A stretch of DNA of 64,000 bases from an uncultured Candidatus Saccharibacteria bacterium (GTDB lineage: Bacteria > Patescibacteriota > Minisyncoccia > Phycocordibacterales > CAIJYI01). The stretch lies in contig CAYPFT010000001.1 in NCBI GenBank assembly GCA_964410165.1, positions 38,341 through 102,340 on the forward strand, given 5' to 3'. Below are positions 1 through 64,000 of this stretch, one piece after another. The first letter of the stretch is position 1. Each line of letters begins with the position of its first letter. The notes under the pieces are model-generated. The model was not told the origin of the DNA. It worked only from the letters and a program-made list of their open reading frames with translations, and ran no database searches. The translations under genes and the position numbers were made by a program.

Positions 1-252
1 TGGTAGCGGGAGCGAGAGCACGAAACAGGTTTAAGAAATCGTTTTTCGCAAGTCCTTCCTCATGTTCTTGCATCCCAAGACTGCAAGTAGTATGGAGGGT
101 ATGTATGCTTACTTGTCCGGTTTTTACTCGGGAATCAAGAACGCAAAATTCAACGTACTCGGTGATGTCAATGATAGCGTATCCTTCAAGGGAAAGAGTA
201 TCTCGGTATTCTGAAAGGGGGAGGATTAATTCGTATGTCCTGTAGATCATGA
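1..252 (-). CDS. YjbQ/UPF0047-family protein (secondary thiamine-phosphate synthase-like), 3' end cut by the window edge
   Basis: Minus-strand ATG at 252-250 with AAGAGG 7 nt upstream. Translation MIYRTYELILPLSEYRDTLSLEGYAIIDITEYVEFCVLDSRVKTGQVSIHTLHTTCSLGMQE resembles the YjbQ family (HTTxSL region). The ORF continues past position 1. Confidence 0.5.
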
Positions 253-336
253 TGATACCTCTTTGGTAAAAAACAAGGGACTAACCCGCATTGTATAACT
301 TTTCTCAAAAGAAACAAGTTACGGTTTTGTGATATA

Positions 337-1452
337 ATGGGCGCTATGGACGAGCCGAAAAAGGGAGATATTTCAATAAAAAGCTTCTCTCTGAAGAGAT
401 TTGGCAAGTGGTATGAGAAGCATGAGCGCACCGTTTCTTTTGCGGCGTTTTTCGGCGGGTTTATTTTCGACAATCTTACCTTGTCTCGGATAGATCGTTT
501 TTTTGATATGTTCGTTCTTTTTTTCTGGCTTGTCATTGCCGGAACTTCGATCATTATTCTCAACATCTCTCAAAAAAAGTTTTCCAAGTATACGAGCGTT
601 TTTTTGTTCTTCATTCAAATCGCCTTCGGGGCGCTCTTCAGCGGATTTACGGTCATTTATATGCGAAGCGGTTCTCTTGCGGCAAGTTTCCCGTTCCTTG
701 CGCTTGTTGTCTTTCTTTTTGTCGGCAACGAGTTTTTCCGAAAGCGCTACCTTCGTTTGGCGTTTCAAGTGAGCATTCTTTTCACCGCGCTTTTTTTCCT
801 CATGATTTTTTATATCCCCATTCTTCTCGGACAGATGGGTGCCGGGACATTTCTTTTAAGCGGCGCCGCAAGTCTCGCGATTATTTTTGTCTTTATTTCA
901 TCGGTATACTCCCTTCTTCCGAAGGAGGCGGGAGAAAAGAAAATGACGCTCATCAAAAGTATCGGCGGTATATTTTTAACCGTCAACATATTGTATTTCA
1001 CCAACAGTATCCCGCCGATACCGCTTTCGCTGAAAGACGCGGGTCCGTATCATTCCCTTTCAAAATCACCGGCGGGAGATTATATTCTTGAAGGCGAGCA
1101 CGTCCGCTGGATTGATTTTTTCAAGCCGCGCAAGGAGATTCATATTCTCTCCGGCGAATCGGTATACTTTTACAGCGCGGTATTCGCCCCCGCGAAATTA
1201 AGTACAGGTATCGCTCACGATTGGCAGTATTATGACGTGAACGCCGGAGAATGGCTTCCGCTCGGGAAATTTGCTTTCGGTATCACTGGCGGTCGCGACA
1301 TGGGCTACCGCGGATATTCCGTAAAGACAAACATCCGTCCGGGCCTCTGGCGCGTGGACGTGATAACCGACCGCGGGCAGGTCATCGGACGAACGAAGTT
1401 CATGGTTATTGAAACAGAAACGCCCGTTGCGCTTGAAACGGCGGTGCGGTAA
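337..1452 (+). CDS. Polytopic membrane protein with a C-terminal soluble domain (DUF2914-like), hypothetical
   Basis: 371-aa ORF. The N-terminal 200 aa are strongly hydrophobic (several predicted TM helices). The C-terminal 150 aa are hydrophilic (WIDFFKP...GYRGYSVKT). Confidence 0.55.
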   Translation: MGAMDEPKKGDISIKSFSLKRFGKWYEKHERTVSFAAFFGGFIFDNLTLSRIDRFFDMFVLFFWLVIAGTSIIILNISQKKFSKYTSVFLFFIQIAFGALFSGFTVIYMRSGSLAASFPFLALVVFLFVGNEFFRKRYLRLAFQVSILFTALFFLMIFYIPILLGQMGAGTFLLSGAASLAIIFVFISSVYSLLPKEAGEKKMTLIKSIGGIFLTVNILYFTNSIPPIPLSLKDAGPYHSLSKSPAGDYILEGEHVRWIDFFKPRKEIHILSGESVYFYSAVFAPAKLSTGIAHDWQYYDVNAGEWLPLGKFAFGITGGRDMGYRGYSVKTNIRPGLWRVDVITDRGQVIGRTKFMVIETETPVALETAVR

Positions 1453-1485
1453 CGTTATTTATTCTTTATTCATAATTCTTGCACG

Positions 1486-2506
1486 TATGCGGTATCATTT
1501 TTACACTACATCCGAAAAAGCATGGAAGGGGATGCTCGCCGCTATTTCCGGAGCGCAAAAGAGCATTTATCTTGAGATGTATATCTTCGAAAATAATACC
1601 GCCGGATACGATTTTCTTTCCGAGCTTGAAAAAAAAGCGCGCGAGGGCGTGCGCGTTATTTCGGTGTTTGACGCTTTCGGGAGCTCCGCGCTTTCTTCCG
1701 CCGCCGTCAATCATTTGCGGAGTGCGGGGGCGGAGGTTCTTTTTTTCAGCTTTTGGTTTCGACGCCTGCATCGAAAGGTGCTTATCGTTGACGAAACGGT
1801 CGGCTTTGTGGGCGGCGTGAATATCGGGAAACATTACGCACGATGGAGAGATTTACAGGTGCGGGTCGGCGGGAAAATCGTTCGCACCCTTGTTCGTTCT
1901 TTTGCGCGCATCTATCGCGAATCCGGCGGGAAAAATCCGGCATTTCGCGAATCGCACTATACGCCAATCCTCACCAAAGCCCGCTTGTGGTTTGTGGAAC
2001 GCGGTATCGGAGAAAGGCGGCATACTCTCAGGCGGCAGTACGCCGAACATATTGACGGAGCACAGAGCTCTCTTGTGCTCGTGACGCCATACCTCGTTCC
2101 GCGCCGGTGGCTTGTAGCGCGTTTGCATCAGGCGATTTTGCGCGGTGTTCGCGTGGAGATTATCGTTCCCGAACACACCGACTATCGGTTCGTTGACCGC
2201 ATAAATTATTACTACCTTCGTCTTTTTGCCAAACTTGGGGCGACCTGCTTGCTTTCTCGTGAAATGAATCACGCGAAAGCGATGCTCTCGGACGAGCGCA
2301 TCGGGATGGTCGGATCGCATAATCTTGATGCCCTTTCTTTCCACTGGAACGAAGAAGCGGGGGTGTTTTTTGACAATCCCGGCATGGTACGCAAACTGCG
2401 TCGGATTCTTGATATGTGGGAAAAAGGCGCGGTGCGTTTTGAAACAAAAACGTACCGACCCGATTGGATCGATACGTTACTCGCGGTGCTTCTTCGTCTG
2501 TTCTAG
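1486..2506 (+). CDS. Phospholipase D / cardiolipin synthase family protein (two HKD motifs)
   Basis: Two HxK(x)4D motifs: HRKVLIVDETVGFVGGVNIG and NHAKAMLSDERIGMVGSHNLD. The start was chosen at the ATG at 1486 (MRYHFYTT) rather than 1409 to avoid overlap with the upstream gene; the start is uncertain. Confidence 0.75.
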
Positions 2507-2507
2507 T

Positions 2508-2612
2508 ACCGGATTAACTTAATTTTGGCCCTTAAAATTTCTAAAATTTATTGAAGAACTTCCCAAGTTTAGAAATTTTTCTAGGTCAAAATTAAGTTAA
2601 TCTGGTACTAGG
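2508..2612. repeat. Long imperfect palindrome (24-bp arms, ~55-bp spacer) downstream of the PLD gene
   Basis: Arm agtaccggattaacttaattttggcc against ggtcaaaattaagttaatctggtact. The spacer holds a further short inverted repeat (ctaaaattt / aaatttttctag). Confidence 0.5.
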
Positions 2613-2614
2613 GT

Positions 2615-2643
2615 TGACAAAATATAAAAATTAAATTATCCTC
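2615..2643 (+). promoter_or_regulatory. Sigma70-like promoter for the SDR gene
   Basis: TTGACA, 17 nt, TATCCT (ttgacaaaatataaaaattaaattatcct), about 45 nt before ATG 2686. Confidence 0.4.
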
Positions 2644-2685
2644 CTTATGGGGGTTTTCCTTGTATTGAACTTAGAGAGGTGAAAA

Positions 2686-3489
2686 ATGAGTAAGCGAACA
2701 GTAATTGTGAGCGGCGCAAGCCGCGGAGTTGGTGCTGAGATTGCCAAGCTTTTGGGAATGTCGGACTGGAATGTGGTCATTTTTGGTAAAACCGATATGC
2801 CGCATCGGATACTTCCGGGTACGATACATTCGGTCGCGGCTGAAATAAAAGCCGCCGGCGGGAGCGTTCTTGCCCTTAAAGTGGACGTGCGTTTTGAAGA
2901 CCAAGTAAGAAATGCGGTAGAGGAGGTCGTTAAGACTTTCGGCGGAATAGACGCTCTCATCAACAATGCGAGTGCGCTTCCTTTTGACGGGTCGGAAAAA
3001 CAGCTTCAGTTGGTGTACGATGTCATCGTGAATGGCACGCGTTTTTGTACGGAGGCGTGCCTGCCATACCTGCAAAAATCTGACAGTCCGCATGTCATCA
3101 ACATCGCCCCGCCGCTTCCGATGGCAGAACACTGGATTGAAAAATACGGGACGTACGCGAAAGCGAAACGCACCGTAAGCAAATATACGGATGTACTGGC
3201 AGAGCTCTACCCGAACATATCTTTTTCCGCGGTGTGGTTCATGAAGATGCTTCTGACTTTGGCCACTATTTTCGGCGTTTTTAAGAGTCGGGAAAAAGCA
3301 GAGAAACATACTCGAAACCCGGTAATAGCGGCGGATTCGGTAAAGTTGTTGCTGGACAACGGGCGGAATGACAAAATATTTTGGACGGACGAAGAAGTCC
3401 TTCAAAAATTGGGCGGCGTAACTGATTTTAGCCGCTACTTAAACCCCGGTTCCAAAGAAGAAGATTTGATGGACGATGTGTTTGTCTAA
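2686..3489 (+). CDS. Short-chain dehydrogenase/reductase (SDR) family oxidoreductase
   Basis: N-terminal VIVSGASRGVGAEIAKLL glycine-rich NAD(P)-binding motif, 267 aa. RBS GAGAGGTGA before the ATG. Confidence 0.8.
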   Translation: MSKRTVIVSGASRGVGAEIAKLLGMSDWNVVIFGKTDMPHRILPGTIHSVAAEIKAAGGSVLALKVDVRFEDQVRNAVEEVVKTFGGIDALINNASALPFDGSEKQLQLVYDVIVNGTRFCTEACLPYLQKSDSPHVINIAPPLPMAEHWIEKYGTYAKAKRTVSKYTDVLAELYPNISFSAVWFMKMLLTLATIFGVFKSREKAEKHTRNPVIAADSVKLLLDNGRNDKIFWTDEEVLQKLGGVTDFSRYLNPGSKEEDLMDDVFV

Positions 3490-3498
3490 TGAGTAAGT

Positions 3499-3669
3499 TA
3501 CCTTACGCACGATGGGAAAGATTTGGTCGGTGAGTCCGCCCTTTTGGCGGTCTCTCCGCCAAATCTTCCGCTTCCGACGCTCTATTTTGGCGGTTCCACC
3601 GCCAAGAGGCGGAGAAACCGACCAAAATTCTACGCCGAAACCGTACGGTATCACAATCATGCGTAAGGT
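3499..3669 (+). mobile_element. Family-1 MITE, copy A (~171 bp, TIR ...cttacgcac / gtgcgtaag...)
   Basis: The termini taccttacgcacgatgggaaagatttggtcggtgagtcc and ggagaaaccgaccaaaattctacgccgaaaccgtacggtatcacaatcatgcgtaaggt are shared with the copies at 24838-25063, 33308-33535 and 38280-38405. Confidence 0.7.
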
Positions 3670-3686
3670 GAGTGAGTAAAGTAAAT

Positions 3687-3722
3687 AAGGGCGCGATGTT
3701 TTCCATCGCGCCCTTTGTTTTG
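3687..3722. terminator. Bidirectional rho-independent terminator between the SDR gene and ETF-QO
   Basis: Hairpin aagggcgcgatg-ttttc-catcgcgccctt followed by tgtttt; the other strand also has an A/T run. Confidence 0.55.
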
Positions 3723-3729
3723 CTCCCTT

Positions 3730-5385
3730 TTACATATCCGTATAATTTGGGCCACTGCCGCCTTCCGGCGCAACCCATGTGATATTTGAGAACGGGTCCT
3801 TGATATCGCAGGTTTTGCAATGGACGCAGTTTGCGGCGTTGATTTGAAACCGCTTCGCGCCGTTTTCGTCCGTAATGATTTCATACACTCCGGCGGGACA
3901 GTATCGTACGGCCGGTTCTTGGTAGAGCTGCAAGTTGAGTTCAATCGGAACGCCGGGATGGCGTAAATGCAAATGCACCGGCTGATCCGGTTCATGTACT
4001 ATATTTGCCCGATAGACCGAAGCCATTTTTCCGAAACTTATTTTTCCGTCCGGCTCGGGGTACTCTATCTTCCGAGATAGTTTTGCGAGCTTGAGCCAAG
4101 CATGGTCGGAAACTCGATTTCTAAGCGTGACAGATAATTTTCCTCGAAAAATATTCTGCTCGAGGAAAATCCACATCGCTCCGAGAAAAGTGCCGAACTT
4201 TGCGAGTGCGGGACTCCAGTTCCGAGATTGATGCAGTTCTTCATATACCCAAGAATTGCGGTATCTCTCGTCCATATCGGGCGTTTTTCTTTGCGTTAGT
4301 ATAGTGTCAAATATCGCTTCCGCCGCAAGCATTCCGGTTTTCATCGCGGTGTGGTTTCCTTTGATTTTTGCTCCATTCAAAAATCCGGCATCATCCCCGG
4401 CAAGCACTCCTCCGGGGAAAGACAGTTTCGGTACGGATTGAAATCCGCCCTTTATGATGGCGCGCGCTCCATACGATATACATTCTCCGCCTTCCAAATA
4501 TTCTCTGATTTTCGGATGCTCTTTCCATCGTTGAAACTCCATGTACGGGTCAAGGTATGGATTTTCATAATCAAGCGCCGTGATAAAGCCGAGCGACACC
4601 TTGTTGTCTTCAAAGTGATAAAGAAAGCCGCCTCCTTCGGTGTGATTGTCGAGCGGCCAGCCGAGAGTGTGAAGGACGAATCCGGGTTTGTGTTTTTGCG
4701 AATCAATGCGCCACACTTCTTTTATCCCGATGCCATAGTGCTGCGGGTCTGAATCTTTTTGCAATCCAAACTTTTCTATCAGCTGTTTGCCGAGATGCCC
4801 GCGGCAACCTTCGGAAAAAATGGTGAATTTGGCTCGTATTTCCACACCCGGCTGGTAATCGCTTTTCGGTTTCCCGTCTTTTCCGACTCCCATGTCTCCG
4901 GTAAGTACGCCTATGACTTCGCCCGTTTCACCATACAATATTTCCGCGGCGGCGAATCCTGGGAAAATTTCCACGCCCATCGCTTCGGCTTGTTCGCCAA
5001 GCCATCGGCACAGTTGCCCCAAGCTGATGACATAATTCCCTTCATTCCGCATAGTTTTCGGAATGAGGGAATGCGGAATTTTTACACCCCTCCTCTCACC
5101 GGAAAAAAAATGCAATTCTTCTTCCGTAAACGGCACATGAAGCGGTGCACCCATTTCGCGCCAGTCCGGGAAGAGCTCGTTCAAAGCTCTCGGTTCAAAC
5201 ACGGCGCCGGAAATAATATGCGCTCCAACGTATGCGCCTTTTTCAAGAACGCATACGGCGAGTTCTGTTCCGGTTTCCGCCGCGAGCTGTTTTAAGCGGC
5301 ACGCGGCGGAAAGTCCGGATGGTCCGGCGCCGACAATGACAACATCAAAGTCCATCACTTCGCGTTCCGCATAATTCATATCCAT
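3730..5385 (-). CDS. Electron-transfer-flavoprotein:quinone oxidoreductase / FixC-FixX-like flavoprotein with a C-terminal 4Fe-4S ferredoxin domain
   Basis: 551 aa. N-terminal FAD motif DVVIVGAGPSGLSAA. C-terminal CVHCKTCDIKDP ferredoxin-type cysteine motif. Lies adjacent to etfAB. Confidence 0.8.
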   Translation of the reverse strand: MDMNYAEREVMDFDVVIVGAGPSGLSAACRLKQLAAETGTELAVCVLEKGAYVGAHIISGAVFEPRALNELFPDWREMGAPLHVPFTEEELHFFSGERRGVKIPHSLIPKTMRNEGNYVISLGQLCRWLGEQAEAMGVEIFPGFAAAEILYGETGEVIGVLTGDMGVGKDGKPKSDYQPGVEIRAKFTIFSEGCRGHLGKQLIEKFGLQKDSDPQHYGIGIKEVWRIDSQKHKPGFVLHTLGWPLDNHTEGGGFLYHFEDNKVSLGFITALDYENPYLDPYMEFQRWKEHPKIREYLEGGECISYGARAIIKGGFQSVPKLSFPGGVLAGDDAGFLNGAKIKGNHTAMKTGMLAAEAIFDTILTQRKTPDMDERYRNSWVYEELHQSRNWSPALAKFGTFLGAMWIFLEQNIFRGKLSVTLRNRVSDHAWLKLAKLSRKIEYPEPDGKISFGKMASVYRANIVHEPDQPVHLHLRHPGVPIELNLQLYQEPAVRYCPAGVYEIITDENGAKRFQINAANCVHCKTCDIKDPFSNITWVAPEGGSGPNYTDM

Positions 5386-5388
5386 AAT

Positions 5389-6345
5389 TTACCTCCTCTC
5401 ATCAAGAGCGTTTCGCATGGCGGAGATGACCTCAAAGAGATCCCCGACGAATCCGATATCCGCGATTTCAAATATCGCGGCTTTCGGGTCTTTGTTTACG
5501 GCAATAATCGTACCGGCATCTTTTATGCCTGCACAATGCTGGGGCGCTCCGGAAATCCCGAAAGCGATGTAGATTTGCGGAGCGATGGTTTTCCCCGATT
5601 GTCCGACTTGGCAGTCATTCGGTATGAAGCCCAAATCTACCGCAACGCGCGATGCTCCGACGGCGGCTCCAAGCTTCTCCGCCAATTGGAAGAGAAGCTT
5701 GAAATTTTCTTTACTGCCGACCCCGGCTCCGCCTGAGACGACAATGCGCGCCGATTGAAGTTCCGGTCTTCCGCTCGCTTCGCTTTTTTCGAGCGAGAGG
5801 AAACGAGTGTGATTCGGTATCGTTGAAACGCGCTCAAGCATGAGTATCTTTGCATCGCCGGTTCGCGCGACTTCTTTGAAAGATGCCATTCGAACCGTTC
5901 CGCACACATACGGCGCACAAACTTCGGTTGTTACAATGCAATTTTCCGCATATGCCGGATTTTCAAACACTCTCGAATCCACCACGCGCATGATGTTGCT
6001 CACTTGCGGGACGCCGAGAAGCGCCGCCACTCGCGGCAGAAGATCCTTCCCGAAAGAAGTTCCGGGAGCGAAGATGTGGCTATAGTTAAGCGCAAGAAAT
6101 ACGGAAACGATTTCCGGCGCAAAAATATTTGCCACAGGATGGGCATGGGCATTGTCTCTGATTACAAAAACCGATTCCGCGCATTCAAGCATCGCGGCTT
6201 GTTTTCCGAGAGAGTCTGCGTTTTCAGGAGTGGCAAATACCGCAATGCCGACTGTTTCCGCCGCTTCATGGGCGCAGGCGACCGTTCTTGCCGTACTTCC
6301 GTTAAGCGTTATGCCGTCATGTTCGGCGATTACAAAAGCTTTCAT
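5389..6345 (-). CDS. etfA: Electron transfer flavoprotein alpha subunit
   Basis: 318 aa, MKAFVIAEH..., with FAD-binding C-terminal region (SGAPQHCAGIKD...). Lies between etfB and ETF-QO. Confidence 0.85.
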   Translation of the reverse strand: MKAFVIAEHDGITLNGSTARTVACAHEAAETVGIAVFATPENADSLGKQAAMLECAESVFVIRDNAHAHPVANIFAPEIVSVFLALNYSHIFAPGTSFGKDLLPRVAALLGVPQVSNIMRVVDSRVFENPAYAENCIVTTEVCAPYVCGTVRMASFKEVARTGDAKILMLERVSTIPNHTRFLSLEKSEASGRPELQSARIVVSGGAGVGSKENFKLLFQLAEKLGAAVGASRVAVDLGFIPNDCQVGQSGKTIAPQIYIAFGISGAPQHCAGIKDAGTIIAVNKDPKAAIFEIADIGFVGDLFEVISAMRNALDERR

Positions 6346-7115
6346 AAGAGTACCCCTCGTTCTGTAAGTAATGAAATAAATTCATCAATGCTTTCGGCAC
6401 GAATGCCTTTGGGGCGCACAGGCGGAGAGCTTACTCGAAGAATTTTTGTCATCGGCGACATGTCTACTCCCAAAATTTCTGGAGAAAGCGTTTCAATCGG
6501 TTTCTTTTTCGCTTTCATAATATCGGGAAGTTTTGCCCGGCGCGGTTCATTGAGGCGTAGATCAACCGAGATTACCGCCGGCAAATCTACCGAAAGGGTT
6601 TCAATCCCCCCATCAACCTCCCTTATCGCCGTTGTTCTTTCTCCGTCAATCGTGATTTTTGAAACCGATGTCGCTTGCGGAAAGCCAAGCAGAGCGGCAA
6701 GCATTGCCGGCACTTGTCCGGCATCGTCATCGGTCGCTTGTCTACCCATGAGAACAAGACCAGGAGATTCCTTTTTAATGAGAGACGCGAATATCCGCGC
6801 CGCGCAAAATGGCTCTCGGCATTCGTTCGTTACGACATGAATCGCGCGATCGGCGCCGATGGCAAATGCCGTGCGCAATACATCTTCCGCGACCTTGTCT
6901 CCGATCGTTACGGCGATCACTTCGACAACCATTCCATTTATCAATCCGGACTCTCTCATGCGAATCGCTTCCTCAAGAGCAACCTCATCGAAAGGGTTCA
7001 TCACCATCTTTACTCCGTCGGTTACTACGCCGGATCCGTCCGGGCGTATTTGAATTGTCAATGCGGGGTCAATGACCCGTTTGACGCCAATGAGAATTTT
7101 CATTTTTTCGTTCAT
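6342..7115 (-). CDS. etfB: Electron transfer flavoprotein beta subunit
   Basis: MNEKMKILIGVKRVIDPALTIQIRPDGSG... The start at 7115 was chosen because GTGAGGTGA lies 7 nt upstream. Overlaps the etfA start by 4 nt. Confidence 0.85.
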   Translation of the reverse strand: MNEKMKILIGVKRVIDPALTIQIRPDGSGVVTDGVKMVMNPFDEVALEEAIRMRESGLINGMVVEVIAVTIGDKVAEDVLRTAFAIGADRAIHVVTNECREPFCAARIFASLIKKESPGLVLMGRQATDDDAGQVPAMLAALLGFPQATSVSKITIDGERTTAIREVDGGIETLSVDLPAVISVDLRLNEPRRAKLPDIMKAKKKPIETLSPEILGVDMSPMTKILRVSSPPVRPKGIRAESIDEFISLLTERGVLL

Positions 7116-7304
7116 TTTTTTCACCTCACTTATTTTGTTAATTTCAATGAAACAAGATGTTTCTGTACTTATCAGTAGCAATAAAGTATGAATATGTCAA
7201 TAATTGACTACAATGCGATAAAGTAGTAGCCTCGGGAAAGATATTGACAAAGAGATTAATTGCTTTGCAATTTTTCACAACCAGCAGAAAGAGGTATAGA
7301 GAGA

Positions 7305-8653
7305 TGAACAAAACAAGATTTGACAAACGCATTGTTTTCGCAGGTGCGTGTCGTACCGCCGGTGCCAGCGTTCTTACCGGCATTGGCGGTGGCGGATTTT
7401 GGAGTAACAGCGCGCATGAACTCATGACGACTTGTGTACTTGAAACTCTGCGCCGCACCAATGTTCCGATCGGGGATGTTGACGGCGTTGTAATGGGAAC
7501 TTGCATGCATGACCCGCGCGTGCTCAATGTCGGGCGCATTGTTGCTGTACTTGCGGGACTTCCCGAAGAAATTCGCGAATCGTTTTTCCTCGGCGAGTAC
7601 CTGAGCGTGGAAACCGTATCAAACAGGTCGCTTGCATCGCATGTGGTTGGCGATACGGTGAGTTTCAACTGCGGTTCGGGACTTGTTTCAATCATTAACG
7701 CCGTTCGTCGCCTTCTTTTGGGAGAAGGAAAGGCATACATTGCCGGTGGTGGAGAAAGCATGTCGCATGCTCCGCTTCAAATACCGCGGACGGCAAAAGG
7801 TGAAAAGCCGTACAGCCAGCGGGACTTTGTCGTCAAGAACGGGGAAAATCACGACCTCTTTGTCGCGATGGAAAACGGCGTGACGGTTACGGACGCATTG
7901 CTTCACGGTTTACGCGATCCATTTACCGGATTGCATTACGGAGCGACGGCGGATCTCGCCGCGGTAAAGTATGGCATCACACGTCGGGAACAAGACAAAG
8001 CGGCGGTGATTTCCCACTCTCGCGCGCGGAAAGCTCGCGATGCCGGGTACTTTGCTCCGCAGATTGTTCCCATACGGACTCGCGATGCGGAAGCGCGGAT
8101 AATTGATTTGGACGAAGGAATTCGGACCGACCTTACCGAAGGAGTCCTCGCTTCCCTCAAACCGTACTTCACCACGGACGGCACGGTAACGGCGGCGACG
8201 AGCGCTCTCGTTTCCGACGGTGCGGCGAGCATGCTTGTCATGACGCTTGAAGAAGCGCTTCATAGCGGCATCGCTCCGGACGCTGAAATCCTTGACTATG
8301 AGTTCGTGGCGGGCGACCCATCGTATATGGGCGTTGTCCCCATTCTTGCCATTCAGAAAATTTACGAACGGTGGGGATTTGGCAAAGATACCGAGAATCT
8401 CATGCATATCAATAATGCCGCTTTTGAAGCAACCAACTTGTCCGTCCAAAAGCTCGCAGAAGTTCCGAAGAATCGTTGGAATTGGTGGGGGGATGCTATC
8501 TCCGGCTTCGGTCATGCGGTGGGCGGAAGCGGCGCGATGCGCACGGTAGAGGGAGCGTACATGCTCAAATTCCTTCCGGAATACGACTACGTACTCGTTT
8601 CTTTCTGCGTCGGCGGCGGACAGGCGGTTGCACTGCTTATCGGGCGCGTCTAG
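7305..8653 (+). CDS. Thiolase (acetyl-CoA C-acetyl/acyltransferase)
   Basis: N-terminal nucleophile motif SFNCGSGL. C-terminal GFGHAVGGSGAM and CVGGGQAV thiolase signatures. Start at MNKTRFDKR with AGAAAGAGGTA upstream. Confidence 0.8.
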
Positions 8654-8788
8654 TACAAAAATGCTTTGCAACAGAGCAGGCGAGACCCAAACTCTTGACT
8701 GTCTTTCAACAACAGAGAAAGGTGAAAAAAGATGAAATTAAAACAGAAAGCAGGGATCTTTGTCAATCAACAAATAAAGAGGCACATT

Positions 8789-10015
8789 ATGAACAATCCG
8801 ATAAAAAAGGTCGTCATCATTGGCGGCGGAGCCATGGGCGGCGGTTTCGCGGCTCGCATTGCCCGAGACGCGGGCAATCAAGGAGTAAGAACCGTTATAA
8901 TTGAACACCCGGACCGGGTAGATGCGGCGAGGCAATCGTTTTACGAACGCATCCATCGCTGGTTCAAGCTTGGGCACATTCCATTCGCACGAGTGGAGGA
9001 ACTCGTATCCTACGTCACATTCACCGGAAATCCGGCGGATGCGGCGGATGCAGATTTCTTTCTGGAGTGCGTCCCTGAAAACCTCGAACTCAAACAAGAG
9101 ATTTTCAGAACATACGATGCGATACTGCGTCCCGGCGTCATTATGGCGTCAAATACATCGTCGCGTCTCATCGGGGATATTGCGCAAGCCACCAACCGTC
9201 CGGAGCTTGTCGTCGGATTCCACGGCATGCAGCCGCCGACGAGCAGACCGCTCCTTGAAGTCATTCGTTCATCAATGACCTCCGATGAAACGGTGGAGAC
9301 GGTAACAAACTTCGCGGAAGGTCCGCTCAAGATGGTAACGATTCTCTCGAAAGACAGTCCGCTTGCCATCGTGAATCGCCAGCTCCTTGTCATTTTGGAT
9401 GAAGTCTACCACTGGCTTGAGCATTCCAATGTGAATACACTTGACATAGATGAGGCAAACAAGGACTGGCCGGCAGGATTTGTCACTCTCTCCAATTTCC
9501 TTGGTCTTGATGTAGTCTTGGAAGTCGGGAAAAACGGCAAAGTGGCGTATCCGGATCGTGTCGTCATGGGCGATCTCATTCCCGAGATGGTAAAACACGG
9601 ACTGGTCGGAAAGAAAAACGGCGAGGCGTGCGAGGGCTTCTATGCTCTTGATCCGGAAGAAGGTTCAGCGTTTGAAAATTTACGCAACGAACTCTTTTCG
9701 GATTTTCAAATTGCACGCCGGCATGACATTACCGGAGCGATGGTATATGAATACGCCATGCTCCGCGGGATGAATGAAGCGGCACTCATCCTTGAAGAAG
9801 GGGTGGCGAGTAAGAGTGACATTGAACGCGGGACCGTCGTCGGACTTGGCATCAAAAACGAAGGACTTTTGCATGCCGCGGATGCGTACGGCATTAATCG
9901 TCTGGTCGTTGCCCTCACGAAGCTTGAAAGCAAACACGGCATGCGATTCCATCCTGCGAAAATTCTCGTTGATATGACAAAGAGTGACGGGACATTCTTC
10001 GGGGATGAGTTGTAA
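8789..10015 (+). CDS. 3-hydroxyacyl-CoA dehydrogenase (NAD-binding, with C-terminal dimerisation domains)
   Basis: KKVVIIGGGAMGGGFAARIA Rossmann motif and a 3HCDH-like body. Start at MNNPIKK with AAAGAGG upstream. Confidence 0.8.
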   Translation: MNNPIKKVVIIGGGAMGGGFAARIARDAGNQGVRTVIIEHPDRVDAARQSFYERIHRWFKLGHIPFARVEELVSYVTFTGNPADAADADFFLECVPENLELKQEIFRTYDAILRPGVIMASNTSSRLIGDIAQATNRPELVVGFHGMQPPTSRPLLEVIRSSMTSDETVETVTNFAEGPLKMVTILSKDSPLAIVNRQLLVILDEVYHWLEHSNVNTLDIDEANKDWPAGFVTLSNFLGLDVVLEVGKNGKVAYPDRVVMGDLIPEMVKHGLVGKKNGEACEGFYALDPEEGSAFENLRNELFSDFQIARRHDITGAMVYEYAMLRGMNEAALILEEGVASKSDIERGTVVGLGIKNEGLLHAADAYGINRLVVALTKLESKHGMRFHPAKILVDMTKSDGTFFGDEL

Positions 10016-10037
10016 ACTCGTTCACTGTGCAATAGTT

Positions 10038-10072
10038 ACGGAGAAAGTCAAGATTGACTTTCTCCGTTTTTT
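10038..10072 (+). terminator. Rho-independent terminator after the 3-hydroxyacyl-CoA dehydrogenase gene
   Basis: acggagaaagtcaa-ga-ttgactttctccgt followed by tttttt. Confidence 0.6.
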
Positions 10073-10133
10073 GTATATAAAGGTTTTAGGCCTGTCAATG
10101 ACAGAATTACCACTTTATAGATGAGGTAACAAC

Positions 10134-12362
10134 ATGTACCCTGAAATTAAAACAAAAGTAGTCAAAAACCTTGGCGTTTTGACTTTGGAACCGGAAAATA
10201 ATGCATTGTCCGTTGACTTTCTCAAGGCGCTCGCCGGAGAATACGTCGAAATGGCGAACACTTCGGGTACGGATGCCACCATGCTCATGATGAAACGGAT
10301 GATTGTCGGGATGGATATCAAGGCAATTCTCGCGTTCATGGAATCCCGCGATCGCGAGCATGTTGACGAGTTCCTTTCGTTTGTCCATCGCGACTTAATC
10401 ACGGCATTCGCCGAGTCCGGGAAGCCCGTGATTGCGGCTTTGCAGGGATCGCATATCCTTGGCGGCGGACTTGAGCTCGTTCTGCCATGCCACATCATCG
10501 CCGATAAAGCGACAAGCATCGGGCTGGTGGAAAGCGGAATCGGGCTTTTCCCCGGATATATGGGAATTTTCTCAATGATGAAGAGAATCGGGGTGCGGAA
10601 AACGCTTGAGCATGTCCTTGCCGGAGATTTCATTCCGGCTCACCGCGCCTTTGAAGAGGGGATCATTGATTGCATCGCGGACACGGATTTTTCAAATACT
10701 GTGTTCGCATTTGCCGCCGATGTTTTGGAGGGAAGATTTGTGAAGCAATCGCACATTCTTATCCCCGAAGAAGCGAACTCTCTCTCGGAAGAAGAGATTT
10801 TGCGGCTCGCAAACGGAAAACCGGCGGAACTCGTGCAGGCGATAATTGATGCCGTTCGCGCTATCGCTTCAAGACCTACTTCAGTCGAGGCGTCTCTTGC
10901 GGAACGCGAGCGATTCTTGGATGTTTTCTTTTCTCGCTATGCCGGAGAATTTGTTTTGGCGTTCCTTGAAGGAAAGCGCAAACCAAAGTGGGATAATGTC
11001 ATCGGCGGGAATAAGAATATCGCCGCTTCCGTTGAAGTATTGCCAAGCGTTGTAGCGGAAATTCCGCCGTGGGAAAAAGAAGAGTTTAGCGATGCCCGCA
11101 CAGCGGTACGCGAATTTGTGAAAGAGAGAATTCTCGCGAACGAGAAGGATCTCCAAACAGACACTGCCGCGATTACGGAAATACTTCAGCATATGCATGA
11201 GTGTGGCGCGACCGGCTCGAAATTTCCCGAAGACAAATTGACGGAAATCCAACGCGCCCTACGAAAGGCGATGGAAACGAACGAGCCGTTGGTCAAAAAA
11301 ATCGTTTCTGAAATGTTTGACCTCGGGTTCTTCAGTGTCCAGTTTGCCGAACAGTACGGTGGCATGGGAATGGGCATGGTTGGAGCATGCATGGTGGCGC
11401 AAGAGATTGCCTACGGAGATCCGGCAATCGGCATCATCGTCGGCGCACATGCGTGTCTCTTTTCGGGACCGATTGCCGCTTACGGAACAGAAGACCAAAA
11501 GGAACGGTATCTGGTTCCCGGCATGCGCGGAGAATTCTTGGGCGGGCTTGCATCTACCGAGCCGCATGGGGGTTCAAATCCGGCGGGGAAACAGGCGCTT
11601 GCGCTGAAAGTTTCCGGCGGATGGGAAATAACGGGCAGATACTCGTTTATCTCAAACGGCAGAACGGCGCGGTATCTGCTCGTCTATGCGCAGACAGATA
11701 AGGACGCGCTTGAAGATGAGGCGCTCGCCAAGAGGACCATGGGAGCATTCATCGTGGATACGAAGAGCCCAGGATTTCTCGCCTACCCCGACGAAGACAA
11801 AGGGGGGCTCCTTGCTTCGTGTACCAACGGATTGTCGCTTGACTCAGTGTTCGTTCCCGAAAAAGATGTGCTTTCAATCGGGGTTGGAAATTCGGAAGGA
11901 TACAAGACTATGATGGAAACTTTCAACTGCGGCCGGATTATGCTTGCCGCCGCCAATGTCGGCGGGATACAAGCCGGTATTGATGAAGTGCTGAAATTCG
12001 CGACAACGAGAATGATTGGCGGCGGGCGGAAAATGTATGAGTCCGAATCCATTCTTGAAGAAATCGGAAACATGCGAGAACGGTTGGAAGTGCTGAAGAG
12101 AGCTGTGTATGCGACGGCATGGGAAGCCGACCGCGGCATGGACATACGCGTAAGCGCCGCCGCCGTGAAGACACTCGGTACTGATATGACACAGGATGTG
12201 CTCAAACTGGGTAGACAGCTCATGGGCGGTGCCGGTTTTATGAAGAGCAGAATGTGGAAGATGAACATTGACTTCGCCGTGTGGGACACATTTGAAGGTC
12301 CGAAGAAAAGAATCAACACCTTCATCGGCGTGCAGACGGTAATAGATTATACGCGCAGGTAA
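10134..12362 (+). CDS. Fusion protein: enoyl-CoA hydratase/isomerase (crotonase) N-terminal domain plus acyl-CoA dehydrogenase C-terminal domain
   Basis: 742 aa. N-terminal half has crotonase-fold motifs (ALQGSHILGGGLELVLPCHIIADKATSIGLVESGIGLFPGYMG). C-terminal half is ACAD-like (MVAQEIAYGDP..., GGLASTEPHGGSNPAG, ITGRYSFISNG, QLMGGAGFM). Confidence 0.75.
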   Translation: MYPEIKTKVVKNLGVLTLEPENNALSVDFLKALAGEYVEMANTSGTDATMLMMKRMIVGMDIKAILAFMESRDREHVDEFLSFVHRDLITAFAESGKPVIAALQGSHILGGGLELVLPCHIIADKATSIGLVESGIGLFPGYMGIFSMMKRIGVRKTLEHVLAGDFIPAHRAFEEGIIDCIADTDFSNTVFAFAADVLEGRFVKQSHILIPEEANSLSEEEILRLANGKPAELVQAIIDAVRAIASRPTSVEASLAERERFLDVFFSRYAGEFVLAFLEGKRKPKWDNVIGGNKNIAASVEVLPSVVAEIPPWEKEEFSDARTAVREFVKERILANEKDLQTDTAAITEILQHMHECGATGSKFPEDKLTEIQRALRKAMETNEPLVKKIVSEMFDLGFFSVQFAEQYGGMGMGMVGACMVAQEIAYGDPAIGIIVGAHACLFSGPIAAYGTEDQKERYLVPGMRGEFLGGLASTEPHGGSNPAGKQALALKVSGGWEITGRYSFISNGRTARYLLVYAQTDKDALEDEALAKRTMGAFIVDTKSPGFLAYPDEDKGGLLASCTNGLSLDSVFVPEKDVLSIGVGNSEGYKTMMETFNCGRIMLAAANVGGIQAGIDEVLKFATTRMIGGGRKMYESESILEEIGNMRERLEVLKRAVYATAWEADRGMDIRVSAAAVKTLGTDMTQDVLKLGRQLMGGAGFMKSRMWKMNIDFAVWDTFEGPKKRINTFIGVQTVIDYTRR

Positions 12363-12379
12363 CTCGCAACAACTAAACA

Positions 12380-12447
12380 GCCGTCGATCTTCGGGTCGAC
12401 GGCATTTTATTAAAAAAGCCGCCTCCGAATTGATCGGAAGCGGCTTG
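12380..12447. terminator. Back-to-back convergent terminators (plus-strand hairpin 12380-12410, minus-strand hairpin 12411-12447)
   Basis: ccgtcgatcttcgggtcgacgg + attttatt serves the plus strand. agccgcctccgaattgatcggaagcggct preceded by aaaaaa on the plus strand (T-run on the minus strand) serves the ligase gene. Confidence 0.55.
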
Positions 12448-12457
12448 CCTGCTTGTT

Positions 12458-14326
12458 TTACTCCGCTTCTGCGAGTACTGCGGTGCGCTCTTCCATGGCT
12501 TCCATGCGCAGCAGGTAGCGCAGAGTACTTTCTTTCCGTGATTTCGGAATTTCTGTTTTGAACCGTATCTCTTTGGGTATGTTATACGGCGCCATGTGGG
12601 CGGCTACCCAGTCCTTGAGTTCTTCTTTCAGCGCTTCGGTTTGGGTGTATCCGTCTTTCAACACCACAAACGCCCACACTTCCGGCTCAGAACTTTCATG
12701 AACATCTTTGGGCGGAATTCCGACGACCGATACCTCGGCGACGGCTTTGTGCAGTTTGAGCTTGGCTTCAATGTCGTCCGGGTATTTTTTGTTTTTGCCG
12801 ACGATGACATCATCTTTTCTTCCCGTACAATAATGATTGCCGTCTTCATCCTCGTAGCCGAGGTCCGCCGTTTGAATCTTGCCGTCTTTGGTGAGGACTT
12901 TTGCCGTCGCTTCGGGGTTGTTCCAATAGCCGTCCATGACTGACGGAGTTCTAACCCACATCCATCCGATTTCTCCTTGAGCCGTTTCCCTAAAGTGTCC
13001 ACCCTCTTCTTTCATGTATCGTATACTTATGCCGGGAAGAGGCGAACCAATGGATCCGGGCTTGTTTCTTCCCGGCTTGTTGCAAGTAACCACCGGGCCG
13101 CCTTCCGTGAAGCCGTATCCTCCAAAAAGAACCGCTCTCCCGACCCACGCATTGAATCGCTCTTCAATTGCGGGTGCAAGCGCGGATCCTCCGGAGATGC
13201 AATACTTCAGATTCTCCAAGCCCTCTTGGCACCTTTCTGTTTCTGACAGCGCCTCATATTGCGCCGGAACGCCGACGAACACGGTCGCTTTTGATTTCAC
13301 CAAACCGTTTCGTATGGCGGCAATATCTCGCGGATCTATTTCTATGACGATATGGCTTCCGGAAATGAGCGGAGCATTGATCGCTACAGTATCCGGAAAA
13401 GCGTGGTCAGGCGGCAGAGAGAGGAAAAATGTTTCCACGCCGCGTTTGATGCTGAAATGCTCAAGACACCGGTTGGCATTGTCCGCAATCTTTTTATGCG
13501 AGAACATGACGCCTTTTTGCCCCCCGCTCGTTCCGCCGGTAGACATGATGTGTCCGAGAGAGGAAGGAAGCGGACGGCGTTCGTCGAGTGCATCTATTTC
13601 TTCTTGTGATACATATCCATGTATAATCTTCCCGAACGAGTGGAAATTTCCGGCATCTTCGCGCAAGGCCTTTCGCGCTTTTTCAAAGAGCGTTACTTTG
13701 CGTTCAAGCCGGGCTATTTTTTTTTCCGCTTTGGCAAGAGACAGGCCGATAACGTCCGCATAGGCTTTTTCTTCTTCGGCTATTTCCAGATCCCGCCCGA
13801 ACTTCAAAGCGCTTACGGCGCAAAAAAGCGAAGAAACGGAGGTATGCAGAAATTCGGGCGCTGTGCCGGAAAAACACCATTCTGTGCCCGAAAGCATTTC
13901 GGGGATGTTCGCGACAATGGGAACAGAGCGCAAAGGGTTGCTCCACTTGAGAGGTTGTTCCGAAAACGCTTCCTTAACCGTCGGATAGAACAGGTCAAGC
14001 GTCGCGATATTCGCTGCGCCGTACTCAAGTATTTTCTCGGCGAGCTCAAGTTTCGGGGCTTCGGGAGAATATGGTGCCGGAACCGCGCCGGCATAAAAGT
14101 ATCCGAGATAGGCGATAATCCATTCTCTGCAGGGCGGCGCGACGATCATTACTCTGTCGCCGGGGCGTATGCCGAGGCGGATCAGATAAACCGCAAAGCG
14201 TTTGGCATACAATTGCATGTGTTCGTAGTCGGTCGTTTTTCCCATGAAAGTAACGCAAGGGGCTTTTGGTTTTCGTGCCACAGCATCGTCAAATCCGTCC
14301 AAAATCGTTTCATAATTAAAGTTCAT
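12458..14326 (-). CDS. AMP-dependent acyl-CoA synthetase/ligase with a coiled-coil insertion in the N-terminal domain
   Basis: AMP-binding motif MSTGGTSGGQKGVMFSH. C-terminal ligase body (GYGFTEGG..., DLGYEDEDGNHYCTGRKDD). Start at MNFNYE with GGAGG 6 nt upstream. Confidence 0.75.
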   Translation of the reverse strand: MNFNYETILDGFDDAVARKPKAPCVTFMGKTTDYEHMQLYAKRFAVYLIRLGIRPGDRVMIVAPPCREWIIAYLGYFYAGAVPAPYSPEAPKLELAEKILEYGAANIATLDLFYPTVKEAFSEQPLKWSNPLRSVPIVANIPEMLSGTEWCFSGTAPEFLHTSVSSLFCAVSALKFGRDLEIAEEEKAYADVIGLSLAKAEKKIARLERKVTLFEKARKALREDAGNFHSFGKIIHGYVSQEEIDALDERRPLPSSLGHIMSTGGTSGGQKGVMFSHKKIADNANRCLEHFSIKRGVETFFLSLPPDHAFPDTVAINAPLISGSHIVIEIDPRDIAAIRNGLVKSKATVFVGVPAQYEALSETERCQEGLENLKYCISGGSALAPAIEERFNAWVGRAVLFGGYGFTEGGPVVTCNKPGRNKPGSIGSPLPGISIRYMKEEGGHFRETAQGEIGWMWVRTPSVMDGYWNNPEATAKVLTKDGKIQTADLGYEDEDGNHYCTGRKDDVIVGKNKKYPDDIEAKLKLHKAVAEVSVVGIPPKDVHESSEPEVWAFVVLKDGYTQTEALKEELKDWVAAHMAPYNIPKEIRFKTEIPKSRKESTLRYLLRMEAMEERTAVLAEAE

Positions 14327-14544
14327 AACAAACCTCCGTATGTGTCTGTCAAGGTGAAAAATATGCAATGATTATTGCATGAACCTGCTCTATCTTTACT
14401 ACAAAATCTACTTTTTTGCAAGTTGTTTCGGGGCGCCTTGACTCCATTCGTTCTTTATGGAAGTATTGAAGATGGCAGAGCTTTTTTTACGCTCAAGATG
14501 CTTTATTGACATTTTTACAACTTTTTGACCAAAGGAGGCCAAAA

Positions 14545-16455
<1,911 letters not shown>

Positions 16456-16461
16456 AATAAA

Positions 16462-16498
16462 CACCCACCGTCTCTCTCGAGATTGTGGGTGCTTTTTT
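16462..16498 (+). terminator. Rho-independent terminator after ftsH
   Basis: cacccaccgtctctctcgagattgtgggtg followed by cttttttt. Confidence 0.55.
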
Positions 16499-16511
16499 AC
16501 AAACTTCAAAC

Positions 16512-17273
16512 TCAAGAAAGTTTCTTTCGTTGTTCATCAAGTCCTTGCCAGAACACGGCGATAGCGTCGAGCATTTCTTTCCCTGTGGCGATAAAGAGGT
16601 CATCGTTTACGTCAAATTCCATATACACTTCTTTGAATTCTTCATCCGCATGTTTGGCGTGGAATATCTCAACTTCATCGTGTATGCGAAAAAATGTCGG
16701 TTCTTGGGTGATACCAAGTTTTTTGTCCCAAGGCCAAAGGCCTTGCCGCAATTCTCCCCAAAAACCGGAACCGTATGCCCATGTAGACTCGACGATATCC
16801 GCCGCAGCCAAGCTGATAGTCATATCACTGTTCCCATACAGGCGTTTAAGCGCGTTGCAGAAAAAATAGGTTTCCGGTGTTCCTCTTCGCGGATTAAAAT
16901 CTTCCTCCCGCATGCCGTAGAGCATTCCTGTCTCGACACACCAATTGCTGTGACGGTTCTTAAATCGGATAATACTCCCGTCTGATTCGCCGCCAGGTGA
17001 AAAATCCGCACCGATCTCGCTTGCCGCGATACTCCATATCGGTTTCGCGATTTTAGGAATGTGCGACCACCATGCCAGCCTCTCCATTAAAGCTGGGATG
17101 AAGAGAACGGAGAAGACGTAAAACTGCTGAAAAAAATCGTGTATTTGCGGAAGAGTCTGTTCTCCTTGCGCCCACCATTTCGTGTACTCGTTCGCGATTA
17201 CTATCGAGTGAGTCGCCAGCTCGTTTTGCCGTCTTTCCACCAAAGCGAGAAATCGTTCGTGTTTGCTGTTCAT
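16512..17273 (-). CDS. Hypothetical protein
   Basis: ORF with RBS GAGAGG before ATG 17273 (MNSKHERF...). The start was chosen to avoid overlap with the LOG gene. No motif recognised by eye. Confidence 0.45.
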   Translation of the reverse strand: MNSKHERFLALVERRQNELATHSIVIANEYTKWWAQGEQTLPQIHDFFQQFYVFSVLFIPALMERLAWWSHIPKIAKPIWSIAASEIGADFSPGGESDGSIIRFKNRHSNWCVETGMLYGMREEDFNPRRGTPETYFFCNALKRLYGNSDMTISLAAADIVESTWAYGSGFWGELRQGLWPWDKKLGITQEPTFFRIHDEVEIFHAKHADEEFKEVYMEFDVNDDLFIATGKEMLDAIAVFWQGLDEQRKKLS

Positions 17274-17334
17274 GTCAAACCTCTCAATCAGGTTGTTTTT
17301 ACTGTCATTATGGTATTCAAAAAGCGTTTGCGTG

Positions 17335-18036
17335 TCAATCTTGACGCCGTATCGGCGCGTGGCGGACAATATCCGTTATCTTCTCCACGTCGTCTGATAT
17401 GACGTAGAGCTTGCGGTCGTCTTTGTTGATCGCCTTGTGTTTTTTGTAGAGCTGTTGTTCTATGAATTTATCAAGCGCATTCCAATAATCGCTCCCCATG
17501 AGGATTATGGGAACTTGTTCAATCTTTCCCGTCTGGACGAGCGTGAGAATCTCGAAAAATTCATCAAGGGTTCCGAAGCCGCCGGGGAAGAAGATATACG
17601 CTTCGGCCGCGTAGGCAAGGAGAACTTTTCGCACGAAGAAGTAGTCGAATGTCATGCTTTCCGTCAGATAAGGATTTTCACTCTGTTCATGATTGAGCTT
17701 GATGTTGAGTCCGAGAGAAAACCCTTTTGCTTCATGCGCGCCGCGGTTGCCGGCTTCCATGATGCCCGGACCGCCGCCGGTAACGACGCCGATGCCGTAT
17801 TTTGAAAGCCCCGCCGCAAGCTTCCGCGCCGTTTTGTAATGCGCGTCCTTTTCCGTAAACCGCGCCGAGCCGAAGAACGTAACGGTTTTTTCAAGTCCTT
17901 GAATAAAATTAAAACCGTCTTTGAATTCGTTCGCGATACGCTCCACGCGCTCATTCACGATTTTTCCAAACTCTTTTTTTGAGAGCGTGGGAGGAATGGA
18001 AGGGGAAGTTTTTTGCGGAATTATTTTTTTTGCCAT
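17335..18036 (-). CDS. LOG family protein (TIGR00730, lysine-decarboxylase-like / cytokinin riboside 5'-monophosphate phosphoribohydrolase fold)
   Basis: VTGGGPGIMEAGNRGA and PGGFGTLDEFFE motifs. Confidence 0.8.
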   Translation of the reverse strand: MAKKIIPQKTSPSIPPTLSKKEFGKIVNERVERIANEFKDGFNFIQGLEKTVTFFGSARFTEKDAHYKTARKLAAGLSKYGIGVVTGGGPGIMEAGNRGAHEAKGFSLGLNIKLNHEQSENPYLTESMTFDYFFVRKVLLAYAAEAYIFFPGGFGTLDEFFEILTLVQTGKIEQVPIILMGSDYWNALDKFIEQQLYKKHKAINKDDRKLYVISDDVEKITDIVRHAPIRRQD

Positions 18037-18045
18037 GATTTTTTG

Positions 18046-18303
18046 TTAAAAATACAATTCGCTGTGTGTGCCGATTATATAAAAAGTAACGCCATCCTCT
18101 GATTCCTCGAAAATAGCACGATAATCCCCGGTAACATTTAAGCTTCGGCAGTTTGGAAATGTTTTATCCACCGAATGGTTGTTCAACACGACGTCGAATT
18201 TGTTCGCGATAAAAACCTCAAGTCTATCATAAAATTGTTCCTTGATTTTTGGCGGAAGTTTTTTGAACGCCTTTCCAAACCGTCTCTTATATTTGATTTC
18301 CAT
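18046..18303 (-). CDS. RelE/ParE-family type II toxin
   Basis: 85 aa, basic N-terminus, C-terminal GDYRAIFEESEDGVTFYIIGTHSELY typical of RelE/YoeB-like mRNA interferases. Sits immediately downstream of a small acidic ORF. Confidence 0.55.
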   Translation of the reverse strand: MEIKYKRRFGKAFKKLPPKIKEQFYDRLEVFIANKFDVVLNNHSVDKTFPNCRSLNVTGDYRAIFEESEDGVTFYIIGTHSELYF

Positions 18304-18306
18304 GAA

Positions 18307-18561
18307 TTACAGGCGTTTAAGATAGGCAATAGCATCTTTCGCGTTATTAAATCCCGGGGATATATTTTTACCTTCTTTGCTTTCTTGCAATTCGCGTGCA
18401 AGTATTTTTTTTGTGCGAGGATTCAGTTCCTCATGAACAACAAGCTCGACATTGAGTCGGTCATTCACAAAAGCGTCGGCGGCGAAATTAAGCATGGAAG
18501 AAAAAGTGATACCCTTCTCCCGCGCCTTTTTCATTGCCGCCTTTTTAAGCTTCGGCTCCAT
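18307..18561 (-). CDS. Putative antitoxin paired with the RelE-like toxin (RelB/DinJ-like)
   Basis: Small ORF (MEPKLKKAAMKKAREKGITFSSMLNFAADAFV...) ending 3 nt before the toxin start. Start uncertain. Confidence 0.4.
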   Translation of the reverse strand: MEPKLKKAAMKKAREKGITFSSMLNFAADAFVNDRLNVELVVHEELNPRTKKILARELQESKEGKNISPGFNNAKDAIAYLKRL

Positions 18562-18623
18562 TTTAAACATGAATTGAGTAGTCATAATGGAAGTATATAT
18601 ATTTTATATATACTTTGTCAAAT

Positions 18624-18670
18624 TATTCAAAATGCGCCACGCCGTCTTTTCTCGCGATTTTTTGCGCAAT
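18624..18670 (-). pseudogene. Duplicated remnant of the recG 3' end (encodes ...AQKIARKDGVAHFE*)
   Basis: 44 of 47 bp resemble recG 19581-19627 (tcaaaatgcgccRcRccRtctttYYtcgcgattttttgcgc), stop codon included. Confidence 0.6.
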
Positions 18671-18671
18671 T

Positions 18672-18700
18672 TGCAAATTTTCATATTTTGAGTACAATAA
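18672..18700 (+). promoter_or_regulatory. Promoter of the MazF-like cassette (TTGCAA-N16-TACAAT), start codon 7 nt downstream
   Basis: ttgcaaattttcatattttgagtacaat aaaaac ATG. Confidence 0.45.
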
Positions 18701-18704
18701 AAAC

Positions 18705-18845
18705 ATGAAAACCCTCAAGAAAACTAAATTTTCCGCTAAAAATATTCAAAAAAAATCTTCGGGTAAGACTATGACGGAGTCTAAGTTTTGGCAACAAGTT
18801 GCTTTACAACAGCAATCAATTCTTCATGCAAAACACCGCACATAA
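18705..18845 (+). CDS. Small ORF upstream of and overlapping the MazF-like gene (possible antitoxin)
   Basis: 46 aa, MKTLKKTKFSAKNIQKKSSGKTMTESKFWQQVALQQQSILHAKHRT. Overlaps the toxin start by 20 nt, which is a typical type II arrangement. No recognisable fold. Confidence 0.25.
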   Translation: MKTLKKTKFSAKNIQKKSSGKTMTESKFWQQVALQQQSILHAKHRT

Positions 18846-19173
18846 AAAAATACAGAAAGGGGATGTGTGGATTGTGGAGAACGCGAATGCGGTTGGTCAT
18901 ATCCAAAACGGGATACGCCCGCACGTTGTCGTCACTCAAGTGACGGGGGAGACCGTCACGGTTGCTCCGTGTACTTCGCAAAAGAAGCTCCATCGGAAAT
19001 ATATGGTGGAAATAGTTCCGTCGTCGGATAACGGACTTAACGCGACCTCTTTTGTTCTTCTCGCCCAATCTTTTGCGGCGGATGTGAGCTTGTTGCAGAA
19101 AAAAATAGGGCGCTTAAACCAAAACGAAATGATCCGCATTCAGCTTGAGTATGTAAAATATGTTACGGATTAG
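18826..19173 (+). CDS. PemK/MazF-family toxin (mRNA interferase)
   Basis: GDVWIVENANAVGHIQNGIRPHVVVTQ ... VTVAPCTS ... SFVLLAQSFAADVSLLQKKIGRLNQNEMIRI matches the MazF/PemK pattern (GDIxxVxxxxxxGxExxxxRPxxVxS...VxPxTS). Confidence 0.7.
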   Translation: MQNTAHKKIQKGDVWIVENANAVGHIQNGIRPHVVVTQVTGETVTVAPCTSQKKLHRKYMVEIVPSSDNGLNATSFVLLAQSFAADVSLLQKKIGRLNQNEMIRIQLEYVKYVTD

Positions 19174-19249
19174 GGTTTCGGTTTTGCCTTAAACTAAAAA
19201 TCCCGCCGTTCGCTTTCGCGATTGGCGGGGAGATAGCATCGAGACCTTA

Positions 19250-19504
19250 TCAGGGGCTCTTATTTTTTGCATTTTTCAGGCTGAACCTCTGGACTTTACG
19301 CAACTCTCTATGTGTACGTACTACTAAAATTCCCGTCAGAGCAACCATTAAAAGAGCAGGGCTTACGATAACTGTTTTCTTGATCACAATATAGTAGAGA
19401 AATGTCCCCATAGGAACAATAATCATGATTATTCCAAACAGTAAAATAAACCAAGGGAACCATAGCAGTACATCCCTTTTAAATTTTTTCCAATTCGTTT
19501 TCAT
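19250..19504 (-). CDS. Small membrane protein (two TM helices), hypothetical
   Basis: 84 aa with a hydrophobic core, LLWFPWFILLFGIIMIIVPMGTFLYYIVI and ALLMVALTGILVV. Confidence 0.35.
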   Translation of the reverse strand: MKTNWKKFKRDVLLWFPWFILLFGIIMIIVPMGTFLYYIVIKKTVIVSPALLMVALTGILVVRTHRELRKVQRFSLKNAKNKSP

Positions 19505-19580
19505 TTCACACCTCGTTTTGCGAAAAAAAAAGGGGGGACTTCCTCTAAAAACTTATCATAGAATTGTAGACCGCGCAATT

Positions 19581-21737
19581 TTACTCAAAATGCGCCGCAC
19601 CATCTTTCTTCGCGATTTTTTGCGCGAGCATGGGGTGTTTTTTCAAGTCTGGGTCTTTGGCAAGCATTTCTCGCGCTTCGGTCCTCGCGGCTTCCACCAT
19701 TTTTATATTCTTAATCGCTTCCATGCCGAGGTCGGAGATGCCCCACTGTTTCTTGCCGGAGAGTTCGCCGGCGCCGCGGAGGGCGAGGTCGAGTTCGGAA
19801 AGTTCGAAGCCGTTTTTGGCGGTCTTCAAGGCTTTCAACCGCTCGGCGGTTTTTGGGGAGAAGCTGTCGGTGAGGAGATAGCAGTATGCCTGGGTCTCGC
19901 TTCGAATGACGCGCCCGCGGAGTTGATGAAGCTGTGAGAGTCCGAAACGCTCGGCGCCTTCGATGGCGATAACCGTCGCGTTCGGGACATTCACGCCGAC
20001 TTCCACCACGGACGTGGCGCAGAGGATGTGGATTTCATTTTTTTCAAATTGTTCCATGATGCTCTCTTTTTCTTTCGGCGTCATTTTTCCGTGCAGTACG
20101 CCGATTTCATAATTTTGAAACACATTTTTCTTGAGCCGCTTCGCTTCTTCTTTGACGGACTTCGCATTCAGGGCAAGTTCTTTTTCCGGATCCGGTTCGT
20201 CGATGCGTGGGCAAATGACGTACGCTTGCCTTCCTTTTTCAAGCTCGCGTTTCATTTCGCCGTACATTTTCTCGCGTTTTGACGCGAGCACGATTTCCGT
20301 GATGATCGGTTTTCTTCCCGGAGGCATCGCATCAAGCAGGGTAAGGTCGAGGTCGCCGTAAATGGTGAGCGCGAGCGTGCGCGGAATCGGCGTTGCGGTC
20401 ATGGAAAGGAAGTGCGGAGCAACAGCGCCTTTTTTCACGAGTTTCATTCTTTGGGTGGTGCCGAAGCGGTGCTGTTCGTCAATGATGACGAGCGCGAGGT
20501 TTTTGAATTTCACCGATTTTTGGATGAGCGCGTGCGTGCCGAAGAGAATGTCCACTTCGCCTCCCGCGACCCATTTCAAAAGTTGCGGGCGGGAGATTTT
20601 CGTCCATTCGTCGGGCGAGACTTTGGATGGAAATTTTTTACAGCCGGAACCGGTGATAAGCCCTACCGTCACGGGAAGGTGGGAAAAATATTTAATGAAA
20701 GATTCAAAGTGCTGATTGGCGAGAATTTCCGTCGGCGCCATGTAGGCGGTTTGGAGTTTCTCAAAATCACCCTGTGCGTGTTCTTGCGTGAGCGTGTAGG
20801 CTACCGCGGCGGCAACGAACGTTTTTCCAGAACCGACATCACCCTCAAGAAGCCGGAGCATCGGTTTCCCCGAAGCCATGTCTTTCTGCACATCTTCTAT
20901 GGCGCGGTTTTGCGCTTCGGTCGGCGTGAAAGGGAAGCGTGAAATAAATTCTTCCACGTCGTCTTTGTTCGGACGAATAATAAACGATTTATTTTTCTCA
21001 AATTCCACCCTCGCCATTTGGCGGACGAGCTGAATGAAAAATATTTCTTCAAAAGCGAAACGCTTCCGCGCCGCCTCCGCATGGTCTTTTTCTTTCGGCG
21101 CGTGAATCCACACGAGCGCGGTTTTGAGAGAGGGGAGATGATATTTTTGCGTAATCTCTTCCGGTATCGGGTCAGCGATATTTTCGAGTACACCTCCTTT
21201 GATGGCTTTTTGAATGGCGTGATAGAACCACTTGCTCGTAATTCCGCGCGTTTCGGGGTACACGGGGTATGAGAACGCGTCCAGAGCATCCGTATCCCTG
21301 AAAAGCGAGTTGCCCGCATCAATCGGCATATCCTTCGTTTTCTCAATTTCTGGATTATTGAGGTAGAGCGTTCCTTTCCGCTCTGCGAGAGCCCCTGAGA
21401 GCTTCACCAAGTCGCCCTCGGCAAACATTTTGGCGATATACGGCTGGCGGAACCACACCGCCTTCAAATGCCCCGTACGGTCTTCCACAGACGCCTCCGC
21501 GAATGTCATTTTAGACTTAAACCCCTTGGCGGTTTTGAGCCCCGATATCTTCCCATAAATCACCGCCTTTTCACCCAAAACAAGCTCCGATATATTTTTC
21601 ACCTCTGAAATGGTGCTGTATCGCGAAGGGAAGTAGTAAATAAGGTCGCCAAGCGTGCGCAAATTAAGCCTTTCCAACGCCTGTCGTTGCGTCGGCTGGA
21701 GGCGAAAAGTTTCTTCAATAGAAGAGTCGAGCTTCAT
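19581..21737 (-). CDS. recG: ATP-dependent DNA helicase RecG
   Basis: Wedge domain, helicase motifs (GDVGSGKT, DEQHRFG, TATPIPRT) and the C-terminal RecG region. Start chosen at MKLDSS (21737); the longer ORF reaches 21794. Confidence 0.85.
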   Translation of the reverse strand: MKLDSSIEETFRLQPTQRQALERLNLRTLGDLIYYFPSRYSTISEVKNISELVLGEKAVIYGKISGLKTAKGFKSKMTFAEASVEDRTGHLKAVWFRQPYIAKMFAEGDLVKLSGALAERKGTLYLNNPEIEKTKDMPIDAGNSLFRDTDALDAFSYPVYPETRGITSKWFYHAIQKAIKGGVLENIADPIPEEITQKYHLPSLKTALVWIHAPKEKDHAEAARKRFAFEEIFFIQLVRQMARVEFEKNKSFIIRPNKDDVEEFISRFPFTPTEAQNRAIEDVQKDMASGKPMLRLLEGDVGSGKTFVAAAVAYTLTQEHAQGDFEKLQTAYMAPTEILANQHFESFIKYFSHLPVTVGLITGSGCKKFPSKVSPDEWTKISRPQLLKWVAGGEVDILFGTHALIQKSVKFKNLALVIIDEQHRFGTTQRMKLVKKGAVAPHFLSMTATPIPRTLALTIYGDLDLTLLDAMPPGRKPIITEIVLASKREKMYGEMKRELEKGRQAYVICPRIDEPDPEKELALNAKSVKEEAKRLKKNVFQNYEIGVLHGKMTPKEKESIMEQFEKNEIHILCATSVVEVGVNVPNATVIAIEGAERFGLSQLHQLRGRVIRSETQAYCYLLTDSFSPKTAERLKALKTAKNGFELSELDLALRGAGELSGKKQWGISDLGMEAIKNIKMVEAARTEAREMLAKDPDLKKHPMLAQKIAKKDGAAHFE

Positions 21738-21826
21738 AAGGCTAGCATAGCAGACGGGCAGGGTACTTGACAAGAAAATTAAAGTATGATACACATAAAG
21801 ATGGATGAGTAATTTTTAGGAGAAAC

Positions 21827-22105
21827 ATGATGAGTATTTATTATTTAGAGGTTGAGGTAGATGGTTTTTGTGCGGATGCACTTTTTGGCTACTGTCATTA
21901 TAAAATCACCGCAAAATCGGATGAAGCCGCCAAAAAATACGCCAGAGAAAAAGTGAAGAAACTACATAATCCTTCCGGTAACTGGTTCAAAAAATGTAAA
22001 GTAATAGGGGTAATTTTAAAAAAAGAAACTACCCTCCTCAATTTATCTGCAGCAGTAATTATTACAAATAATCCAATCATTGAGTGGATTGAAGAAAAGA
22101 AGTAA
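21827..22105 (+). CDS. Hypothetical small protein
   Basis: 92-aa ORF with AGGAG RBS 6 nt before the ATG. Followed by a terminator. Confidence 0.4.
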   Translation: MMSIYYLEVEVDGFCADALFGYCHYKITAKSDEAAKKYAREKVKKLHNPSGNWFKKCKVIGVILKKETTLLNLSAAVIITNNPIIEWIEEKK

Positions 22106-22125
22106 ATTTTTAAGTTAAGTTTTAT

Positions 22126-22158
22126 CGCCGGACGGGATGTTGTACCCCCGTCCGGTTT
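22126..22158. terminator. Rho-independent terminator (bidirectional)
   Basis: ccggacggg-atgttgtacc-cccgtccgg followed by ttttt. Confidence 0.6.
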
Positions 22159-22303
22159 TTCGTGCAGTCAAACTTTGCATATGCAAGAAAGTGACTACGC
22201 ACATGAATGGAGAAAAAAGAAACAAAACAAAAAAGAAAAGTTTTTGGCGATGTTCGAGAGCGTGACTTTTAATTTTTTACTTTCAACTTTTAACCTCGCC
22301 TTT

Positions 22304-22753
22304 TTATTTCACGACAACCACCCCCATCATCTTCGGGTTCAAATGATTATGGTATCCCCATTCGCCGGGCTTAGTGAAAATGAATTCGTAAGTTTTTTCG
22401 TCGGGGATTTCTGTTTTTGAGTCAAAATCAGAATAGTCGGTGTGCATCGGGTGCGGGTTTGATGCGGGCAAAAAAGCCGAACCGCTTTTGTTGGTGAACG
22501 TTACCGTGTCGCCGACTGCGATGCTCAAAACGGCGGGAGCAAAACCATCGGCGGTATAGGTTACTTCATGTTTTTGCTTCGGTGTACTTGCGGCGCTCGG
22601 CGCTTCTTCGGGGGCGGACGGTGTGGTGTTTTCGGTTGCCGTGATTTTTTCGAGCGGCGGAGCTTTTACATCTTTCGGGTCGGAGAGTATGAAATATCCG
22701 CCGGCGAGAAGGATGATAAGAATGATTACAATCGAAAGGCTTTTGTTTTGCAT
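22304..22753 (-). CDS. Membrane-anchored cupredoxin-like protein, hypothetical
   Basis: N-terminal TM anchor, Pro/Ala/Ser-rich linker. C-terminal beta domain ending GEWGYHNHLNPKMMGVVVV, reminiscent of the cupredoxin C-terminus but without the Cys ligand. Confidence 0.45.
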   Translation of the reverse strand: MQNKSLSIVIILIILLAGGYFILSDPKDVKAPPLEKITATENTTPSAPEEAPSAASTPKQKHEVTYTADGFAPAVLSIAVGDTVTFTNKSGSAFLPASNPHPMHTDYSDFDSKTEIPDEKTYEFIFTKPGEWGYHNHLNPKMMGVVVVK

Positions 22754-22806
22754 AAGAGTTTTTACTGATTTTTAATACCCCCAGTATATACCCGCAACGT
22801 TCTTTT

Positions 22807-23631
22807 TTACAGAGAACAGACAACGACACGCCATCGGTCGAACTGGTCTTTCCAAAACTCCGTGCGGAAAGGGGAGAAGGCGGAGAGTTTTTTAATCTCT
22901 TCTTTTTGCCATGAGTCAAATTCAATGAACAGTTTGCCTCCATGGGCGAGGAATTGCGGGGCTTCAGCAAGGAGTTTTTTTATGTAAAACAATCCGTCGT
23001 CTTCGGCAAACAGCGCACCGTCCGGTTCGTAGTTGAGGACGGATTTTTGGACGGCTTCAATTTTCGCGCGGGAGATATAGGGCGGGTTCGCAAAGATAAA
23101 GTTATATTTTTTTGGTGAGATATTCTTGAAAACGTCTGATGTAAAAACCCGCGCACGTTTATGGTCAATATTGTTGAGAGCTAGATTTTTTTCTATTTGC
23201 GCTACAAAGGCAGGTTCTTTTTCTCCGAAGTCTACGGTCGCTGTCAAGAGGTGTTTTAAGAGAGCGATACCAATACAGCCGGAGCCGGAAAAAATGTCGA
23301 GAATTCGGAGGCTTCTCCACCTCTTTAGAGGGGAGTCCGCCAGCTGGCGGAGAGAGGGGGTGGTTTCTTTCACCCCACCCGGCCTCCCCTCTGAAGAGGG
23401 GAGGAGGACGTCGACTACGGCTTTTTCTACCCACCACTCTGTTTCTGTCCGGGGAATAAGCGGGCGGGAAGAGAGGTCGATTTTGCACCCTAAAAACTCA
23501 AAAAAACCGATAAGGTAATCTATCGGTTCTCCTGATTCAAGGCACTTCACGCCTTCGAAGAATTCGGGGGTTTTTTGTCCGCCGTACTTTTCGCGAAGCA
23601 ACCATTCTGTTTCTTTGGCGTAATTATTCAA
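22807..23631 (-). CDS. prmC: Release-factor glutamine methyltransferase PrmC/HemK, containing a ~32-codon in-frame repeat insertion
   Basis: NPPY motif (FIFANPPYI), SAM motif ILDIFSGSGCIGIAL. The segment LLPSSEGRPGGVKETTPSLRQLADSPLKRWRS is encoded by DNA shared with the MITE at 43891-44234. Confidence 0.75.
   Translation of the reverse strand: MNNYAKETEWLLREKYGGQKTPEFFEGVKCLESGEPIDYLIGFFEFLGCKIDLSSRPLIPRTETEWWVEKAVVDVLLPSSEGRPGGVKETTPSLRQLADSPLKRWRSLRILDIFSGSGCIGIALLKHLLTATVDFGEKEPAFVAQIEKNLALNNIDHKRARVFTSDVFKNISPKKYNFIFANPPYISRAKIEAVQKSVLNYEPDGALFAEDDGLFYIKKLLAEAPQFLAHGGKLFIEFDSWQKEEIKKLSAFSPFRTEFWKDQFDRWRVVVCSL
23325..23415. repeat. Family-2 MITE-derived fragment inserted in frame inside prmC
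   Basis: A 31-bp block ggggagtccgccagctggcggagagaggggg is identical to 44144-44174. Its neighbour cccctctgaagaggggaggaggacgtcg matches 44030-44056 with 3 mismatches. Confidence 0.65.
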
Positions 23632-23632
23632 A

Positions 23633-23989
23633 TTAGGCTGCTGTTTCTACTACTTTTGCAAACACTTCCGGATGAAATTCCGCGAGTTCGGCGAGCATTT
23701 TTCGGTTGAGGGAGATTTCTTTCTTTTTGAGTGCGCCGATGAGTTTGCTGTAAGAGGAAATTTTTTCATTTCCAAGAGCGCGGATGCCGGCATTAATCTT
23801 GATGTTCCATAATCGGCGGAAGTCGCCTTTTTTGTCGCGGCGGTGAGCGAAAGCATGAGAGCCGGCATGAACGATGGCGTCATACGCTTGGCGTTCTTTT
23901 GTGCTTCGGCCGAAGCGATACCCCTTCGTCTGCTTCAAGACGTTCTTTCTGGTTTTATTGGCGATGGTTCCTCGTTTTACGCGTGTCAT
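23633..23989 (-). CDS. rplT: 50S ribosomal protein L20
   Basis: MTRVKRGTIANKTRKNVLKQTKGYRFGRSTKERQAY... is a typical L20. Confidence 0.95.
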   Translation of the reverse strand: MTRVKRGTIANKTRKNVLKQTKGYRFGRSTKERQAYDAIVHAGSHAFAHRRDKKGDFRRLWNIKINAGIRALGNEKISSYSKLIGALKKKEISLNRKMLAELAEFHPEVFAKVVETAA

Positions 23990-24022
23990 GTTATTGATTT
24001 TTAGTACGAAGTTTATAGACGG

Positions 24023-24208
24023 TTAGGTGTTTGGGAGGAAACGGCTTTTGGTTTTGTTTTTCATAACAAAGCCGGAAACCTTCTTTTTCCCGAGCTGTTT
24101 CACCCTTGATTCTTTTGCATTAAAGTGATCGTGACCGCTTTTGCGGACAAGAATCTTTCCTTTCTTCGTTACTTTCATCCGTTTTGAATATGATTTATTT
24201 GATTTCAT
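24023..24208 (-). CDS. rpmI: 50S ribosomal protein L35
   Basis: 61-aa basic protein, MKSNKSYSKRMKVTKKGKILVRKSGHDHFNAKESR. Confidence 0.85.
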   Translation of the reverse strand: MKSNKSYSKRMKVTKKGKILVRKSGHDHFNAKESRVKQLGKKKVSGFVMKNKTKSRFLPNT

Positions 24209-24762
24209 GGTTGGTTTGTTTCTTTGGGGGGTTCGTTTACCGGACTCGGTGATATTTTTGCCGCCCCCTTTTCTATAATAAGCGTCAGCCCTTTCGGCCC
24301 TTTTTTCGGGCCGTCAACTATCTTAAACTCTTCGGTTATGAAGTGGAGCAGACGATCCAGCCGTTCTTTCAGGAAGGCGTCATTTAAGTATTTGGCGCGA
24401 CCTTTCAGAAAGAGATTGATTTTGACGCGATGACCTTCCTTGAGCCATGTCGAGGCGTTTTTTGCTTTCAGAGAGAGGTCGTGCTCGCCGGTGCCGATGG
24501 TAACTTGAAGGGACTTCAGTTCAACAATGTGCGCTTTTGACCTCGCTACCTTCTCTTTTTTGCTCTTCTCGTAGAGAAATTTACCATAATCCAGTATTTT
24601 TGCAACCGGCGGGGTCGCGGTGGGGGATATTTCCACCAAATCAAGCTCTGTTTTTTCAGCAAGAGCAAGCGCTTCTTCGCGCGACATCACTCCCAAAATG
24701 CCGCCATCGTGTCCGATGACCCGCAGTTGCGGCGAACGTATTTGGTTGTTAATTCTCTCCAT
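24205..24762 (-). CDS. infC: Translation initiation factor IF-3
   Basis: RINNQIRSPQLRVIGHDG...LDLVEISPTATPPVAKILDYGKFLYE and the C-terminal domain. The start is uncertain because IF-3 often uses non-ATG starts. Confidence 0.8.
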   Translation of the reverse strand: MERINNQIRSPQLRVIGHDGGILGVMSREEALALAEKTELDLVEISPTATPPVAKILDYGKFLYEKSKKEKVARSKAHIVELKSLQVTIGTGEHDLSLKAKNASTWLKEGHRVKINLFLKGRAKYLNDAFLKERLDRLLHFITEEFKIVDGPKKGPKGLTLIIEKGAAKISPSPVNEPPKETNQP

Positions 24763-24837
24763 TTGAAAATAAATATGCCTCATTCCGGGCAGGTGAAAAC
24801 ATACTAACAAATCCGGAGTCTTTTGGCAAATAAATAA

Positions 24838-25063
24838 CTCACCTTACGCACGACTGGAAAGATTTGGTCGGTGAGTCCACCACAAGAGTACTTCCATTTT
24901 CTAATCGCTTCGCTCAAGAAAATTAGGTCGCTCCTCTTGGAGGTCTCACCGCCAAATCTTTGACTTTCAGCGTTCGATTTTGGCGGTTTCACCTCCAAGA
25001 GGAGGAGAAACCGACCAAAATTTATGCCGAAGCCGTATGTTGTCGCAACTGTGCGTAAGTCCT
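24838..25063 (+). mobile_element. Family-1 MITE, copy B (~226 bp)
   Basis: tcaccttacgcacgactggaaagatttggtcggtgagtcc ... ggagaaaccgaccaaaatttatgccgaagccgtatgttgtcgcaactgtgcgtaagtcct. Lies between infC and a hypothetical gene. Confidence 0.7.
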
Positions 25064-25110
25064 AATAAAAAAGCCAGCACCTTTCATGGTGTGGCTTTTG
25101 CGATATGGCG

Positions 25111-25470
25111 TCAGGGCAGTATTCCAGCGACGAACACTTGTCCCTTGCTAAAATTTTCAACAACGGTTTGTGTTCGCCGTTCATCTTCCTGTTCCTGGTT
25201 TTCTGGCGGGCGCGGATAATTGCACCGCACGCCGTCCTCAATCCGGGAAAAAAAAGCAGGACTTGGTTCCTCGTCCCCATGCATCGTGTTTGCGGTTATC
25301 TCTGCCCCGCATGGCACATAGTTCAGGGCGAGGGTCGTTCCATCCGGGAACATTATTTTTACGGTTATTTGGTCGGCAGTACCGCCGCCCTCGATTTGGA
25401 TATTGCTTTTCGGCAATATCATTGTGCTTTTCGCTTGCTGTTCGGAACAACGGCAGACCTTATCACTCAT
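25111..25470 (-). CDS. Hypothetical protein
   Basis: ORF with GGGAGTGAG RBS before MSDKVCRC... No motif recognised. Confidence 0.4.
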   Translation of the reverse strand: MSDKVCRCSEQQAKSTMILPKSNIQIEGGGTADQITVKIMFPDGTTLALNYVPCGAEITANTMHGDEEPSPAFFSRIEDGVRCNYPRPPENQEQEDERRTQTVVENFSKGQVFVAGILP

Positions 25471-25539
25471 TTTTCTCACTCCCATGTTTGCGAAATTTTA
25501 AGGTTCAAACTATAACATGTATTTATAGCAACTCATTTT

Positions 25540-26130
25540 TTACTCGTCAAGTGTGGATAAGTTAGCCACTGCGGAGCAGGGGTTTTTGAAAAATGAAGCG
25601 GTTCGTTGCGTACGAACCGCCCTTTTCTTCATTCCATGTCGTAAAGCTTGAGCATCCTTTTCAATTTTTTTTTCCTCGTCATGGTCAGGCGGGCGCGGAT
25701 GCCGAACCCTTTTTTTGCCAGTGTAACCATGGCGGCAGGCTCCCTTCCCTCTTTGCCTTTGCGTCGGTTTACTCCCGTAGACAACATCGTCCTCTGTTAG
25801 TGTCGAGAAATCCACACAGGAGGACGAGGGAGCGACTGAAGAAATCATTTTTTTGTTCGCGGCTTCCCAGTCTTCGGCAAAGCACCACGGGGAAGCCATT
25901 AACTTCCCTTCCTTTCCTGCGACGGCATCAAACATGACGCGATCGTCAGTCTTTGGTTCGCGGTCAAGCTTCTTTTCGGACACCTCCGCTTTGCCGCCTT
26001 CCCCCACTTTAATGCTTTTTCCATTTTTCACACGAAAAAAGATATCCTTTCCTCCCTCTTCATGTGCGATAAATCCAAAACCTTTTTGAGGGAAAAAGGT
26101 TTTTACAACCCCAATTTCTTTCATTTTCAA
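25540..26130 (-). CDS. Cold-shock domain protein with a long low-complexity C-terminal extension
   Basis: N-terminus GVVKTFFPQKGFGFIAHEEGGKDIFFRV is the CspA-like RNP motif. A 196-aa stop-free frame follows. RBS GGAG present. Confidence 0.6.
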   Translation of the reverse strand: MKMKEIGVVKTFFPQKGFGFIAHEEGGKDIFFRVKNGKSIKVGEGGKAEVSEKKLDREPKTDDRVMFDAVAGKEGKLMASPWCFAEDWEAANKKMISSVAPSSSCVDFSTLTEDDVVYGSKPTQRQRGKGACRHGYTGKKRVRHPRPPDHDEEKKIEKDAQALRHGMKKRAVRTQRTASFFKNPCSAVANLSTLDE

Positions 26131-26298
26131 TCTCCAAAAAAATTTAAATTGTCGCTACTTAAAAGCGGCATTTTTGTTCTTAACGTCAAGTTTCAGTACT
26201 TTTTAAGCCTAGCATATGAATGGTTTCTTGTCAAATTATTTTTTGCCATTGTCGGAGTTGCCGAAGTTCGTGGTAGTATTATAGAACTTACGCAAACG

Positions 26299-26886
26299 AT
26301 GGCATATTACATATACAATACCCGCGGTTTTATCGCGGACAGTACGAATATCGGCGAAGCGGATCGCGCGGTATCGGTTTTTACCGAACACCTCGGACTT
26401 CTTCGCGTGAATGTTCGTGCGGCACGGAAGGTGTCTTCCAAGCTGCGTTTTTCACTTTCACCGTATTCATTGGTGCGCATCGCGCTGATACGCGGAAAAA
26501 ACGCGTGGCGCCTTACGGATGCCGAGGAGATCGTATCTTTTCGCGGGATTCGCGCAGAAAGGAAACGGCAACTGATCGCCGGCGTTTTTTCTCTCGTGAA
26601 TCGGCTGGTTCACGGCGAAGGGGAGAATCAGGCGCTTTTTCGGGGACTGGAAGACCTCTTCGGTTTTCTGCAAAGAGAAGAGAATCTTTCAGACGGCGAG
26701 GCGTTGATAACGGAAACCGTCACGGCGTGTCGGATTCTCTCCGCACTCGGGTATATGGGAGAAAACAAAAACGTTTCAGCGCTCCTCTCCCTTCCAATTT
26801 CAAAATCTCTTCTGGATGATTTCTCGCCGCATTGGCGCGGAATACGGGAGGAGATTGTTCGAGCGTTGCGGGAATCGCATTTATAG
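26299..26886 (+). CDS. recO: DNA repair protein RecO (short form)
   Basis: MAYYIYNTRGFIADSTNIGEADRAVSVFTEHLGLLRVNVRAARKVSSKLRFSLSPYSLVRIAL matches the RecO N-terminal OB-fold. Start chosen at 26299 within the longer ORF. Confidence 0.55.
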   Translation: MAYYIYNTRGFIADSTNIGEADRAVSVFTEHLGLLRVNVRAARKVSSKLRFSLSPYSLVRIALIRGKNAWRLTDAEEIVSFRGIRAERKRQLIAGVFSLVNRLVHGEGENQALFRGLEDLFGFLQREENLSDGEALITETVTACRILSALGYMGENKNVSALLSLPISKSLLDDFSPHWRGIREEIVRALRESHL

Positions 26887-26925
26887 TAGCTACACGCACG
26901 CAAAGTGCCGTGGTATAATGTTTTT

Positions 26926-28875
26926 ATGCCAGAGGGTCTTCACAACAACATAAATCAAGAAGAAAAATCCCGCATCGAGAAGATACAAGAAAAACTCTAT
27001 TCGCGAACCGCGAAAATAAAACAGAAAGACCGGACGAAGCTTCATCCGAAAAAATTTACCGGCACCGAGGATTGGGAAGGGAGCGAAGATGCTCTGCGCT
27101 TCGGAAAGAAACAAAAACCGGAGCATCTCTCTCCTTACGCGGCGTTTTTTTTCATTTCTCTCACCTTTTTTATCGTGGCCGGCTCTCTTGCCGGGTTTAT
27201 GTTTTTGGACAAAAGGAAGACCATTTCGCCGGATAATGTCGGCATCTCGGTGTTCGGTCCCGTTTCTCTCCCAAGCGGCGGCGTTCTTTCTCTGCAAGTT
27301 ATCATTGAAAACAAAAACAGCGTGCCGCTTGAAGACACTGACCTTTTAATCGAGTTTCCCGAAGGTACGCGCTCTCCCGCGCAATCAGACAAAGAATTTT
27401 TGCGATCCCACAAAGTCCTCGGAGTCATCGCGCCGGGAGAAATTCGGACGGAAACGATTAAAGCGATAATTTTGGGCGAGGAAAAGGACGTAAAAAATGT
27501 TTCCATAGCGATGACGTACCGGTTTGAAGGCTCCGACGCCAAATTCACGAAGGACAAAACATACGCCGTAACGATGTCCGCTCCCGCTTTTTCCATAAAA
27601 ACGGAACTCCTCAAAGAGGTGACCGCGGGACAGGAAATAATGCTCTCCATGGACATCACCTCAGAGTCACCGTCCCTCGTTTCCGGTGCGCTCCTGCAAG
27701 TTGATTATCCGCAGGGCTTTGTTTTTGAAACCGCGGCTCCTGTGCCGTCATTTCAGAATAATGTCTTTGCGCTCGGGAATATGGCGCTTGGTGACAAAAG
27801 ACGAATAGAGATAAAAGGAATTATGAACGGGGAAGACGGGCAAGAAAAAGTGTTTCGTATTTATACCGGCACAGCCAAGAGCGAAACTTCCCCCGCGCTT
27901 GATACCGTTTTCTCGTCCCTTTTTCAAGCACTTGTTGTGAAGAAGCCGTTTCTTGGCATCGGCGTAGTGATAAACGGAAGCGCCGATCCGTCTTTTGTGT
28001 TCAACAAAAGAATGGGGGGAGATGTGTCCGTGTTGTGGACGAACAATCTGCCGGACAAAATCATTGACGGGGAAATTAAAATATCCATCAAGGGTGCCGT
28101 CATAAACCGGAATTCCATACTCGCGAATGACGGCGGGTTTTATAAATCTTCAGACGATACGCTATTGTGGGATGAAAGAACCACGAAGAGTTTGCGGAGT
28201 ATTCCCGCGGGAGGGAAAAGCGGCGTCAGTTTTTCTTTTTTGCTCCTCCCTCTCGCCTCCGGGAGCAACACGGTATTCCGAAATCCGGAGATTGAGATTG
28301 ACATCGGCGTAAAAGGCAAGAGAGTTTCCGAAAATAATGTACCGGAGGAAATCAATTCATTTGTCACAAAAAAATTCAAGGTGGCGACCAATCTGCAATT
28401 CGCCGGACGAAGCGTGTATTACGTCGGGCCGTTTTCAAACACCGGCCCGATGCCGCCGAAGGTTCAAAATGAAACTACGTATACCATCATGTGGGCGATA
28501 CGGAATACTTCCAATCAGGTTTCCGAAGCGGCGGTAAAAGCGGTTCTCCCGCCGTATGTCGAGTGGAAAGGGCTGGTTTCTCCGAATGGGACAAATATAG
28601 AGTATAACCCCGTCAGCCATGAAGTGACATGGAGTATCGGAAAAATCAATGCCGAGGCGGGATATGGCTTTGACGCTCCGGAAGTGTCCTTCCAAATAGC
28701 CCTGACCCCGGGGTTGGCGCAAGCCGGCAAGATACTCCCCCTTATTTCAGAAACGGTATTCACTGGAGTAGACGACTTTGCCGGGGTTCCGATAGAGAAA
28801 ACGATATACTCCTTATCCACCATGCTTTCCACCGACCCGCAGTTTGATCCACAGCACGCGAATGTGGCGCCGTAA
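26926..28875 (+). CDS. Large membrane-anchored surface protein (single TM, then ~550-aa extracytoplasmic beta-rich region), hypothetical
   Basis: Cytoplasmic K/E-rich N-terminus, TM AAFFFISLTFFIVAGSLAGFMFL, long extracellular portion. The extended -10 TGGTATAAT ends 7 nt before ATG 26926. Confidence 0.5.
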   Translation: MPEGLHNNINQEEKSRIEKIQEKLYSRTAKIKQKDRTKLHPKKFTGTEDWEGSEDALRFGKKQKPEHLSPYAAFFFISLTFFIVAGSLAGFMFLDKRKTISPDNVGISVFGPVSLPSGGVLSLQVIIENKNSVPLEDTDLLIEFPEGTRSPAQSDKEFLRSHKVLGVIAPGEIRTETIKAIILGEEKDVKNVSIAMTYRFEGSDAKFTKDKTYAVTMSAPAFSIKTELLKEVTAGQEIMLSMDITSESPSLVSGALLQVDYPQGFVFETAAPVPSFQNNVFALGNMALGDKRRIEIKGIMNGEDGQEKVFRIYTGTAKSETSPALDTVFSSLFQALVVKKPFLGIGVVINGSADPSFVFNKRMGGDVSVLWTNNLPDKIIDGEIKISIKGAVINRNSILANDGGFYKSSDDTLLWDERTTKSLRSIPAGGKSGVSFSFLLLPLASGSNTVFRNPEIEIDIGVKGKRVSENNVPEEINSFVTKKFKVATNLQFAGRSVYYVGPFSNTGPMPPKVQNETTYTIMWAIRNTSNQVSEAAVKAVLPPYVEWKGLVSPNGTNIEYNPVSHEVTWSIGKINAEAGYGFDAPEVSFQIALTPGLAQAGKILPLISETVFTGVDDFAGVPIEKTIYSLSTMLSTDPQFDPQHANVAP

Positions 28876-29001
28876 TGTGTCAATTACGTTATCATTAGGG
28901 AGAAGAGTTTTCCACAACAGTTTGATTGTTGTTGTTTACGATATGCGTAGAGGGGGGGTATAATTAAGAGAACTTAACAACCACGTTAACAACTATTTTT
29001 T

Positions 29002-29523
29002 ATGGCTGAAAAAATAAAAAACCTCGTTCGCATCGCCGTCCTCTCCCTCATCTTTTCCGCCGCCATCGGTTCGGCTCTTGCCAACTGGTCGCCGCCGGCG
29101 GGAACCCCTCCGTTCAACAATATCCCCCCGCCGATTAACGTCGGCGCCGCCACGCAGGAGAAAGCGGGGAATTTGTTTCTTGGTAATTGGCTTATCGCGA
29201 AGAAGGCGCAGGTGGTAAGCCCGACCGTGTCGGGAGATAACCGTCTGGTATTGGCTACCAAGGGGTACGTGGACGATCGAGTCTCCAGTATATCCGGAAT
29301 GATGGGCGGTTTTGGGCAAGCCTATATACGTCCGGATGGTTCATTTGGCGGATGCCGGAACCTTTGGGGCGTGGCTTATTGCTCTGGCGGCACCGTTTCT
29401 TGCGGCGGCGGATATTCACGTCACGGTCTTTTTGCAGATGATACCTTGGCACCAGGGGAGTTTACTTATGCTTGCTCCTCTCTAGAGGACTGCCACACAA
29501 CACTGGTCTTTTGCGTTAAGTGA
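29002..29523 (+). CDS. Secreted hypothetical protein (signal peptide, Pro-rich N-terminus, Gly/Cys-rich C-terminus)
   Basis: MAEKIKNLVRIAVLSLIFSAAIGSALA signal-like N-terminus. A TATAAT -10 lies ~35 nt upstream. Confidence 0.45.
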   Translation: MAEKIKNLVRIAVLSLIFSAAIGSALANWSPPAGTPPFNNIPPPINVGAATQEKAGNLFLGNWLIAKKAQVVSPTVSGDNRLVLATKGYVDDRVSSISGMMGGFGQAYIRPDGSFGGCRNLWGVAYCSGGTVSCGGGYSRHGLFADDTLAPGEFTYACSSLEDCHTTLVFCVK

Positions 29524-29593
29524 TTTCGCGCCACATGGAAACGCGAAACACCGTCGATAGACAAAAAGGGAGAATAAAGAAGAGAAAATACTT

Positions 29594-30694
29594 GTGATTA
29601 TAAGCAGAAGCGAGTATACTTTTTGTATGAGAGCTTCCGTAAAAAAAAATAAAGAAACGATACACATGGACATAAGCACCGGAACCATCGTGAGGGCGGT
29701 TCTGGTGCTTGTCGGTTTTTACTTGCTCTATGTTTTGAGCAACTTACTGCTCGTGCTTCTCACGTCAATCGTCGTAGCGTCGGCGGTCGAGCCTGCTACG
29801 AAATGGTTTATGGGGCGGAAGTTTCCCCGGATGCTCGCGGTCCTCGCGGTATACGTGGTTTTTCTGCTTTTATTCGGAGGGATTTTTTACTTCTTTCTTC
29901 CGCCGCTCTTGAAGGACTTTTCGCATTTCTTTTCTTCTTTGCCGAGTTATTTTGATTTTCTTGAACAGTGGAATCCGTGGAGCGACGTCTTGGATTACCA
30001 GCAAATTCTTACGAATCTTACCTCGAATTTTACCGGCGGAACAAGCACTCTCGGCGCGGCGTCCGATGCCGTCGGCGGAATCGCCCGCACGGTCGGCGGC
30101 GTTTTTCACGGATTGCTGAATTTCATATTGATTATCGTCATCTCGTTTTATCTCGCGGTACAGGAGCGGGGGATTGAGAATTTTTTGAAAATAATCGTTC
30201 CGCAAAAGAACGAAAAGTATGTCATTGATCTGTGGTATCGTTCACAGCATAAAATAGGCCGATGGATGCAGGGGCAGGTAATTCTCGGCGTGATGGTCGG
30301 TATCTTGGTGTACCTCGGACTCGCGATCATGGGGGTACAGCACGCGTTCCTTCTTGCCATCGTTGCGGCGGTTTTTGAGCTCATTCCCGTTTTCGGTCCG
30401 ACGCTTGCCGCAGTGCCGGCGGTGCTTATCGGCTTCACATCAAGCGTTACTTTGGGGCTTATGGTCATCGCGTTTTATATCATCATCCAACAATTTGAAA
30501 ACCACCTCATTTATCCGATCGTGGTACGCAAGGTCGTCGGCGTGCCGCCGATCCTCGTCATTATTGCGCTCTTAATCGGCGTGAACCTCGCGGGCTTCAT
30601 GGGGGTCATACTCTCCGTTCCTCTCGCCGCCGCGATCATGGAGTTTGTCAACGATATTGAGAAGAAAAAGGCGGAAGAAATAAAAGAAATATAA
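29594..30694 (+). CDS. AI-2E family transporter (PerM/UPF0118)
   Basis: Multiple TM helices and the conserved C-terminal region (VILSVPLAAAIMEFVND). The start is uncertain (GTG 29594 or ATG 29666). Confidence 0.75.
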   Translation: MIISRSEYTFCMRASVKKNKETIHMDISTGTIVRAVLVLVGFYLLYVLSNLLLVLLTSIVVASAVEPATKWFMGRKFPRMLAVLAVYVVFLLLFGGIFYFFLPPLLKDFSHFFSSLPSYFDFLEQWNPWSDVLDYQQILTNLTSNFTGGTSTLGAASDAVGGIARTVGGVFHGLLNFILIIVISFYLAVQERGIENFLKIIVPQKNEKYVIDLWYRSQHKIGRWMQGQVILGVMVGILVYLGLAIMGVQHAFLLAIVAAVFELIPVFGPTLAAVPAVLIGFTSSVTLGLMVIAFYIIIQQFENHLIYPIVVRKVVGVPPILVIIALLIGVNLAGFMGVILSVPLAAAIMEFVNDIEKKKAEEIKEI

Positions 30695-30798
30695 CTTTAT
30701 TTTGCTCGTCTACTTGGAGGTTCAACCTCCAAGTAGGAACACTTTCTAGAAAAACAAAAATGCCGCGTGCGAAAATAACAGCTCGCGCAGGACATTAT

Positions 30799-32349
30799 AT
30801 GCCCGAAAAATTCTACATAACCACCTCAATACCCTACGCGAATGCCGCGCCGCATGTGGGGCACGCGTATGAGGCGTTTTTGGCGGACGTTATTGCACGA
30901 TACAAAAGAATGGAAGGATTCGACGTGTTTTTTTTGGCTGGAACGGATGAACACGGGATCAAGATAAGCCGTGCGGCGGAAAGGGGAGGTCTTGGCCCGC
31001 AGGCGTTTGTCGACACAAACGTCAAAGAATTTATCGCGCTGTACGAGTCCCTCGAGATTTCATACGACGAGTTTATTCGAACATCGGACAAAGAAAAGCA
31101 TTGGCCGGGCGCGAACGCTTTGTGGAAAAAACTCTCAGACAATGGAGATATGTACAAATCAAAATACATCGGTCTCTATTGCGTCGGGTGCGAATCATTC
31201 GTCACGGAAAAGGACTTGGTAGGCGGGCTTTGTCCGAACCATAATGCCCCGCCCGACAAGATTGAAGAAGAAAATTGGTTCTTCCGCCTCTCGAAGCATG
31301 CGGGAGCCGTGAAAAATCTGATTGAAAAGGACGAACTCCGCGTTATTCCAGAAACTAGAAAACGCGAGATACTTTCATTGTTCAACGAAGAGATCCCCGA
31401 CATCAGTTTTTCAAGACCGGAAGGCACTATTCCATGGGGGGTGCCGGTCCCGGGAGACCCGACGCAGGTGATGTATGTGTGGTGCGATGCGCTTGCGAAT
31501 TATATCTCCGCACTCGGGTATGGCAGGGAGGATGCCGAGAACCTCACAAAGTATTGGCCGGCGGACTTGCATGTCATCGGAAAGGACATTCTCCGCTTTC
31601 ACGCGCTCTTCTGGCCGGCGATGCTTTTATCCGCAGGACTGCCGCTTCCGCGGGAGATTCTCGTACACGGGTTTATTACCTCGGAAGGAAAAAAAATGTC
31701 AAAGTCGATCGGCAACGTGATTGATCCGAAAGAATATATTGAAAAATACGGAGCGAACGCCTTTCGCGCGTATTTCGCGCGCGAGATTTCTCCATTTGAG
31801 GACGGCGATTTCACGGAAGCGAAGTTTCTGGAGAGTTATAATGCGAATCTCGCCAATGGTCTCGGGAACCTCGTTTCGCGCGTTGCCAAGATGGCGGCGG
31901 AGTATTTTGACGGAAATATCAAGAACTGCATGGAGACATCGGTTCCGCTCAAGCGGAAATTTGAAACGGTTTCCGGCGTGGAAGAGGCAGACGGGTCGCC
32001 GATTTCGCGCGTCATTGCGGGAGAAATTCTGCCGAAATATCGCGAATATATGGACCGGTATGAAATTCACAGAGCGGCCGAAGTTTTATGGGGGCTTATG
32101 AAGCGTCTCGACGGATATGTAACGGACTACGAACCATACCGGCTGATTAAAACCGACACGGATAAAACGGAGGCCGTGTTGTGGAATTTGTTGTACGGGA
32201 TTCAGTATGTGAGCGCCATGCTCTACCCGATCATGCCGGATGCGTCGGATAAAATTCGCGAGATCGTCGGCGCGAAAGTTTCCGAGCAGGGAGAGCCGGA
32301 GTCGTTTTCGGTCAAGCCTGTGGAGAGGGCGCTGTTCCCGCGGCGGTGA
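30799..32349 (+). CDS. metG: Methionyl-tRNA synthetase (short form, no C-terminal tRNA-binding extension)
   Basis: HVGHAY (HIGH-like) and KMSKS motifs; CxxC zinc knuckle (CVGCESF...CPNHN). Start chosen at 30799 within the ORF that begins at 30760. Confidence 0.88.
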   Translation: MPEKFYITTSIPYANAAPHVGHAYEAFLADVIARYKRMEGFDVFFLAGTDEHGIKISRAAERGGLGPQAFVDTNVKEFIALYESLEISYDEFIRTSDKEKHWPGANALWKKLSDNGDMYKSKYIGLYCVGCESFVTEKDLVGGLCPNHNAPPDKIEEENWFFRLSKHAGAVKNLIEKDELRVIPETRKREILSLFNEEIPDISFSRPEGTIPWGVPVPGDPTQVMYVWCDALANYISALGYGREDAENLTKYWPADLHVIGKDILRFHALFWPAMLLSAGLPLPREILVHGFITSEGKKMSKSIGNVIDPKEYIEKYGANAFRAYFAREISPFEDGDFTEAKFLESYNANLANGLGNLVSRVAKMAAEYFDGNIKNCMETSVPLKRKFETVSGVEEADGSPISRVIAGEILPKYREYMDRYEIHRAAEVLWGLMKRLDGYVTDYEPYRLIKTDTDKTEAVLWNLLYGIQYVSAMLYPIMPDASDKIREIVGAKVSEQGEPESFSVKPVERALFPRR

Positions 32350-32367
32350 TTGAGGTATAATAAAAAA

Positions 32368-33285
32368 ATGAAAAAAGTTTTCTCACGGAGTAAAATATTT
32401 TTTGCCGCACTTTCTTTTTTTATTCTCCCGTTTCTTTTTTCTTCGGATGTTAGCTCCGAGCCAATTTTTACCTGTGCTTCCGTGCGCGGTACTTGTATGG
32501 AGGCGAGCAAGTGTGCCGTGCCGCCGAATAGCTTGTTTGGCGGCACTGAATGCGACAAAAGCGGCACCACCATGACTTGTTGTTCAGCCCCTAAATCTGC
32601 GCCAACCACTGCGCCAACGGCACCCACCTGCATTTCGCAGGGAAAGGAATGTCTACTGGAGGCCGCTTGCGAGCCGGGTTCAATTGTGCCGGCCGGGGAT
32701 TGTTTTTCGTACCAAAAATGTTGCACTCCCGGTGTCGTTTCAGGAATCCCCCCACCTCCCACGCCGACAATTACTTGTGTCGGATCATGCGACCCTGGCT
32801 CTTGTCAAAGCGGAACGGTGCCGGCAAGCGGTACTTGTGGCATTGGTGAATCATGCTGCGCTCCCGCCCCTGCATCAGCAACGCTTCCGTCAACAACACC
32901 ACCCCCAACAACCGGCGCTTCTTCGGGGTCAACGGCCGACAGCGGAGGCAGCGGTCTCGTGCCGTGCGGGTATCAGGAGGGGCTAGAAGCCGCTGAAAAC
33001 TGCCAGTTCCAACACTTTTTGATACTTGCCAAAAACGTCATAAATTTCCTCCTCTTTACCATCGCCGTACCGATTGCCGCCATTTCTTTCGCGTGGGCGG
33101 GGTGGCTGTACCTCTCCGCCGCCGGCAATGAGAGCAAGGTGCAGGAAGCACACAGGATATTCGGGTATGTCGTACTCGGCCTCTGCATTGCTCTCGCGGC
33201 ATGGCTTATCGTGAATGCCATCATCGTCGGGCTCGGCCTCTTCCCGAAGTACAATCCTCTCACCGGCGGGACTTTTGGAGGATGA
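32368..33285 (+). CDS. Secreted cysteine-rich repeat protein with a C-terminal VirB2/TrbC-like (T4SS pilin-like) two-helix membrane domain
   Basis: Signal peptide, three Cys-rich repeats each ending in CC.P, Pro/Thr linker. C-terminus FLLFTIAVPIAAISFAWAGWLYLSAAGNESKVQEAHRIFGYVVLGLCIALAAWLIVNAIIVGLG. TATAAT ends 6 nt before the ATG. Confidence 0.5.
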   Translation: MKKVFSRSKIFFAALSFFILPFLFSSDVSSEPIFTCASVRGTCMEASKCAVPPNSLFGGTECDKSGTTMTCCSAPKSAPTTAPTAPTCISQGKECLLEAACEPGSIVPAGDCFSYQKCCTPGVVSGIPPPPTPTITCVGSCDPGSCQSGTVPASGTCGIGESCCAPAPASATLPSTTPPPTTGASSGSTADSGGSGLVPCGYQEGLEAAENCQFQHFLILAKNVINFLLFTIAVPIAAISFAWAGWLYLSAAGNESKVQEAHRIFGYVVLGLCIALAAWLIVNAIIVGLGLFPKYNPLTGGTFGG

Positions 33286-33307
33286 CTCGCAATGCTCGAA
33301 ACTTGAA

Positions 33308-33535
33308 TAGGACTTACGCACTGTTGCGACAGCGTACGGTTTCGGCGAGGAATTTTGGTCGGTTTCTCCGCCTCTTGGCGGTGGAACCGCCAAAATTCAG
33401 CGCTGAAATCGAAGATTTGGCGGAGAGACCGCCAAAAGGGCGCGACCTGATTTTCTTGAGCGAAGCGATTAGAAAATGGAAGTACCCGTGTGGCAGACTC
33501 ACCGACCAAATCTTTCCCCAGTGCGTAAGTCCTAT
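33308..33535 (-). mobile_element. Family-1 MITE, copy C (~228 bp, inverted relative to copies A and B), ending 9 nt before the tatD start
   Basis: taggacttacgcactgttgcgacagcgtacggtttcggcgaggaattttggtcggtttctcc ... gactcaccgaccaaatctttccccagtgcgtaagtcctat. Confidence 0.7.
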
Positions 33536-33543
33536 TGAATATC

Positions 33544-34365
33544 ATGAACCCTCCTCTTTATTTTGACGCTCACTCCCACATAAACGACCCTCGTTTTGAT
33601 ACCGACATCGGCGAAGTCCTTTCTCGCATGAAAGAATCGGGAGTGTGGTCGCTTGTGGTGGGGACGGAAAAAAATCTCTCATCGCGTGCGGTAGAGCTTG
33701 CGAACGAACATGATGGCATTTTCGCCTCCGTCGGACTCCATCCGACGGATGACGCGCATGAGCAATTTGATGAAGCCTTTTACCGGACGCTTGCCGAAGA
33801 TCCGGAAACTGTTGCGATAGGCGAGTGCGGACTGGATTATTTCCGTCTCGGCGAAGAAGAGAGAAAAAAAGAAGAAGCAAAGCAGAAAACCGTGTTTGAA
33901 AAACAGCTTGAGCTTGCCGTTTCACTCGATAAACCGCTGATGATCCATTGCCGCAACGCCCATCAAGACATGCTCGGTATCCTCGGCTCAAAGAAGAAAG
34001 AACACGGCGAAAAACTCCGCGGAAACATCCACTTTTTTTCGGAAGGTCCGGAAACCGCAAAAAAGTATTTTGACCTTGATTTCACGATCTCATTCACGGG
34101 TGTTATCACCTTCGCGAGAGAGTATGATGAAACCATCCGCTACGCTCCACTTGACCTCATCCTCTCCGAAACCGATTGCCCGTATGTTGCCCCGGCTCCG
34201 TATCGCGGCAAACGCAATGAACCCGCTTATGTTGTTGAGGTGGTCAAAAAGATTACTGAGATCCGCGGCGAAGATTTCGAAACCGTCCGCGAGCAGTTGG
34301 TCAAAAATGCCCTGCGGGTGTTCGGGATTCGCGAAACAAAATTTGACAAGAATACTAGTATGTGA
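33544..34365 (+). CDS. tatD: TatD-family metal-dependent hydrolase (DNase)
   Basis: FDAHSHIN...GLHP...GECGLDY...HCR...FSG TatD motifs. Confidence 0.85.
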   Translation: MNPPLYFDAHSHINDPRFDTDIGEVLSRMKESGVWSLVVGTEKNLSSRAVELANEHDGIFASVGLHPTDDAHEQFDEAFYRTLAEDPETVAIGECGLDYFRLGEEERKKEEAKQKTVFEKQLELAVSLDKPLMIHCRNAHQDMLGILGSKKKEHGEKLRGNIHFFSEGPETAKKYFDLDFTISFTGVITFAREYDETIRYAPLDLILSETDCPYVAPAPYRGKRNEPAYVVEVVKKITEIRGEDFETVREQLVKNALRVFGIRETKFDKNTSM

Positions 34366-34400
34366 TAAGCTGAAAACCGGATAAGGATGCTTGAAAACAC
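34343..34400 (+). promoter_or_regulatory. Promoter-leader module 1 (TTGACA-N17-TAAGCT plus conserved leader gaaaaccggataaggatgcttgaaaaca)
   Basis: Near-identical module at 35302-35360. Overlaps the tatD 3' end. Confidence 0.5.
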
Positions 34401-34544
34401 CGCATATCAGCCGCGATTTTGGGACGACAACCACCTTTTTTGCCGTTTTCTTTTTGTTTTCTTCCCAAAACCGGGGCTGATTAGCTTTGCGGAAACCATA
34501 TTTGGTACCTCTTATGAGAGTATCCCAACTACAGGAGAGTTATA

Positions 34545-35075
34545 ATGAAAACAGACACAACCTTAAAAATTGACGAAGAGAAATTTCGGGAAGTATGCGG
34601 ATTAAAATCGTCGCTTAAAGAAACTTTTGCGCAAATGATTGCGGCAGGCACCATGATAGTCCACCCTGGTGTCAAAGTAAACCGCAACCGTAGTCCAGAA
34701 GAAGCAATCGGCGCTACGGGTCGGAAACAACACGTCCTCTCCGACAGTGCACTCGCAACCATGCCGCGAGGACAAGGCGAAGTCGTTGACCTCTACTATA
34801 TGAAGAGGGAGGGCTTTACGAGCGATAACAAATGGGAACAATATCTCAAAGAGCTCAGGCTCGCTCCCGACCCGTACGCCCAAGCCGCAGATAACGAAGC
34901 CAACCCATGTTTTGCCGATGAGCACCCTAACGGCACTCATTGGAAAAACAGCGAAGGCGAGTGGTATCTTGTCTCCTTCAACCGTTGGCACGGTGAGCGC
35001 GGTGTGCTTGTTCGCCGGAGCGATCTCGACTGGCTTGACGACTTGTGGTTCGGCGGGCGTGAGTTAGATCTTTAA
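34545..35075 (+). CDS. Hypothetical protein
   Basis: 176-aa ORF with AGGAGAG RBS. Followed by a strong terminator. Confidence 0.45.
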   Translation: MKTDTTLKIDEEKFREVCGLKSSLKETFAQMIAAGTMIVHPGVKVNRNRSPEEAIGATGRKQHVLSDSALATMPRGQGEVVDLYYMKREGFTSDNKWEQYLKELRLAPDPYAQAADNEANPCFADEHPNGTHWKNSEGEWYLVSFNRWHGERGVLVRRSDLDWLDDLWFGGRELDL

Positions 35076-35111
35076 TGTTTGCTGCTTTAGTCTTTTTTGT
35101 CTTCTGATCTT

Positions 35112-35147
35112 AGTCCTATCCCGATACATCGGGATAGGACTTTTTTT
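35112..35147 (+). terminator. Rho-independent terminator
   Basis: agtcctatcccgat-aca-tcgggataggact followed by ttttttt. Confidence 0.7.
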
Positions 35148-35301
35148 GTGTACACTGAGGAGGTAACCGGTCGCGGGTTTGCAACCCAGACCGTAATGTT
35201 TGAAATTACATTCTGCGGTAAATTTAAACATTCCGACTGGGTTACCAACCTCGTCGGGCGACGACACGGGTAAGTGGTGCGAGTACGGGCGAGCAGAAAT
35301 T

Positions 35302-35360
35302 TTGACAAACATGCCGCTATGTGCTAAGTTAAAAACCGGATAAGGACTCTTAAAACAGCA
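35302..35360 (+). promoter_or_regulatory. Promoter-leader module 2 (TTGACA-N17-TAAGTT plus conserved leader aaaaaccggataaggactcttaaaaca)
   Basis: Paralogous to 34343-34400. Confidence 0.5.
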
Positions 35361-35397
35361 TGATTTTTTAGCCCTCTTCTCAGAGGGTGAGGAGTAA

Positions 35398-36000
35398 GTG
35401 ATGAAACAAAAATTGAAGATTGCGGAACTTCACAACGATTACTACGTCCAAAGGCATGGTGAAAGCACTGCGAATATACGTCGGATTATCGTGTCTGACC
35501 CACAACGTGGAAAACGGAAAGAATTTGGACTGACGACATTTGGAAAATCCCATGCAAGAGGTATCGCAGGGGAAAATGAATGCGCCCTCGGACCGGACAC
35601 CGTAATAATAACCTCCCCTTTCTCTCGTGCCAAGGATACCGCCAAAATAACGGCGGATGTCCTCGGCGTACAAAAGATAATCGTGTCGTGGCGGTTGAAG
35701 GAAAGATACTTCGGGTGTTATGAAGGGACAACCAACGCCAATTATCAAAAAGTATGGGACGATGATAAAAAAAATCCAAACCACAGAAATCATGGAGGAG
35801 AATCAGTGAATGATGTTTTGAGGCGAGTGCGGGTTCTTATCACCAAGCTCGAGAATAATTACACGGGCAAAAAAATTTTGTTCGTAACCCATGGAGACAC
35901 CGGGCAGATTACGACGTGTTTTTTCCAACACATCGCCCCCCGTCATCACCGAAAATTGGAGCATCTTAAAACAGGAGAAATACGAAAACTTTCTCGGTGA
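35398..36000 (+). CDS. Histidine phosphatase family protein (phosphoglycerate-mutase-like)
   Basis: RHGESTAN catalytic motif near the N-terminus, and a C-terminal H (VTHGD). Confidence 0.7.
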   Translation: MMKQKLKIAELHNDYYVQRHGESTANIRRIIVSDPQRGKRKEFGLTTFGKSHARGIAGENECALGPDTVIITSPFSRAKDTAKITADVLGVQKIIVSWRLKERYFGCYEGTTNANYQKVWDDDKKNPNHRNHGGESVNDVLRRVRVLITKLENNYTGKKILFVTHGDTGQITTCFFQHIAPRHHRKLEHLKTGEIRKLSR

Positions 36001-36300
36001 ACATGATAGAGTGCGAACGGCGTCCGGCAAGGATGCCGTTTTTTGTACAAAAATTTGACTTCATTCGTCCTTTTTGTTAGGATACTCCGTACGGCTCGAC
36101 TTAGTGAGCTTTTGTTAAATACGTATAATTCCACCACAACAGTATTTTAGCCACTCGCACGAGACGGGGATTTTCGATGAATTGCACTTTTGTTTTACGA
36201 GGAGTTCGCGGGGTTGTATAGCAATACTACCCCGCAACCCCGCAGAAAAACAAAATTGCAAGGCGCGAAAATAACGGCTCGGGCAGTCTCTGTAAAATAT

Positions 36301-36651
36301 ATGACCAGATCCCTGAAGAAAGGTCCCTACGTGGACGAAAAACTGATGAAAAAGATCGAAGGGAAGAAACCGACGGATGTTGGCGTTATTAAGACGTGGC
36401 GCCGCGCTTCTCAGATTGCGCCGGAAATGGTCGGTTTTACCTTCGGCGTTCATAATGGACGCCAGCACATTGAAGTGCTTGCAACGGAAGACATGGTCGG
36501 GCATCGTTTGGGCGAGTTTTCTCCGACAAGAAAGTTTTTACGGCACGGCGGTAAAATGCAGAAAGAACTCGAACAGAAGAAAAAAGAAGCGGAAATATCG
36601 GCGGCAAAAGCGGCAAAAGCTTCAGGAGATTCGGCATCTAAAAAGAAATAA
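36301..36651 (+). CDS. rpsS: 30S ribosomal protein S19 with a lysine-rich C-terminal extension
   Basis: [20 protein letters not shown]...GHRLGEF. The extra C-terminus [29 protein letters not shown] is unusual. Confidence 0.9.
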
Positions 36652-36660
36652 TCTGCTATC

Positions 36661-37047
36661 ATGGAACAAGGAATCGCCAAGCTCGCAAATTATCGACAGT
36701 CACCCAGAAAGGTGAGGCTTTTAGCCGATATGGTTCGGGGGAAAGAAGTGGGAGAAGCCCTTACGGCGCTTCGCTTTACGCCGAAAAGAGCATCGCTTCC
36801 CATCATGAAGCTCATTAAAAGCGCCTTATCCAACGCACAGAACGCGGGAGCCGGTGCGAAAGACATTTTTCATATCACCGCCATAGCCGTTGACAAGGGC
36901 GTGGTACTCGCAAGACACATGCCGCGTGCCCGAGGAAGAGCATTTCCCATAAAAAAACGTTCCAGTAATGTAACCATTGTAATAGAAAAAGGCGAAGCGA
37001 AACAGAAGAAATCCAAAAACACAAAGGCAATAAAAACAAAATCGTAA
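36661..37047 (+). CDS. rplV: 50S ribosomal protein L22
   Basis: Typical L22 core with a K-rich C-terminal tail. Confidence 0.9.
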   Translation: MEQGIAKLANYRQSPRKVRLLADMVRGKEVGEALTALRFTPKRASLPIMKLIKSALSNAQNAGAGAKDIFHITAIAVDKGVVLARHMPRARGRAFPIKKRSSNVTIVIEKGEAKQKKSKNTKAIKTKS

Positions 37048-37065
37048 CCGTCTTTCGTCCCCGGT

Positions 37066-37093
37066 ACTTATACTAATCCCTTATACTTAACAT
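37066..37093 (+). promoter_or_regulatory. 28-nt motif acttatactaatcccttatacttaacat immediately 5' of the rpsC ATG (identical copy before fusA)
   Basis: Exact 28/28 identity with 41205-41232. Contains two TATACT hexamers; the second ends 6 nt before the ATG. Confidence 0.5.
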
Positions 37094-37777
37094 ATGTCTC
37101 ACACCGTTCATCCATATTCACACCGCCTCGGCATATTGCGAGATTGGAAATCGCGCTGGTTTGCGGCACCGGGAAAATATCAAGAATTTTTGAGAGCGGA
37201 CGTGCTTTTGCGGGAATATTTGGAAAAACGCCTCCGCGGATGCTCGGTGAGTTCCATTGACATCGAGAGAAACCAAAATACTTTGAAGATACTCATTAAA
37301 ACGGCACGTCCGGGAATGATCATCGGCCGAAGCGGCGAAGGGGCGGCAAAGCTCAGGAACGACATTTTTACGTTTGCCAAAAGACGCAAAATCGCGATTT
37401 CCGAGAATCTGAAGGTTGATATTGAAGAAGTCCGGTTTCCCGAAGCCGATGCCGTTATTGTGGGAGAAATGGTTGCGGAAGGTCTGGAAAAACGCATGCC
37501 ATTTCGCCGCGTCCTGAAGCAGACCATTGAAAAAGTTATGGCGAATCGCGATGTGCAAGGAGCGAAAATCGCTATTTCCGGGAGGCTCGGCGGTGCCGAT
37601 ATGAGTCGCGCCGAGCAGATTAAAAAAGGAAACATTCCCCTGCAGACATTCCGCGCGGATATTGATTTCGCCCGCGAGAGAGCTTATCTCCCGTACGGCG
37701 TCATCGGCGTCAAGGTGTGGATTTATAAAGGTGAAGTCTTTGCAGACAAGCCGAAAACGGCAACATCAAGAAATTAA
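37094..37777 (+). CDS. rpsC: 30S ribosomal protein S3
   Basis: KH domain and S3 C-terminal domain. Confidence 0.9.
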   Translation: MSHTVHPYSHRLGILRDWKSRWFAAPGKYQEFLRADVLLREYLEKRLRGCSVSSIDIERNQNTLKILIKTARPGMIIGRSGEGAAKLRNDIFTFAKRRKIAISENLKVDIEEVRFPEADAVIVGEMVAEGLEKRMPFRRVLKQTIEKVMANRDVQGAKIAISGRLGGADMSRAEQIKKGNIPLQTFRADIDFARERAYLPYGVIGVKVWIYKGEVFADKPKTATSRN

Positions 37778-37787
37778 ATTAACCGCC

Positions 37788-38210
37788 ATGCTCCTCTTTC
37801 CAAGAAAAGTAAAACATCGAAAATGGCAGACAAGCCGCAAAAACCCGAATAAGCCTCGCGTGGCTACCCGGGGCGTTACGGTTGCTTTCGGTGCGTATGG
37901 GCTGAAAGCGCAGAGCGTAGGCCGCATCCGGTCAAACCAGATCGAAGCGGCGAGGAAAACGCTCGTACGCACTATTTCCAAGACGGGAAAAGCGTGGATT
38001 CGCATTTTTACAGACCGGCCGGTAACTCAAAAAGCGGCGGAAGTGGGGATGGGAAAAGGGAAAGGAGATCCGGTGGGGTACTGCGTAGAAGTTTTTCCGG
38101 GGCGGGTGCTTTTTGAGGTTGACGGTGTTTCGGAAGCTGTAGCGAAAAATGCGCTTCGAAAAGCCGGCGCCAAACTTCCGGTAAAGACGAGAATCGTGAG
38201 CCGAATATAG
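37788..38210 (+). CDS. rplP: 50S ribosomal protein L16
   Basis: MLLFPRKVKHRKWQTSRKNPNKPRVATRG... Start chosen at 37788 within the longer ORF. Confidence 0.9.
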   Translation: MLLFPRKVKHRKWQTSRKNPNKPRVATRGVTVAFGAYGLKAQSVGRIRSNQIEAARKTLVRTISKTGKAWIRIFTDRPVTQKAAEVGMGKGKGDPVGYCVEVFPGRVLFEVDGVSEAVAKNALRKAGAKLPVKTRIVSRI

Positions 38211-38279
38211 CGCAATGCCGAGCAGATTGACGCAGAGCAAAAAATGCGCTAAAGTCATGGTTGCGGCGTAATGTATCAA

Positions 38280-38405
38280 ATAGGACTTACGCACTTGGAT
38301 GAGATTCGAGGCGAAACAAGGGTTTTTACGGAGATGTACTAACAGTACATTGACGGGAAAACCCGATGTTTCAACGACGAAGATCGCCAAATGCGTAAGT
38401 CCTAT
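38280..38405. mobile_element. Family-1 MITE, copy D (126-bp minimal copy) between rplP and rpmC inside the ribosomal operon
   Basis: ataggacttacgcac ... gtgcgtaagtcctat termini identical to the other copies; the internal sequence is unrelated. Confidence 0.65.
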
Positions 38406-38419
38406 CAAAATCAAAATCA

Positions 38420-38626
38420 ATGTCCGACAGTATTAAAACGCAAAGCGATAAAGATTTGGAGAAAACAGTGCTTGAGAAGCGCGGAGTTTTGCGCGATGCT
38501 CGATTTAACGCGGCCGGTTCAAAGACCAAAAATGTTCGCGAGCAAAGAACCGTCAAACGGGAAATAGCAAGAATTCTCACCGAACTTGTCGCGCGACAGA
38601 AAGCGGGTACGCAAAACCCAAAGTAA
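38420..38626 (+). CDS. rpmC: 50S ribosomal protein L29
   Basis: 68 aa, [20 protein letters not shown]... Confidence 0.85.
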
Positions 38627-38633
38627 TATTTTT

Positions 38634-38894
38634 ATGAAAAAAATACAAACACAGACCGAAACAAAGAAAAAAACTCTTCACGGGGTTGTTGTTTCCGATA
38701 AAATGCAAAAGACGGTCATTGTCCTCGTTCATCGTTTTGTGAAGCACCAAAAATACGGCAAATACATAAAACAGAGCAAAAAATACAAAGCGCACGACGA
38801 GGAGAATGCTTACAAGACGGGGGACAAGGTCAGTATTGAAGAGACCCGCCCGATTTCAAAAGACAAGAGTTTTAAGGTCGCCGGGAAAACATGA
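38634..38894 (+). CDS. rpsQ: 30S ribosomal protein S17
   Basis: [30 protein letters not shown]... Confidence 0.88.
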
Positions 38895-39012
38895 TAAAGT
38901 AAAAATTGAAAACGAAAAATGAAAAACGAAAATCCAAAAGTAAAAACCGCTCGGACTTTTTAATTTTTTCTTGTCGTTTTTAGATTTTCATTCTTCAATT
39001 TTAATTCGCACC

Positions 39013-39384
39013 ATGATTCAGCCGCAAACCATCGTAAAGATAGCAGACAACACCGGTGGAAAGATCGGGCGGGTGTTCAAGGTACTTGGCGGATCAAAGA
39101 GGCGGTACGCTCAAATTGGAGATATTGTTATTCTCGCGGTGCAGGTTGCGGAACCGCGCAAAGGAGTAAAAAAGAAAGATGTGGTGTCCGGGGTGGTGGT
39201 GCGCCAGACGCGGCCGTTTCGCAGAAAAGACGGTTCCTATGTTCGCTTCGATGAAAATGCGGTAGTTATCATCGAGAAAGGAAAGAAAGACCCGAAAGGA
39301 GGGCGAATTTTCGGGCCGATTCCGCGTGAAATGTCCGAACGCGGGTATCAGAAGATTATTTCGCTGGCGCCGGAAGTCGTTTAA
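39013..39384 (+). CDS. rplN: 50S ribosomal protein L14
   Basis: MIQPQTIVKIADNTGGK... Confidence 0.92.
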   Translation: MIQPQTIVKIADNTGGKIGRVFKVLGGSKRRYAQIGDIVILAVQVAEPRKGVKKKDVVSGVVVRQTRPFRRKDGSYVRFDENAVVIIEKGKKDPKGGRIFGPIPREMSERGYQKIISLAPEVV

Positions 39385-39470
39385 GAACATAAGACATGAA
39401 TCATGGAACATGAAACAAGCAAAGTGACAGATTGATTTATGTTTTATGATTTATGGTTTATGAATAACCC

Positions 39471-39776
39471 ATGCAAATTAAAAAAGACGACAATGTAATA
39501 GTCCTCACGGGCAAAGATAAAGGCAAGAAAGGAAAAGTCCTGCGTGTGCTTCGCGGACAAGGAAAGGTGGTTGTTGACGGTGCGGCGGTGCATAAAAAGC
39601 ACCAGAAAGCGGCAAAACACGGCGGCAAGGGCTCGATCATCGAGAAAGCGACTCCGATCCACGTATCGAATGTCGCGCTCATGGATCCGAAGACCGGCAC
39701 GGCAACGCGGATTGGAACAAAGATGGTCGGAGGGAAGAAAGTGCGAATCAGCAAGAAAAGCGGAACAGAAATATAA
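39471..39776 (+). CDS. rplX: 50S ribosomal protein L24
   Basis: KOW motif, MQIKKDDNVIVLTGKDKGKKGKV. Confidence 0.9.
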   Translation: MQIKKDDNVIVLTGKDKGKKGKVLRVLRGQGKVVVDGAAVHKKHQKAAKHGGKGSIIEKATPIHVSNVALMDPKTGTATRIGTKMVGGKKVRISKKSGTEI

Positions 39777-39784
39777 TTTACACC

Positions 39785-40330
39785 ATGCAAAATATAAAAG
39801 AAAAACAAAAGAAAGCATTCACCGAAATGAAAGGTACTTTCGGCTACAAAAACCCGATGCAGGCGCCTCGTTTGGTTAAGGTTGTCGTTAGTGTCGGTAC
39901 AGGAAAAGCGAAAGACCCGAAGCGCAACGACTTTATTGTGGACAGGCTTTCAAAAATTACCGGTCAAAAGCCGGCCCTTCGCGGGGCGAAAAAATCCATC
40001 GCGTCTTTCAAAGTGCGTCAGGGCGACCCGGTGGGCGTTACCGTCACGCTTCGCGGCGAGCGAATGCAGAGTTTTCTCGACAAGCTCATCAATATCGCCA
40101 TTCCACGCATGAAAGACTTCCGCGGACTTGAGCCATCCGCGGTGGATGAAATAGGAAACTACACCCTCGGACTTCGCGAACACTCCATTTTCACCGAAAC
40201 CGCGAACGAAGACTTGAAAGACATCTTCGGACTTGCCATCACGGTGGTAACCACAGCAAAGACCCCGAAAGAAGCCAAAGCATTTCTCGACATTCTCGGT
40301 TTTCCTTTCAAAAAAGCGGAAGTGAAATAA
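39785..40330 (+). CDS. rplE: 50S ribosomal protein L5
   Basis: Typical L5 (FGYKNPMQAPRLVKVVVSVG...). Confidence 0.92.
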   Translation: MQNIKEKQKKAFTEMKGTFGYKNPMQAPRLVKVVVSVGTGKAKDPKRNDFIVDRLSKITGQKPALRGAKKSIASFKVRQGDPVGVTVTLRGERMQSFLDKLINIAIPRMKDFRGLEPSAVDEIGNYTLGLREHSIFTETANEDLKDIFGLAITVVTTAKTPKEAKAFLDILGFPFKKAEVK

Positions 40331-40348
40331 CACCGGAAAAATATTTGC

Positions 40349-40621
40349 ATGGAAAGTTTTTCAAAAGTTAAAAAAGAAATGATGAAAAATCCGGAATTTC
40401 GCCGGCTCTACGATGAGATGGCTCCTCAATACGAGCTTATCAGTGAAGTCATCCGCAAAAGAATCGAGCGGAAAATGACGCAGGCCGAACTCGCGAAGAA
40501 AATGGGAACGAAGCAATCCGTCATCTCGCGCCTCGAATCCGGCAACGCCAATCCCACGCTTTCTTTTATGCGAGAAGTCGCCACTGCTCTCGGCAGCGAG
40601 CTCAAAATCTCATTCAAATAA
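40349..40621 (+). CDS. XRE-family helix-turn-helix protein
   Basis: MTQAELAKKMGTKQSVISRLESG HTH motif. Lies directly after rplE, where S14/S8 would normally be. Confidence 0.7.
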   Translation: MESFSKVKKEMMKNPEFRRLYDEMAPQYELISEVIRKRIERKMTQAELAKKMGTKQSVISRLESGNANPTLSFMREVATALGSELKISFK

Positions 40622-40648
40622 AAAAGCCCGCGTAACGACGGGCTTTTG
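40621..40648. terminator. Bidirectional terminator hairpin
   Basis: aaaaagcccgcgtaacgacgggcttttgg. Confidence 0.55.
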
Positions 40649-40672
40649 GGAAAAGGACTTTCAATTAAGAGC

Positions 40673-40930
40673 CTAACAAACCCCGTATGTTTCCGCATCT
40701 ACCACAAGGCGTTTGCGTTCGTCCTCATCAGGAACGACAGACTCTAATTTCAGAAATGAATCTGGATGTTGAACTAACCCCAAAAACTGGTACGCTTGTT
40801 CACACCGAGCGTCTTTGTCAAGATGAAGCCCTTCGGCTGTGATACCCGTTCTCCATGCTTTGAGAAGGGCTTGCGAGTCCCAGTCGGCGAAAGCCGCAGT
40901 TATATTGTAATCTGGCAGCAATGGTTCCAT
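40673..40930 (-). CDS. Hypothetical protein
   Basis: 85-aa ORF with AGGAG RBS. Confidence 0.4.
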   Translation of the reverse strand: MEPLLPDYNITAAFADWDSQALLKAWRTGITAEGLHLDKDARCEQAYQFLGLVQHPDSFLKLESVVPDEDERKRLVVDAETYGVC

Positions 40931-41204
40931 TTTCTTCTCCTAAAAATTGTGATTGAATTTAGTATGTACCGCTGAAAACAGTTTATCACAATACAACACA
41001 TTTGTCAACTCTTTCCACGTCACCAAAAATAGGGTAAGATAAATACATCTTTTAATGACCGCTACCGGGTCTTTTTATTTAGACAAGCGAGGAAGGAATA
41101 GGAGCTTGCTCATATTCCAGCCGAGTGCCGTCTAAATATGAGAATTTATTGCTCATATTTAATAAACGATGAGTAGAGAAAAAAGGGCGTTCGTTTTCCC
41201 TTAT

Positions 41205-41232
41205 ACTTATACTAATCCCTTATACTTAACAT
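41205..41232 (+). promoter_or_regulatory. Second copy of the 28-nt motif acttatactaatcccttatacttaacat, 1 nt before the fusA ATG
   Basis: Exact copy of 37066-37093. Confidence 0.5.
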
Positions 41233-41233
41233 T

Positions 41234-43381
<2,148 letters not shown>

Positions 43382-43466
43382 GAAAAGAATCAGGAATAGG
43401 GAATCACGAATAGAGAAAAACCCCTCCGATGGATATCGGAGGGGTTTGGCGGATACGGGGAATGTT

Positions 43467-43817
43467 TTATTTTCCTTCGTCTCGTCCGGTCTTATAGAGA
43501 CCTTGACTTGGCGATTCAGTTTTCGGCAAATCTTCCGTTGTGGCAGAGGAGCGAGTCATAATAAAGTCGCCCCGGCGATCTTGACGCGTGAAGCATTCCG
43601 CTACACAGAAAGCTCGTTTTTCCGCGTCTTCTCCCGTGAAGTTGAGTACATCTTCGTCCATGATATTTATCCACCACTCGGCTGAATCATCTGGCGGCGG
43701 AAAGATGAAAACAAGATTACCAGCGGTGCTTTTCCAGTGTCCCGTCATTAAGAGGTTTTTCTCCCTCCACTCCCATACCTGCCCAAAACGTTCGATTTTT
43801 TCACCTTGTAAATTCAT
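43467..43817 (-). CDS. Hypothetical protein
   Basis: 116-aa ORF. No motif recognised. Confidence 0.35.
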   Translation of the reverse strand: MNLQGEKIERFGQVWEWREKNLLMTGHWKSTAGNLVFIFPPPDDSAEWWINIMDEDVLNFTGEDAEKRAFCVAECFTRQDRRGDFIMTRSSATTEDLPKTESPSQGLYKTGRDEGK

Positions 43818-43890
43818 GATATTTCTCCAACAAAGAACGGATGTTGTTCAAGTATAAGTAAATCATTTTTTGTTGGCTTTGTCAATCTTT

Positions 43891-44234
43891 TGACAAGTAA
43901 GTTCTCACACCCCACCCCAATCCTCCCTTACAGGGACTGTACACCTTTTGGACTTTTTGTTTCCCCGCCGGCTGGCGGGTCACAAAAATCCTCAAAAGGT
44001 CTTGCGGAACGGGTCCCTGCCCATTCCTCACCCTCTAAAGAGGGGAGGAGGCACGACGGTTGGCGTCCTTACCGCATGGGCACTTCCAATTTTATACTCC
44101 TTTCAGTCGTTAAAATTTAGGTCGCTCCCCCTTTTCAAAGGGGGAGTCCGCCAGCTGGCGGAGAGAGGGGGTTCGTGTGTAATATCGCTCTGTACAGTAA
44201 AGATATTTTTGGGGTGTGAGGACTTACTTTGACA
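43891..44234. mobile_element. Family-2 MITE (~344 bp) with ~25-bp terminal inverted repeats ttgacaagtaagttctcacacccc / ggggtgtgaggacttactttgacaa
   Basis: Perfect inner TIR ctcacacccca/tggggtgtgag. Internal palindromes ccgccggctggcggg and ccgccagctggcgg. Shares a 31-bp block with the prmC insert. Confidence 0.65.
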
Positions 44235-44257
44235 AAAATGTCAAGGACGGGTATCAT
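44229..44257 (+). promoter_or_regulatory. Promoter TTGACA-N17-TATCAT whose -35 lies inside the MITE right TIR; the start codon is 6 nt after the -10 (leaderless)
   Basis: ttgacaaaaatgtcaaggacgggtatcat gggtgt ATG(44264). Confidence 0.45.
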
Positions 44258-44263
44258 GGGTGT

Positions 44264-44577
44264 ATGAAAACACTCAAAAAAGAAACTTCAACCGAATATT
44301 CGTTTACTGTCATATACGAGCCGGTAAAGGGTGGCGGGTATCAGATAACCGTACCGGTTTTACCGGGCGTTATTTCGTACGGGCGGGATATTGAAGAAGC
44401 CAAAAAAATGACCCGACGATTCGATTGATTGATAAAAATGGCATTCATCCGCCGCATTCGCTCAACGCTCAAACTGTCGACGAGGCGGTATATTTTTTGG
44501 ATCAATTTATGTCTGAATGCGAAACACAAGAGTTGCTTCCTTTCGACTACTTCACAAAGGAAGACAAGGTTAAGTAA
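44264..44577 (+). pseudogene. HicB-like antitoxin gene, apparently frameshifted at an A7 tract (44410-44416)
   Basis: N-terminus YSFTVIYEPVKGGGYQITVPVLPGVISYGRDIEEAKK matches the HicB N-domain. The frame stops at 44428, but a +1 shift in the A7 run opens a further 57 codons (NDPTIRLIDKNGIHPP...FTKEDKVK). Confidence 0.4.
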
Positions 44578-44592
44578 TAGCAAAGGAAGAAA

Positions 44593-44619
44593 AGAGAGGC
44601 ATACCGTCTCTCTTTTTTT
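44593..44619 (+). terminator. Terminator hairpin plus T-run
   Basis: agagag-gcataccgt-ctctct followed by ttttttt. Confidence 0.45.
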
Positions 44620-44672
44620 GTCTTCATGAAACGTTTATGTAAGACGGGTGTTGTAGTAGAGAGAACAAGCGG

Positions 44673-44701
44673 TTGACTATTTTTGGACTTCCGCATATCC
44701 T
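44673..44701 (+). promoter_or_regulatory. Promoter TTGACT-N17-TATCCT upstream of ppsA
   Basis: ttgactatttttggacttccgcatatcct. Confidence 0.4.
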
Positions 44702-44774
44702 TTTTACAGAAAGGGGTGTTGTTTGCCCCCCAAAATAAGACAGATGTTTCTTTGGCATCAAGGGGAGAGAAGAA

Positions 44775-47177
44775 ATGGTCAATCATATTAAATGGTTTTT
44801 TGAAATAACGATAGATGATGTTCCTTTGGTCGGCGGTAAAAATGCGTCGCTTGGAGAGATGTATAGAGAATTAACGCCGCAAGGTATTCGTATCCCGAAC
44901 GGTTTTGCTGTAACGTCGGAAGCATATCGTTATGTGATGGATCAAGCCAATGCTTGGGAACCACTACACGAAGCGCTTGATGATTTGGATCCGAACGACA
45001 TGTTGGATCTTGCTAAACGAGCTCATCGGGCGAGAGAAATTGTGTATGCGGCGCCGTTTCCCGACGATTTGAGAGAGCAGATTTTGGCATCTTGCGCCAA
45101 ACTGAAAGAACAGTACGGCGATGACACGAGCGTGGCGGTACGAAGCTCTGCTACGGCGGAAGATTTACCGACGGCGAGTTTTGCCGGACAACAGGATACC
45201 TATCTTAATATTCGACCGGATAGAAGCATTATTCATTTTTGCCAACGTTGTTTTGCGAGCCTCTTTACCGACAGAGCTATCCACTATCGGGTTGATCATG
45301 GGTTTGATCACTTCAAACTGGCGCTATCGGTTGGCATCATGAAAATGGTGCGTTCCGATTTGGCTTCAAGCGGGGTTATGTTTTCGCTTGATACCGAGTC
45401 GGGCTTTAAGGACGTGGTGTACATTACCGGCGCGTATGGTCTCGGCGAGAACGTCGTCCAAGGTGCGGTTGATCCGGATGAGTTTTATGTTCACAAGCCA
45501 ACCTTTATGAAAGGATATCGGAAGGTTTTGAAACATTCGCTCGGAACGAAAAAAATAAAAATGGTATATGCGGATACATGGGGAACGGCATCGACTAAAA
45601 ATGTACACACTTCGTTTCATGACCAAAATCGGTTTTGTCTTAATGATGAAGATGTTCTTACTCTCGCCAATTGCGCTATAAAAATTGAAAAACATTATAG
45701 CAAAAAGGCGGGGCGCTCAAAACCAATGGATATGGAGTGGGCGAAAGACGGTATTGACGGAGCGCTGTACATTGTCCAAGCTCGTCCGGAAACGGTCGTC
45801 TCTCAAAAGTCAGGAATGATATTAGAGCAATACGAACTAAAAGAGAAAACAGCGAAGTCGGTAGTAACGGGACATGCGGTGGGCAGTAAGATTGCCGCAG
45901 GACCCGTGCGTATTATGGGAAATGTGAGACAGCTTTCTGATTTTAAGAAAGGCGATGTGCTTGTGGCGGATATGACCACGCCCGATTGGGAGCCGGTGAT
46001 GAAAATCGCTTCCGCAATAGTTACGAACCAAGGCGGACGCACCTGCCATGCGGCTATTATTTCGCGAGAGCTTGGCGTTCCGGCTGTTATCGGTTGTGAA
46101 AACGCAACGACGGCGCTTCGGAATAGCAAGCAGGTGACCGTGTCTTGCGCCGAGGGCGATAAAGGTAAGGTTTATGAAGGTATTCTTCCTTTTGAAGTAA
46201 TCACCACAGATTTATCCCACCTTGGGCGCCCAAAGACGCATATCATGCTCAATCTTGGCAATCCGGAGCTTGCTTTTAAGACGAGCTTTTTGCCCAACGA
46301 CGGGGTCGGCTTGGCAAGAATGGAATTTATCATTACCGAGTATATCAAAGCCCATCCGATGGCGTTGATTCATTCGGAAAAAGTACAAGATGAATCCGAA
46401 AAAAAAGAGCTTGCTTTATTGGTCAAGAATCAACTGCCGGAAGAGTTTTTCATAGAACGTTTAGCGGAAGGCGTGGGAACTATCGCGGCGGCTTTTTATC
46501 CAAAACCGGTTGTGGTACGGATGTCTGATTTCAAGACTAACGAATATGCCACTTTGCTCGGCGGACGCTGGTTTGAATTTGACGAAGCCAATCCGATGAT
46601 TGGTTTTCGCGGCGCTTCGCGTTATACACATTCCGCGTATGCCGAAGCTTTTGCTTTGGAATGCGCCGCGATGAAACGAGTTCGCAACGACATGGGATTG
46701 ACGAATGTCATTCTGATGATTCCATTTTGCCGCCGCATTCGTGAAGCGGAGCGGGTGCTTGAATACATGGCGGAGCTTGGCTTGAGGAGGGGAGAGAACG
46801 GATTGCAAGTGTATGTCATGTGCGAGATTCCGAACAATGTAATTCAAATTGACGAATTTTCAAAGTATTTTGACGGCTTCTCTATCGGCTCCAATGATCT
46901 TACTCAGCTAACTTTGGGTGCAGATCGAGATTCTGCCATTATTGCCGAAAGCTTTGACGAACAAGATCCGGGAGTGAAGGAAATGATTCGGTTTGCCGTC
47001 GCAGGCGCAAAACGAAACGGCAAGCATTCCGGATTGTGCGGTCAAGCGCCGTCCGATTACCCGGACATGGCGGAGTTCTTGGTGGAAATCGGAATTGATT
47101 CTATGAGCGTTACTCCCGACACAGTACTTAAAATCACAGAGCGAGTGCTGGAAGTGGAAAAGAAGCTCGGACGATGA
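44775..47177 (+). CDS. ppsA: Phosphoenolpyruvate synthase (pyruvate, water dikinase)
   Basis: 800 aa; phosphohistidine region GGRTCHAAIISRELGVPAVIG; PEP-utilising C-terminal TIM-barrel domain. Confidence 0.9.
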   Translation: MVNHIKWFFEITIDDVPLVGGKNASLGEMYRELTPQGIRIPNGFAVTSEAYRYVMDQANAWEPLHEALDDLDPNDMLDLAKRAHRAREIVYAAPFPDDLREQILASCAKLKEQYGDDTSVAVRSSATAEDLPTASFAGQQDTYLNIRPDRSIIHFCQRCFASLFTDRAIHYRVDHGFDHFKLALSVGIMKMVRSDLASSGVMFSLDTESGFKDVVYITGAYGLGENVVQGAVDPDEFYVHKPTFMKGYRKVLKHSLGTKKIKMVYADTWGTASTKNVHTSFHDQNRFCLNDEDVLTLANCAIKIEKHYSKKAGRSKPMDMEWAKDGIDGALYIVQARPETVVSQKSGMILEQYELKEKTAKSVVTGHAVGSKIAAGPVRIMGNVRQLSDFKKGDVLVADMTTPDWEPVMKIASAIVTNQGGRTCHAAIISRELGVPAVIGCENATTALRNSKQVTVSCAEGDKGKVYEGILPFEVITTDLSHLGRPKTHIMLNLGNPELAFKTSFLPNDGVGLARMEFIITEYIKAHPMALIHSEKVQDESEKKELALLVKNQLPEEFFIERLAEGVGTIAAAFYPKPVVVRMSDFKTNEYATLLGGRWFEFDEANPMIGFRGASRYTHSAYAEAFALECAAMKRVRNDMGLTNVILMIPFCRRIREAERVLEYMAELGLRRGENGLQVYVMCEIPNNVIQIDEFSKYFDGFSIGSNDLTQLTLGADRDSAIIAESFDEQDPGVKEMIRFAVAGAKRNGKHSGLCGQAPSDYPDMAEFLVEIGIDSMSVTPDTVLKITERVLEVEKKLGR

Positions 47178-47187
47178 CTTGTTAAAG

Positions 47188-47218
47188 TGCCTCATGGGAA
47201 ACCAGTGAGGCATTTTTT
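47188..47218 (+). terminator. Rho-independent terminator after ppsA
   Basis: tgcctca-tgggaaaccag-tgaggca followed by tttttt. Confidence 0.6.
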
Positions 47219-47229
47219 ATGAGCAAAAT

Positions 47230-47503
47230 CCCTATAGCTAATTCTAGCATATGCCACTTAGCCGGATTAATTTGGTTGATAATCAACTCGGATTGCAGGT
47301 AATGTGCCTCGTACACCGGCTTCTTCTCTCCTCAAAACGAACGATTTTAAGCTCGCAACACGATGATTTCGCATGTATTTTTTTTATACACGCGAATTGT
47401 TTCAAAAAAACGAAAAAAATGCTTACGCTACCGAACTAAAACGACTACGCTATCAACCAAATTAATCCGGCTATTACGCATATGCTAGAATTAGCTATAG
47501 GGG
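47230..47503. mobile_element. Family-3 MITE (~274 bp) with ~50-bp terminal inverted repeats
   Basis: ccctatagctaattctagcatatgc ... gcatatgctagaattagctataggg (25/25 perfect), extended by ccggattaatttggttgata / tatcaaccaaattaatccgg. Confidence 0.7.
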
Positions 47504-47514
47504 AAAAAGAAAAA

Positions 47515-48804
47515 TTATTTTTTAGTTTTTATGGATTCGCCGATGCTTGTCCCCGCGACGAAGCCTGTCGTCCAGCAGAGTTGAAGCGAGAAGCCGCCGG
47601 AAGGGCGGTTGATGTTTAAAATATCTCCGAGAAGGTAGAGGTTCGGGTGAATGCGCGAGGTCATGTTTTTGAAATTCACTTCTTCAAGCATTACTCCGCC
47701 GTCGGCGATGACGGCTTTGTCGAAACCGAGTGTGCCGATGATGGGGAAGGCGAGGTTTTTCATTTTTTTCACGAGCTTCTTTCGTTCTTCTTTGGTAACT
47801 TCGTTTACGGGCTTTTCAGAAAGCGAAACGCCGGTGGGGTTGATATCCTGCATCACAAGTATTTCGGCGGCGACCGCCTTATCCATCATCTCCGGCAAGA
47901 CATTTTTCATTTTTTTATTCTTGTTCTGCTCAAAGAGGCGCCATACCCGGCGGTCGAGCTCGTTTTCTTCCGTGTCGGGAAACATATCAATGGTCGCTTC
48001 CACTTGTCCCGCTTTCAGTAATTTAATGACTTCAAAAGACGAGTTGAGTACGAGCGGCCCGGAAACGCCGAAGTGGGTGAAAAGAATTTTCCCCGTTTTT
48101 TTCAGTTTTATTTTCCCGTCGAGCTTGAAGCGGATGGTCATGAATGAAAGCGTAACCCCCGAAAGCCGGTGCACCCACGTGGCATCGGTGGCAAGCGGAA
48201 CGATATTCGGACTCGGATTTTTGGCGGTATGTCCGAGCGATTTCAAAAGGTTGAACCCATCATCGGTTGAGCCGGTTTCCGGAGCGGCGAGATTGCCGGT
48301 AGCAATGGCGATATTTCGCGCAATGAACGCATCTCCTTTTTTTGTTTTTACCTCAAAATTTCCGTCCCGCATTTTTTTGAGGTATGAAACGCGGGTGTTC
48401 GCCTTTATCTCCACGCGGTTGTTTTTGACATACTTCTCCATAACCCGCGTTACATCCGGCGCTTTCTGCGTATTTGGGAAAGCTCGTTTGCGCGCCTCAA
48501 TGACGAGAGGAAGTCCGTGGTTCTCAAAAAAAGTGAACGTATCTTTTGCCGAGAATTTTGAGAAAGGAGAGAAGAGAAATTCCTTCGCTTCGGGAAAATT
48601 CGCCAAAAAAGCGCGAACATTGAATTCCGCATTGGTGATATTGCACCGTCCGCCACCAGTTAAAGAGAGCTTTTTCCCAAGCTTCTTGTTTTTCTCAAGC
48701 AGAAGCACGCGCGCGCCAAGCTCCGCCGCACGTCCGCCGCACATCATCCCCGATGGCCCGCCGCCGATGACGATGAGGTCGTATGTAGAATGGTCTAATT
48801 TCAT
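47515..48804 (-). CDS. HI0933/BaiN-like FAD-dependent flavoprotein (TIGR00275 family)
   Basis: YDLIVIGGGPSGMMCGGRAAELGARVLLLEKNKKLGKKLSLTGGGRCNITN. Confidence 0.75.
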   Translation of the reverse strand: MKLDHSTYDLIVIGGGPSGMMCGGRAAELGARVLLLEKNKKLGKKLSLTGGGRCNITNAEFNVRAFLANFPEAKEFLFSPFSKFSAKDTFTFFENHGLPLVIEARKRAFPNTQKAPDVTRVMEKYVKNNRVEIKANTRVSYLKKMRDGNFEVKTKKGDAFIARNIAIATGNLAAPETGSTDDGFNLLKSLGHTAKNPSPNIVPLATDATWVHRLSGVTLSFMTIRFKLDGKIKLKKTGKILFTHFGVSGPLVLNSSFEVIKLLKAGQVEATIDMFPDTEENELDRRVWRLFEQNKNKKMKNVLPEMMDKAVAAEILVMQDINPTGVSLSEKPVNEVTKEERKKLVKKMKNLAFPIIGTLGFDKAVIADGGVMLEEVNFKNMTSRIHPNLYLLGDILNINRPSGGFSLQLCWTTGFVAGTSIGESIKTKK

Positions 48805-48885
48805 GAGTTTTTACAATAACATAAAAATAGGGAAAAGAAAAGCCCCCCAATAAATTGGTGGGGGGTCATATAAGATGGGCTGGAA

Positions 48886-49188
48886 TTACTCTTTAGTTTT
48901 CCAACCAGCAACATTTTCTTTTCTGAATGTTTCCGAAGTGCCCGTGTATCGTGTCCCACTCCATACACTGAAAGCATCCCACGATATTCCTTCCACTGTG
49001 TACTGCTCCGAAAGGTCAAGTGTCGCGAGATATTTCTCTCCATCAGACGCGATAATTTCGAATATTTCGCCCGGGGTGCGATTTTTGGGGAAGCCTTCGT
49101 TAAACGGAAATCCGGCTAACTTTGTTCCAATAAATTGTTGGTCAACAGTTTTTGATACTGTTTCCCAATTTTTGCTTTGCTCTGCCAT
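48886..49188 (-). CDS. Hypothetical protein
   Basis: 100-aa ORF. No motif recognised. Confidence 0.35.
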   Translation of the reverse strand: MAEQSKNWETVSKTVDQQFIGTKLAGFPFNEGFPKNRTPGEIFEIIASDGEKYLATLDLSEQYTVEGISWDAFSVWSGTRYTGTSETFRKENVAGWKTKE

Positions 49189-49356
49189 TTTACGCTCCTC
49201 GTTTGTTGGGGGGTTGAAATGTGCCGTTTTTGACGGTATTGATACGCCAAATGTAGAGTATCCTACTATAGGTTATTTGTCAAACTTATAAATTTGACTC
49301 AACGTAAAAGATATGCTTTTCTTATCCCAGACAAACAATTTTTGGAGGTTCTTTAC

Positions 49357-49980
49357 ATGAGAAATTGGCTGGGGTACGAGTGGACTCCGGAGGCGATAAG
49401 CTCTTACGGAATCATTTTTTTTATTTTCTTCGGTTCCGTCGCGCTTGGTATCCAGGGATGGAAAATTTGGAAAAATAAATCGGGGGATTCGGTGTCGGCC
49501 ACATGGGTATTCATTTTCTTTTTCATGTTTATCACTTACCCCATTTTCGGGGTTAAAGAAAGTAATTCTCTTTTGGCATGGCAGGGAGTGTTTCGCATTG
49601 CATTTTACATCCCGATTCTTTACGGACTGTATAAATTCAAAGGGTTCACAAAAAAAGAATTACTGCTTGTTCGGCTTCTTTTCATTATGATATTTATCAT
49701 GATTGAGTTTCCGCGTACGGGAGAATTTGTTTTTTCCATGATAAACTTTTTTGCCGTTCTCGGTGTTTTTGCTCAAGGGGAGCTCATCAGGAAAGAAAAA
49801 AGCGCGGGCATGGTCTCTCCGGTTTTGCTTTTCGCTTATGCTGTGAATGTGGTCGTTTGGATATGGTATTCTTATGAAATTGACGATTGGCTCGTGTTTG
49901 CAAACTCCGCCCTCTTCCTCTTTTCGTATGGGTATACCATTGCTCTTTGGATGCGTTTTCGGCACAAGCGCGTGATGTAA
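49357..49980 (+). CDS. Polytopic membrane protein, hypothetical
   Basis: GGAGG RBS 9 nt before ATG 49357. About six hydrophobic helices. Confidence 0.5.
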   Translation: MRNWLGYEWTPEAISSYGIIFFIFFGSVALGIQGWKIWKNKSGDSVSATWVFIFFFMFITYPIFGVKESNSLLAWQGVFRIAFYIPILYGLYKFKGFTKKELLLVRLLFIMIFIMIEFPRTGEFVFSMINFFAVLGVFAQGELIRKEKSAGMVSPVLLFAYAVNVVVWIWYSYEIDDWLVFANSALFLFSYGYTIALWMRFRHKRVM

Positions 49981-50077
49981 AAAAGCCGCTCTGATTGAAA
50001 GAGCGGCTTTTGTTTTTGTGTATAAAAATTTCATGATACAATACAAGCATAACTTACCAGCGTAATCATATCTTTGT

Positions 50078-50140
50078 ATGGCAAAAGGAATGTCGCATAA
50101 AAAAGAAGCGAAGAAGCCGAAGAAAGGCGCGAAGAAATAA
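50078..50140 (+). CDS. Tiny lysine-rich ORF (20 aa, MAKGMSHKKEAKKPKKGAKK) with its own promoter-like element and terminator
   Basis: Extended -10 TGATACAAT at 50024-50032. The terminator at 50145-50177 sits directly after the stop codon. No SD sequence. Confidence 0.2.
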   Translation: MAKGMSHKKEAKKPKKGAKK

Positions 50141-50144
50141 TAAA

Positions 50145-50177
50145 GAAAATCCGCCCTTCGGTTTGGGGGCGGATTTT
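50145..50177 (+). terminator. Rho-independent terminator
   Basis: atccgccc-ttcggtttg-gggcggat followed by ttttt. Confidence 0.6.
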
Positions 50178-50200
50178 TTACCCTGCGTATAAGAGAGTTA

Positions 50201-51313
50201 TCATGCCGCATCATTCTTTAAAATTCTTTGTATCTCTCGTTTCCTTTGCCGCGGTGAAAGTTTCGCGAGCCGCTCCGTTTGCCGGTAGAAACCCTGAAAA
50301 TCGCGATTGGAAAATTCAAAAAGCTTTTCGAAGAGAGGTACCAGATTTCCGTAATCGTTTGTTTCACTCACGCGGGCGTTGTTCAGAGACTTTTTAAACC
50401 AACCATCGTAGCCGCCGTATCCGCCCCAGCTTTCTTTCAGTACGGCGTAATCTTCTCGCATTTTTTGAAAAACGTTTCGTTTCAAAAGACGCGTTTCTTT
50501 CGGCGAAAGATTTTTCATGTACAGCGTATCGAGTTCACGCCATGTTGCGGCGACAAGGTTTGCAAATTCAACCGACCTTTGCGTGCGTTCGAGGATCCGC
50601 TTCGCCAAAAGAACTTTTTGGTCTTTTTCGTAATGTTTTTCCACCCACAAGTATTGGCCGATTCTTCCGACAAACACGGCGAACGATTCATTGAAAGCCG
50701 GCTCGCCCGGTATGCGCAATTTTTCATGAGCCATTTCGTGGAAGACGGTACTCGCGTACTCGTAATCTGGATATTCAAAAAGAGTGTTCATTGCCGGGTC
50801 GGCGAAATTGCCACCCGTGGAATATGCCGTGACGCCGCGAACGGAAACGTCATATCCTTCGCGCGACAGTTTTTTCTCGTATTCTTTGGCGAGCCGCTCG
50901 TCAAAGAATGTCAGATGAGAAGCGCATCCGGCGAAAGGGAAACACCATGTTTTCGGCCGTACCGAAAATTCCGGCGTTGCAGTAAGCGACCAGTTTGCGA
51001 ATTCTCTGCCGGTGTCCATGTAGGTGGTGAAGCTTTTCGTCGCGGGAAGGCCGAGTTCTCGTATCGCGAATTCGCGTATTTCAAGTACGGAACGCAAATC
51101 CTTTTTTAATTTTTCCGGCACTTGTTTGTCGTCGAGCATGTCGCGTATCGGCACGCGGTTGGTTAAAACGCGGGTTTCTCCGGCGACCAATTGCGCGTAG
51201 TAACCCGGGCCGGTAAAATTCGCGCAAGAAACCAGACAAGAAGATACGAAAGGAAAAATAATAAAAAGAAAGGCAAGCCGAAATGTTTTGGCGCGTTTGA
51301 GAAGAGTGTTCAT
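50201..51313 (-). CDS. Putative zinc metallopeptidase lipoprotein (HExxH)
   Basis: Lipoprotein-like signal FPFVSSC. HEMAHE zinc-binding motif. Confidence 0.55.
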   Translation of the reverse strand: MNTLLKRAKTFRLAFLFIIFPFVSSCLVSCANFTGPGYYAQLVAGETRVLTNRVPIRDMLDDKQVPEKLKKDLRSVLEIREFAIRELGLPATKSFTTYMDTGREFANWSLTATPEFSVRPKTWCFPFAGCASHLTFFDERLAKEYEKKLSREGYDVSVRGVTAYSTGGNFADPAMNTLFEYPDYEYASTVFHEMAHEKLRIPGEPAFNESFAVFVGRIGQYLWVEKHYEKDQKVLLAKRILERTQRSVEFANLVAATWRELDTLYMKNLSPKETRLLKRNVFQKMREDYAVLKESWGGYGGYDGWFKKSLNNARVSETNDYGNLVPLFEKLFEFSNRDFQGFYRQTERLAKLSPRQRKREIQRILKNDAA

Positions 51314-51379
51314 GCGGTACCTCGCGTAGCGGTATCAAAGGGTTTCTTGTTTCAAGATAGCATGTTTTCCAGAGAACAG

Positions 51380-51860
51380 AAACGGATATGCCAGTAAAAA
51401 CAAAAACCGACTGATGCCGGTTTTTGCGCCAAACTTGGTGGAGATGGGGGATCGGTCACAAGTATTTTTTCTGACAAAAAATCTTGCGACCCCGGCTCGC
51501 GGTTTTTGCCTTGTGCTTCGCACAAACAAAAACATCGCTGCGCCTTTCAATCCCCCCACGTGAGCAAAGCAGTTTGCTCACTCATCTCCACAACTCAAAA
51601 CAACAAACCGCCCTAAATCGGGCGGGTTGTTTTGGCTGTGGAGATGGGGGGAATCGGTCACAGATAAATTTTTGTTGCTACAAAAATTTTCCGCGACCCC
51701 ACCTCGGCTGTTTTGTCGCTTGCGAGCGATAAAACATGCCTGCGGTTTTCGATTCCCCACGGAAGCCAAGCAGTTGGCTTCCTCCATCTCCACCGAATTT
51801 TGGCAAAACAAAAACCGACTGATGCCGGTTTTTGCGCCAAAATTGGTGGAAACTAATGAA
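51380..51860. repeat. Array of degenerate repeats derived from the ssrA 3' end (old att remnants) plus 45-bp direct repeats
   Basis: tggagatggggg(g)a(a)tcggtcaca occurs at 51438 and 51643. Inverted ...catctccac... occurs at 51585 and 51784. ~110-bp diverged repeats lie at 51484-51595 and 51690-51800. The 45-bp direct repeat aaaacaaaaaccgactgatgccggtttttgcgccaaaNttggtgga lies at 51393 and 51804. Confidence 0.6.
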
Positions 51861-52175
51861 TGACGTTAGAACCTATATTCTGGAACCAGATGTGTGCTCT
51901 TCCCTTAAGATCGTTCAATCGTGGTAATGGTTGAGGGACACTAGAATCACTTGAGTGGGTAGTTTACACTCTCGGTTGGTATTTCTACCACTTTGAATAG
52001 AACCACCATCACATCCTACTCTCCAGGATGTTAACTATGTTAATGACATTCATTAACTGAATAAAAAAAATAGGCCTGAAAAAGTGCCTATGGGGTAACG
52101 GATACTTTTCGCGAGATTTATCCGGATTCTTTGTTTGAGTCCATTCCGGACAAGGGGTATAATGATATTGACACC

Positions 52176-53489
52176 ATGCCTCTATCCACTACTGATATAA
52201 AAGATTTATTTGTTTCTTTAGAACCAAGGGAAGATTGGTCATTTCGTGATGTTGGGAGATCTCAGACTACGGCCTTTACTCATGACTATCACCGGTATCC
52301 GGCAAAGTTTATCCCCCAAATCGTGAAGAAACTTATAGAAGATTATGCTCCAAGTGGGACTCAGGTTGTTTGCGATCCTTTTGGTGGATGTGGCACTACT
52401 CTTGTGGAAGCAAAAATGTTGGGTCACAAGAGTATTGGATTTGATATAAATCCAGTTGCGAAGTTGATAACTCAAACAAAGACCACTCCAATCAAACCAA
52501 GAACTCTCACTAATTACAGAAGTAAATTCTTGGAGGATTATGATAATGCTCCCACGGTATCGTATGAACACCACCCCAGGATTGGATACTGGTTTGAGCC
52601 AGATATGGTTCGAGAGCTGGACAGAATATATTTTGCTATAAAGGAAATAAAAAACCACAATGTTAGAAGGTTCTTCTTGTGTTCTTTTTCACACAACTTG
52701 AAAAATTGCTCGCGTTGGTTAATGAAAAGTATTAAACCAACTATTGATAAGGAAAAAGTGCTACCTAATCCAAAAGCGACATTCTTGCGTCATCTTGATT
52801 CGATGATACGAAAGAATGAGCAGTTTTACACTTCGTTAGTTCAGTCTAAGTACACGAATGTCCCAGCGAAAATGTACAGGAGGGATTCGACAAAGAAGTT
52901 TCCTCTGGAAACAAATTCTGTAGACCTCATTATTACATCACCACCTTATGTCACTTCATACGAATACGCTGATTTACATCAGCTATCTTTGCTCTGGTTT
53001 GGGGATGACCCGAAGCATTTCAAGAAGTGGCATCATTTTAGCAAAGAGTTCATAGACTTCAGAAGGACTTTCATAGGCACTAGCTCAAAGGCAGAAAAAA
53101 GGGGCGAGTTCGACAGTGAGATAGGCAATCAAATAGTGAATGCGTTAATGTCTGTGGAGCGACCTTTGGCGATTGATGTTGCGAATTACTTTTTGGATAT
53201 GAAGAAGGTTTTTGCAGAAATGCATAGAGTGTTAAAGCCAGGAGGCAAGGCGTGCATCATAATCGGAAATACAAATCTGCGCGGTGTAGAGATTTCCAAT
53301 GCTCAGGTTACTGCAGAGCAAATGCAAGTTGCTGGGTTTAAAAAACTCGATTTCATCAAGCGGGAAATACCCAACAAGATGATTACTCCCTGGAGAGATT
53401 TAGACAGTGGCAAGTTCACCGGCAAGGATAATCCTTCAAAAACTAGAGCTTATGAGTTTGAGTATGTTGTTGTGATGGAAAAAGTTTAG
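52176..53489 (+). CDS. DNA amino-methyltransferase (N6-adenine or N4-cytosine; motif I DPFGGCGTT, motif IV SPPY)
   Basis: CDPFGGCGTTLVEA SAM motif and IITSPPYVTSYEY catalytic motif. Start chosen at MPLSTT, 11 nt after a TATAAT. Confidence 0.8.
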   Translation: MPLSTTDIKDLFVSLEPREDWSFRDVGRSQTTAFTHDYHRYPAKFIPQIVKKLIEDYAPSGTQVVCDPFGGCGTTLVEAKMLGHKSIGFDINPVAKLITQTKTTPIKPRTLTNYRSKFLEDYDNAPTVSYEHHPRIGYWFEPDMVRELDRIYFAIKEIKNHNVRRFFLCSFSHNLKNCSRWLMKSIKPTIDKEKVLPNPKATFLRHLDSMIRKNEQFYTSLVQSKYTNVPAKMYRRDSTKKFPLETNSVDLIITSPPYVTSYEYADLHQLSLLWFGDDPKHFKKWHHFSKEFIDFRRTFIGTSSKAEKRGEFDSEIGNQIVNALMSVERPLAIDVANYFLDMKKVFAEMHRVLKPGGKACIIIGNTNLRGVEISNAQVTAEQMQVAGFKKLDFIKREIPNKMITPWRDLDSGKFTGKDNPSKTRAYEFEYVVVMEKV

Positions 53490-55774
53490 TCTTCTCCAAG
53501 TTGCTCTGCTCTATTGGTGAAAGAAAGGTCAAGAATAAACTTGCTTATAGCTTTAAGTGAGTTGGGAATTGCCCAATCTCGTTTGTCGGGCTCATTTTTC
53601 ATTTCAAAAAACATTGCAATAGCATAAAGATAAATGCTGGCGAAAAATCGTTTTTGGATCGTAGACATCATATCTCCAGATGCATACTTTGGATTTCTTT
53701 TTGGAAATTCAATAAGTACGTCGGGTTCTTTATTTATGTAGACTGTAATTCCTTCTTGGTCTTCCACAACCTCAGCGATATCAACTCCAGTCCATCGTTT
53801 ACCAGATGGCGAAGCCCAGTCTTCTTTTGTCCAGTCTTCTTTGGGAATATATTTTCTTTCCGGGAGTTTAAGGGCAAGTTTTGTCGGCTGTTTTGGAGTA
53901 CCAGGCTTTCCTACATGCGGTTCTTCAAATTCACCTATGATTATTTTCAGCTCAACTTTGAGTGATTCCTGATTTGGTCGTGTAAGTTCAAAAGTCACAG
54001 TGTCGGTTTCTCCCGGTTTTGCGCCTTTGGCTGGTTCAATACGAATAGGCAAGAAGCCGTCTTTTAATGAATACTGATTGATTTGAACCAATTTTGATGC
54101 TGTCCAGCGAAACTCACCGCTGTCTTTGGTTCGTATGAGGTAGTCATTCTGCGCGTCTGTTTTTATTCTCAATCGAGCGTAACGATTGAAAGGAATTGTT
54201 TTTTCATTCTCCTTGAGTTCAAAGAATGTAGGTATGTATTCTCCTTTGTATTCTTTTTTATTTTGTCCCTCGGGTCTCTCTGTGGGCACCTCTTCTCCCA
54301 CATTCAAGAGTGAAGCAAGAAAAGGATTGTCTTTAACCAATCGACCTATATAACGTGATAGGTCTTGGTCTTCTGGTTGAGCATTCTTAAGTTTTCTTTC
54401 TTTGTACTCGCGATTTAACTCTTTCAGTGTTTCATCACCTTTAATAGAGTCAATGAGTCGTTGTTCAAATTCTTCTCTCTCCGGTATGTCAATGAGTCCA
54501 CTTCTTGCAGTATGGAAAACCTTGTTTGCTTCGTGGCTTGCGTTTGATAAATCAATGTGGATTGTCATGAACGGGGCGAGGTCTGGTAACAAGCACTCTG
54601 TTTTTAGAAAGTTTACGGAGTATGTATGTTGAGCTTGTCCGTTCACAGTTAGAAAGACTTTTTCTGTCTGGCTCTTATATGATTTCCCCTGCTCACTCTC
54701 ATCATTGAGAATGACTATTTCAATATTTCTTAACCCAAAAATACCTAACTCTGCTTTGAGCGGTAACACTTGGCGAACAATCTCCTTATCTGAAAATTGT
54801 TTTTTTAGAAGTCTCCAAAGACCGTAGATTCTCGTGACTTTATTTTTATCGGAATAACCTCGAAGCTGAGTACGAAGCTCGTTTATTTGAATTGGCAATG
54901 GCATTGAGAAGTACCTCTTGTTGATTTCACGAGCTAATTCTTTTTCTCTTTGACCGGTTATGAAAAGGTTGCTATTTCTAAGAGCGTAACTATATAGACG
55001 AACAAAACTTCCACTCTCAAAGCTACCCCCATCTGGCAAGATTTTAAGAGGTTCAAAAGGAATGGATGGTACATTGTTGTCTACAACGCAGTATTCATAG
55101 CGTTCTGCCTTAAATCCGGGTTCGTACCATTCACGGACTAGTGAAAATCCCCAAAGATCTTCTGCGCCGTTTTTTATATTTGGAGCTCGTCGTGAGAGAA
55201 CGAGTTGATACCCATTCCCACAGAACTTCAAAGCGGCGGAACCTCCTTGGTTGTATACACCATGAGCGAATTTTATCCTGATTTTATTTGAGCCACCTAT
55301 TGAAAGAAATGTTTTTGGAAAATCGTTCGGGTGTTGTCCTTCACCAGAGTCGAACACTGATATTGTTGGTTTGTCAGGAGAGCCCTCACCAGTTATACGA
55401 ACAGTCTTTAGGGCAATTTCTCGTACTTCTTTATCAGATAAGTCAAAGTCTGCGATTTTTTTACCAAAGAATTGTTTTATTGCTTCTCCCTGGCTTTGCG
55501 GAGCTGACGGTGAGGTAGGATCTATTCCGGTGTCCAAACAGAATCTAACTAATAGCGCATCGATTCCATTTGTAATTTTCTCAACCAAAGCACCAATGGG
55601 ATCTGGTGCTTGAGCCTTGATAGTTCCAGCATTGTTTTCCTGTCCGCCGTACGGTACCCATTTGCAAGTTTTGAAAAACGGGTGTGTGCTAATCAATTCC
55701 GTGACCTTTTCTTGGCTGGTCGCTTTTATGAGTTCCAAGAGAACATCTTTATTTAGCTTTTGTTGAGGAGTCAT
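53486..55774 (-). CDS. Large (762 aa) uncharacterised protein with N-terminal GHKL/MORC-like ATPase motifs; candidate restriction/defence partner of the methyltransferase
   Basis: Bergerat-fold motifs ALVEKITNGIDAL (ExxxNxxDA) and ISVFDSGEGQ (DxGxG); a glycine-rich segment KFAHGVYNQGGSAALKF follows. Convergent with the MTase gene, with 4-nt overlapping ends. Start chosen at MTPQQK, which follows the stop of the small upstream ORF by 4 nt. Confidence 0.5.
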   Translation of the reverse strand: MTPQQKLNKDVLLELIKATSQEKVTELISTHPFFKTCKWVPYGGQENNAGTIKAQAPDPIGALVEKITNGIDALLVRFCLDTGIDPTSPSAPQSQGEAIKQFFGKKIADFDLSDKEVREIALKTVRITGEGSPDKPTISVFDSGEGQHPNDFPKTFLSIGGSNKIRIKFAHGVYNQGGSAALKFCGNGYQLVLSRRAPNIKNGAEDLWGFSLVREWYEPGFKAERYEYCVVDNNVPSIPFEPLKILPDGGSFESGSFVRLYSYALRNSNLFITGQREKELAREINKRYFSMPLPIQINELRTQLRGYSDKNKVTRIYGLWRLLKKQFSDKEIVRQVLPLKAELGIFGLRNIEIVILNDESEQGKSYKSQTEKVFLTVNGQAQHTYSVNFLKTECLLPDLAPFMTIHIDLSNASHEANKVFHTARSGLIDIPEREEFEQRLIDSIKGDETLKELNREYKERKLKNAQPEDQDLSRYIGRLVKDNPFLASLLNVGEEVPTERPEGQNKKEYKGEYIPTFFELKENEKTIPFNRYARLRIKTDAQNDYLIRTKDSGEFRWTASKLVQINQYSLKDGFLPIRIEPAKGAKPGETDTVTFELTRPNQESLKVELKIIIGEFEEPHVGKPGTPKQPTKLALKLPERKYIPKEDWTKEDWASPSGKRWTGVDIAEVVEDQEGITVYINKEPDVLIEFPKRNPKYASGDMMSTIQKRFFASIYLYAIAMFFEMKNEPDKRDWAIPNSLKAISKFILDLSFTNRAEQLGED

Positions 55775-55781
55775 CTTTTTA

Positions 55782-56000
55782 TAGTTTAAAGTCCCGTCTC
55801 TTGGGGAAGTGGAATTTTGCTTTTGTGTTTCTGACATTTCGTTCTATTTCGGAAAAGATTTTGTTTATCTCGTCTTCAGTGTAGTCGTAAACACTCCTGT
55901 TCGCACAGTTTCCAAGAACCTTAAGACGTTTTAAGACCATGTTCGTCCGGAGAGTGGCGAGTCTTACAAAACGATCTCGATTTGTTTCTTTTCCTTTCAT
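55782..56000 (-). CDS. Small basic ORF translationally coupled to the large GHKL-like gene
   Basis: 73 aa. Its stop lies 4 nt before the ATG of the large gene. TATAAA lies directly upstream of its own ATG. Confidence 0.3.
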
Positions 56001-56343
56001 ATTTTTTATACTACAAGGGTTGTTTTATATTTGCAAGGGCGTAACGTATTTATGTAGGGTAGCTTATACATGAGTAAAAGTAAAGTCAAGAAAGCAGAAA
56101 GTGGAATTTTACTTTCAGGGGGGAAGGTAATACCATGTAAATACAACTGAATATCGTGCTCGAAAGAGCTAGGACCTAAACCAGTAGATTTGTCTCTGGC
56201 ATGGTCTCAAATCGTTGAGGATAGAAAACCCGTCATTCAGGGCGTCCTCAACGTTATAGGGGGAAACTCCTATAGGGCCGCAAGGCCTCCTGGTGGCGGG
56301 TTTTGTGTATCCCACCAGGAATTATCAATTAACAAAATTAGAT

Positions 56344-56571
56344 ATGACTGGTGCAATAAAATACAACATCATAGGTCTTTGGGTAGTGGTCGTTGGATTG
56401 GCGTTTATGACACTGAGTGGATTAAGTAGTTCTCGAAGTCAGTTCGAGCAACTCAAGAATGCTCTGCGAGCACAGGAAAGTTTTAATAACTCACTTGTTC
56501 AACAGTTGAATTTGCAGGGTGCTGTGAACGAAAACCTACTGAATTTCGATGGAGCGATCATCAACCAGTAA
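56344..56571 (+). CDS. Small membrane protein, hypothetical
   Basis: MTGAIKYNIIGLWVVVVGLAFMTLSGL TM segment, 75 aa. Confidence 0.25.
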   Translation: MTGAIKYNIIGLWVVVVGLAFMTLSGLSSSRSQFEQLKNALRAQESFNNSLVQQLNLQGAVNENLLNFDGAIINQ

Positions 56572-57005
56572 GTGCACGAAGTTCACACATTCACAATAAT
56601 ATGAAAGAAAGAGAGACGAACAACTCATCGGGGATTATTGCAATTTTTATATTACTGCTGATTCTTGTTCTTTGGTCGTTGACTTGGGATACGGATGAAG
56701 AGCAAGAGCCGTCAGTTCTTGATTCTCCAGAGTTCTTTCAAGAAATGTATGAGCTTGGCGGAGGGCAAATCAAAGAATAGTTTTAGCTTCTCTGGCAACC
56801 TCACTCTTTTTGGACATCTCAAATCAAAAGTAAAGAAACTGGGCACGGAGTGCTTCTGGGGGTAATCGATTAAGGGGATGGACACATCAAGTGTGCTCTG
56901 TGACATCACGGGCACATCTGAGACACTTTCGGTGGGTTGGTAATGGTATCTATCATCTAAAGTTGCTTTCTACCAATACGGCATGGTTTCCGTTAAAATT
57001 GAAGA

Positions 57006-57683
57006 ATGACTCAGGGCAAAATAGAACCAAGACTGCTCGATGAGCTTGAGCGTCTCTTCCAGCGTGAATCTTTTGGTATCGAAGTCATTTTGAAAAGGGC
57101 TAAAATCGGGATTCCTATTCTGGATGGTTTTGAATCCAACCAGAAGTATCTTTCTTGGCTGAAAACACACAAAGATAGATTTTTTGATATTCAGTCAGCA
57201 AGAGCGGACTTAGCTCGAAAGTTTAAGCTACCTCTCCCTCACTCTCAATGGATTGAAGGGTATTTGCTACTTGGAAAAAAGTTTAAGGATTTTGATACAA
57301 CTATCCCTTTTGGGATGTCATTTTCTCGTGGATGGGATAAGGCGGGTTTTTCGTGTGCATTTGAATTTGATAAAGATGAAGAATGCGTCAACATTAAGAT
57401 TCTTCCGGGGGCAAGTTATCGGGATGTGAGTAAATTCATTCGTGATAATAAGGGTGAGATTGAGAAGGCGTTGAGCTCATTTAAGCATAGAGTAGTGCCC
57501 ATTCGAGTACGGAGTCAAAAAGAGCGTGATGAACTTGTTTATGCTTGCTACAAGAAGGGGTTATTGGATCGGTATGGGAGAGATAAGACTTCTGATGGTG
57601 TTTGGCTTCCAGATGAGATTTTGAATATGGATATGGATATGCGACGGAAAATCATTGAGCAACAAATCACATTGAGAAGTTAA
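57006..57683 (+). CDS. Hypothetical island protein
   Basis: 225-aa ORF. No motif recognised. Confidence 0.4.
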   Translation: MTQGKIEPRLLDELERLFQRESFGIEVILKRAKIGIPILDGFESNQKYLSWLKTHKDRFFDIQSARADLARKFKLPLPHSQWIEGYLLLGKKFKDFDTTIPFGMSFSRGWDKAGFSCAFEFDKDEECVNIKILPGASYRDVSKFIRDNKGEIEKALSSFKHRVVPIRVRSQKERDELVYACYKKGLLDRYGRDKTSDGVWLPDEILNMDMDMRRKIIEQQITLRS

Positions 57684-57926
57684 GTGTAAACGCTTAACGG
57701 TTTATCGCGGGACTTCCGTTTTCTTTAGACTGCCTGGTGTAAGGCAGTTTTTTTATGGCATTCACACAAAGGTCGATTCAAAACTTCAAGCGGTTGTATC
57801 TCCAAGAATTCGAGGAGGAGCTTTCGGATGCGGAAGCAGAACGGAGGGCGGGATATCTCCTAGAAGTTTATAGGGTCGTCTTTGGACTGCCAAGCGTAGA
57901 GACGTTCTTTGACAACAAAATAGACG

Positions 57927-58478
57927 ATGAGAAAGCAAAGTGAGCTAGTCACTATCTGGGAGAGTGTGTCGATTATTCCCGGATGGTTGCGGTTGCTGTG
58001 GATGACGAAGCAGTACTCGGATGAGGAACTGGATGAGTTGGAACAGATTGATGATGAGTTTCGTGCTTTTTCCAGAGAGGAGGAAATCAAACATCGGAAG
58101 TGGTTGCGGGAGAATCTCCCTCGGACTACAGATGGGTGGTTGAAGATTTTTCCAGAGGCAGAGAAACTCATCCCTCGGAAGAAACGGAAGAATCAACGGA
58201 GATTCGAGGAGATGCTGGAAGTAGCGAGGGATGTGGACTTGGAGGATGTGGTATCGGAATACGTCGATTTGCGACGGGGCGGTACGCATCGGTTGGTCGG
58301 GCTATGTCCATTCCATGCAGAGAAGACACCCTCATTCGTTGTGTTCACGGATAACCCCCACTACTACTGTTTTGGGTGTCATGAGCATGGGGATGTCATT
58401 ACATTCGTGAGAAAAATTAAAAACTTAAAATTCAAAATGGCTGTGCTGGTGCTGTATAGGTACTCACAGCAAGATTAA
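57927..58478 (+). CDS. CHC2 zinc-finger protein (DnaG-primase-type zinc-binding domain only)
   Basis: VSEYVDLRRGGTHRLVGLCPFHAEKTPSFVVFTDNPHYYCFGCHEHGDVITFV matches the primase CHC2 finger. The start may be at the internal ATG at 58002. Confidence 0.6.
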   Translation: MRKQSELVTIWESVSIIPGWLRLLWMTKQYSDEELDELEQIDDEFRAFSREEEIKHRKWLRENLPRTTDGWLKIFPEAEKLIPRKKRKNQRRFEEMLEVARDVDLEDVVSEYVDLRRGGTHRLVGLCPFHAEKTPSFVVFTDNPHYYCFGCHEHGDVITFVRKIKNLKFKMAVLVLYRYSQQD

Positions 58479-58482
58479 AAAT

Positions 58483-60168
58483 ATGAGCAAGAAAAAAGAA
58501 AAAGAAATTGTGGAAAAGAAATCCATTGATCAAATTGCAGAAGAGGAGAAAACAAAGAATGAGAATCCTACTCCACCAAATGAAGCAGATACGGCTGATG
58601 GTGAAGATGTTGAGTGGCCGGGTGTGTCGTGCATTCTGCAAGACGGGTCATTAGTCGAGATGTTGCATGATTCGGTAAAGCGGACTACTAAGTTGGCGGT
58701 GTATAAAGACGGCAAAGTAAGTCTTGAGGATAGCGTGCGGTTCGATGATAGGACGGTGTTTAAGCCATTAGCTCCCAATCAAAGTCTTCTTGAGACTGGG
58801 TACATTTTGTTTCCTTCGGAGGTCGGAGATTATCAAAGTAATGAAGCCCTGTATTACGAAGTGAGAGCGTTCGTAGATAAATATGTGCAACTTCAAAATG
58901 AGTTTCTCTCGGTCGTTGCAGTCTACATCATGATGAGTTGGGTATACGACAAGTTTAGGAGCGTTCCCTATCTGCGAGTGACAGGTCTCTGGGGAAGCGG
59001 AAAATCTAGATTGTTGTCGGTGGCGGGAAATCTCTGTTACAAGACGGTGATGGCGGGCGGGTCAATCAGTAATGCGGCTTTGTTCAGGACTCTTGATTTG
59101 GTGAAGCCAACTCTTGTGTTTGACGAAGCCGAACTTAACGAAAAAGAGTCAACTGAAATGCGGATGGTTCTACGGCAGGGCTACAGTGCGGGTACTCCGG
59201 TTTCGCGGATGGAGAAGTTACCAAACGGAAAGATGTATATCCAAACATTCGATGTCTTTGGTCCAAAGATTATCGCTTCTTTGGCTCGATTCCATGATGT
59301 TGCTCTTGAAAGTCGATGTCTCACAGGTTGGATGCCTCCACACATGGATAGTGGAAGACCCATTGAGTTAACCAAAGCATTCAAGGAGGAAGCGTTGGCA
59401 TTGAGGAATAAACTTCTGATGTTCAGGTTTAAGAATCATCATCTGATGAGTGCGGACGAGAGTGCGTTGGGAGGGATAAGTCTTCCTCGGTTGAAGCAGA
59501 CGGGACTTGCGGTGATGAGCGTGGCGAAAATGCTTGGGGTACAACCAATCGAAGATGTAAAGAAGTTTCTGGTTGAGTACGAACAAGAACTCGGTATTGA
59601 GCAAGCAGACTCGGTAGAAAATGACATTCTACTCTGCGTGTTAGATCTTCTTACCCAACCAGGAATCAGGTATGCGGGCAAAATTCGTACGGGTGTGGAC
59701 TTGGCGGAGAAGTTCAACAATCTTCACTATGAAGACTACTCAAACAGGGAGACGAAAGAGTACAACTCTAGTTCGATGGGGGTGATGAAGTATCCGGGGT
59801 CAAAAGTGTCTGCGAAGAAAATCGGTTGGTATGTGCGGAAGATGGGCTTTCGAGTGGATAGAGATGCCCGGGGCTTCTACATCTCTATTGTGAAGGAGTA
59901 TCCAAAGATTCGGTTGCTGGCGAAGCGGTACGGGCTTGATTCTCTATTCGAGCTTCCAGAGGGCAATCTCAACGGAGTGAAGCGAGTCGTGGACGCTGCT
60001 ACTAAGGCACAAAATTTGAAGGCGCAGGAAGAGCGGAAGCAAAAGAGGGAGCTTGAAGAGAAACGGAAGAAAGAGGCGGAGGAGAGGGAGCGAAATCGTA
60101 AACCAATGTCAGATGAAGAATACAAGGAGATCTTTGGAGAGAACTCTCTACCTAAAGATACTCTTTGA
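58483..60168 (+). CDS. P-loop NTPase, putative replication/primase-associated ATPase of the island
   Basis: Walker A VTGLWGSGKSRLL and Walker B PTLVFDEAE. C-terminal K/E-rich tail. Confidence 0.45.
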   Translation: MSKKKEKEIVEKKSIDQIAEEEKTKNENPTPPNEADTADGEDVEWPGVSCILQDGSLVEMLHDSVKRTTKLAVYKDGKVSLEDSVRFDDRTVFKPLAPNQSLLETGYILFPSEVGDYQSNEALYYEVRAFVDKYVQLQNEFLSVVAVYIMMSWVYDKFRSVPYLRVTGLWGSGKSRLLSVAGNLCYKTVMAGGSISNAALFRTLDLVKPTLVFDEAELNEKESTEMRMVLRQGYSAGTPVSRMEKLPNGKMYIQTFDVFGPKIIASLARFHDVALESRCLTGWMPPHMDSGRPIELTKAFKEEALALRNKLLMFRFKNHHLMSADESALGGISLPRLKQTGLAVMSVAKMLGVQPIEDVKKFLVEYEQELGIEQADSVENDILLCVLDLLTQPGIRYAGKIRTGVDLAEKFNNLHYEDYSNRETKEYNSSSMGVMKYPGSKVSAKKIGWYVRKMGFRVDRDARGFYISIVKEYPKIRLLAKRYGLDSLFELPEGNLNGVKRVVDAATKAQNLKAQEERKQKRELEEKRKKEAEERERNRKPMSDEEYKEIFGENSLPKDTL

Positions 60169-60508
60169 GGAAGTTAACTTCGTTCACATCGTTAATGTGG
60201 GGGTGAGGGTAAGTCATACTCTCACCCCTCTTAGCGTGTGTGCGAATCTACCCAAAGTTGTTAACACTTTTTTGGGATTATTAACCTATACATATATAGA
60301 ATAATGTGGTATAATATATTTATGAAAATAAAGTATCTAAGCCATATTTTCTAATCTTGTATGGATTTCGAGTCACTCAAAGATTGTGTAATCGTAGACA
60401 TGATTGAGAAAGTCAAAAAAATGACTCGGGATGAGCTTGAGAGTCGTGTGATCGATTTTGAATCTCGAAAAATCGAAACTCTCAAAACCTTAAATGAGGT
60501 AATAGATT

Positions 60509-62200
60509 ATGGAAACAAAAACAAAACTTAGATATGTAGCGTATGCTCGTAAGTCGACTGACCAGGAAGAAAAACAAATCACTTCCATTGAAGATCAGTT
60601 GCGGGAAATTGAGCGGATAGGTGCTGATTGTCACATTACAAAGAAACTCACGGAAAAACGGACTGCTAAAACTCTGGGTCGTCCTGTTTTTGCTGAAATG
60701 TTGCAGTTGATTCTGGATAAGAAAGTAGACGGGATTGTTTGCTGGAAGCTGAATCGGTTAGCAAGAAATCCAATAGATGGAGGGCAGATAATCTGGATGT
60801 TGCAAAATGGGGTTATCAAAGAAATCAGGACTGATGATGGTATCTACACTCCAGAGAGTGACATGATAATGCTTCACATCCACTTCGGGATGGCTCATCA
60901 GTTCAGTTTGAATCTCAGTAAGGACATCAAGAGAGGTTTACAGGGTCGTCTTCGTGAGGGAGTTCGTCCAAGTATTGCTCCTATCGGGTACATAAACAGT
61001 CAGTATCACATCAAGAGGATGGAAGAAATCTTGGTTGATGAGGAGCGGTTCCCAAAAGTAAGAAAGTTATTCGATTTAATGCTTTCTGGACAATACTCTC
61101 CTCTCCAGTTGGTTGAGATTGCGGATAAGCAACTCCATCTGGAAACAAGGGGGACGAAGAAATGGCCGAGAAAAGCGATGAGTAAGTCAAATATGTATCG
61201 GGTTCTCACCAATCCTTTCTACTATGGGTCGTTCGAGTTTCCGGAGGGTAGCGGTGATTGGCATGTTGGTAAACATAAACCAATGATTACGGAAGAGGAG
61301 TATGACAAAATCCAATCTCTCCTTGGTCGTGAGGGTAGACCGAGACCGAAGACTCACATCTTTGCTTACACTGGATTGATGCGGTGTGCAGGTTGCCAGG
61401 CTCGCGTGACTGCTGAAGAAAAATGGAAACACCAACAGAATGGGAATAGTCACCATTACATCTACTATCGGTGTACGGGTAGTCAGGGTCCAGAGTGTTT
61501 GGAGAAGTCGGTTGAGGTGAAAGTTCTGGAAAAGCAAATTGATGAATTTCTCTCTAAGATTCAGATTCCACCAGAGTTCCATGAATGGGCTGTTGAGGAG
61601 TTGAAGAAACTCCATGAAAGAGAAAAGGGTGATAGGAACTCGCTGATTGTGAAGCATGAGCAGGACTATAAGGACTGTGTATTCAAGCTGGATCAGTTGA
61701 TGGAGCTTCGATTGGAGGGCAAGGTTTCGGATGAGATGTTCTCTCGGAAGGAATCACAACTCTTGAAGCAGAAAGCAGAATTGAAGAGATTGTCTGATGG
61801 AGATGATAAGAGAGTAGATGACTGGTTGGTTCGTCTTGAAAGCACTCTCACCTTTGCGGAGAGAGCCAGAGAGGAATTCCAAAAGGGTGATATTGCGAAG
61901 CGGAGGCAGATTCTTACTGCTTTGGGGACTGAGCATATCCTCAAAGACCGGGCAATCCACATCAATACGGAAAAACCACTCCTTGTACTTCAAGAAGTGG
62001 TTTCCGAGAGCAATCGTCTGTTAGATAAGTTAGAACCTCCCAAAAGTGTTGGAAACAATGGGCGGATTAAACAAATCTATGACAAAAGTTCATCAATGTG
62101 GAGATGGGGGGAATCGAACCCCCGTGCAAAAAGGAATTCTCGCTCCTTCTACAAACATAGATTATTTGTTTTTGGTTTAAGTGGAAAAAGTAAGGAATAA
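60509..62200 (+). CDS. Large serine recombinase (resolvase/invertase-type N-terminal domain plus recombinase and zinc-ribbon domains)
   Basis: YVAYARKSTDQEEKQITSIEDQ catalytic-serine motif. The recombinase domain (RPSIAPIGY) and CxxC...C zinc ribbon (RCAGCQA...YYRCTG...C) are both present. The 3' end reads through the ssrA terminus. Confidence 0.85.
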   Translation: METKTKLRYVAYARKSTDQEEKQITSIEDQLREIERIGADCHITKKLTEKRTAKTLGRPVFAEMLQLILDKKVDGIVCWKLNRLARNPIDGGQIIWMLQNGVIKEIRTDDGIYTPESDMIMLHIHFGMAHQFSLNLSKDIKRGLQGRLREGVRPSIAPIGYINSQYHIKRMEEILVDEERFPKVRKLFDLMLSGQYSPLQLVEIADKQLHLETRGTKKWPRKAMSKSNMYRVLTNPFYYGSFEFPEGSGDWHVGKHKPMITEEEYDKIQSLLGREGRPRPKTHIFAYTGLMRCAGCQARVTAEEKWKHQQNGNSHHYIYYRCTGSQGPECLEKSVEVKVLEKQIDEFLSKIQIPPEFHEWAVEELKKLHEREKGDRNSLIVKHEQDYKDCVFKLDQLMELRLEGKVSDEMFSRKESQLLKQKAELKRLSDGDDKRVDDWLVRLESTLTFAERAREEFQKGDIAKRRQILTALGTEHILKDRAIHINTEKPLLVLQEVVSESNRLLDKLEPPKSVGNNGRIKQIYDKSSSMWRWGESNPRAKRNSRSFYKHRLFVFGLSGKSKE

Positions 62201-62491
62201 TCAAAATCTTTCTCCACCCTAGCTTCTTTGTTTTGAAAATAAATCGAAGCGGTTTATATTTTCTATCCCGATTTGTATTACACCCGTATCCCACCCTCGG
62301 GAGAGGAGAGATAAAGACGCCGGTTTACGCTAAAGCGAATCCGGGATGAAAAGCAAAGTATGGTGATACAACGCTTTTCACCTTAGAAGAAAGTTTTGCA
62401 ACTATCAGTTTCCTGTGCGCTATAACGGGTGAACAGGAGTATCCGGTTTGCAAAGCGAGAAGACGACTTCTTGTCGAAGCCAGTCATCCCC
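62098..62491 (-). ncRNA. ssrA: tmRNA (SsrA)
   Basis: 5' end GGGGAUGACUGGCUUCGAC matches the tmRNA consensus. Acceptor pairing GGGGAUG/CAUCUCC carries G3:U70. T-arm GGGGGUUCGAUUCCCCC. Resume context GAUAGUU-GCA followed by a 24-codon tag ending FALA-UAA. Confidence 0.75.
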
Positions 62492-62502
62492 ATGTTGTTG
62501 AG

Positions 62503-62933
62503 TATCAGGGAAAGAGTATCAGTATCAGGAATTTTTATCCATTGCTGATTTTACTAAGCCGGAGATAAGTCGAATCGCGAGACGAATAGACATATTGATT
62601 TCATTGAAAGTTTCCTCATTTATAAACGCAAGGTCTTTCGCCACAAGTAATTGGCTCTCTGTTTCAAGTAATGACCCTTTTGCTATGGCGTAAAAATGCG
62701 CCTTATCTTTTGCAGAATTTCTTCCGAAGCCTTCTGCGATGTTTGAAACAATGGAAATCGAAGCTCTTCTGATTTGGTTTGTTAGACCAAACCTTTCGTC
62801 CGGAGGAAATGTTTTTGTAATCTTATAAATTACCAGCACAATTTTCTGCGCTTCTTTCCATGCTTCTAAGTCTGTAAAATTTTGAATTTTCATAATCGTT
62901 TTCGTCCCTGATACTGATACTTTCCCCTGATAC
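62503..62933. mobile_element. Inverted-repeat-flanked cassette carrying the four-helix-bundle gene
   Basis: 28-bp inverted repeats gtatcagggaaagagtatcagtatcagg (62503-62530) and cctgatactgatactttcccctgatac (62907-62933). Confidence 0.5.
62525..62893 (-). CDS. Four-helix-bundle protein of the 23S rRNA intervening-sequence (IVS) protein family
   Basis: 122 aa, DLEAWKEAQKIVLVIYKITKTFPPDERFGLTNQIRRASISIVSNIAEG...KGSLLETESQL is typical of TIGR02436. Confidence 0.7.
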   Translation of the reverse strand: MKIQNFTDLEAWKEAQKIVLVIYKITKTFPPDERFGLTNQIRRASISIVSNIAEGFGRNSAKDKAHFYAIAKGSLLETESQLLVAKDLAFINEETFNEINMSIRLAIRLISGLVKSAMDKNS

Positions 62934-62949
62934 TTAAATTATCAACGTG

Positions 62950-63390
62950 CTACCGTTTCATTTCGCGCGCCATTTCGCGTTCCGAGTCGCGTTTTTTAAT
63001 CGTCTCGCGCTTGTCGTATTTCTTTTTTCCGCGAACGATGGCGATTTCCGCTTTGATTTTCCTGCCCTTATTATACATGGATATAGGTATCACTGTCAAG
63101 CCTTTTTGCCCCTCGGCGTCGGCGAGCCTTGTTATCTCGCTTTTTTTGAGCAAGAGCCTTCTGGTGCGGTCAGGTTCGTAGCTTTTCGGGGCGTTTTTGG
63201 GCTGGAAGGCGGGGATAGAGGCGCCGATGAGGAACGCTTCACCGCCACGGACGATCACTCGCGCGCCTTCAAGAGATCCGCGCTTCATTTGCACGGATTT
63301 CACCTCGAAGCCGAGAAATTCGACCCCCGCCTCAAATTTCTCGAGGATTTCGTAGTTAAAAGAAGCTTTTTTGTTGAAGAGAAGCGACAT
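62950..63390 (-). CDS. smpB: SsrA-binding protein SmpB
   Basis: NKKASFNYEILEKFEAGVEFLGFEVKSV...DRTRRLLLKKSEI...KGRKIKAEIAIVRGKKKYDKRE. Start chosen at MSLLF; the longer ORF reaches 63561. Confidence 0.85.
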   Translation of the reverse strand: MSLLFNKKASFNYEILEKFEAGVEFLGFEVKSVQMKRGSLEGARVIVRGGEAFLIGASIPAFQPKNAPKSYEPDRTRRLLLKKSEITRLADAEGQKGLTVIPISMYNKGRKIKAEIAIVRGKKKYDKRETIKKRDSEREMAREMKR

Positions 63391-63500
63391 AGGTATATAT
63401 AGTAGCAGGGAAGCGTGGAGTTGACAAGTAATATAAACTACAGTATACTTAGCTTTAACAAATTGTTCATCGTTAATCATTTTTTTCGGAGGAAATCGCC

Positions 63501-64000
63501 ATGAACGCGTTAACGCTTGTGTTTCTCGCCGTGCTGTTAATCGCCATTTGCTGTGAAGCAAGGCTGACGCATAAGGATATGAGGCAGTTACGGCAGTCGT
63601 ATAAAACCAACCTCGCCATGTTTCTTTTCAACAACGCGGCGTTGTCATTACTGTCGGTATCCTCGCTCCTCTTGGTGGCAGGAAACTTTTCTCAATTCGG
63701 CCTGTTGAATCTCGCGGGGCCGTGGAAACTTCCGTTGTCTTTCATTCTGCTTGATGTAACGCTCTACGCGTGGCATCGGGCATGTCACACCTTTGAGTGT
63801 TTATGGATGTTCCACAAGGTGCACCACAGCGATCATTCAATGAATGTGACAACGGCGTTTCGCGTGCATGTGGTTGAGGTGTTTTTGACGACGGTGGTGA
63901 AAGCGATTTTTATCATCGTTGCTGGAGTAGACGTCATCCTTGTCCTCGTGAACGAAACAATAATCACGCTCTTCGTCATGTTTCATCATTCACAGATGAC
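63501..64000 (+). CDS. Fatty-acid hydroxylase / sterol-desaturase-family membrane protein, 3' end cut by the window edge
   Basis: GGAGG RBS. Histidine boxes WHRACH and HKVHHSDH. Hydrophobic segments. Confidence 0.55.
   Translation, partial: MNALTLVFLAVLLIAICCEARLTHKDMRQLRQSYKTNLAMFLFNNAALSLLSVSSLLLVAGNFSQFGLLNLAGPWKLPLSFILLDVTLYAWHRACHTFECLWMFHKVHHSDHSMNVTTAFRVHVVEVFLTTVVKAIFIIVAGVDVILVLVNETIITLFVMFHHSQM

Follow-up and report, generated by a model that had tools for sequence, protein, structure and literature searches.

The stretch of DNA analyzed here (64 kb in full, and referred to throughout as the window) carries two exact copies of a 28-nt sequence, ACTTATACTAATCCCTTATACTTAACAT, each placed just ahead of a translation gene. 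On the forward strand, the copy at 37066-37093 is followed directly by the ATG of rpsC at 37094, and the copy at 41205-41232 is separated by a 1-nt gap from the ATG of fusA at 41234. Pfam searches assigned the two downstream reading frames to ribosomal protein S3 (PF00189 plus a KH domain) and EF-G. Both copies had been reported by an earlier sequence-only reading of this DNA and were confirmed as exact: no third match was found in the window when up to 3 mismatches were allowed, and none arose in 100 shuffles. The same reading was correct that no Shine-Dalgarno (SD) sequence is present at the 28-mer, and the neighboring ribosomal-protein genes likewise lack one. Relaxed searches of the window uncovered two more diverged copies, at 62905-62934 on the forward strand and 62501-62530 on the reverse strand. 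The family to which all four belong has a 30-nt core, TYCCT-NATACT-NATACT-WWY-CCCT-NATACT, and each copy of this core will be called an arm. The N of NATACT is T in the rpsC and fusA copies (T type) and G in the other two window copies (G type). The core begins at 37058 in the rpsC copy (copy A) and at 41197 in the fusA copy (copy B), before the start of the 28-mer, while the last 6 nt of the 28-mer, TAACAT, fall outside the core and are common to copies A and B only. The features at the two sites, together with a promoter at the head of the operon, are as follows.

36055 to 36083, forward strand: canonical sigma-70-type promoter, TTGACT-N17-TAGGAT with TG upstream, ahead of rpsS (consensus scan)
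37058 to 37087, forward strand: copy A, a solo arm of the T type, TCCCC GGTACT TATACT AAT CCCT TATACT (nhmmer E=1.7e-7)
37088 to 37093, forward strand: the TAACAT tail, given here for copy A
37094 to 37777, forward strand: rpsC, encoding S3 (Pfam)
41197 to 41226, forward strand: copy B, a solo arm of the T type, TTCCCT TATACT TATACT AAT CCCT TATACT (nhmmer E=7.9e-10)
41234 to 43381, forward strand: fusA, encoding EF-G (Pfam)

Copy A and 10 nt of flanking sequence occupy the entire 46-nt rplV-rpsC spacer that follows the L22 stop codon. From the end of the terminal TATACT, the distance to the ATG is 6 nt at rpsC (copy A) and 7 nt at fusA (copy B). Upstream of the 28-mer, a weaker similarity between the two copies continues for about 18 nt more (9/18 identical). 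The 10-mer CCCTNATACT occurs six times in the window against 0.15 expected, and all six occurrences lie within the four family copies. When folded as RNA, copies A and B were found to be unstructured (-3.4 and -2.7 kcal/mol, respectively; z > 0). An Rfam search of the window at gathering thresholds matched only the tmRNA and a LOOT RNA, with nothing at the 28-mer sites. The promoter ahead of rpsS shows that this genome makes use of -35 boxes and that the operon is already served by a conventional promoter. The location of rpsC inside an operon that needs no internal promoter is an observation that speaks against promoter activity at that site.

When 596 Gb of species-representative genomes were scanned with the pattern TACTNATACTN{3,4}CCCTNATACT, 70 loci were recovered. 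Of these, about 55 came from a few MAGs of the CPR (Patescibacteria) labeled as Paceibacterota, Parcubacteria, Nomurabacteria, and Saccharibacteria, with one Paceibacterota MAG alone giving roughly 35 copies. The 15 scattered matches outside the CPR are in line with a back-of-the-envelope chance expectation of about 35. Among the CPR matches, the search pattern is preceded by seven unconstrained bases that read T-Y-C-C-T-N-A and are 73-98% conserved, and conservation of the family ends sharply past the last hexamer. An nhmmer profile made from 59 copies was applied to the window and to 55 CPR loci at E < 0.05. It found 85 copies: the 4 in the window and 81 in the 55 CPR MAG loci. Because copies are present in independent assemblies, the family cannot be an assembly artefact. 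A scan of metagenomes for the 23-mer core gave 15 loci. None of them lay at rpsC or fusA or carried the TAACAT tail, which leaves this window as the only known source of the exact 28-mer. The scan of viral contigs returned five chance-like matches and no phage link. Searches of the literature on CPR promoters, leaderless transcription, and repeats, as well as searches with the literal motif strings, found no description of such an element. The 28-mer belongs to an apparently undescribed CPR repeat family related to intervening-sequence (IVS) elements.

Three forms of the family can be distinguished: cassettes of roughly 430 nt that enclose a gene for an IVS protein (IVP) and represent its complete form, hairpin pairs of 75-80 nt without an open reading frame, and solo arms. 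The solo arms make up 57 of the 85 copies and include those at rpsC and fusA. About 12 back-to-back pairs lack a reading frame, and two IVP cassettes come in addition to these. Seven of the pairs without a reading frame span 75-80 nt end to end around a 16-21-nt spacer, and such pairs fold as near-perfect hairpins (z = -6 to -14). The additional copies thus turn out to be parts of a longer repeat system of inverted-arm cassettes and hairpin pairs that lie beside unrelated genes, the very outcome that the sequence-only reading had named as counting against its proposal. The N type is the same in both arms of a pair and is concerted across the three hexamers of a copy, and it differs between orthologous sites (fusA has T here and G in L053; ssrA has G here and T in L037). 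One possibility is that this pattern arises by gene conversion among copies. Between the two arms of a pair, the triplets in the spacer position of the core seldom agree (about 4/12 pairs). Orthologous loci were compared in two independent pairs, and in both the core is identical at 30/30 positions and the flanks are only 56-85% identical. The core itself consists of invariant blocks around a 3-nt spacer that is fixed in length and free in sequence, an arrangement that suggests a protein-binding site. Other types of dispersed element were considered and set aside: a DNA uptake sequence, given the low copy number (4 in the 64-kb window) and the lack of copies inside coding regions, and integron attC, Xer/dif, and DGR target sites, given that the sub-repeats are direct rather than inverted, that copies are few, and that neither an integrase nor a reverse transcriptase lies near the arms.

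The other two window copies delimit a 434-nt cassette at 62501-62934, in which the inverted G-type arms C and D enclose a 122-aa PF05635 gene. The order of features on the minus strand is smpB, reverse arm, IVP, forward arm, and tmRNA, with coordinates as follows.

62950 to 63480, reverse strand: smpB, directly upstream of arm C on the minus strand (PF01668 on L078)
62905 to 62934, forward strand: copy C, a G-type arm and the reverse (5') arm of the cassette on the minus strand (E=2.2e-10)
62525 to 62893, reverse strand: IVP, the PF05635 23S rRNA intervening-sequence protein, a four-helix bundle (E=6.8e-37)
62501 to 62530, reverse strand: copy D, a G-type arm and the 3' arm of the cassette (profile)
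62096 to 62491, reverse strand: the tmRNA gene (ssrA), directly downstream of arm D (Rfam)

The smpB call was made on L078, which is 100% identical to window positions 59525-64000. Copy C sits 15 nt after the smpB stop codon and 11 nt before the IVP ATG. Copy D and the IVP stop codon (TCC TGA) overlap, and a gap of 9 nt separates the terminal GATACT of this copy from the tmRNA 5' end. The two arms are complementary over 15 nt at 100% and a further 16 nt at 88%, and the minimum-free-energy fold of the cassette has a 30-bp terminal stem (z = -6.3). Inverted arms bracket the IVP genes of the window, L062, and L037 (where the gene is truncated), as well as all five further IVP genes found through homologues (L080, L081, L097, L098, and L099; 58-89% identical). 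Among the homologous cassettes, four again lie directly before a tmRNA gene and two are at an unrelated TraG-linked locus. Five genomes or contigs carry the cassette between smpB and ssrA, and it also occurs at other intergenic sites. IVP was the only reading frame detected between arms, with no transposase among those found. The window cassette is not in a 23S rRNA helix, and no rRNA lies within the window. In L080, a 45-nt insertion lies between ssrA and the arm that precedes it, and the terminal hexamer of this arm is damaged (GATACG). The entire IVP cassette of L097 and L098 is preceded by a canonical promoter, so that in these two cases the arm at ssrA does not have to serve as one and may be only the 3' half of an RNA processing stem. 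Both the damaged, displaced arm of L080 and the upstream promoters of L097 and L098 are observations that count against promoter activity of the arms.

Terminal stems of this kind raise the prospect that the family acts at the RNA level. According to this explanation, each arm supplies one strand of an RNA duplex that RNase III cleaves, as happens in the IVSs of 23S rRNA. Cleavage in cis would release IVP, tRNAs, and pre-tmRNA from longer transcripts, and pairing in trans of solo arms such as A and B with complementary arms on other transcripts would tie the fates of the rpsC and fusA mRNAs to those transcripts. The cassette and the pairs do form stems of 26-31 bp, the stem of the Coxiella IVS is cut by RNase III (PMC4990558), and the canonical promoter of L097 and L098 precedes the cassette plus ssrA. 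The arms that bracket the tRNAs of L024 at 5-8 nt from each end, and the identity of the N type in both arms of a pair, also fit. However, no complementary T-type partner for copies A and B exists in the 64-kb window, where the sole reverse arm (C) is of the G type and has three mismatched positions against A and B. The poor agreement of the spacer triplets (about 4/12 pairs) also counts against it, and many solo arms lack a partner inside their 8-kb loci. We consider this RNA-level explanation to be quite improbable.

Each of the 85 copies is either intergenic or reaches over a stop codon by at most 7 nt. For solo arms, the median distance to the nearest gene boundary is 6 nt from the front edge (hexamer 3) and 107 nt from the back edge. 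Protein-gene starts are faced by 23 of the 85 copies, typically at 5-23 nt, and RNA-gene 5' ends by 9, at 6-11 nt in seven of them. Another 37 copies face the 3' end of a convergent gene or tRNA at a median of 3 nt from the stop, and the stop codon overlaps the element in 11 of these 37 cases. At least seven of the 37 sit between a stop codon and an ordinary intrinsic terminator and so cannot drive any annotated gene. That 37/85 copies point into gene or tRNA 3' ends is a further observation against a promoter. No replication-strand bias was seen beyond gene orientation (26 vs 19). The adjoining genes, named by reading N-terminal translations, include dnaX, ndk, comM, a phosphomannomutase-like (glmM-like) gene, a pilin gene, an ABC ATPase gene, rpsH, fusA, and many tRNA genes. 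Copies thus lie beside genes of every kind and in both orientations, and this variety indicates that the family is not tied to translation. In related genomes, arms end 6-8 nt before five tRNA genes; for example, L021 has a solo arm 6 nt directly before tRNA-Ala. Arms end 9-11 nt before the tmRNA genes of the window, L037, L097, and L098. In L024, each tRNA gene is bracketed by pairs whose arms lie 5-8 nt from either end. Where tRNA genes lack an arm, A/T-rich -10-like hexamers occupy the position at which hexamer 3 would sit. In L053, another Paceibacterota MAG, a G-type arm lies 11 nt before the fusA ATG. The reverse complement of the element (AGTATAAGGGA...TAAGGAA) was also considered as an SD sequence for the gene behind it and discarded in that general role, since its distance to an ATG ranges over 0-31 nt and many reverse copies precede a terminator and not a gene.

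These contexts bear directly on the suggestion that the 28-mer is an operator through which S3, EF-G, or another translation factor co-regulates rpsC and fusA. Only its occurrence at two translation genes in the window speaks for this idea, together with arms at fusA, rpsH, and tRNA or tmRNA genes elsewhere. On the other hand, copies also adjoin dnaX, ndk, comM, pilin, and ABC transporter genes, others point into gene ends, and close relatives lack a full copy at both sites. Moreover, the tRNA and tmRNA genes are non-coding, which excludes a translational operator at those sites, and the unstructured RNA of copies A and B has no match to a ribosomal leader in Rfam. The chance that such an operator exists seems to us close to negligible, and neither a regulatory site common to rpsC and fusA nor a binding site for S3 or EF-G, both raised in the sequence-only reading, finds support here. 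A ribosomal-protein autoregulatory leader was rejected for the same combination of features (no Rfam match, folding with z > 0, and absence from close relatives).

A different protein-bound element could be envisaged from the same distribution, in which a CPR-specific DNA-binding protein, possibly IVP, occupies the two CCCTNATACT units and marks or insulates gene ends, serving as a polar roadblock or as a terminator for convergent transcription, the resemblance to a promoter being incidental. The conserved blocks around a spacer of fixed length and free sequence would suit such a protein, as would the front edges placed a few nucleotides from stop codons in 37 copies (with overlap in 11), the back-to-back pairs between genes, and the finding that IVP is the only reading frame between arms. 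Nevertheless, a second terminator would be redundant at several reverse copies, behind which an ordinary intrinsic terminator lies, and the -10-like distance of arms from RNA-gene 5' ends is left unexplained. A boundary element of this type therefore appears very improbable.

The age of the rpsC and fusA copies was assessed in five syntenic relatives found through S3 homologues, as follows.

L071, S3 92% identical: rplV-rpsC spacer of 26 nt, T-rich, without the element; no element upstream of fusA
L076, S3 89% identical: rplV-rpsC spacer of 6 nt, without the element; fusA not covered
L073/L074, S3 84% identical: rplV-rpsC spacer of 41 nt with a degenerate remnant, AAATACTAATACTAAATACTTAATACA; fusA not covered
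L077, S3 81% identical: rplV-rpsC spacer of 27 nt, without the element; fusA not covered
L075, S3 80% identical: rplV-rpsC spacer of 36 nt, without the element; no element upstream of fusA

The gene order from rpsS to rplE and then fusA is the same in the window, L071, and L075, and the synteny between L071 and the window extends to the pyruvate phosphate dikinase (PPDK) gene. No other copies were found in 49 kb of these relatives. The element therefore shows presence/absence polymorphism at orthologous sites, with no full copy in the rplV-rpsC spacer of the five relatives and none upstream of fusA in two. The TAACAT tail resembles the native fusA leaders of the relatives (aaacat) and not their rpsC leaders. 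Because copies A and B are absent in the relatives and share this tail, we infer that both were gained recently in this lineage. The likeness of the tail to a native fusA leader, and not to an rpsC leader, further suggests that copy A was copied from copy B and its surroundings in the fusA upstream region.

Such polymorphism is also what would be expected of a neutral or selfish repeat without any role at rpsC or fusA, whose arms are tolerated insertions or conversions in short spacers. In that case, transcription of rpsC would begin at the rpsS promoter and run through the arm, that of fusA would begin at a more upstream promoter, and TATACT would lie close to the ATG only as a by-product of compact spacers. 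Close relatives indeed function without the copies, arms occur in both orientations beside any kind of gene, many are found where a promoter is useless, and no -35 box accompanies them. Moreover, since copies A and B are unstructured as RNA, they would not block translation if transcribed through. Three features are harder to reconcile with neutrality: the perfect conservation of the core between orthologous loci with diverged flanks, the tight fit of the front edge to gene boundaries compared with the loose fit of the back edge (median 6 vs 107 nt), and the recurrent placement 6-11 nt before RNA-gene 5' ends. We regard a purely neutral repeat as somewhat unlikely.

The reading that we prefer is that the arms carry promoters. 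In this mechanism, the terminal TATACT in forward orientation would act as the -10 box for the housekeeping sigma factor. Transcription would start about 7 nt downstream, on the A of the ATG or on the base just ahead of it, and leaderless or near-leaderless rpsC and fusA mRNAs would result. If hexamer 3 is the -10 box, the TAACAT tail would represent the discriminator or initial transcribed region. The arm before ssrA and the arms before tRNA genes in related genomes would act in the same way. TATACT agrees with TATAAT at 5/6 positions, including the A of position 2 and the T of position 6, and at one orthologous site the two alternate, with TATAAT-N6-ATG in L062 and TATACT-N6-ATG in L081. Relatives also carry TTGACA-N17-TATAAT-N7-ATG, TATACT-N6-ATG after a terminator, and TGgTATACT-N7-ATG before dnaX. 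Based on such close-set canonical promoters in relatives, leaderless starts probably occur in this clade. The proposal in the sequence-only reading that the second TATACT of the 28-mer is placed for leaderless transcription thus survives, both from these arrangements and from the arms that end 6-8 nt before tRNAs and 9-11 nt before tmRNAs. Against this reading, a consensus scan of 36000-41400 called neither copy A nor copy B, both of which lack a -35 box and a TGn extended -10: CCCTTA or CCCCGG stands in the -35 position of the arms and CCCT at positions -16 to -13. Conventional -35/-10 promoters do occur in the window, the one ahead of rpsS among them. Promoter activity at rpsC and fusA, from a -10 box only, is likely but unproven. 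A few copies (L030, L035, and L040) may form bidirectional promoters by means of a reverse-strand -10 (AAGTAT or CAGTAT), but this box is weak. Overall, we favor the view, with a probability of roughly 0.55, that this arm of a dispersed CPR repeat amounts to a portable element carrying a promoter (a 'mobile promoter') and not to a translation-specific operator.

More speculatively, the IVS-type cassettes may represent an active mobile or gene-converting CPR system in which the arms are dual, serving as -10 promoters in DNA and as RNase III stems in RNA, and IVP binds or spreads the arms. This combined scheme is rather improbable. If true, the promoters would start tRNA, tmRNA, and mRNA at or beside the mature 5' end or start codon, and arm pairs would punctuate transcripts as processing stems. 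It would also provide a function for the long-orphan 'IVS protein' family and explain how promoters and processing sites are distributed across streamlined CPR genomes. To our knowledge, almost nothing is known about how transcripts of the CPR are initiated, ended, and processed. A 30-nt element conserved across several CPR groups offers a concrete and testable handle on CPR promoters and RNA processing, and it may bear on the unexplained origin and spread of intervening sequences of the 23S rRNA type. For annotation, the practical consequence is that identical upstream motifs like these should not be taken as regulons of the adjoining genes.

Several known systems share part of these properties. 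Putative mobile promoters, in which identical upstream segments precede unrelated genes, were reportedly described by Matus-Garcia et al. in 2012. Copies A and B are similar in being near-identical segments with promoter boxes directly upstream of non-homologous genes, but the CPR segment is part of a larger repeat system that also has non-promoter contexts, and its promoter activity is putative. Promoters that consist of a -10 box only and give leaderless mRNAs occur in the Actinobacteria and in Deinococcus. These are matched at copies A and B by a TANNNT hexamer 6-7 nt from the start codon and by the lack of an SD sequence. Unlike those promoters, the hexamer here sits in a 30-nt conserved repeat with two further hexamer copies, and this genome also uses canonical -35/-10 promoters, while its relatives use GGAG SD sequences. 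The REP and BIME sequences are short extragenic repeats, often in inverted pairs and commonly located just after stop codons, with a palindrome as the REP unit. The CPR family is also short, extragenic, arranged in inverted pairs, and found just after stop codons. However, a single CPR arm lacks self-complementarity (z > 0), and no RAYT-type transposase was seen.

Correia elements of Neisseria and similar MITEs are small and intergenic and have inverted repeats of about 26 nt with outward promoter boxes. Their RNA hairpins are cut by RNase III, and their presence varies between strains. The MITE-like features of the CPR family are its inverted-repeat pairs around a short non-coding body and its presence/absence polymorphism. 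In contrast to these elements, CPR solo arms are common, the form with a reading frame encodes IVP and not a transposase, and both the phylum and the sequence are different. Inspection by eye of the flanks of pairs and solo arms revealed no consistent direct repeat that would correspond to a target-site duplication (TA or other). Finally, the window cassette resembles the IVSs in the 23S rRNA of Coxiella burnetii and Leptospira in size, in its terminal inverted-repeat stem of about 30 bp, and in its PF05635 reading frame, and both types are regarded as selfish and are sporadically distributed. The Coxiella burnetii IVS, for example, is 428 nt long, contains an S23p/PF05635 reading frame, and has a 28-bp terminal stem in which RNase III cleaves (PMC4990558). 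The window cassette differs in lying outside 23S rRNA, in intergenic DNA, and the CPR arms differ in having spread as pairs without a reading frame and as solo arms, and in ending in -10-like hexamers. In this comparison, copies A and B at rpsC and fusA are single arms and not IVSs themselves.

The S10/spc cluster of the window (33535-43381) was found to be both truncated and rearranged. It begins with rpsS, which is preceded by a TatD gene, an unannotated ORF and a histidine phosphatase gene, and ends with rplE, after which comes fusA, itself preceded by an HTH gene. The order from rpsS to rplE and on to fusA is kept in two of the syntenic relatives found via S3 homologues (L071 and L075). 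No Shine-Dalgarno (SD) sequences were detected at the ribosomal-protein gene starts of the window (36661-40330) or of the relatives L071, L075 and L077; these starts instead carry a context resembling AAUACC AUG. A clear GGAG SD is present 7-9 nt upstream in many other genes of the relatives.

Other spacers of the ribosomal-protein cluster in the window contain hairpins and tandem repeats unrelated to the arm, the approximately 30-nt repeat dispersed among CPR genomes. They are found in window regions 38280-38405, 38895-39012 and 39385-39460:

rplP/rpmC spacer: 19-nt inverted repeat
rpsQ/rplN spacer: palindromic and A/T-rich
rplN/rplX spacer: tandem TGATTTATGNTTTA

The equivalent spacers in the relatives have tandem repeats of their own, ATAAATC x4 and AAAGCTA x4.

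Several features in the window concern RNA genes or their surroundings:

43210-43303, + strand: 94-nt "tRNA-Lys" called by ARAGORN within the fusA coding region
56173-56288, + strand: LOOT RNA (RF03000; Rfam, 72.7 bits)
60509-62200, + strand: large serine recombinase gene (563 aa; Resolvase, Recombinase and Zn-ribbon domains)
62096-62491, - strand: tmRNA gene (ssrA)

The recombinase and tmRNA genes are convergent, with about 100 nt of overlap at the 3' end of the tmRNA gene, an arrangement that suggests an integrated element at ssrA. The tRNA-Lys call inside fusA is most likely a false positive.

Among the CPR loci compared with the window, several forward arms are followed by DnaA-box-like nine-mers (TTATCCACA / TGTGGATAA), which lie no more than 20 nt from the front edge of the copy, the end of its third hexamer (L025, L047, L062 and L081). 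Upstream of dnaX in two Saccharibacteria MAGs (L031 5774-5815; L042), the arm has an extra CCCCTTATACT / CACCCCTCACACT unit downstream, with a spacing of about 18 nt. Past this unit, 6-7 nt from the ATG of dnaX, there is a separate box that reads TATAAT or TGgTATACT. A further MAG, L030, has the arm in the reverse orientation, 3 nt from the dnaX ATG.

Repeats resembling the 5' half of a tRNA (GGGCGGTTAGCTGTTTTGGCTGATAACGCCGAG) were observed upstream of tRNA-Val and tRNA-Thr genes:

L014, 7700-7872: arranged in tandem
L007, about 7300-7360
L063, about 5356-5400

In tRNA genes without the arm (L007, L014, L017, L023, L036, L038, L047 and L060), A/T-rich, -10-like hexamers are located only 4-7 nt upstream of the mature tRNA 5' end. 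Their placement hints that tRNA transcripts in these CPR genomes begin at the mature end itself or very close to it.

Follow-up and report, generated by a model that had tools for sequence, protein, structure and literature searches.

A probable composite MITE-like element between divergent promoters in a candidate phyla radiation genome shares hairpin modules with neighbouring repeats and with prmC

Terminal inverted repeats (TIRs) that start with GTAA and 8-bp target duplications are general features of the IS66 family. Published members of this family include an element with a TIR reading GTAAGCGTCCGG... (PMC12888890) and another with the TIR GTAACTGCTCAGCA and the 8-bp direct repeat CCTCGATG (PMC12898284). 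Sigma-70-like promoters have been documented on bacterial MITEs, for example on Correia and on MITEAba12 (PMC10969869). The full-text library that we searched held no publication that connects MITEs or palindromic elements with CPR (candidate phyla radiation), Parcubacteria or Patescibacteria, and a survey of 183,232 genomes did not mention any of these three groups. Here we describe a small inverted-repeat element, referred to as family 2, in a 64-kb window (the whole stretch of DNA that was analysed, 64,000 nucleotides) from a Paceibacterota genome, together with two further element families of the same window (families 1 and 3) and an insert in prmC. The features are collected in Table 1.

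Table 1. Positions of the element, its parts and related features in the window
Feature	Position	Strand	Remarks
Element proper, 18-nt TIRs GTAAGTYCTCACACCCCA	43897-44227		331 bp; right end reads ...GTGAGGACTTAC, also ...GGACTTAC
Left direct-repeat copy TTTGACAA, putative target-site duplication	43889..43896	+	with orphan TTGACA; identical to 44228-44235
Left TIR GTAAGTTCTCACACCCCA	43897..43914	+	one mismatch to the right arm
Conserved ~150-nt unit	43899..44059	+	long hairpin, then CCTCACCCTCTAAAGAGGGGAGG hairpin; BLAST and nhmmer
Mini-palindrome CCCGCCGGCTGGCGGG, apex of the unit's long hairpin	43964..43979	.	missing there in all homologues
Stem-loop module GGGCACTTCC-hairpin-AGGTCGC (48 nt)	44078..44125	+	in family-1 copies 1b and 1c, and in L003
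32-nt block GGGGAGTCCGCCAGCTGGCGGAGAGAGGGGGT	44141..44172	+	identical to 23330-23361 in prmC
Right TIR TGGGGTGTGAGGACTTAC, containing AGGACTTAC	44210..44227	+	one mismatch to the left arm; contig L005 starts at 44198, upstream of this arm
Right direct-repeat copy TTTGACAA	44228..44235	+	includes -35 hexamer TTGACA 44229-44234
-10-like hexamer TATCAT	44252..44257	+	17 nt after TTGACA, 6 nt before ATG 44264
HicB-like N-terminal fragment, 54 aa	44264..44428	+	frame breaks at stop codon 44426
In-frame palindromic insert in prmC, 102 nt = 34 codons, LLPSSEGRPGGVKETTPSLRQLADSPLKRWRSLR	23305..23406	-	same hairpin modules as family 2
Family 1, three copies	~3481-3680, 24834-25064, 33308-33534
Family 3, 124 bp, between rplP and rpmC	38281-38404		termini TAGGACTTACGCAC, same as family 1

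Boundaries of the element and its direct repeats

The element occupies a non-coding stretch between a minus-strand ORF of 116 aa (43467-43817) and the plus-strand HicB-like ORF. Two arms, AAGTAAGTTCTCACACCCCA (43895-43914) and TGGGGTGTGAGGACTTACTT (44210-44229), form a 20-nt inverted repeat with a single mismatch (95% complementary), and its inner 11-mer CTCACACCCCA, which is perfect, occurs at these two places only in the whole window. Only four elements in the 64-kb window were delimited by 20-nt inverted repeats of this kind (one mismatch at most, arms 60-600 nt apart), while repeats of such quality did not appear at all in 30 first-order Markov simulations of the window. On either strand, moreover, the 356-nt region folded far more stably than its shuffled controls (z = -7.3 and -8.4). 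Taken together, the absence of the inverted repeat from the simulations and a fold far below the controls indicate that the feature is real and not due to chance.

The preliminary description had given the element a length of ~344 bp and TIRs of ~25 bp. The 20-nt inverted repeat with its perfect inner 11 nt agrees with this, but the outer ~6 nt (TTGACAA) form a direct repeat, and the element proper is therefore delimited to 43897-44227 with 18-nt TIRs. Both TIRs are directly abutted by a perfect 8-bp direct repeat, TTTGACAA, which would represent a target-site duplication. As TTGNCAA nearly equals its reverse complement, an alternative is to take the flanks as an inverted but imperfect continuation of the arms (one mismatch and one indel); we prefer the direct-repeat reading, which is perfect. 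The motif is near-palindromic, and the length of the duplication is ambiguous between 4 and 8 bp, since the AA/TT beside the TIR can be assigned to either the TIR or the duplication; the flanking region also holds further TTGACA/TGTCAA half-sites besides the two direct-repeat copies.

With 331 bp and a longest ORF of 94 aa, the element is small and lacks a transposase ORF, and a scan of 40 window ORFs revealed no transposase, in keeping with a non-autonomous element. A small, non-coding and highly structured sequence that is bounded by inverted repeats of 18-20 nt with one mismatch and flanked by a duplication is MITE-like, in agreement with the nature first proposed for it. Searching the element against Rfam with E up to 10 gave chance matches only, and no family at E < 0.1. 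At gathering thresholds, Rfam reported tmRNA and LOOT in the window as a whole, and nothing else; the element does not belong to a known RNA family. A resemblance of GGTCGCTCCCCC... to CRISPR repeats was considered and dropped, as there was no array.

Further information on the right boundary came from a Logan contig of the same organism (L005, 3,073 bp; SRR4343430), which also encodes the PpsA of the window and is 100% identical to the window. Logan contigs derive from a de Bruijn graph with k = 31, in which all 31-mers of an accession are distinct (PMC12424806), and neighbouring contigs consequently share 30 nt. A contig that runs from unique flank into a repeat would thus end 30 nt within the repeat. 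Contig L005 starts at window position 44198, and the stretch 44198-44227 is exactly 30 nt (k-1) long, which places the branch in the graph at 44227|44228, the proposed end of the element. The start of L005 hints at a further copy of the terminus in the SRR4343430 sample, with which it fits, although the break could alternatively reflect a strain variant of the same locus, with the branch on the other side. L005 ends in two of the repeats. In practice, such repeats break short-read assemblies and yield spurious ORF calls.

The -35 box and the neighbouring genes

The best sigma-70-like match of the region (11 of 12 positions) is TTGACA (44229-44234), followed after 17 nt by TATCAT (44252-44257), and a promoter-like site abutting the element had thus been correctly recognized. 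It had also been proposed that the right TIR supplies the -35 box. However, this TTGACA sits in the flanking direct repeat, and the TTGACA at the left border runs in the same orientation as the one at the right border, which argues for a target-site duplication and not for a TIR. The -35 box is most likely a duplicated target site and no part of the TIR, as far as can be read from the arrangement of the repeats. A sigma-70-like site was not found inside 43897-44227. A promoter donor of the Correia type, in which the promoter hexamer lies within the element's own sequence, was considered and ruled out, as the element carries no such hexamer and the TTGACA belongs to the direct repeat.

On the left side of the element, a leftward -35 hexamer is present at 43880-43885 (TGTCAA, the complement of TTGACA). 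When the element and one copy of the repeat were removed in silico, a compact divergent control region (...GGCTTTGTCAATCTTTTGACAAAAATGTCAAGGACGGGTATCATGGGTGTATG...) was obtained, which combines the leftward TTGACA, the rightward TTGACA-17-TATCAT and palindromic TTGACA/TGTCAA half-sites; the latter may constitute an operator. Since the ATG at 44264 follows only 6 nt after TATCAT, the transcript on the HicB side would be leaderless or nearly so.

The HicB-like ORF matched Pfam PF15919 at profile positions 3-38 of 123 with 21 bits, which is below the cut-off of 27. A 50-aa ORF (44425-44577) continues the HicB-like region in another frame, and the same HicB-like sequence is found in the independent contig L005. 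The HicB-like gene is frameshifted and probably a pseudogene, judging from its reading frames. With the gene broken, the promoter that had been described as feeding the HicB-like ORF would feed a probable pseudogene.

The adjacent PpsA is 78-80% identical to enzymes of Methylococcaceae/Methylobacter, and none of its best 120 matches was a CPR-named relative. The contigs of the closest ppsA relatives (L010-L013) have proteobacterial contexts, with DNA similarity that stops at the ORF borders, and the gene pattern points to an old horizontal acquisition of ppsA of the Methylococcales type. An empty site for the 331-bp element was sought via these contigs and was not found, ppsA having apparently been acquired horizontally and being without syntenic CPR relatives. 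We also considered whether the left flank in the window is homologous to the AT-rich centre of related elements (L007 and L009, see below), which would have shifted the boundary, and rejected this as the alignment was unconvincing.

Homologous units, hairpin modules and the prmC insert

The element had initially been assigned to a family defined by its termini. No second full-length copy was found within the 64-kb window, and an exact scan of 185,579 GTDB species genomes (one each; 596 Gb) with the TIR 20-mer gave no match. In JGI metagenomes the 20-mer matched once, on an unrelated eukaryote-like contig, and this match was judged to be chance. With one same-terminus copy in the window, none in GTDB or JGI, and a hint of a copy or allele from the L005 break, a family defined by its termini did not emerge. 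Viral contigs contained no exact match to the internal block, to the unit motif or to the family-1 core, and a BLAST search of the element against phage and plasmid collections found no match either.

Used as a protein query, the spurious 94-aa ORF retrieved two hypothetical proteins from one JGI contig (L006/L007), both of which are spurious ORFs that lie on homologous repeats. Homologues in other genomes exist for one part of the element only, its left half, a unit of ~150 nt. Contig L007 carries it at 5544-5700 (86%), 7521-7677 (85%) and 5445-5283 (68%), in addition to a remnant. A 21-mer conserved in all copies of the unit led to one further GTDB genome, a Candidatus Paceibacterota MAG, with the unit at 1732-1586 of L009 (77%) and at 3-99 of L008. 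In L007 and L009 the unit is non-terminal: it is paired with a second unit that points towards it, with an AT-rich centre in between, and the L007 units sit in elements of 370 to 490 bp with other TIRs (GCTGAAGTGCCTGCAC... and GCTGAAGTGCCTGCACTTTTT). Two of these, L007_A and L007_B, have flanking repeats of ~8 bp with one mismatch each (CCGTTGTA/CCGTTGCA and GTAATGGT/GCAATGGT).

Since the CACACCCCA end of the unit is internal in L007 and L009, where it faces the element centre, the TIRs seen in the window are not a conserved family terminus; they are made up of the first nucleotides of the unit plus nine further bases, with an inverted copy at the far end. TTGACA is absent from the corresponding position of the homologous units in L007 and L009. 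As judged from these alignments, the recurring part is the internal unit, which is present in two other Paceibacterota genomes and appears to be carried in different transposon-like shells. For the ~150-nt unit, RNAalifold gave a covariation term of almost nil (-0.12 kcal/mol), and upstream of the unit in L007 no promoter-like site was found above shuffle expectation.

Small hairpins that also occur in family-1 elements and in prmC make up the right half of the element. The 48-nt stem-loop module is absent from family-1 copy 1a; when four sequences of this module were compared, compensatory double changes were evident at 6 of its 15 predicted pairs. Compensated hairpins are also seen between family-1 copies (CCGCCAAGAGGCGG vs CCTCCAAGAGGAGG). 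The 32-nt block is composed of the end of the hairpin CTCCCCCTTTTCAAAGGGGGAG, the palindrome TCCGCCAGCTGGCGGA and then GAGAGGGGGT. The mini-palindrome in the left half is of a type, CCGCC(A/G)GC(T/C)GGCGG, that recurs at L007 5333-5346 and L009 1935-1948; while it forms the hairpin apex in the window, it takes another position in one L007 copy and lies beside a different hairpin in L009. No other aspect of the locus is as unusual as this modularity, which could stem either from selection acting on the hairpins (as RNA or single-stranded DNA) or from repair of palindromes at the DNA level.

Duplications of 5 bp flank family 1c (TTGAA), family 3 (TCAAA) and family 1b (TTTAT), and an empty site is present in two relatives (L003 and L004), where the 244-bp family-1b element is missing upstream of infC. 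On account of these duplications and the empty site, elements of families 1 and 3 are genuine insertions; family 1c sits 10 nt ahead of a start codon. The 9-mer AGGACTTAC, reported earlier as common to a family-2 arm and the family-1 termini, was indeed found six times in the window against 0.16 expected, with five occurrences at termini of families 1 and 3 and one in the right arm of family 2. The idea that families 1 and 2 are mobilized by the same transposase was, in contrast, not supported, because the polarity of the 9-mer is opposite (from the tip inward it reads TAGGACTTAC... in families 1 and 3, whereas in family 2 its complement does, GTAAGTCCT...) and because the duplications measure 5 bp vs ~8 bp.

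The proposed embedding of a family-2 fragment in prmC (22807-23631, minus strand) was confirmed. The insert, which is in frame, includes the exact 32-nt block and a second match of 21 nt to the element; it contains no stop codon and is colinear with both ends of an L009-type element that lacks its centre. The relatives of PrmC all come from Parcubacteria/Paceibacterota MAGs, which places the organism in that CPR lineage. They vary in content at the site of the insert, which lies just before motif I (ILDxFxGSGCIG): some have nothing there, and others have LLPSSEGRxGG only, another palindrome (TTTGGACATCCGATGTCCAAA) or long unrelated inserts. In L014, one of those with LLPSSEGRxGG, the first 42 nt of the insert are ~88% identical to the corresponding 42 nt in the window, against 61% identity between the proteins. 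In an AlphaFold model the insert is a low-confidence (low-pLDDT) coil between the helix 62-76 and the first strand of the methyltransferase fold, and the predicted structure makes the site look like a permissive linker. When 1.84 billion representative proteins were searched by profile-free HMMER, the 34-aa insert gave one spurious match, to a haemagglutinin-like repeat protein; as no true relative was found, there is no sign of a proliferation in proteins like that of Rickettsia palindromic elements (RPEs), and the modules were not found in any window ORF other than prmC. An in-frame palindrome at a structurally permissive site is thus present in prmC, as in RPEs, but many in-frame insertions in unrelated genes were not observed.

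Alternative readings and comparison with known systems

We consider that the locus probably represents a composite non-autonomous, MITE-like transposon whose insertion between two divergent promoters led to a duplication of the -35 box. The 331-bp element, which combines the left ~150-nt unit with the small hairpin modules on the right and has no credible ORF, would have been inserted between the divergent genes by a transposase supplied in trans, into ...TTGTCAATCTT[TTTGACAA]AAATGTCAAGG.... We infer that the insertion duplicated 8 bp including the -35 hexamer of the promoter of the HicB-like gene. The right TTGACA would have kept its 17-nt spacing to TATCAT, with the leftward TGTCAA left untouched, and the survival of both promoters would explain why the insertion was tolerated. 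This MITE reading is reasonable but draws on one full-length copy, and the locus can serve as a worked example of how a target-site duplication can mimic "promoter donation" by a MITE.

The version given in the preliminary description, with a TIR of ~25 bp that includes TTGACAA and provides an outward -35 box for a Correia-like hybrid promoter downstream, appears improbable to us. In its favour, the 11/12 promoter match does abut the element, TTGACAA and TTGTCAA are near reverse complements so that one mismatch and one indel suffice to lengthen the arms, and the promoters known from Correia and MITEAba12 provide a precedent. However, the left TTGACA is direct and not inverted, with a perfect 8-bp direct match as against an imperfect inverted one; the Logan boundary fits an element end at 44227, ahead of TTTGACAA; the homologous units in L007 and L009 have no TTGACA at the corresponding position; and the downstream HicB-like gene is frameshifted. 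We also find it quite unlikely that the locus is no transposon and instead encodes a structured non-coding RNA or a cluster of RNA hairpins (an sRNA, or a function in transcript stabilisation or termination) for which the inverted ends form the closing helix. The very stable fold, the compensatory changes in the 48-nt module and in the family-1 hairpins, the conservation of the unit at 77-86% across three genomes and the location of several sister elements within operons, where they must be transcribed (family 3 between rplP and rpmC, family 1c just before a start codon), would all suit such an RNA. On the other hand, Rfam gave no match, both strands fold equally well and units are found in both orientations, the consensus fold of the unit shows next to no covariation, and promoter-like sites were found neither above shuffle expectation upstream of the L007 unit nor inside the window element. 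In addition, presence or absence in relatives together with flanking duplications are hallmarks of insertion, and the compensation within palindromes can also come from DNA-level hairpin repair.

Unlikely, too, is a local accretion of small palindromic modules in the manner of REP/BIME, by which mini-hairpins (of the CCGCCNGCNGGCGG and CCYCT..AGRGG types) were inserted or copied side by side without ever moving as a 331-bp unit, with the TIR and the 8-bp repeat arising as side effects when sequence was duplicated locally or the template was switched. Such a process would be in line with the occurrence of the same mini-palindrome at differing positions in different copies of the unit, with the presence or absence of the 48-nt module among otherwise colinear family-1 copies, with the differing palindromic inserts at the prmC site across relatives, and with the single copy that has these termini. 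Against it are the clean architecture of TIR and direct repeat in family 2, L007_A and L007_B and the 5-bp duplications in families 1 and 3, and no IS200/RAYT-type gene (Y1 transposase) was found among the 40 window ORFs scanned. To our knowledge, mobility of the REP/RAYT type leaves no target duplication. An identity of the element as REP/RAYT-like was ruled out by its long TIRs and its duplications.

Going beyond the MITE-like transposon that we favour, we tentatively raise the possibility, doubtful as it still is, that Paceibacterota host a network of tiny self-propagating hairpin modules that hop between MITE-like shells and repeatedly enter, in frame, a hot spot in PrmC, an essential methyltransferase, with stems under selection. 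If true, this network (the CCGCCNGCNGGCGG palindrome, the CCYCT-loop-AGRGG hairpins and the 48-nt ACTTCC-hairpin-AGGTCGC module) would mean that families 1 and 2 share modules and not ends, and the compensatory changes would reflect selection on the stems and imply a function as RNA or single-stranded DNA. The window element would then be one snapshot of a modular, nested mobile system undescribed for the candidate phyla radiation. CPR genomes are streamlined and usually called poor in mobile DNA; as the present case shows, they carry several small inverted-repeat elements, located at promoters, in operons and even in an essential gene.

Compared with the bacterial MITEs described so far (Correia/CREE of Neisseria and MITEAba12; PMC10969869), the window element is likewise small and non-coding, has TIRs and a flanking direct duplication, lies between genes and next to a promoter, folds into a long hairpin and has no transposase among the 40 ORFs. 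It differs in that its -35 hexamer lies in the duplicated flank, whereas Correia elements hold their promoter hexamers inside the element; in its very low copy number, as the 64 kb hold a single full copy and the public collections searched yielded no other; and in its interior, which is a mosaic of modules common to other element families. From REP/BIME elements with their RAYT it differs by its flanking duplications and long TIRs and by the lack of a conserved GTAG-type head, although it resembles them in having clustered, short, GC-rich palindromes at variable positions. The fragment in prmC is like the Rickettsia palindromic elements (PMC10969869) in being an in-frame palindrome of ~100 nt that sits in a housekeeping gene, where a surface or linker coil is predicted; unlike them, it affects one gene of the window and belongs to CPR and not to Rickettsiales. 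With the IS66 family the element has in common a TIR starting with GTAA(G) (GTAAGTYCTCAC...) and the 8-bp duplication TTTGACAA, to which the ~8-bp repeats of L007_A and L007_B with one mismatch compare, the exact length in each case depending on where the TIR ends. In contrast to that family, neither TnpC nor TnpA/TnpB was seen in the window, and the similarity to published TIRs extends over ~8 nt only, so that the IS66-like ends serve as a lead only. In conclusion, the element is of an ordinary small mobile element type in a little-studied Paceibacterota (CPR) lineage, while a wider survey would be worthwhile for the modular network of hairpins and for the insertion hot spot in PrmC.

Inverted-repeat elements of families 1 and 3

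The three family-1 copies (table) end in TAGGACTTACGCAC or in its variant form CTCACCTTACGCAC. Each is flanked by 5-bp duplications, and differences among them consist of a module of about 50 nt and of compensated changes in hairpins. Copy 1b is absent in the relatives represented by contigs L003 and L004, and the -35 box of the infC promoter (TTGCCA) lies 5 nt beyond its end. In L003, an AI-2E transporter gene is followed by a partial element (36-140, minus strand) that contains the ACTTCC-hairpin-AGGTCGC module. The window counterpart of this site comprises only 66 nt (30694-30760), a presence/absence difference in the direction opposite to that of copy 1b.

The family-3 element lies within the ribosomal protein operon, after rplP and 17 nt ahead of the ATG of the next gene, which by its position is rpmC; being inside the operon, the element must therefore be co-transcribed with it.

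Features identified in the window
Feature	Position	Strand	Remarks
Small inverted-repeat element	2503-2611		109 bp; 20-nt inverted ends CTAGTACCGGATTAACTTAA
Beta-oxidation-like gene set	2686-14368
SDR gene	2686-3489
Family 1, three copies	3481-3680, 24834-25064, 33308-33534		shared termini, flanking duplications
Family-3 element	38281-38404		124 bp; family-1 termini; TCAAA duplication
EF-G ORF	41234-43381
tRNA-Lys call	43210-43303		ARAGORN; within EF-G ORF
ppsA	44775-47177	+	protein and DNA comparison
MITE-like element	47229-47503		directly downstream of ppsA; inverted arms
Low-GC island (39-42%)	about 52000-62500
LOOT RNA	56173-56288		within island
Large serine recombinase gene	60509-62200		3' end overlaps tmRNA gene
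tmRNA gene	62096-62491	-

Gene set and island

The beta-oxidation-like gene set, which is unusual in a CPR genome, encodes an SDR, ETF-QO, ETF alpha and beta, a thiolase, a 3-hydroxyacyl-CoA dehydrogenase and an acyl-CoA synthetase. Its first gene, encoding the SDR, is bracketed by the small inverted-repeat element and the family-1 copy at 3481-3680, and upstream of it a promoter-like site (TTGACA-17-TATCCT) begins 2 nt past the end of the small element. The low-GC island is probably an element integrated at ssrA; besides the large serine recombinase, its genes encode a DNA methylase and a primase-type zinc-ribbon protein. The tRNA-Lys call inside the EF-G ORF is probably a false positive.

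PrmC inserts and the origin of ppsA

PrmC was compared among Paceibacterota relatives (P0002-P0026) and the contigs L002 (3260-3440), L003, L004 and L014 (10220-10270). The linker preceding motif I is a hot spot for in-frame inserts: related Paceibacterota carry, at one and the same site, no fewer than four distinct inserts that are either palindromic or long.

The element directly downstream of ppsA has arms of about 50 nt (CCCTATAGCTAATTCTAGCATATGC...AGCCGGATTAATTTGGTTGATA), split by a 5-nt mismatch block, and shares CCGGATTAA with the arms of the small inverted-repeat element. A Logan contig of the same organism (L005) terminates within its left arm. PpsA from Methylococcaceae/Methylobacter is 78-80% identical to the PpsA of this Paceibacterota genome, and no CPR-named match occurs among the best 120. 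At the DNA level, similarity to proteobacterial contigs is about 73% and ends at the ORF borders. On these comparisons, ppsA was probably acquired horizontally from a methanotroph, an origin that could be a clue to a host or partner.

Follow-up and report, generated by a model that had tools for sequence, protein, structure and literature searches.

The repeats downstream of the tmRNA gene (ssrA) in the window, by which we mean the whole 64-kb stretch of DNA analyzed here, are parts of two folded units that share one secondary structure and carry both copies and complements of the tmRNA 3' end. We read this array, with a probability that we put just short of even, as two paralogous structured modules of the ssrA 3' flank in a Parcubacteria/Paceibacterota (CPR) clade, most likely made as RNA of tmRNA sense. 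The units apparently belong to an undescribed kind of conserved, structured element that is coupled to the ssrA gene of CPR bacteria; nothing of this kind was described in the literature covered by a limited search.

Layout of the locus and of the repeat array

The features are given in the direction of the tmRNA gene, whose sense strand is the minus strand of the window.

62098-62491, minus strand: tmRNA (ssrA) gene (ARAGORN; Rfam RF00023, 137.9 bits)
62097-62116, minus strand: core C3, the last 20 nt of the tmRNA gene
60509-62200, plus strand: large serine recombinase ORF, 563 aa (Pfam Resolvase, Recombinase and Zn_ribbon_recom)
51851-62097, no strand assigned: large-serine-recombinase island in the tmRNA acceptor 3' strand (Pfam, GC drop, empty versus filled sites)
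51805-51850, minus strand: displaced tmRNA tail TCCAC-CA-AUUUUGGCG and intrinsic terminator T1 (copy 2 of the 46-nt repeat); in the relative L136, which has no island, it is collinear with the tmRNA end
51794-51804, minus strand: descending arm tail', which pairs with the tmRNA tail as part of hairpin P0
51637-51793, minus strand: unit B (CM R1, 150.1 bits; MFE -87.7 kcal/mol, z -9.55; covariation)
51784-51793, minus strand: unit B IR1, complement of the acceptor 3' strand
51761-51782, minus strand: unit B hp1, with a CUGC loop
51746-51760, minus strand: unit B IR2, complement of the T-stem 3' strand and the T-loop
51637-51656, minus strand: unit B core copy C2, with hp2 and hp3 between IR2 and C2
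51596-51636, minus strand: AGCC tail, terminator T2 (stem 51608-51625) and return arm (terminator scan)
51435-51591, minus strand: unit A (CM R1, 137.6 bits; MFE -77 kcal/mol, z -7.84)
51583-51591, minus strand: unit A IR1
51560-51581, minus strand: unit A hp1
51544-51559, minus strand: unit A IR2, followed by hp2 and hp3
51438-51454, minus strand: unit A core copy C1, with a 2-nt deletion
51435-51437, minus strand: encoded CCA that follows C1
51397-51442, minus strand: copy 1 of the 46-nt repeat, CCA-AGUUUGGCG tail and terminator T1 (repeat finder, terminator scan)
50201-51313, minus strand: aminopeptidase gene, left of the repeat array, with its start codon at 51313

Read from the island toward the aminopeptidase gene, the array runs through the tail with T1, unit B, AGCC with T2, unit A (ending in ...CCACCA) and AGUUUGGCG with a second T1, and its end, copy 1 of the 46-nt repeat, lies upstream of the aminopeptidase gene, 84 nt from the start codon. 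Of the two T1 copies, the terminator scan reported just copy 1. The gene smpB is located on the far side of the tmRNA gene with a 23S-IVP/bAvd-like gene in between, and the recombinase ORF overlaps the tmRNA gene by 103 nt on the opposite strand. The GC content is ~0.47-0.50 left of position ~51850 and ~0.40 right of it. The sole 'tRNA' call in the 64-kb window was false and fell inside an EF-G-type gene. DGR template and variable repeats, suggested by the bAvd-like neighbor, were also rejected, as neither a reverse transcriptase nor adenine-specific differences were present.

As plain sequence, the repeats go well beyond chance. Exact minus-strand copies of the 13-mer CCCCCATCTCCAC number three, at 51438, at 51638 and, as the tmRNA end, at 62098, and degenerate inverted copies of the core lie on the plus strand at 51579-51591 and 51781-51793; direct and inverted matches together number five, compared with 0.88 expected by chance. 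C2 is identical to the tmRNA end at 62097-62116 over 20 nt. The two copies of the 46-nt direct repeat agree in 45/46 positions (0 matches expected by chance), and a period of ~200-202 bp spans the whole repeat stretch (repeat finder, families D2-D4, D6 and D8). An inverted-repeat pair with 26-nt arms at 51809-51834 and 51401-51426 (I1) was called as an arm pair because each of these stretches is internally self-complementary. All repeats listed in a first-pass annotation of this region (core copies, inverted copies, hairpins and direct repeat) are thus present, including the second core copy with its deletion of 2 nt and the perfect hairpins of 9 bp each at 51560-51581 and 51761-51782, and their derivation from the ssrA 3' end holds up on alignment. 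What had been described as diverged repeats of ~110 bp are instead two full units of ~157 nt (51435-51591 and 51637-51793) repeated with the ~200-bp period. The supposed 45-bp direct repeat with a weak hairpin is real and 46 nt long, but its hairpin is a genuine intrinsic terminator on the minus strand, situated after the tmRNA tail.

Units A and B are 72% identical and adopt the same fold. In both, a closing helix pairs GUGGAGAUG with CAUCUCCAC, and an inner helix, formed by GGGGAAUCG and CGAUUCCCC, encloses hp2 and hp3. The hp1 hairpin has a 9-bp stem and a CUGC loop and differs between A and B by three double, pair-preserving changes. The units are flanked by further long hairpins: one (P0) takes in the tmRNA end and its tail, T1, tail' and IR1, and the segment 51596-51636 links C2 to IR1 of unit A in a second one of 27 pairs (-44 kcal/mol). 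The repeat of core, tail and T1 (~65 nt including the core) is 96-98% identical between its copies, although the units between these copies are old.

Two other interpretations of the array sequence were discarded. The overlapping ORFs 51335-51559 and 51578-51811 (74 and 77 aa, same strand) share only a gapped local match of 28 residues and no conserved frame, which argues against a protein-coding reading. At hp1, the arrangement GAUGAG-hp1-CGU is, by eye, only superficially similar to the hammerhead core CUGAUGAG-stem II-CGAAA, and no Rfam ribozyme matched. At the gathering threshold, Rfam 15 found only the tmRNA and LOOT in the window and no ribozyme, and at E ≤ 10 the region 51300-51900 yielded sub-threshold chance matches only.

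The serine-recombinase island and its border

The first-pass annotation had set the island boundary at the core at 51641-51660. This core is the 3' core of unit B and not the island border, which lies at 51850/51851. In the island-free relatives L136 and L138, the tmRNA continues directly into ...CAUCUCCAC-CA-tail-terminator-GGUGGAGAUG..., whereas in the window and in L142 foreign DNA stands between ...CAUCUCCAC and (A/G)U(C/U)UCCACCA-tail. The foreign DNA of the window and L142 terminates with GGTTCTAACGTCATTCATTA; L139 has an insert at the same position with the same left end as L142, and L127 one with a variant of it. As the site is empty in L136 and L138 and filled in L142, the island comprises 51851-62097, and only TCCAC, the sequence that its border has in common with 62098-62102, is duplicated. 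It has the marks of a large-serine-recombinase island, namely the recombinase gene at one end, a short common core and an empty attB in relatives. Searching the related loci for the window's recombinase matched only its antisense-tmRNA tail, and no recombinase was found in the L142 insert.

From this comparison of empty and filled sites, the 46-nt copy at 51805-51850 is the tmRNA's own displaced tail and terminator, and the repeat array is chromosomal and older than the serine-recombinase island, which later split the tmRNA end from its own tail. The proposal of successive integrations and excisions at the ssrA site retains one part, the integration hot spot: the window, L124, L125, L127, L139 and L142 all have islands, placed either at the tmRNA core or at a unit core (the latter in L124 and L125). 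The presumed scars themselves are gene-less, covarying and orthologous modules with a conserved structure of four to five helices, and the scar reading is weakened because the island border on which it relied was misplaced.

Relatives and distribution of the units

Relatives were first reached via the aminopeptidase gene (L001, L003 and L004). The tmRNA is followed by AGCC and T2 in L001 and L004, and then by a partial unit in the former and a full unit in the latter; L003 has a T1-type terminator and then a unit nearly identical to B. L001 and L004 do not have the module of T1 and unit B, so that the window contains one extra module exactly at the core. A scan of metagenome contigs with a 21-base pattern retrieved 31 loci. 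This pattern demanded GTGGAGATG and AACTGCTT, whose conservation among these loci is therefore partly by design; in the pattern-independent checks L159 (found via SmpB) and L138b, the CUGC loop is kept and the closing pairs are changed. The stored matches of another pattern, GGAGATGN{8,9}AACTGCTT with 15 specified bases, to genome contigs were all due to chance and were discarded.

CM R1, which was built from 16 units, detected one or two units per locus, all of them ssrA-linked (35 loci). Run on the 64-kb window with filters off, it found two copies only, with 150 and 138 bits in the sense orientation versus 11.7 bits antisense. In all loci that were long enough (all but 3-4), the unit begins 40-65 nt after a tmRNA-type 3' end. 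The tmRNA tags and T-arms vary widely among the loci with an ARAGORN-called tmRNA, and the SmpB names of the relatives place the clade in the Parcubacteria/Paceibacterota. When six tmRNA loci were sampled via SmpB regardless of the presence of a unit, two (L155 and L159) had a unit directly after the tmRNA, and the other four had different DNA behind the tmRNA, at least one of them (L158) with island-like ends. The units themselves differ between loci: some are truncated (L001, L126b, L129 and L004b), and the acceptor strand is present in the 3' core of ~40% of the units, while the ~60% without it keep the fold. Modules and terminators are also shuffled between close relatives, T1 being followed by a type B unit in the window and by a type C unit in L136. 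Terminator hairpins of the same sense follow both units of the window and the units of L126, L137, L138 and L141, of which only those of the window were scored by the scan. No cargo genes were seen in the ~200-bp intervals at the canonical position, and no integrase was found beside a unit in ~35 loci.

The closest comparison for the age of the array is L138, whose tmRNA is 88.8% identical to that of the window. L138 has the same B-then-A order, and unit B is 85.5% identical to L138a and unit A 80% identical to L138b. Because the order is the same and the divergence resembles that of the tmRNA, we regard the two-unit array as orthologous and as ancestral to both lineages, vertically inherited and maintained, as far as these sequences tell. 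It would evolve about as fast as the tmRNA, with the fold kept. The simplest account of the missing B module in L001 and L004 is a deletion between the core repeats. For the same two reasons, the common order and the tmRNA-like divergence in the window and L138, a loss is as likely as a gain.

Fold, covariation and strand

The fold of the units is supported by covariation. An alignment of 16 units made with MAFFT only shows compensatory changes in 31/40 predicted pairs. In the CM alignment of 27 units, 94.4% of the cells are paired, compared with 70.3% after shuffling and 33-49% with slid partners, and double changes occur in 37 of the 40 pairs; the covariation score is 0.648 versus 0.199 for shuffled and ≤0.113 for slid partners. 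The long-range helices, P2 and the base of hp2, are among those that covary. In the six type C units, hp1 and the closing helix are preserved and enclose a different core made of two hairpins; 19 of the 38 pairs of these units show compensatory changes. Covariation-supported secondary structure, the hallmark of structured non-coding RNA, is thus present, with far lower values in the controls. Covariation of the closing helix could partly reflect the copying of both strands from the tmRNA end rather than selection for pairing, and perfect local hairpins can persist by template-switch repair without selection. Most hairpin loops are variable in sequence and few unpaired nucleotides are conserved.

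The mismatches that are tolerated in the helices discriminate between the strands: read in the tmRNA sense, there are 32-35 G.U or U.G pairs versus 10-16 A.C or C.A pairs. At one position of hp3, G.U is the commonest state among the 27 units (14 G.U, 8 G-C and 3 A-U), and one U.G is invariant in all six type C units. Fold, covariation and strand bias together point to a single-stranded molecule of tmRNA polarity, for which RNA would be the simplest candidate.

These data bear directly on the view that the repeats are neutral, decaying ssrA or att leftovers of past integrations and excisions without a function. The copies are true fragments of the ssrA 3' end, one of them with a 2-nt deletion, the site is a proven integration hot spot, and several units of relatives are truncated, all of which agrees with this view. 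Neutral decay to 72% identity, however, should break helices, whereas pairing stands at 94% versus 70% after shuffling and compensatory changes affect 37 of 40 pairs, and both units, whose copies had been called 'decayed', retain the same fold. Their architecture persists beside tmRNAs whose tags and T-arms differ greatly, the intervals of ~200 bp were never seen to contain cargo genes in the canonical position, and each inverted copy exactly complements the tmRNA end of its locus. We consider this explanation improbable.

Even less probable, in our estimation, is a REP- or MITE-like palindrome or a DNA hairpin maintained by template switching, seeded beside the ssrA terminator and without a role in RNA or recombination. 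The terminal inverted repeats GTGGAGATG...CATCTCCAC, the perfect local hairpins of the units and the long palindromes centered on the terminators would all be expected of such an element, and quasi-palindrome correction can mimic compensatory change. The dispersal that characterizes MITE and REP sequences is not seen, however: the full CM search found two copies, both ssrA-linked, and no further ones in 64 kb, and every copy in the relatives (35 loci) is ssrA-linked too. Covariation extends to the long-range helices P2 and hp2 base, and the strand bias of G.U over A.C also argues against a DNA palindrome. Moreover, hp1 stays a one-sided insert, whereas correction should have deleted it or copied it into the tmRNA.

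Coupling to the tmRNA 3' end

The final ~22-24 nt of the tmRNA, which comprise the whole T-loop, the T-stem 3' strand and the acceptor 3' strand, recur as their reverse complement in the 5' arm of the unit. The hairpin hp1 (9-10 bp, CUGC loop) is inserted in this arm exactly at the junction of acceptor and T-stem. In 30 of 30 distinct loci, the sequence from CAUCUCCA through the spacer to UGGAGAUG forms a single 19-34-bp hairpin, tipped by the terminator, and the spacers of these 30 loci are unrelated in sequence. Past hp1, the arm goes on to complement the T-stem 3' strand and the whole T-loop of the tmRNA encoded in the same genome. Scored against this tmRNA, the arm reaches 9-13 (maximum 14; 13 in L129, where 13/13 are identical), compared with 5-9 for the unit's own 3' copy, the poorer fit of the two. 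It also tracks lineage-specific changes of the T-arm, as in L126 (GCGAAAG/CTTTCGC), L129, L134 and L159 (CCGGG instead of GGGGG). The two inverted partial copies noted in the first-pass annotation therefore exist but are not random partials; both complement the tmRNA end of their own locus, with which they covary.

In a reconstructed island-free read-through transcript, the 3' 24 nt of the tmRNA are captured by the arm in an interrupted hairpin of ~50 bp (-83 kcal/mol). The acceptor stem appears to be re-formed with the 3' core of unit B in this modeled transcript.

Proposed role of the modules and alternative readings

The data fit a functional module under structural constraint that is tied to the ssrA 3' flank. 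Each module consists of a tmRNA-type tail with an intrinsic terminator, an antisense 5' arm, hp1, an inner domain and a 3' strand. The inner domain is made of two hairpins, which differ between unit types, and the 3' strand repeats the T-loop and T-stem 3' sequence of the tmRNA and, in ~40% of the units, also the acceptor strand. Terminator and promoter scans and inspection by eye revealed no convincing unit promoter between terminator and unit, and expression would therefore need read-through of the canonical terminator. In transcripts that read through the ssrA terminator, the arm may capture the tmRNA 3' end in the ~50-bp hairpin, which would resemble an RNase III-type substrate, and competition for the arm would come from the 3' copy within the unit (helix P2, plus P1 in units that have it). 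The module could thereby act in cis in ssrA 3'-end processing, in quality control of read-through transcripts or in the insulation of downstream genes. As a by-product, its 3' copies may supply additional att-like targets for ssrA-specific islands.

Points that count against the RNA-module reading are the variability of the loops, the presence of the module in only two of six sampled loci, the start of the repeats in the T-loop and the shuffling of modules. The near-identity of the core-tail-T1 copies, too, looks like DNA-level recombination and speaks against RNA.

A broader interpretation, which we regard as possible but doubtful, is that the units are an undescribed RNA class tied to CPR ssrA, with an arm antisense to the tmRNA end and a 3' strand that mimics it. 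Such an RNA might control the maturation or availability of the tmRNA, or the units might serve as a decoy or landing pad for islands or be a recombinase-less RNA/ssDNA mini-cassette.

The main rival to the RNA-module reading regards the units as gene-less integrative mini-cassettes or folded single-stranded DNA att sites of ~200 bp, which accrete at the ssrA core by means of a recombinase acting in trans. Several properties of the array fit this scenario. The modules are bounded by direct ssrA-end repeats of 19-20 nt that start in the T-loop, where tDNA-targeting integrases leave repeats, and every module supplies a replacement ssrA tail and terminator. The extra module of the window relative to L001 and L004 sits precisely at the core, the occurrence is patchy (two of six sampled loci), terminator and unit types are shuffled between relatives, and the core-tail-T1 copies are nearly identical (45/46). 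In addition, the layout (R''-like arm, extra-helical insert, L''-like arm, variable center, L' and R') is topologically attC-like, and strand-specific folding is compatible with single-stranded DNA.

Against these points, no integrase accompanies any unit in ~35 loci, and the sole recombinase found, the large serine recombinase, has its crossover site in TCCAC rather than in the T-loop. The two-unit array of the window and L138 appears to be vertically inherited and is no more similar than the tmRNA, and the fold is kept in the ~60% of units without the acceptor half of the 3' core. The inverted arm fits the integrated context, including TTC of the T-loop, better than it fits the distal repeat. 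A G.T mismatch as the commonest state of a stem position would be odd for a DNA site, and no copy was found in viral contigs (21-base pattern) or in phages and plasmids (blastn). Mobile cassettes of this kind are in our view a serious explanation of the array, albeit a rather unlikely one.

Relation to known systems

The gene ssrA is among the most used bacterial integration sites, and short repeats of its 3' end are routinely taken as island borders or scars. Here, such repeats belong to a conserved, folded module in which the tmRNA end is present as its complement as well. If this is true, automated island callers would misplace borders in these genomes, as illustrated by the first-pass annotation, which was off by ~200 bp. 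Should the module be an RNA, CPR bacteria, whose RNA biology is little known, would have a new tmRNA-linked non-coding RNA, and this would provide a testable handle on how the tmRNA 3' ends of these organisms are made or controlled. Should it be a DNA element, we would be dealing with an unusually small cassette, defined by its structure, whose target is an essential RNA gene.

The end of a stable RNA is held in a long helix with a flanking complement in RNase III processing stems, such as the rRNA stalks, and in tRNA-like 3'-end processing signals, such as MALAT1-mascRNA. The tmRNA end would likewise be part of a long near-perfect helix with a flanking complement, and a structured, acceptor-like element is located just downstream, as in those systems. 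Unlike in these systems, the terminator lies at the tip of the helix, so that the complement would be transcribed only on read-through, and the unit has no T- and D-loop mimics. The primer-binding sites of retroviruses and LTR elements complement the 3'-terminal 18 nt of a tRNA, and the arm of the units is similarly complementary to the acceptor 3' strand, the T-stem 3' strand and the T-loop. In contrast to a primer-binding site, however, the arm is interrupted by hp1, no reverse transcriptase is encoded nearby, and pairing of the terminal CCA is inconsistent between loci.

Like integron attC sites and the folded attP of CTX phage, the units have two pairs of inverted boxes around a variable branched center, an extra-helical insert on one strand, strand-specific folding and tandem copies next to a fixed primary site. 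The RYYYAAC/GTTRRRY boxes of attC are nevertheless absent from units A and B, and the loci examined contain no IntI-, Xer-type or tyrosine recombinase. The 'cassettes' would hold a terminator only, and the boxes copy the end of a host RNA gene and covary with the tmRNA end, unlike those of attC and CTX attP.

Tandem ssrA islands are classically marked by direct repeats that cover the last ~20 nt of ssrA and begin in the T-loop (Islander, PMC4383910; Dehalococcoides, PMC3146451), and the ssrA-specific islands of Dehalococcoides carry the CcrB-like serine recombinase DsiB (PMC3146451). The array resembles these islands in its tandem ~20-nt direct repeats of the ssrA 3' end downstream of ssrA, which also start in the T-loop. 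As in tandem ssrA islands, the ssrA of the window hosts a large serine recombinase island, and the inserted DNA brings a replacement 3' end and terminator. The array differs from them in its gene-less intervals of ~200 bp with a conserved fold and no integrase beside the units, in the inverted copy of the ssrA end that is split by a hairpin, a feature not found in their descriptions, and in its orthology between relatives. Furthermore, the ends of the resident serine-recombinase island have only TCCAC in common and not a 20-nt repeat. The island of the window thus fits the Dehalococcoides-type ssrA islands, whereas the repeat modules do not.

The recombinase gene and the tmRNA 3′ end

The large-serine-recombinase island splits the 3′ end of the tmRNA gene (ssrA), and the following features lie within it or across its junction with that gene.

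60509-62200, + strand: large serine recombinase ORF, spanning the island/tmRNA junction
56173-56288, + strand: LOOT RNA (Rfam RF03000), within the island, 72.7 bits vs. a gathering score of 46.4
within 52131-55837: type II DNA methyltransferase of the island (PADLOC MTase_II, E = 1.8e-56)

The final 34 codons of the recombinase ORF (62098-62200) are the antisense of the 3′ part of the tmRNA. Excision of the island as a circle would give the ORF a different end, with a predicted product of 555 amino acids and another C-terminus, and the tail of the recombinase would thus be altered by integration. Past the island junction (62050-62097, − strand), the tmRNA gene lacks an encoded CCA, and a terminator for it is not visible. 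Transcription reading through from ssrA at this junction would continue into the recombinase gene in the antisense direction.

Island left end and contents

The left end of the island (51851-51880), GGTTCTAACGTCATTCATTAGTTTCCAC, resembles the T-arm and acceptor of the tmRNA, GGTTCGATTCCCCCCATCTCCAC (62098-62125). It was found identically in two related tmRNA-region loci, L139 and L142, and in a variant form in a third, L127; in a further locus, L158, GGTTCTAAC motifs are present after the tmRNA as well. The L142 locus carries a 4.8-kb insert (locus coordinates 5059-9893) with the same tmRNA position and left end as the island, which codes for a His_Phos_1 protein, a HAD hydrolase and two unknown proteins. 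This insert contains no recombinase and is possibly a satellite, or an island that has degenerated.

The methyltransferase is adjoined by a convergent gene for a 783-aa protein, which had no match in Pfam or PADLOC and may be its partner nuclease.

Flanks of the tmRNA gene in the window and in related loci

One gene was recorded between the tmRNA gene and smpB:

62525-62893, − strand: 23S_rRNA_IVP-family gene with a weak bAvd-like match

In the related loci L001 and L004, unlike in the window, smpB directly adjoins the tmRNA gene. Outside these regions, a 94-nt ‘tRNA-Lys(ctt)’ called by ARAGORN (43210-43303, + strand) falls within the 3′-terminal part of an EF-G-type coding sequence and was rejected as a false positive.

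Downstream of the folded units, six related loci (L133, L135, L136, L139, L142 and L155) share a further conserved stretch, GTGAC(C/A)GCGTGCGAAGCACACAATT(C/T)CCCGTCCGTCGTC, which stands behind type B and type C units alike. The ssrA flank may hold more modules. In L004, a full unit on one side and a 3′ half-unit (9456-9552) on the other flank a gene for a 2537-aa surface protein (Big_5, CarboxypepD_reg, PG_binding; 1401-9014). The half-unit, comprising hp2, hp3 and a degenerate core, adjoins the aminopeptidase gene and occupies the place of unit A in the window.

Follow-up and report, generated by a model that had tools for sequence, protein, structure and literature searches.

Gene layout of the cassette and its island

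Within the window, the stretch of 64,000 nt that was analyzed as a whole, three genes form a cassette encoding a DNA methyltransferase, a 762-aa ATPase, and a 73-aa basic partner protein. The frame of the N6/N4-type methyltransferase gene (52176 to 53489, plus strand) is open back to a TTG at 52131 (52131 to 53489), but the ATG at 52176, which yields 437 aa, was favored because the homologues are 436 to 438 aa long. Ahead of it lies a promoter-like TTGAGT-17-TATAAT at 52135 to 52163, where a scan of the region for promoters came out below chance expectation. The gene converges on a minus-strand operon and shares 4 nt with it (53486 to 53489), in agreement with the initial annotation, which had described a methyltransferase overlapping an operon of a 73-aa basic ORF and a large protein. 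The large ORF runs from 53486 to 55837 and would give 783 aa from an in-frame upstream ATG at 55837, but the 762-aa form (53486 to 55774, minus strand) is the likely product since homologues of about 760 aa start at M22. The small gene (55779 to 56000, minus strand) has its stop 4 nt ahead of the 762-aa start, and its translation is predicted to be coupled to that of the ATPase gene.

The cassette lies on an integrative island of about 10.5 kb (51637 to 62116), recognized in part by a drop in GC content. A 20-nt segment of the tmRNA 3' end is directly repeated at its two borders, at 51637 to 51656 and 62097 to 62116. This repeat identifies the tmRNA gene (62098 to 62491, minus strand) as the integration target, at its 3' end and next to a large serine recombinase (60509 to 62200). 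A CHC2 primase-like gene (57927 to 58478) and a 561-aa P-loop ORF (58483 to 60168) are also carried, and no helicase or nuclease was found in the cassette or the island. The repeat and the recombinase bear out the mobile island that had been proposed.

The methyltransferase

The methyltransferase matched PF01555 (5e-22; score 79 bits, cut-off 26.7) and the PADLOC MTase_II model (2e-56), as expected of an N6/N4 amino-DNA methyltransferase. Both motifs on which its earlier assignment as an amino-methyltransferase had rested were located, the AdoMet motif DPFGGCGTT at 52374 to 52400 and the catalytic motif SPPY at 52938 to 52949. Motif I thus precedes motif IV, which is the permuted (alpha-like) order, and the SPPY motif suggests that the product may be N4-methylcytosine.

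The large protein is a MORC/MutL-like ATPase with no recognizable nuclease

Residues about 38 to 425 of the large protein (54500 to 55663, minus strand) comprise a GHKL ATP-binding domain followed directly by an S5-type transducer, the arrangement of the MORC/paraMORC/MutL class, and the top structural matches were MORC3, SMCHD1, MORC2, and MutL. All hallmarks of the GHKL superfamily are present: motif I (ExxxNxxD) as EKITNGIDA at 55556 to 55582, motif II (DxGxG) as DSGEGQ at 55334 to 55351, and a glycine-rich ATP lid, GVYNQGGSA, at 55235 to 55261. The Bergerat motifs noted previously are therefore where they had been placed, and their residues are invariant among 64 homologues with identities down to 26% (E65, K66, N69, D72, D142, G144, E145, G146, Q147, G172, and G177), a degree of conservation that, judged from the alignment, is far beyond chance. 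R214, R301, and R424 are also invariant, and the transducer has a basic pI of 9.6. The window protein had no Pfam match at E ≤ 10, so it is not recovered by the PF13589 (HATPase_c_3) profile; precomputed PF13589 matches exist for only four distant homologues, and the single one inspected carries the label "faint." Neither the large nor the small protein, whether queried alone or as a profile built from 64 or 40 sequences, found a match in Pfam (to E = 10), NCBIfam, PADLOC, PHROGs, or PDB.

Beyond the ATPase module, an Ig-like beta-sandwich occupies residues about 515 to 614 (53933 to 54232, minus strand) and is duplicated in family variants of about 850 aa. Secondary structure places a small beta unit and a C-terminal three-helix bundle at residues about 639 to 761 (53492 to 53860, minus strand), and the bundle may serve as a constitutive dimerization element. 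This segment contains EPDVLIEFPK (53699 to 53728), in which a possible PD-(D/E)xK nuclease had been seen. That reading fails because the triad is poorly conserved, with D685 kept in 23, E689 in 26, and K692 in 33 of the 64 sequences, and because the local fold is not that of a nuclease. The large protein likewise has no D...(D/E)xK triad on an alpha/beta restriction endonuclease fold, as a Type II enzyme would, and no DQHA(X)2E(X)4E motif of the MutL endonuclease. Outside the ATPase module the alignment holds no invariant cluster of Asp, Glu, His, or Lys, and neither the large nor the small protein was found to contain a nuclease or other effector domain.

The small basic partner

The 73-aa protein (pI 10.4) has 661 homologues of 72 to 77 aa, none with a Pfam domain, and their alignment shows a conserved core, RxRFxRLAxxRTNxVLxRLxxLGNCSNRxxYxY. 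Measured against the ORF-derived start of the large gene in 30 fetched loci, the position of the small gene ranges from 42 nt upstream to 109 nt inside, and in 18 of them it is within 6 nt of that start. An iterative HMM search upstream of the large-protein relatives picked up the small ORF at just 20 of the 78 genome loci; the small gene is thus not a universal feature. A suggested role as controller was not supported: the protein has neither a helix-turn-helix (HTH), of the Xre type or otherwise, nor a Pfam match at E ≤ 10, and an alignment of 11 upstream regions shows TTGAC/TATA blocks resembling a promoter but lacks any consistent palindrome that could act as an operator or C-box. A profile search against PDB gave chance matches only and no relative.

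Distribution of the family and its gene neighborhoods

The ATPase family falls into about 3,000 clusters when grouped at 50% identity, extends from CPR bacteria as far as Thermoproteota and Methanosarcinales, and carries no annotation beyond "hypothetical" in any database searched. At least 567 loci were found in genome representatives versus 2 in 2.9 million viral contigs; tblastn gave no match in 50,697 phage records and 9 distant ones in plasmids, all labeled "hypothetical protein." By these counts the family is cellular rather than viral. Identities of 75 to 91% across phyla, together with the tmRNA-integrated island, indicate that the cassette is horizontally mobile.

We surveyed the neighborhoods of 80 of the at least 567 loci, using crude ORF calling. 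The small and large genes form the conserved core. In clusters 1 to 3, a methyltransferase is adjacent in 12 of 13 loci, always with a spacing of -19 to +10 nt from the large gene. The complete triad is found in Patescibacteria (L001), Saccharibacteria (L016), and Omnitrophota (L017), in a group of further loci (L009, L029, L030, L032, L036, L051, L054, and L058), in L006, and in an archaeon (L011). These triads are not independent observations, because many descend from the transfer of one cassette. The partner itself was gained independently several times. It is of at least four non-orthologous types in differing orientations, namely the convergent type of the window, a co-directional type in L006 that is 25% identical to it, a beta-class enzyme in L011, and a ParB_N-methyltransferase fusion in L018. 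Eight loci have a methyltransferase 77 to 89% identical to that of the window and a small ORF about 70% identical, but a large protein with an extra Ig domain and only 30 to 33% identity, a pattern that fits diversification of an effector or sensor within a fixed cassette.

Other branches have different neighbors. Of the 22 loci of a distant branch, 20 fall within ssp phosphorothioate clusters, with sspA (PADLOC, 5e-149) directly upstream and reading frames that overlap within the ssp operons; two DNA-marking systems of different chemistry thus have members of the family as partners. Elsewhere, YhcG PD-(D/E)xK or HNH genes abut the ATPase gene, and GmrSD, DndB, SIR2, and NB-ARC-TPR genes occur nearby. 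In many loci the pair, or the large gene alone, has no modification gene beside it (L026, L056, L063, L067, L085, L015, and the bulk of cluster 6), and solitary large genes predominate in clusters 6 and 7. Because an intact large gene in L039 sits beside only a 75-aa methyltransferase remnant, this core hints at being tolerated without the enzyme and may not be obligatorily lethal to unmodified self DNA. The co-occurrence that the initial annotation had proposed to check thus extends well beyond this genome, to Patescibacteria, Omnitrophota, a gammaproteobacterial MAG, and archaea, but the link to a methyltransferase is limited to the branches of the window.

A proposed modification-linked defense cassette and its alternatives

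The reading we favor, at somewhat better than even likelihood, is that of a modification-linked, restriction-like defense cassette with an ATP-gated DNA clamp as its effector. The gene layout, the fold, the invariant ATPase residues, the conserved small and large core, and its repeated independent linkage to DNA-modification genes are observations, whereas we infer its defense function, the direction in which modification would be sensed, the clamp mechanism, and the role of the small protein. The methyltransferase would mark host DNA. Two copies of the large protein would join, as in its structural relatives, both at their N-terminal domains when these bind ATP and at the helical bundles of their C-termini, and so encircle DNA as an ATP-gated clamp. 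Along with the small basic protein, co-expressed in stoichiometric amounts, the large protein would act on DNA that lacks the mark. Because neither protein has a recognizable nuclease, interference would be either nuclease-free, with entrapment or compaction blocking replication or transcription by a BREX-like logic, or carried out with a nuclease supplied in trans. The claim that a GHKL protein here takes the place of the helicase/ATPase of a restriction-modification (R-M) system agrees with the methyltransferase linkage in the branches of the window, but not simply with the rest of the family; since the core occurs elsewhere alone, with nucleases, or in ssp clusters, it is better described as a modification-linked module in a broader sense. 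A stronger form of the favored reading, which we consider rather unlikely, is that the small and large proteins are a nuclease-free, MORC-style immune effector whose ATP-gated clamp entraps or compacts unmarked DNA, that they interchangeably serve amino-methyltransferases and SspABCD, and that they are the missing "restriction" partner of many orphan ssp clusters.

The methyltransferase could instead be an independent passenger, such as an orphan methylase shielding the mobile element from host restriction, beside an autonomous two-gene module that senses something else in defense or performs another DNA transaction. We think this unlikely, although the loci with no methyltransferase, the solitary large genes of clusters 6 and 7, the unfixed type and orientation of the partner, the decayed enzyme of L039, and the tendency of defense islands to produce spurious adjacency all speak for it. 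A passenger would hardly keep the close contact seen in all 12 loci of clusters 1 to 3, even with the 30%-identical variant of the large gene, nor would at least four unrelated enzymes be expected at the same position or a separate branch inside ssp operons with overlapping frames. In L001, moreover, the three genes arrived as one unit flanked by housekeeping genes, and nothing else nearby is a mobile or defense gene. It is quite improbable that the GHKL protein works on the side of modification or repair, either as a MutL-like loader or targeter of the modifying enzyme or as a processor of lesions at modified bases. MutL assists Vsr at Dcm sites, and the missing nuclease, the linkage to both methyltransferase and Ssp modification genes, and the lack of obligatory toxicity without the methyltransferase would suit such a role. 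On the other hand, the DQHA motif is absent, no MutS, Vsr, or UvrD neighbors were seen in the surveyed neighborhoods, the distribution is patchy and shaped by horizontal transfer, carriage on an integrative island is atypical of repair genes, and the neighbors GmrSD, SIR2, NB-ARC-TPR, and YhcG belong to defense. A conventional Type II R-M system, with the small ORF as C protein and the large protein as a sequence-specific endonuclease with a novel catalytic site, is the least probable of these readings. Its gene order (small ORF, large gene, convergent methyltransferase) mimics C-R/M systems, PADLOC assigns the methyltransferase to Type II, and restriction enzymes are notoriously difficult to find by homology, but the catalytic residues that are invariant in the large protein are those of an ATPase, with no second invariant cluster, the small protein bears no HTH/Xre signature or upstream palindromic operator, and the core persists without the methyltransferase.

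A MORC/MutL-like engine with no database annotation is thus repeatedly linked to two DNA-marking chemistries in a family of about 3,000 clusters, and the absence of a nuclease makes its mechanism a genuine question rather than a matter of routine R-M annotation. Recognizable immunity is sparse in Patescibacteria. If the favored reading of a defense effector is correct, the cassette would bring a compact three-gene system into the known repertoire, notable for these bacteria, and would offer a tractable bacterial model of MORC-type clamps that read epigenetic marks. It would also be a candidate partner for ssp clusters without SspE or SspFGH, which are the large majority of 2,678 sspBCD occurrences (PMC8092258).

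Comparison with known systems

When the large and small proteins of the window and five divergent homologues were compared with PADLOC-DB v2, which includes Mza, MADS, Shedu, BREX, and Dnd/Ssp effectors, no match was found at E ≤ 0.01. The system is absent from all defense models tested, as the label "uncharacterized" had implied. BREX is a methylation-based, nuclease-free form of phage exclusion that takes six or more genes. The cassette may resemble it in logic only, with a methyltransferase self mark, ATPase machinery directed against unmodified DNA, and no recognized nuclease; it has three genes and, by PADLOC, no homologous components. Type II R-M systems with a C protein share the small coupled ORF upstream of the "R" gene and the convergent methyltransferase, but here the small protein lacks an HTH, and what stands in the "R" position would be an ATPase clamp with no nuclease fold. 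MutL differs in its endonuclease motif and MutS context, and the patchy, mobile distribution also sets the family apart from it. CapK/CapS kinase-repressor pairs were rejected for their differing architecture, HTH-STAS-GHKL without an S5 domain, and identity with SspFGH, GHKL-Shedu, or the HEF_HK paraMORC relatives was rejected because the domains differ.

The distant family branch beside sspA/sspBCD occupies the place where SspE or SspFGH is encoded, but none of these is a GHKL protein or matches the family in sequence; SspE combines DUF262 with HNH, a Walker A motif is found in SspF, and SspH resembles FtsK (PMC8092258). GHKL-Shedu (VcSduA/paraMORC3) also has an N-terminal GHKL ATPase, whose motifs I to IV are used in phage defense, and a predicted dimeric, clamp-like middle domain proposed to control the effector (PMC12137116). 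VcSduA, however, is a single gene without a methyltransferase, and its C-terminal DUF4263 PD-(D/E)xK nuclease, which has no counterpart here, is essential for defense (PMC12137116).

The closest theme is that of the prokaryotic MORC/paraMORC GHKL ATPases of R-M systems (Iyer, Abhiman & Aravind 2008, PMC2292703). Shared with it are the GHKL and S5 module, the methylase linkage, RE-fold or HNH nucleases in some branches, and high mobility; the methylase of those operons is present in the cassette, whereas YhcG or HNH nucleases are neighbors solely in other branches. An SF-II helicase accompanies about 70% of the conserved prokaryotic MORC gene neighborhoods, and their methylases are mostly cytosine methylases, labeled DCM in the gene map (PMC2292703). 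The cassette, in contrast, has no SF-II helicase partner, its family is linked to N6/N4 amino methyltransferases and in one branch to ssp phosphorothioation, and the window protein and most relatives lack PF13589 or any other Pfam match, even when E values up to 10 are allowed. A C-terminal helical linker, Ig-like sandwich, and helical bundle, as well as a 73-aa basic partner that looks obligate in several branches, further distinguish it. On the best reading, the cassette varies the paraMORC/R-M theme known since 2008 and had not itself been described before.

Gene content of the cassette

ORF calling recovered three intact genes in the region, and every motif quoted in the initial annotation was found in the place reported for it. 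The methyltransferase gene occupies an open frame on the plus strand (52131-53489), and translation from the ATG at 52176 gives a 437-aa protein whose length matches that of its homologues (436-438 aa). The enzyme is an amino-methyltransferase of the usual PF01555 type (79 bits; PADLOC MTase_II, 2e-56) in which the FxGxG motif comes ahead of SPPY; from the latter motif, its predicted product is m4C. The small ORF (55779-56000, 73 aa) and the large ORF (53486-55837, 783 aa) both lie on the minus strand. Because about 60 close homologues of the large protein, 754-766 aa long, align from M22, its product is likely the 762-aa form starting at 55774; with this start, the small ORF stop would sit 4 nt upstream of the large gene. 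The methyltransferase and large genes are convergent, and their stops share 4 nt (53486-53489).

The large protein contains a GHKL ATPase module

Neither the single sequence of the large protein nor a 64-sequence profile matched Pfam (to E = 10), NCBIfam, PADLOC, PHROGs, or PDB sequences, and its homologues are uniformly annotated "hypothetical protein." Its structural matches were led by the MORC3 ATPase (score 18.2, alignment length 287), followed by the SMCHD1 ATPase module (17.4, 315), TRAP1 (15.8, 311), the MutL N-terminal domain (15.4, 282), and MORC2 (15.2, 313), after which came type II topoisomerase ATPase modules. These alignment lengths indicate that both a Bergerat domain and an S5-type transducer are present, the latter part being basic (pI 9.6). 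Across 64 aligned homologues, the most divergent 26% identical, motif I (E65, K66, N69, and D72), motif II (D142, G144, E145, G146, and Q147), and the lid residues G172 and G177 were invariant, as were R214, R301, and R424. The GHKL/MORC-like call made in the initial annotation is therefore correct, though the relationship is invisible to sequence profiles.

The C-terminal 270 residues, modeled separately (pLDDT 90.6), are predicted to contain an Ig-like beta-sandwich together with a small beta unit and a bundle of three helices. A possible PD-(D/E)xK-like segment had been proposed here, but its residues are poorly kept among the 64 sequences (D685 in 23, E689 in 26, and K692 in 33), and outside the ATPase module the same alignment shows no cluster of invariant acidic, His, or Lys residues, so we rejected a nuclease of this type in the C-terminal region. 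The ATPase is the only recognizable effector in either the large or the small protein.

The small protein is a candidate partner of the ATPase

A basic protein (pI 10.4), the small-ORF product falls within an unnamed family of at least 661 members, 72-77 aa long and mostly from Patescibacteria, that has no Pfam domain and whose alignment shows the conserved core RxRFxRLAxxRTNxVLxRLxxLGNCSNRxxYxY. Its profile gave only chance matches to PDB sequences. The ORF had been suggested to encode a controller, but the protein has no detectable HTH, and 11 aligned upstream regions show promoter-like blocks with no consistent palindrome. At loci with an identified homologue, the small ORF immediately precedes the large-protein gene, which suggests that its product acts as a protein partner of the large protein rather than as a classical controller. 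Among the 30 loci with a match, the end of the small ORF ranges from 42 nt short of the ORF-derived start of the large gene to 109 nt past it, and is at most 6 nt from that start in 18.

The cassette lies on a mobile island

GC content falls from about 0.48 to 0.39-0.42 over the island of about 10.5 kb that bears the cassette. A 20-nt direct repeat, TGTGGAGATGGGGGGAATCG, at 51637-51656 and 62097-62116 duplicates the 3' terminus of the tmRNA gene, which occupies 62098-62491 on the minus strand and is adjoined by a gene for a large serine recombinase with Resolvase, Recombinase, and Zn_ribbon_recom domains (60509-62200). Taken together, the GC drop, the tmRNA-derived repeat, and the recombinase confirm the mobile island that had been proposed earlier. 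The island also encodes a putative replication module (57927-60168), composed of a 183-aa CHC2 zinc-ribbon (primase-like) protein and then a 561-aa P-loop protein, the latter without a Pfam, NCBIfam, PADLOC, or PHROG assignment.

The left junction (51397-51850) holds, besides the 20-nt att repeat, two further tmRNA 3'-end remnants (at about 51436 and 51844), each preceded by one of two near-identical 46-nt terminator-like copies (51397-51442 and 51805-51850); this arrangement suggests that elements integrated at ssrA one after another and then decayed. At the other end, the recombinase ORF enters the tmRNA 3' end on the opposite strand by about 100 nt, and the element thus seems to supply a replacement ssrA 3' end from inside its own integrase gene. 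Elsewhere in the window, ARAGORN called an unusually long (94 nt) tRNA-Lys(CTT) at 43210-43303, which may contain an intron or an extended arm.

Relatives of the large protein form branches with different partner genes

The survey of large-protein relatives drew on metagenome contigs and on genomes sampled at one per species, in which at least 567 loci were identified and 80 retrieved; branches were drawn from clustering of the proteins and of their neighbor genes. At 50% identity the family resolves into 3,068 clusters (E <= 1e-3), 2,297 of them at E <= 1e-10, and it is nearly absent from viruses, with 2 loci in IMG/VR and 0 in GenBank phages. In the window's own branch, the large protein is 59-91% identical and about 762 aa long, while that of a sister branch is about 845-860 aa, 30-33% identical to the window's, and has a duplicated Ig domain; the small ORF is present in both. 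The genes co-occur widely outside this genome, with a methyltransferase -19 to +10 nt from the large gene in 12 of 13 loci of these two branches. In L001, a Patescibacteria genome, the three genes form a lone insertion immediately following dnaK.

The methyltransferase partner represents more than one orthologue across loci. The window type (77-89% identical, convergent) is the commonest and is found at most loci, while the enzyme in L006 is 25% identical and co-directional, that of L011 (a Thermoplasmataceae archaeon) is of the beta class, and L018 (Methanosarcinales) has a ParB_N-methyltransferase fusion directly beside the core (765-2309). Eight loci (L009, L029, L030, L032, L036, L051, L054, and L058) retain the window's cassette, with the methyltransferase 77-89% and the small ORF about 70% identical, yet their large protein is the variant of about 850 aa with a duplicated Ig-like domain, only 30-33% identical. 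Because of this disparity, the large gene is the fast-evolving or exchanged element of the cassette, which points to effector swapping or diversification within a fixed cassette frame.

More remote homologues, about 800 aa long and 26-28% identical, form a branch that has no small ORF and lies inside ssp phosphorothioate clusters in 20 of 22 loci. Cultured organisms carrying this branch include Flavobacterium frigoris DSM 15719, Chryseobacterium sp. BLS98, and Tenacibaculum. Its ssp-embedded members include L074, L076, L078, L088, L090, and L095 (at about 4830-8400), as well as L007, L013, L072, L081, and L089. In six Flavobacteriia genomes, sspA (PADLOC SspA, 5e-149) is directly upstream of or overlaps the GHKL gene, and sspD/sspC-like genes are found within 2-5 kb. 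These homologues may be an unrecognized phosphorothioation-linked partner.

Further branches consist of a solitary large gene or of a core with the small ORF only. A YhcG/DUF1016 PD-(D/E)xK nuclease is encoded 3-4 nt downstream of the large gene in three Bacteroidota loci (L034, 4466-5500; L037, 3554-4603; L038, 4025-5056), and an HNH-domain protein adjoins the core in Cenarchaeum (L070, 8484-9776). Neighbors at other loci include GmrSD, DndB, SIR2, and NB-ARC-TPR genes. In L039 (Methanomassiliicoccales), a 75-aa N6_N4 methyltransferase fragment (8392-8619, minus strand), which is either a decayed gene or an assembly artifact, lies beside an intact 858-aa GHKL gene.

A proposed modification-linked defense module

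The data fit a modification-linked defense module in the MORC/paraMORC restriction-modification (R-M) tradition. None of the outcomes that the initial annotation had named as refuting its proposal was observed: the fold is GHKL, no housekeeping signature was seen, and the genes co-occur widely. It is conceivable, if rather unlikely, that the small and large proteins form an autonomous pair with the methyltransferase as a passenger, but the tight adjacency of the genes has been re-created repeatedly. Mobility and the defense-island context make a MutL-like accessory role for the large protein in modification or repair improbable. Fold and conservation speak against reading the cassette as a Type II system of the classical C-R-M kind whose nuclease is cryptic, an option that we consider highly improbable.

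Within a defense module, a simple restriction enzyme that kills unmodified self is disfavored because cores exist without a methyltransferase and because the intact large gene of L039 adjoins a methyltransferase remnant. Either a trans-encoded methyltransferase or a sensor that modification stimulates, as in SspE (PMC8092258), would be compatible with both observations.

Structurally related GHKL+S5 proteins dimerize upon ATP binding and clamp DNA. By analogy, the large protein could be an ATP-gated clamp, in which the C-terminal helical bundle would give constitutive dimerization and contacts to DNA would come from the basic transducer together with the small protein. Clamp action may depend on whether DNA carries the methyl mark or, in the ssp branch, the phosphorothioate mark, and candidate interference steps are entrapment, silencing, or nuclease recruitment. 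That one nuclease-free, MORC-style epigenetic clamp serves both methylation and phosphorothioation is a speculative reading that we regard as unlikely.

Comparison with known systems

None of the Pfam, NCBIfam, PADLOC, or PHROG models searched covers the large-protein family or its architecture, and we found no paper on this family or on GHKL proteins tied to phosphorothioate systems. Phage defense has been shown experimentally for GHKL-Shedu (PMC12137116), and the general idea that R-M systems can involve GHKL ATPases dates back to 2008. Iyer et al. (PMC2292703) inferred the MORC/paraMORC R-M systems, from which the window cassette differs in having neither helicase nor nuclease, a novel C-terminal architecture in its large protein, and a small basic partner.
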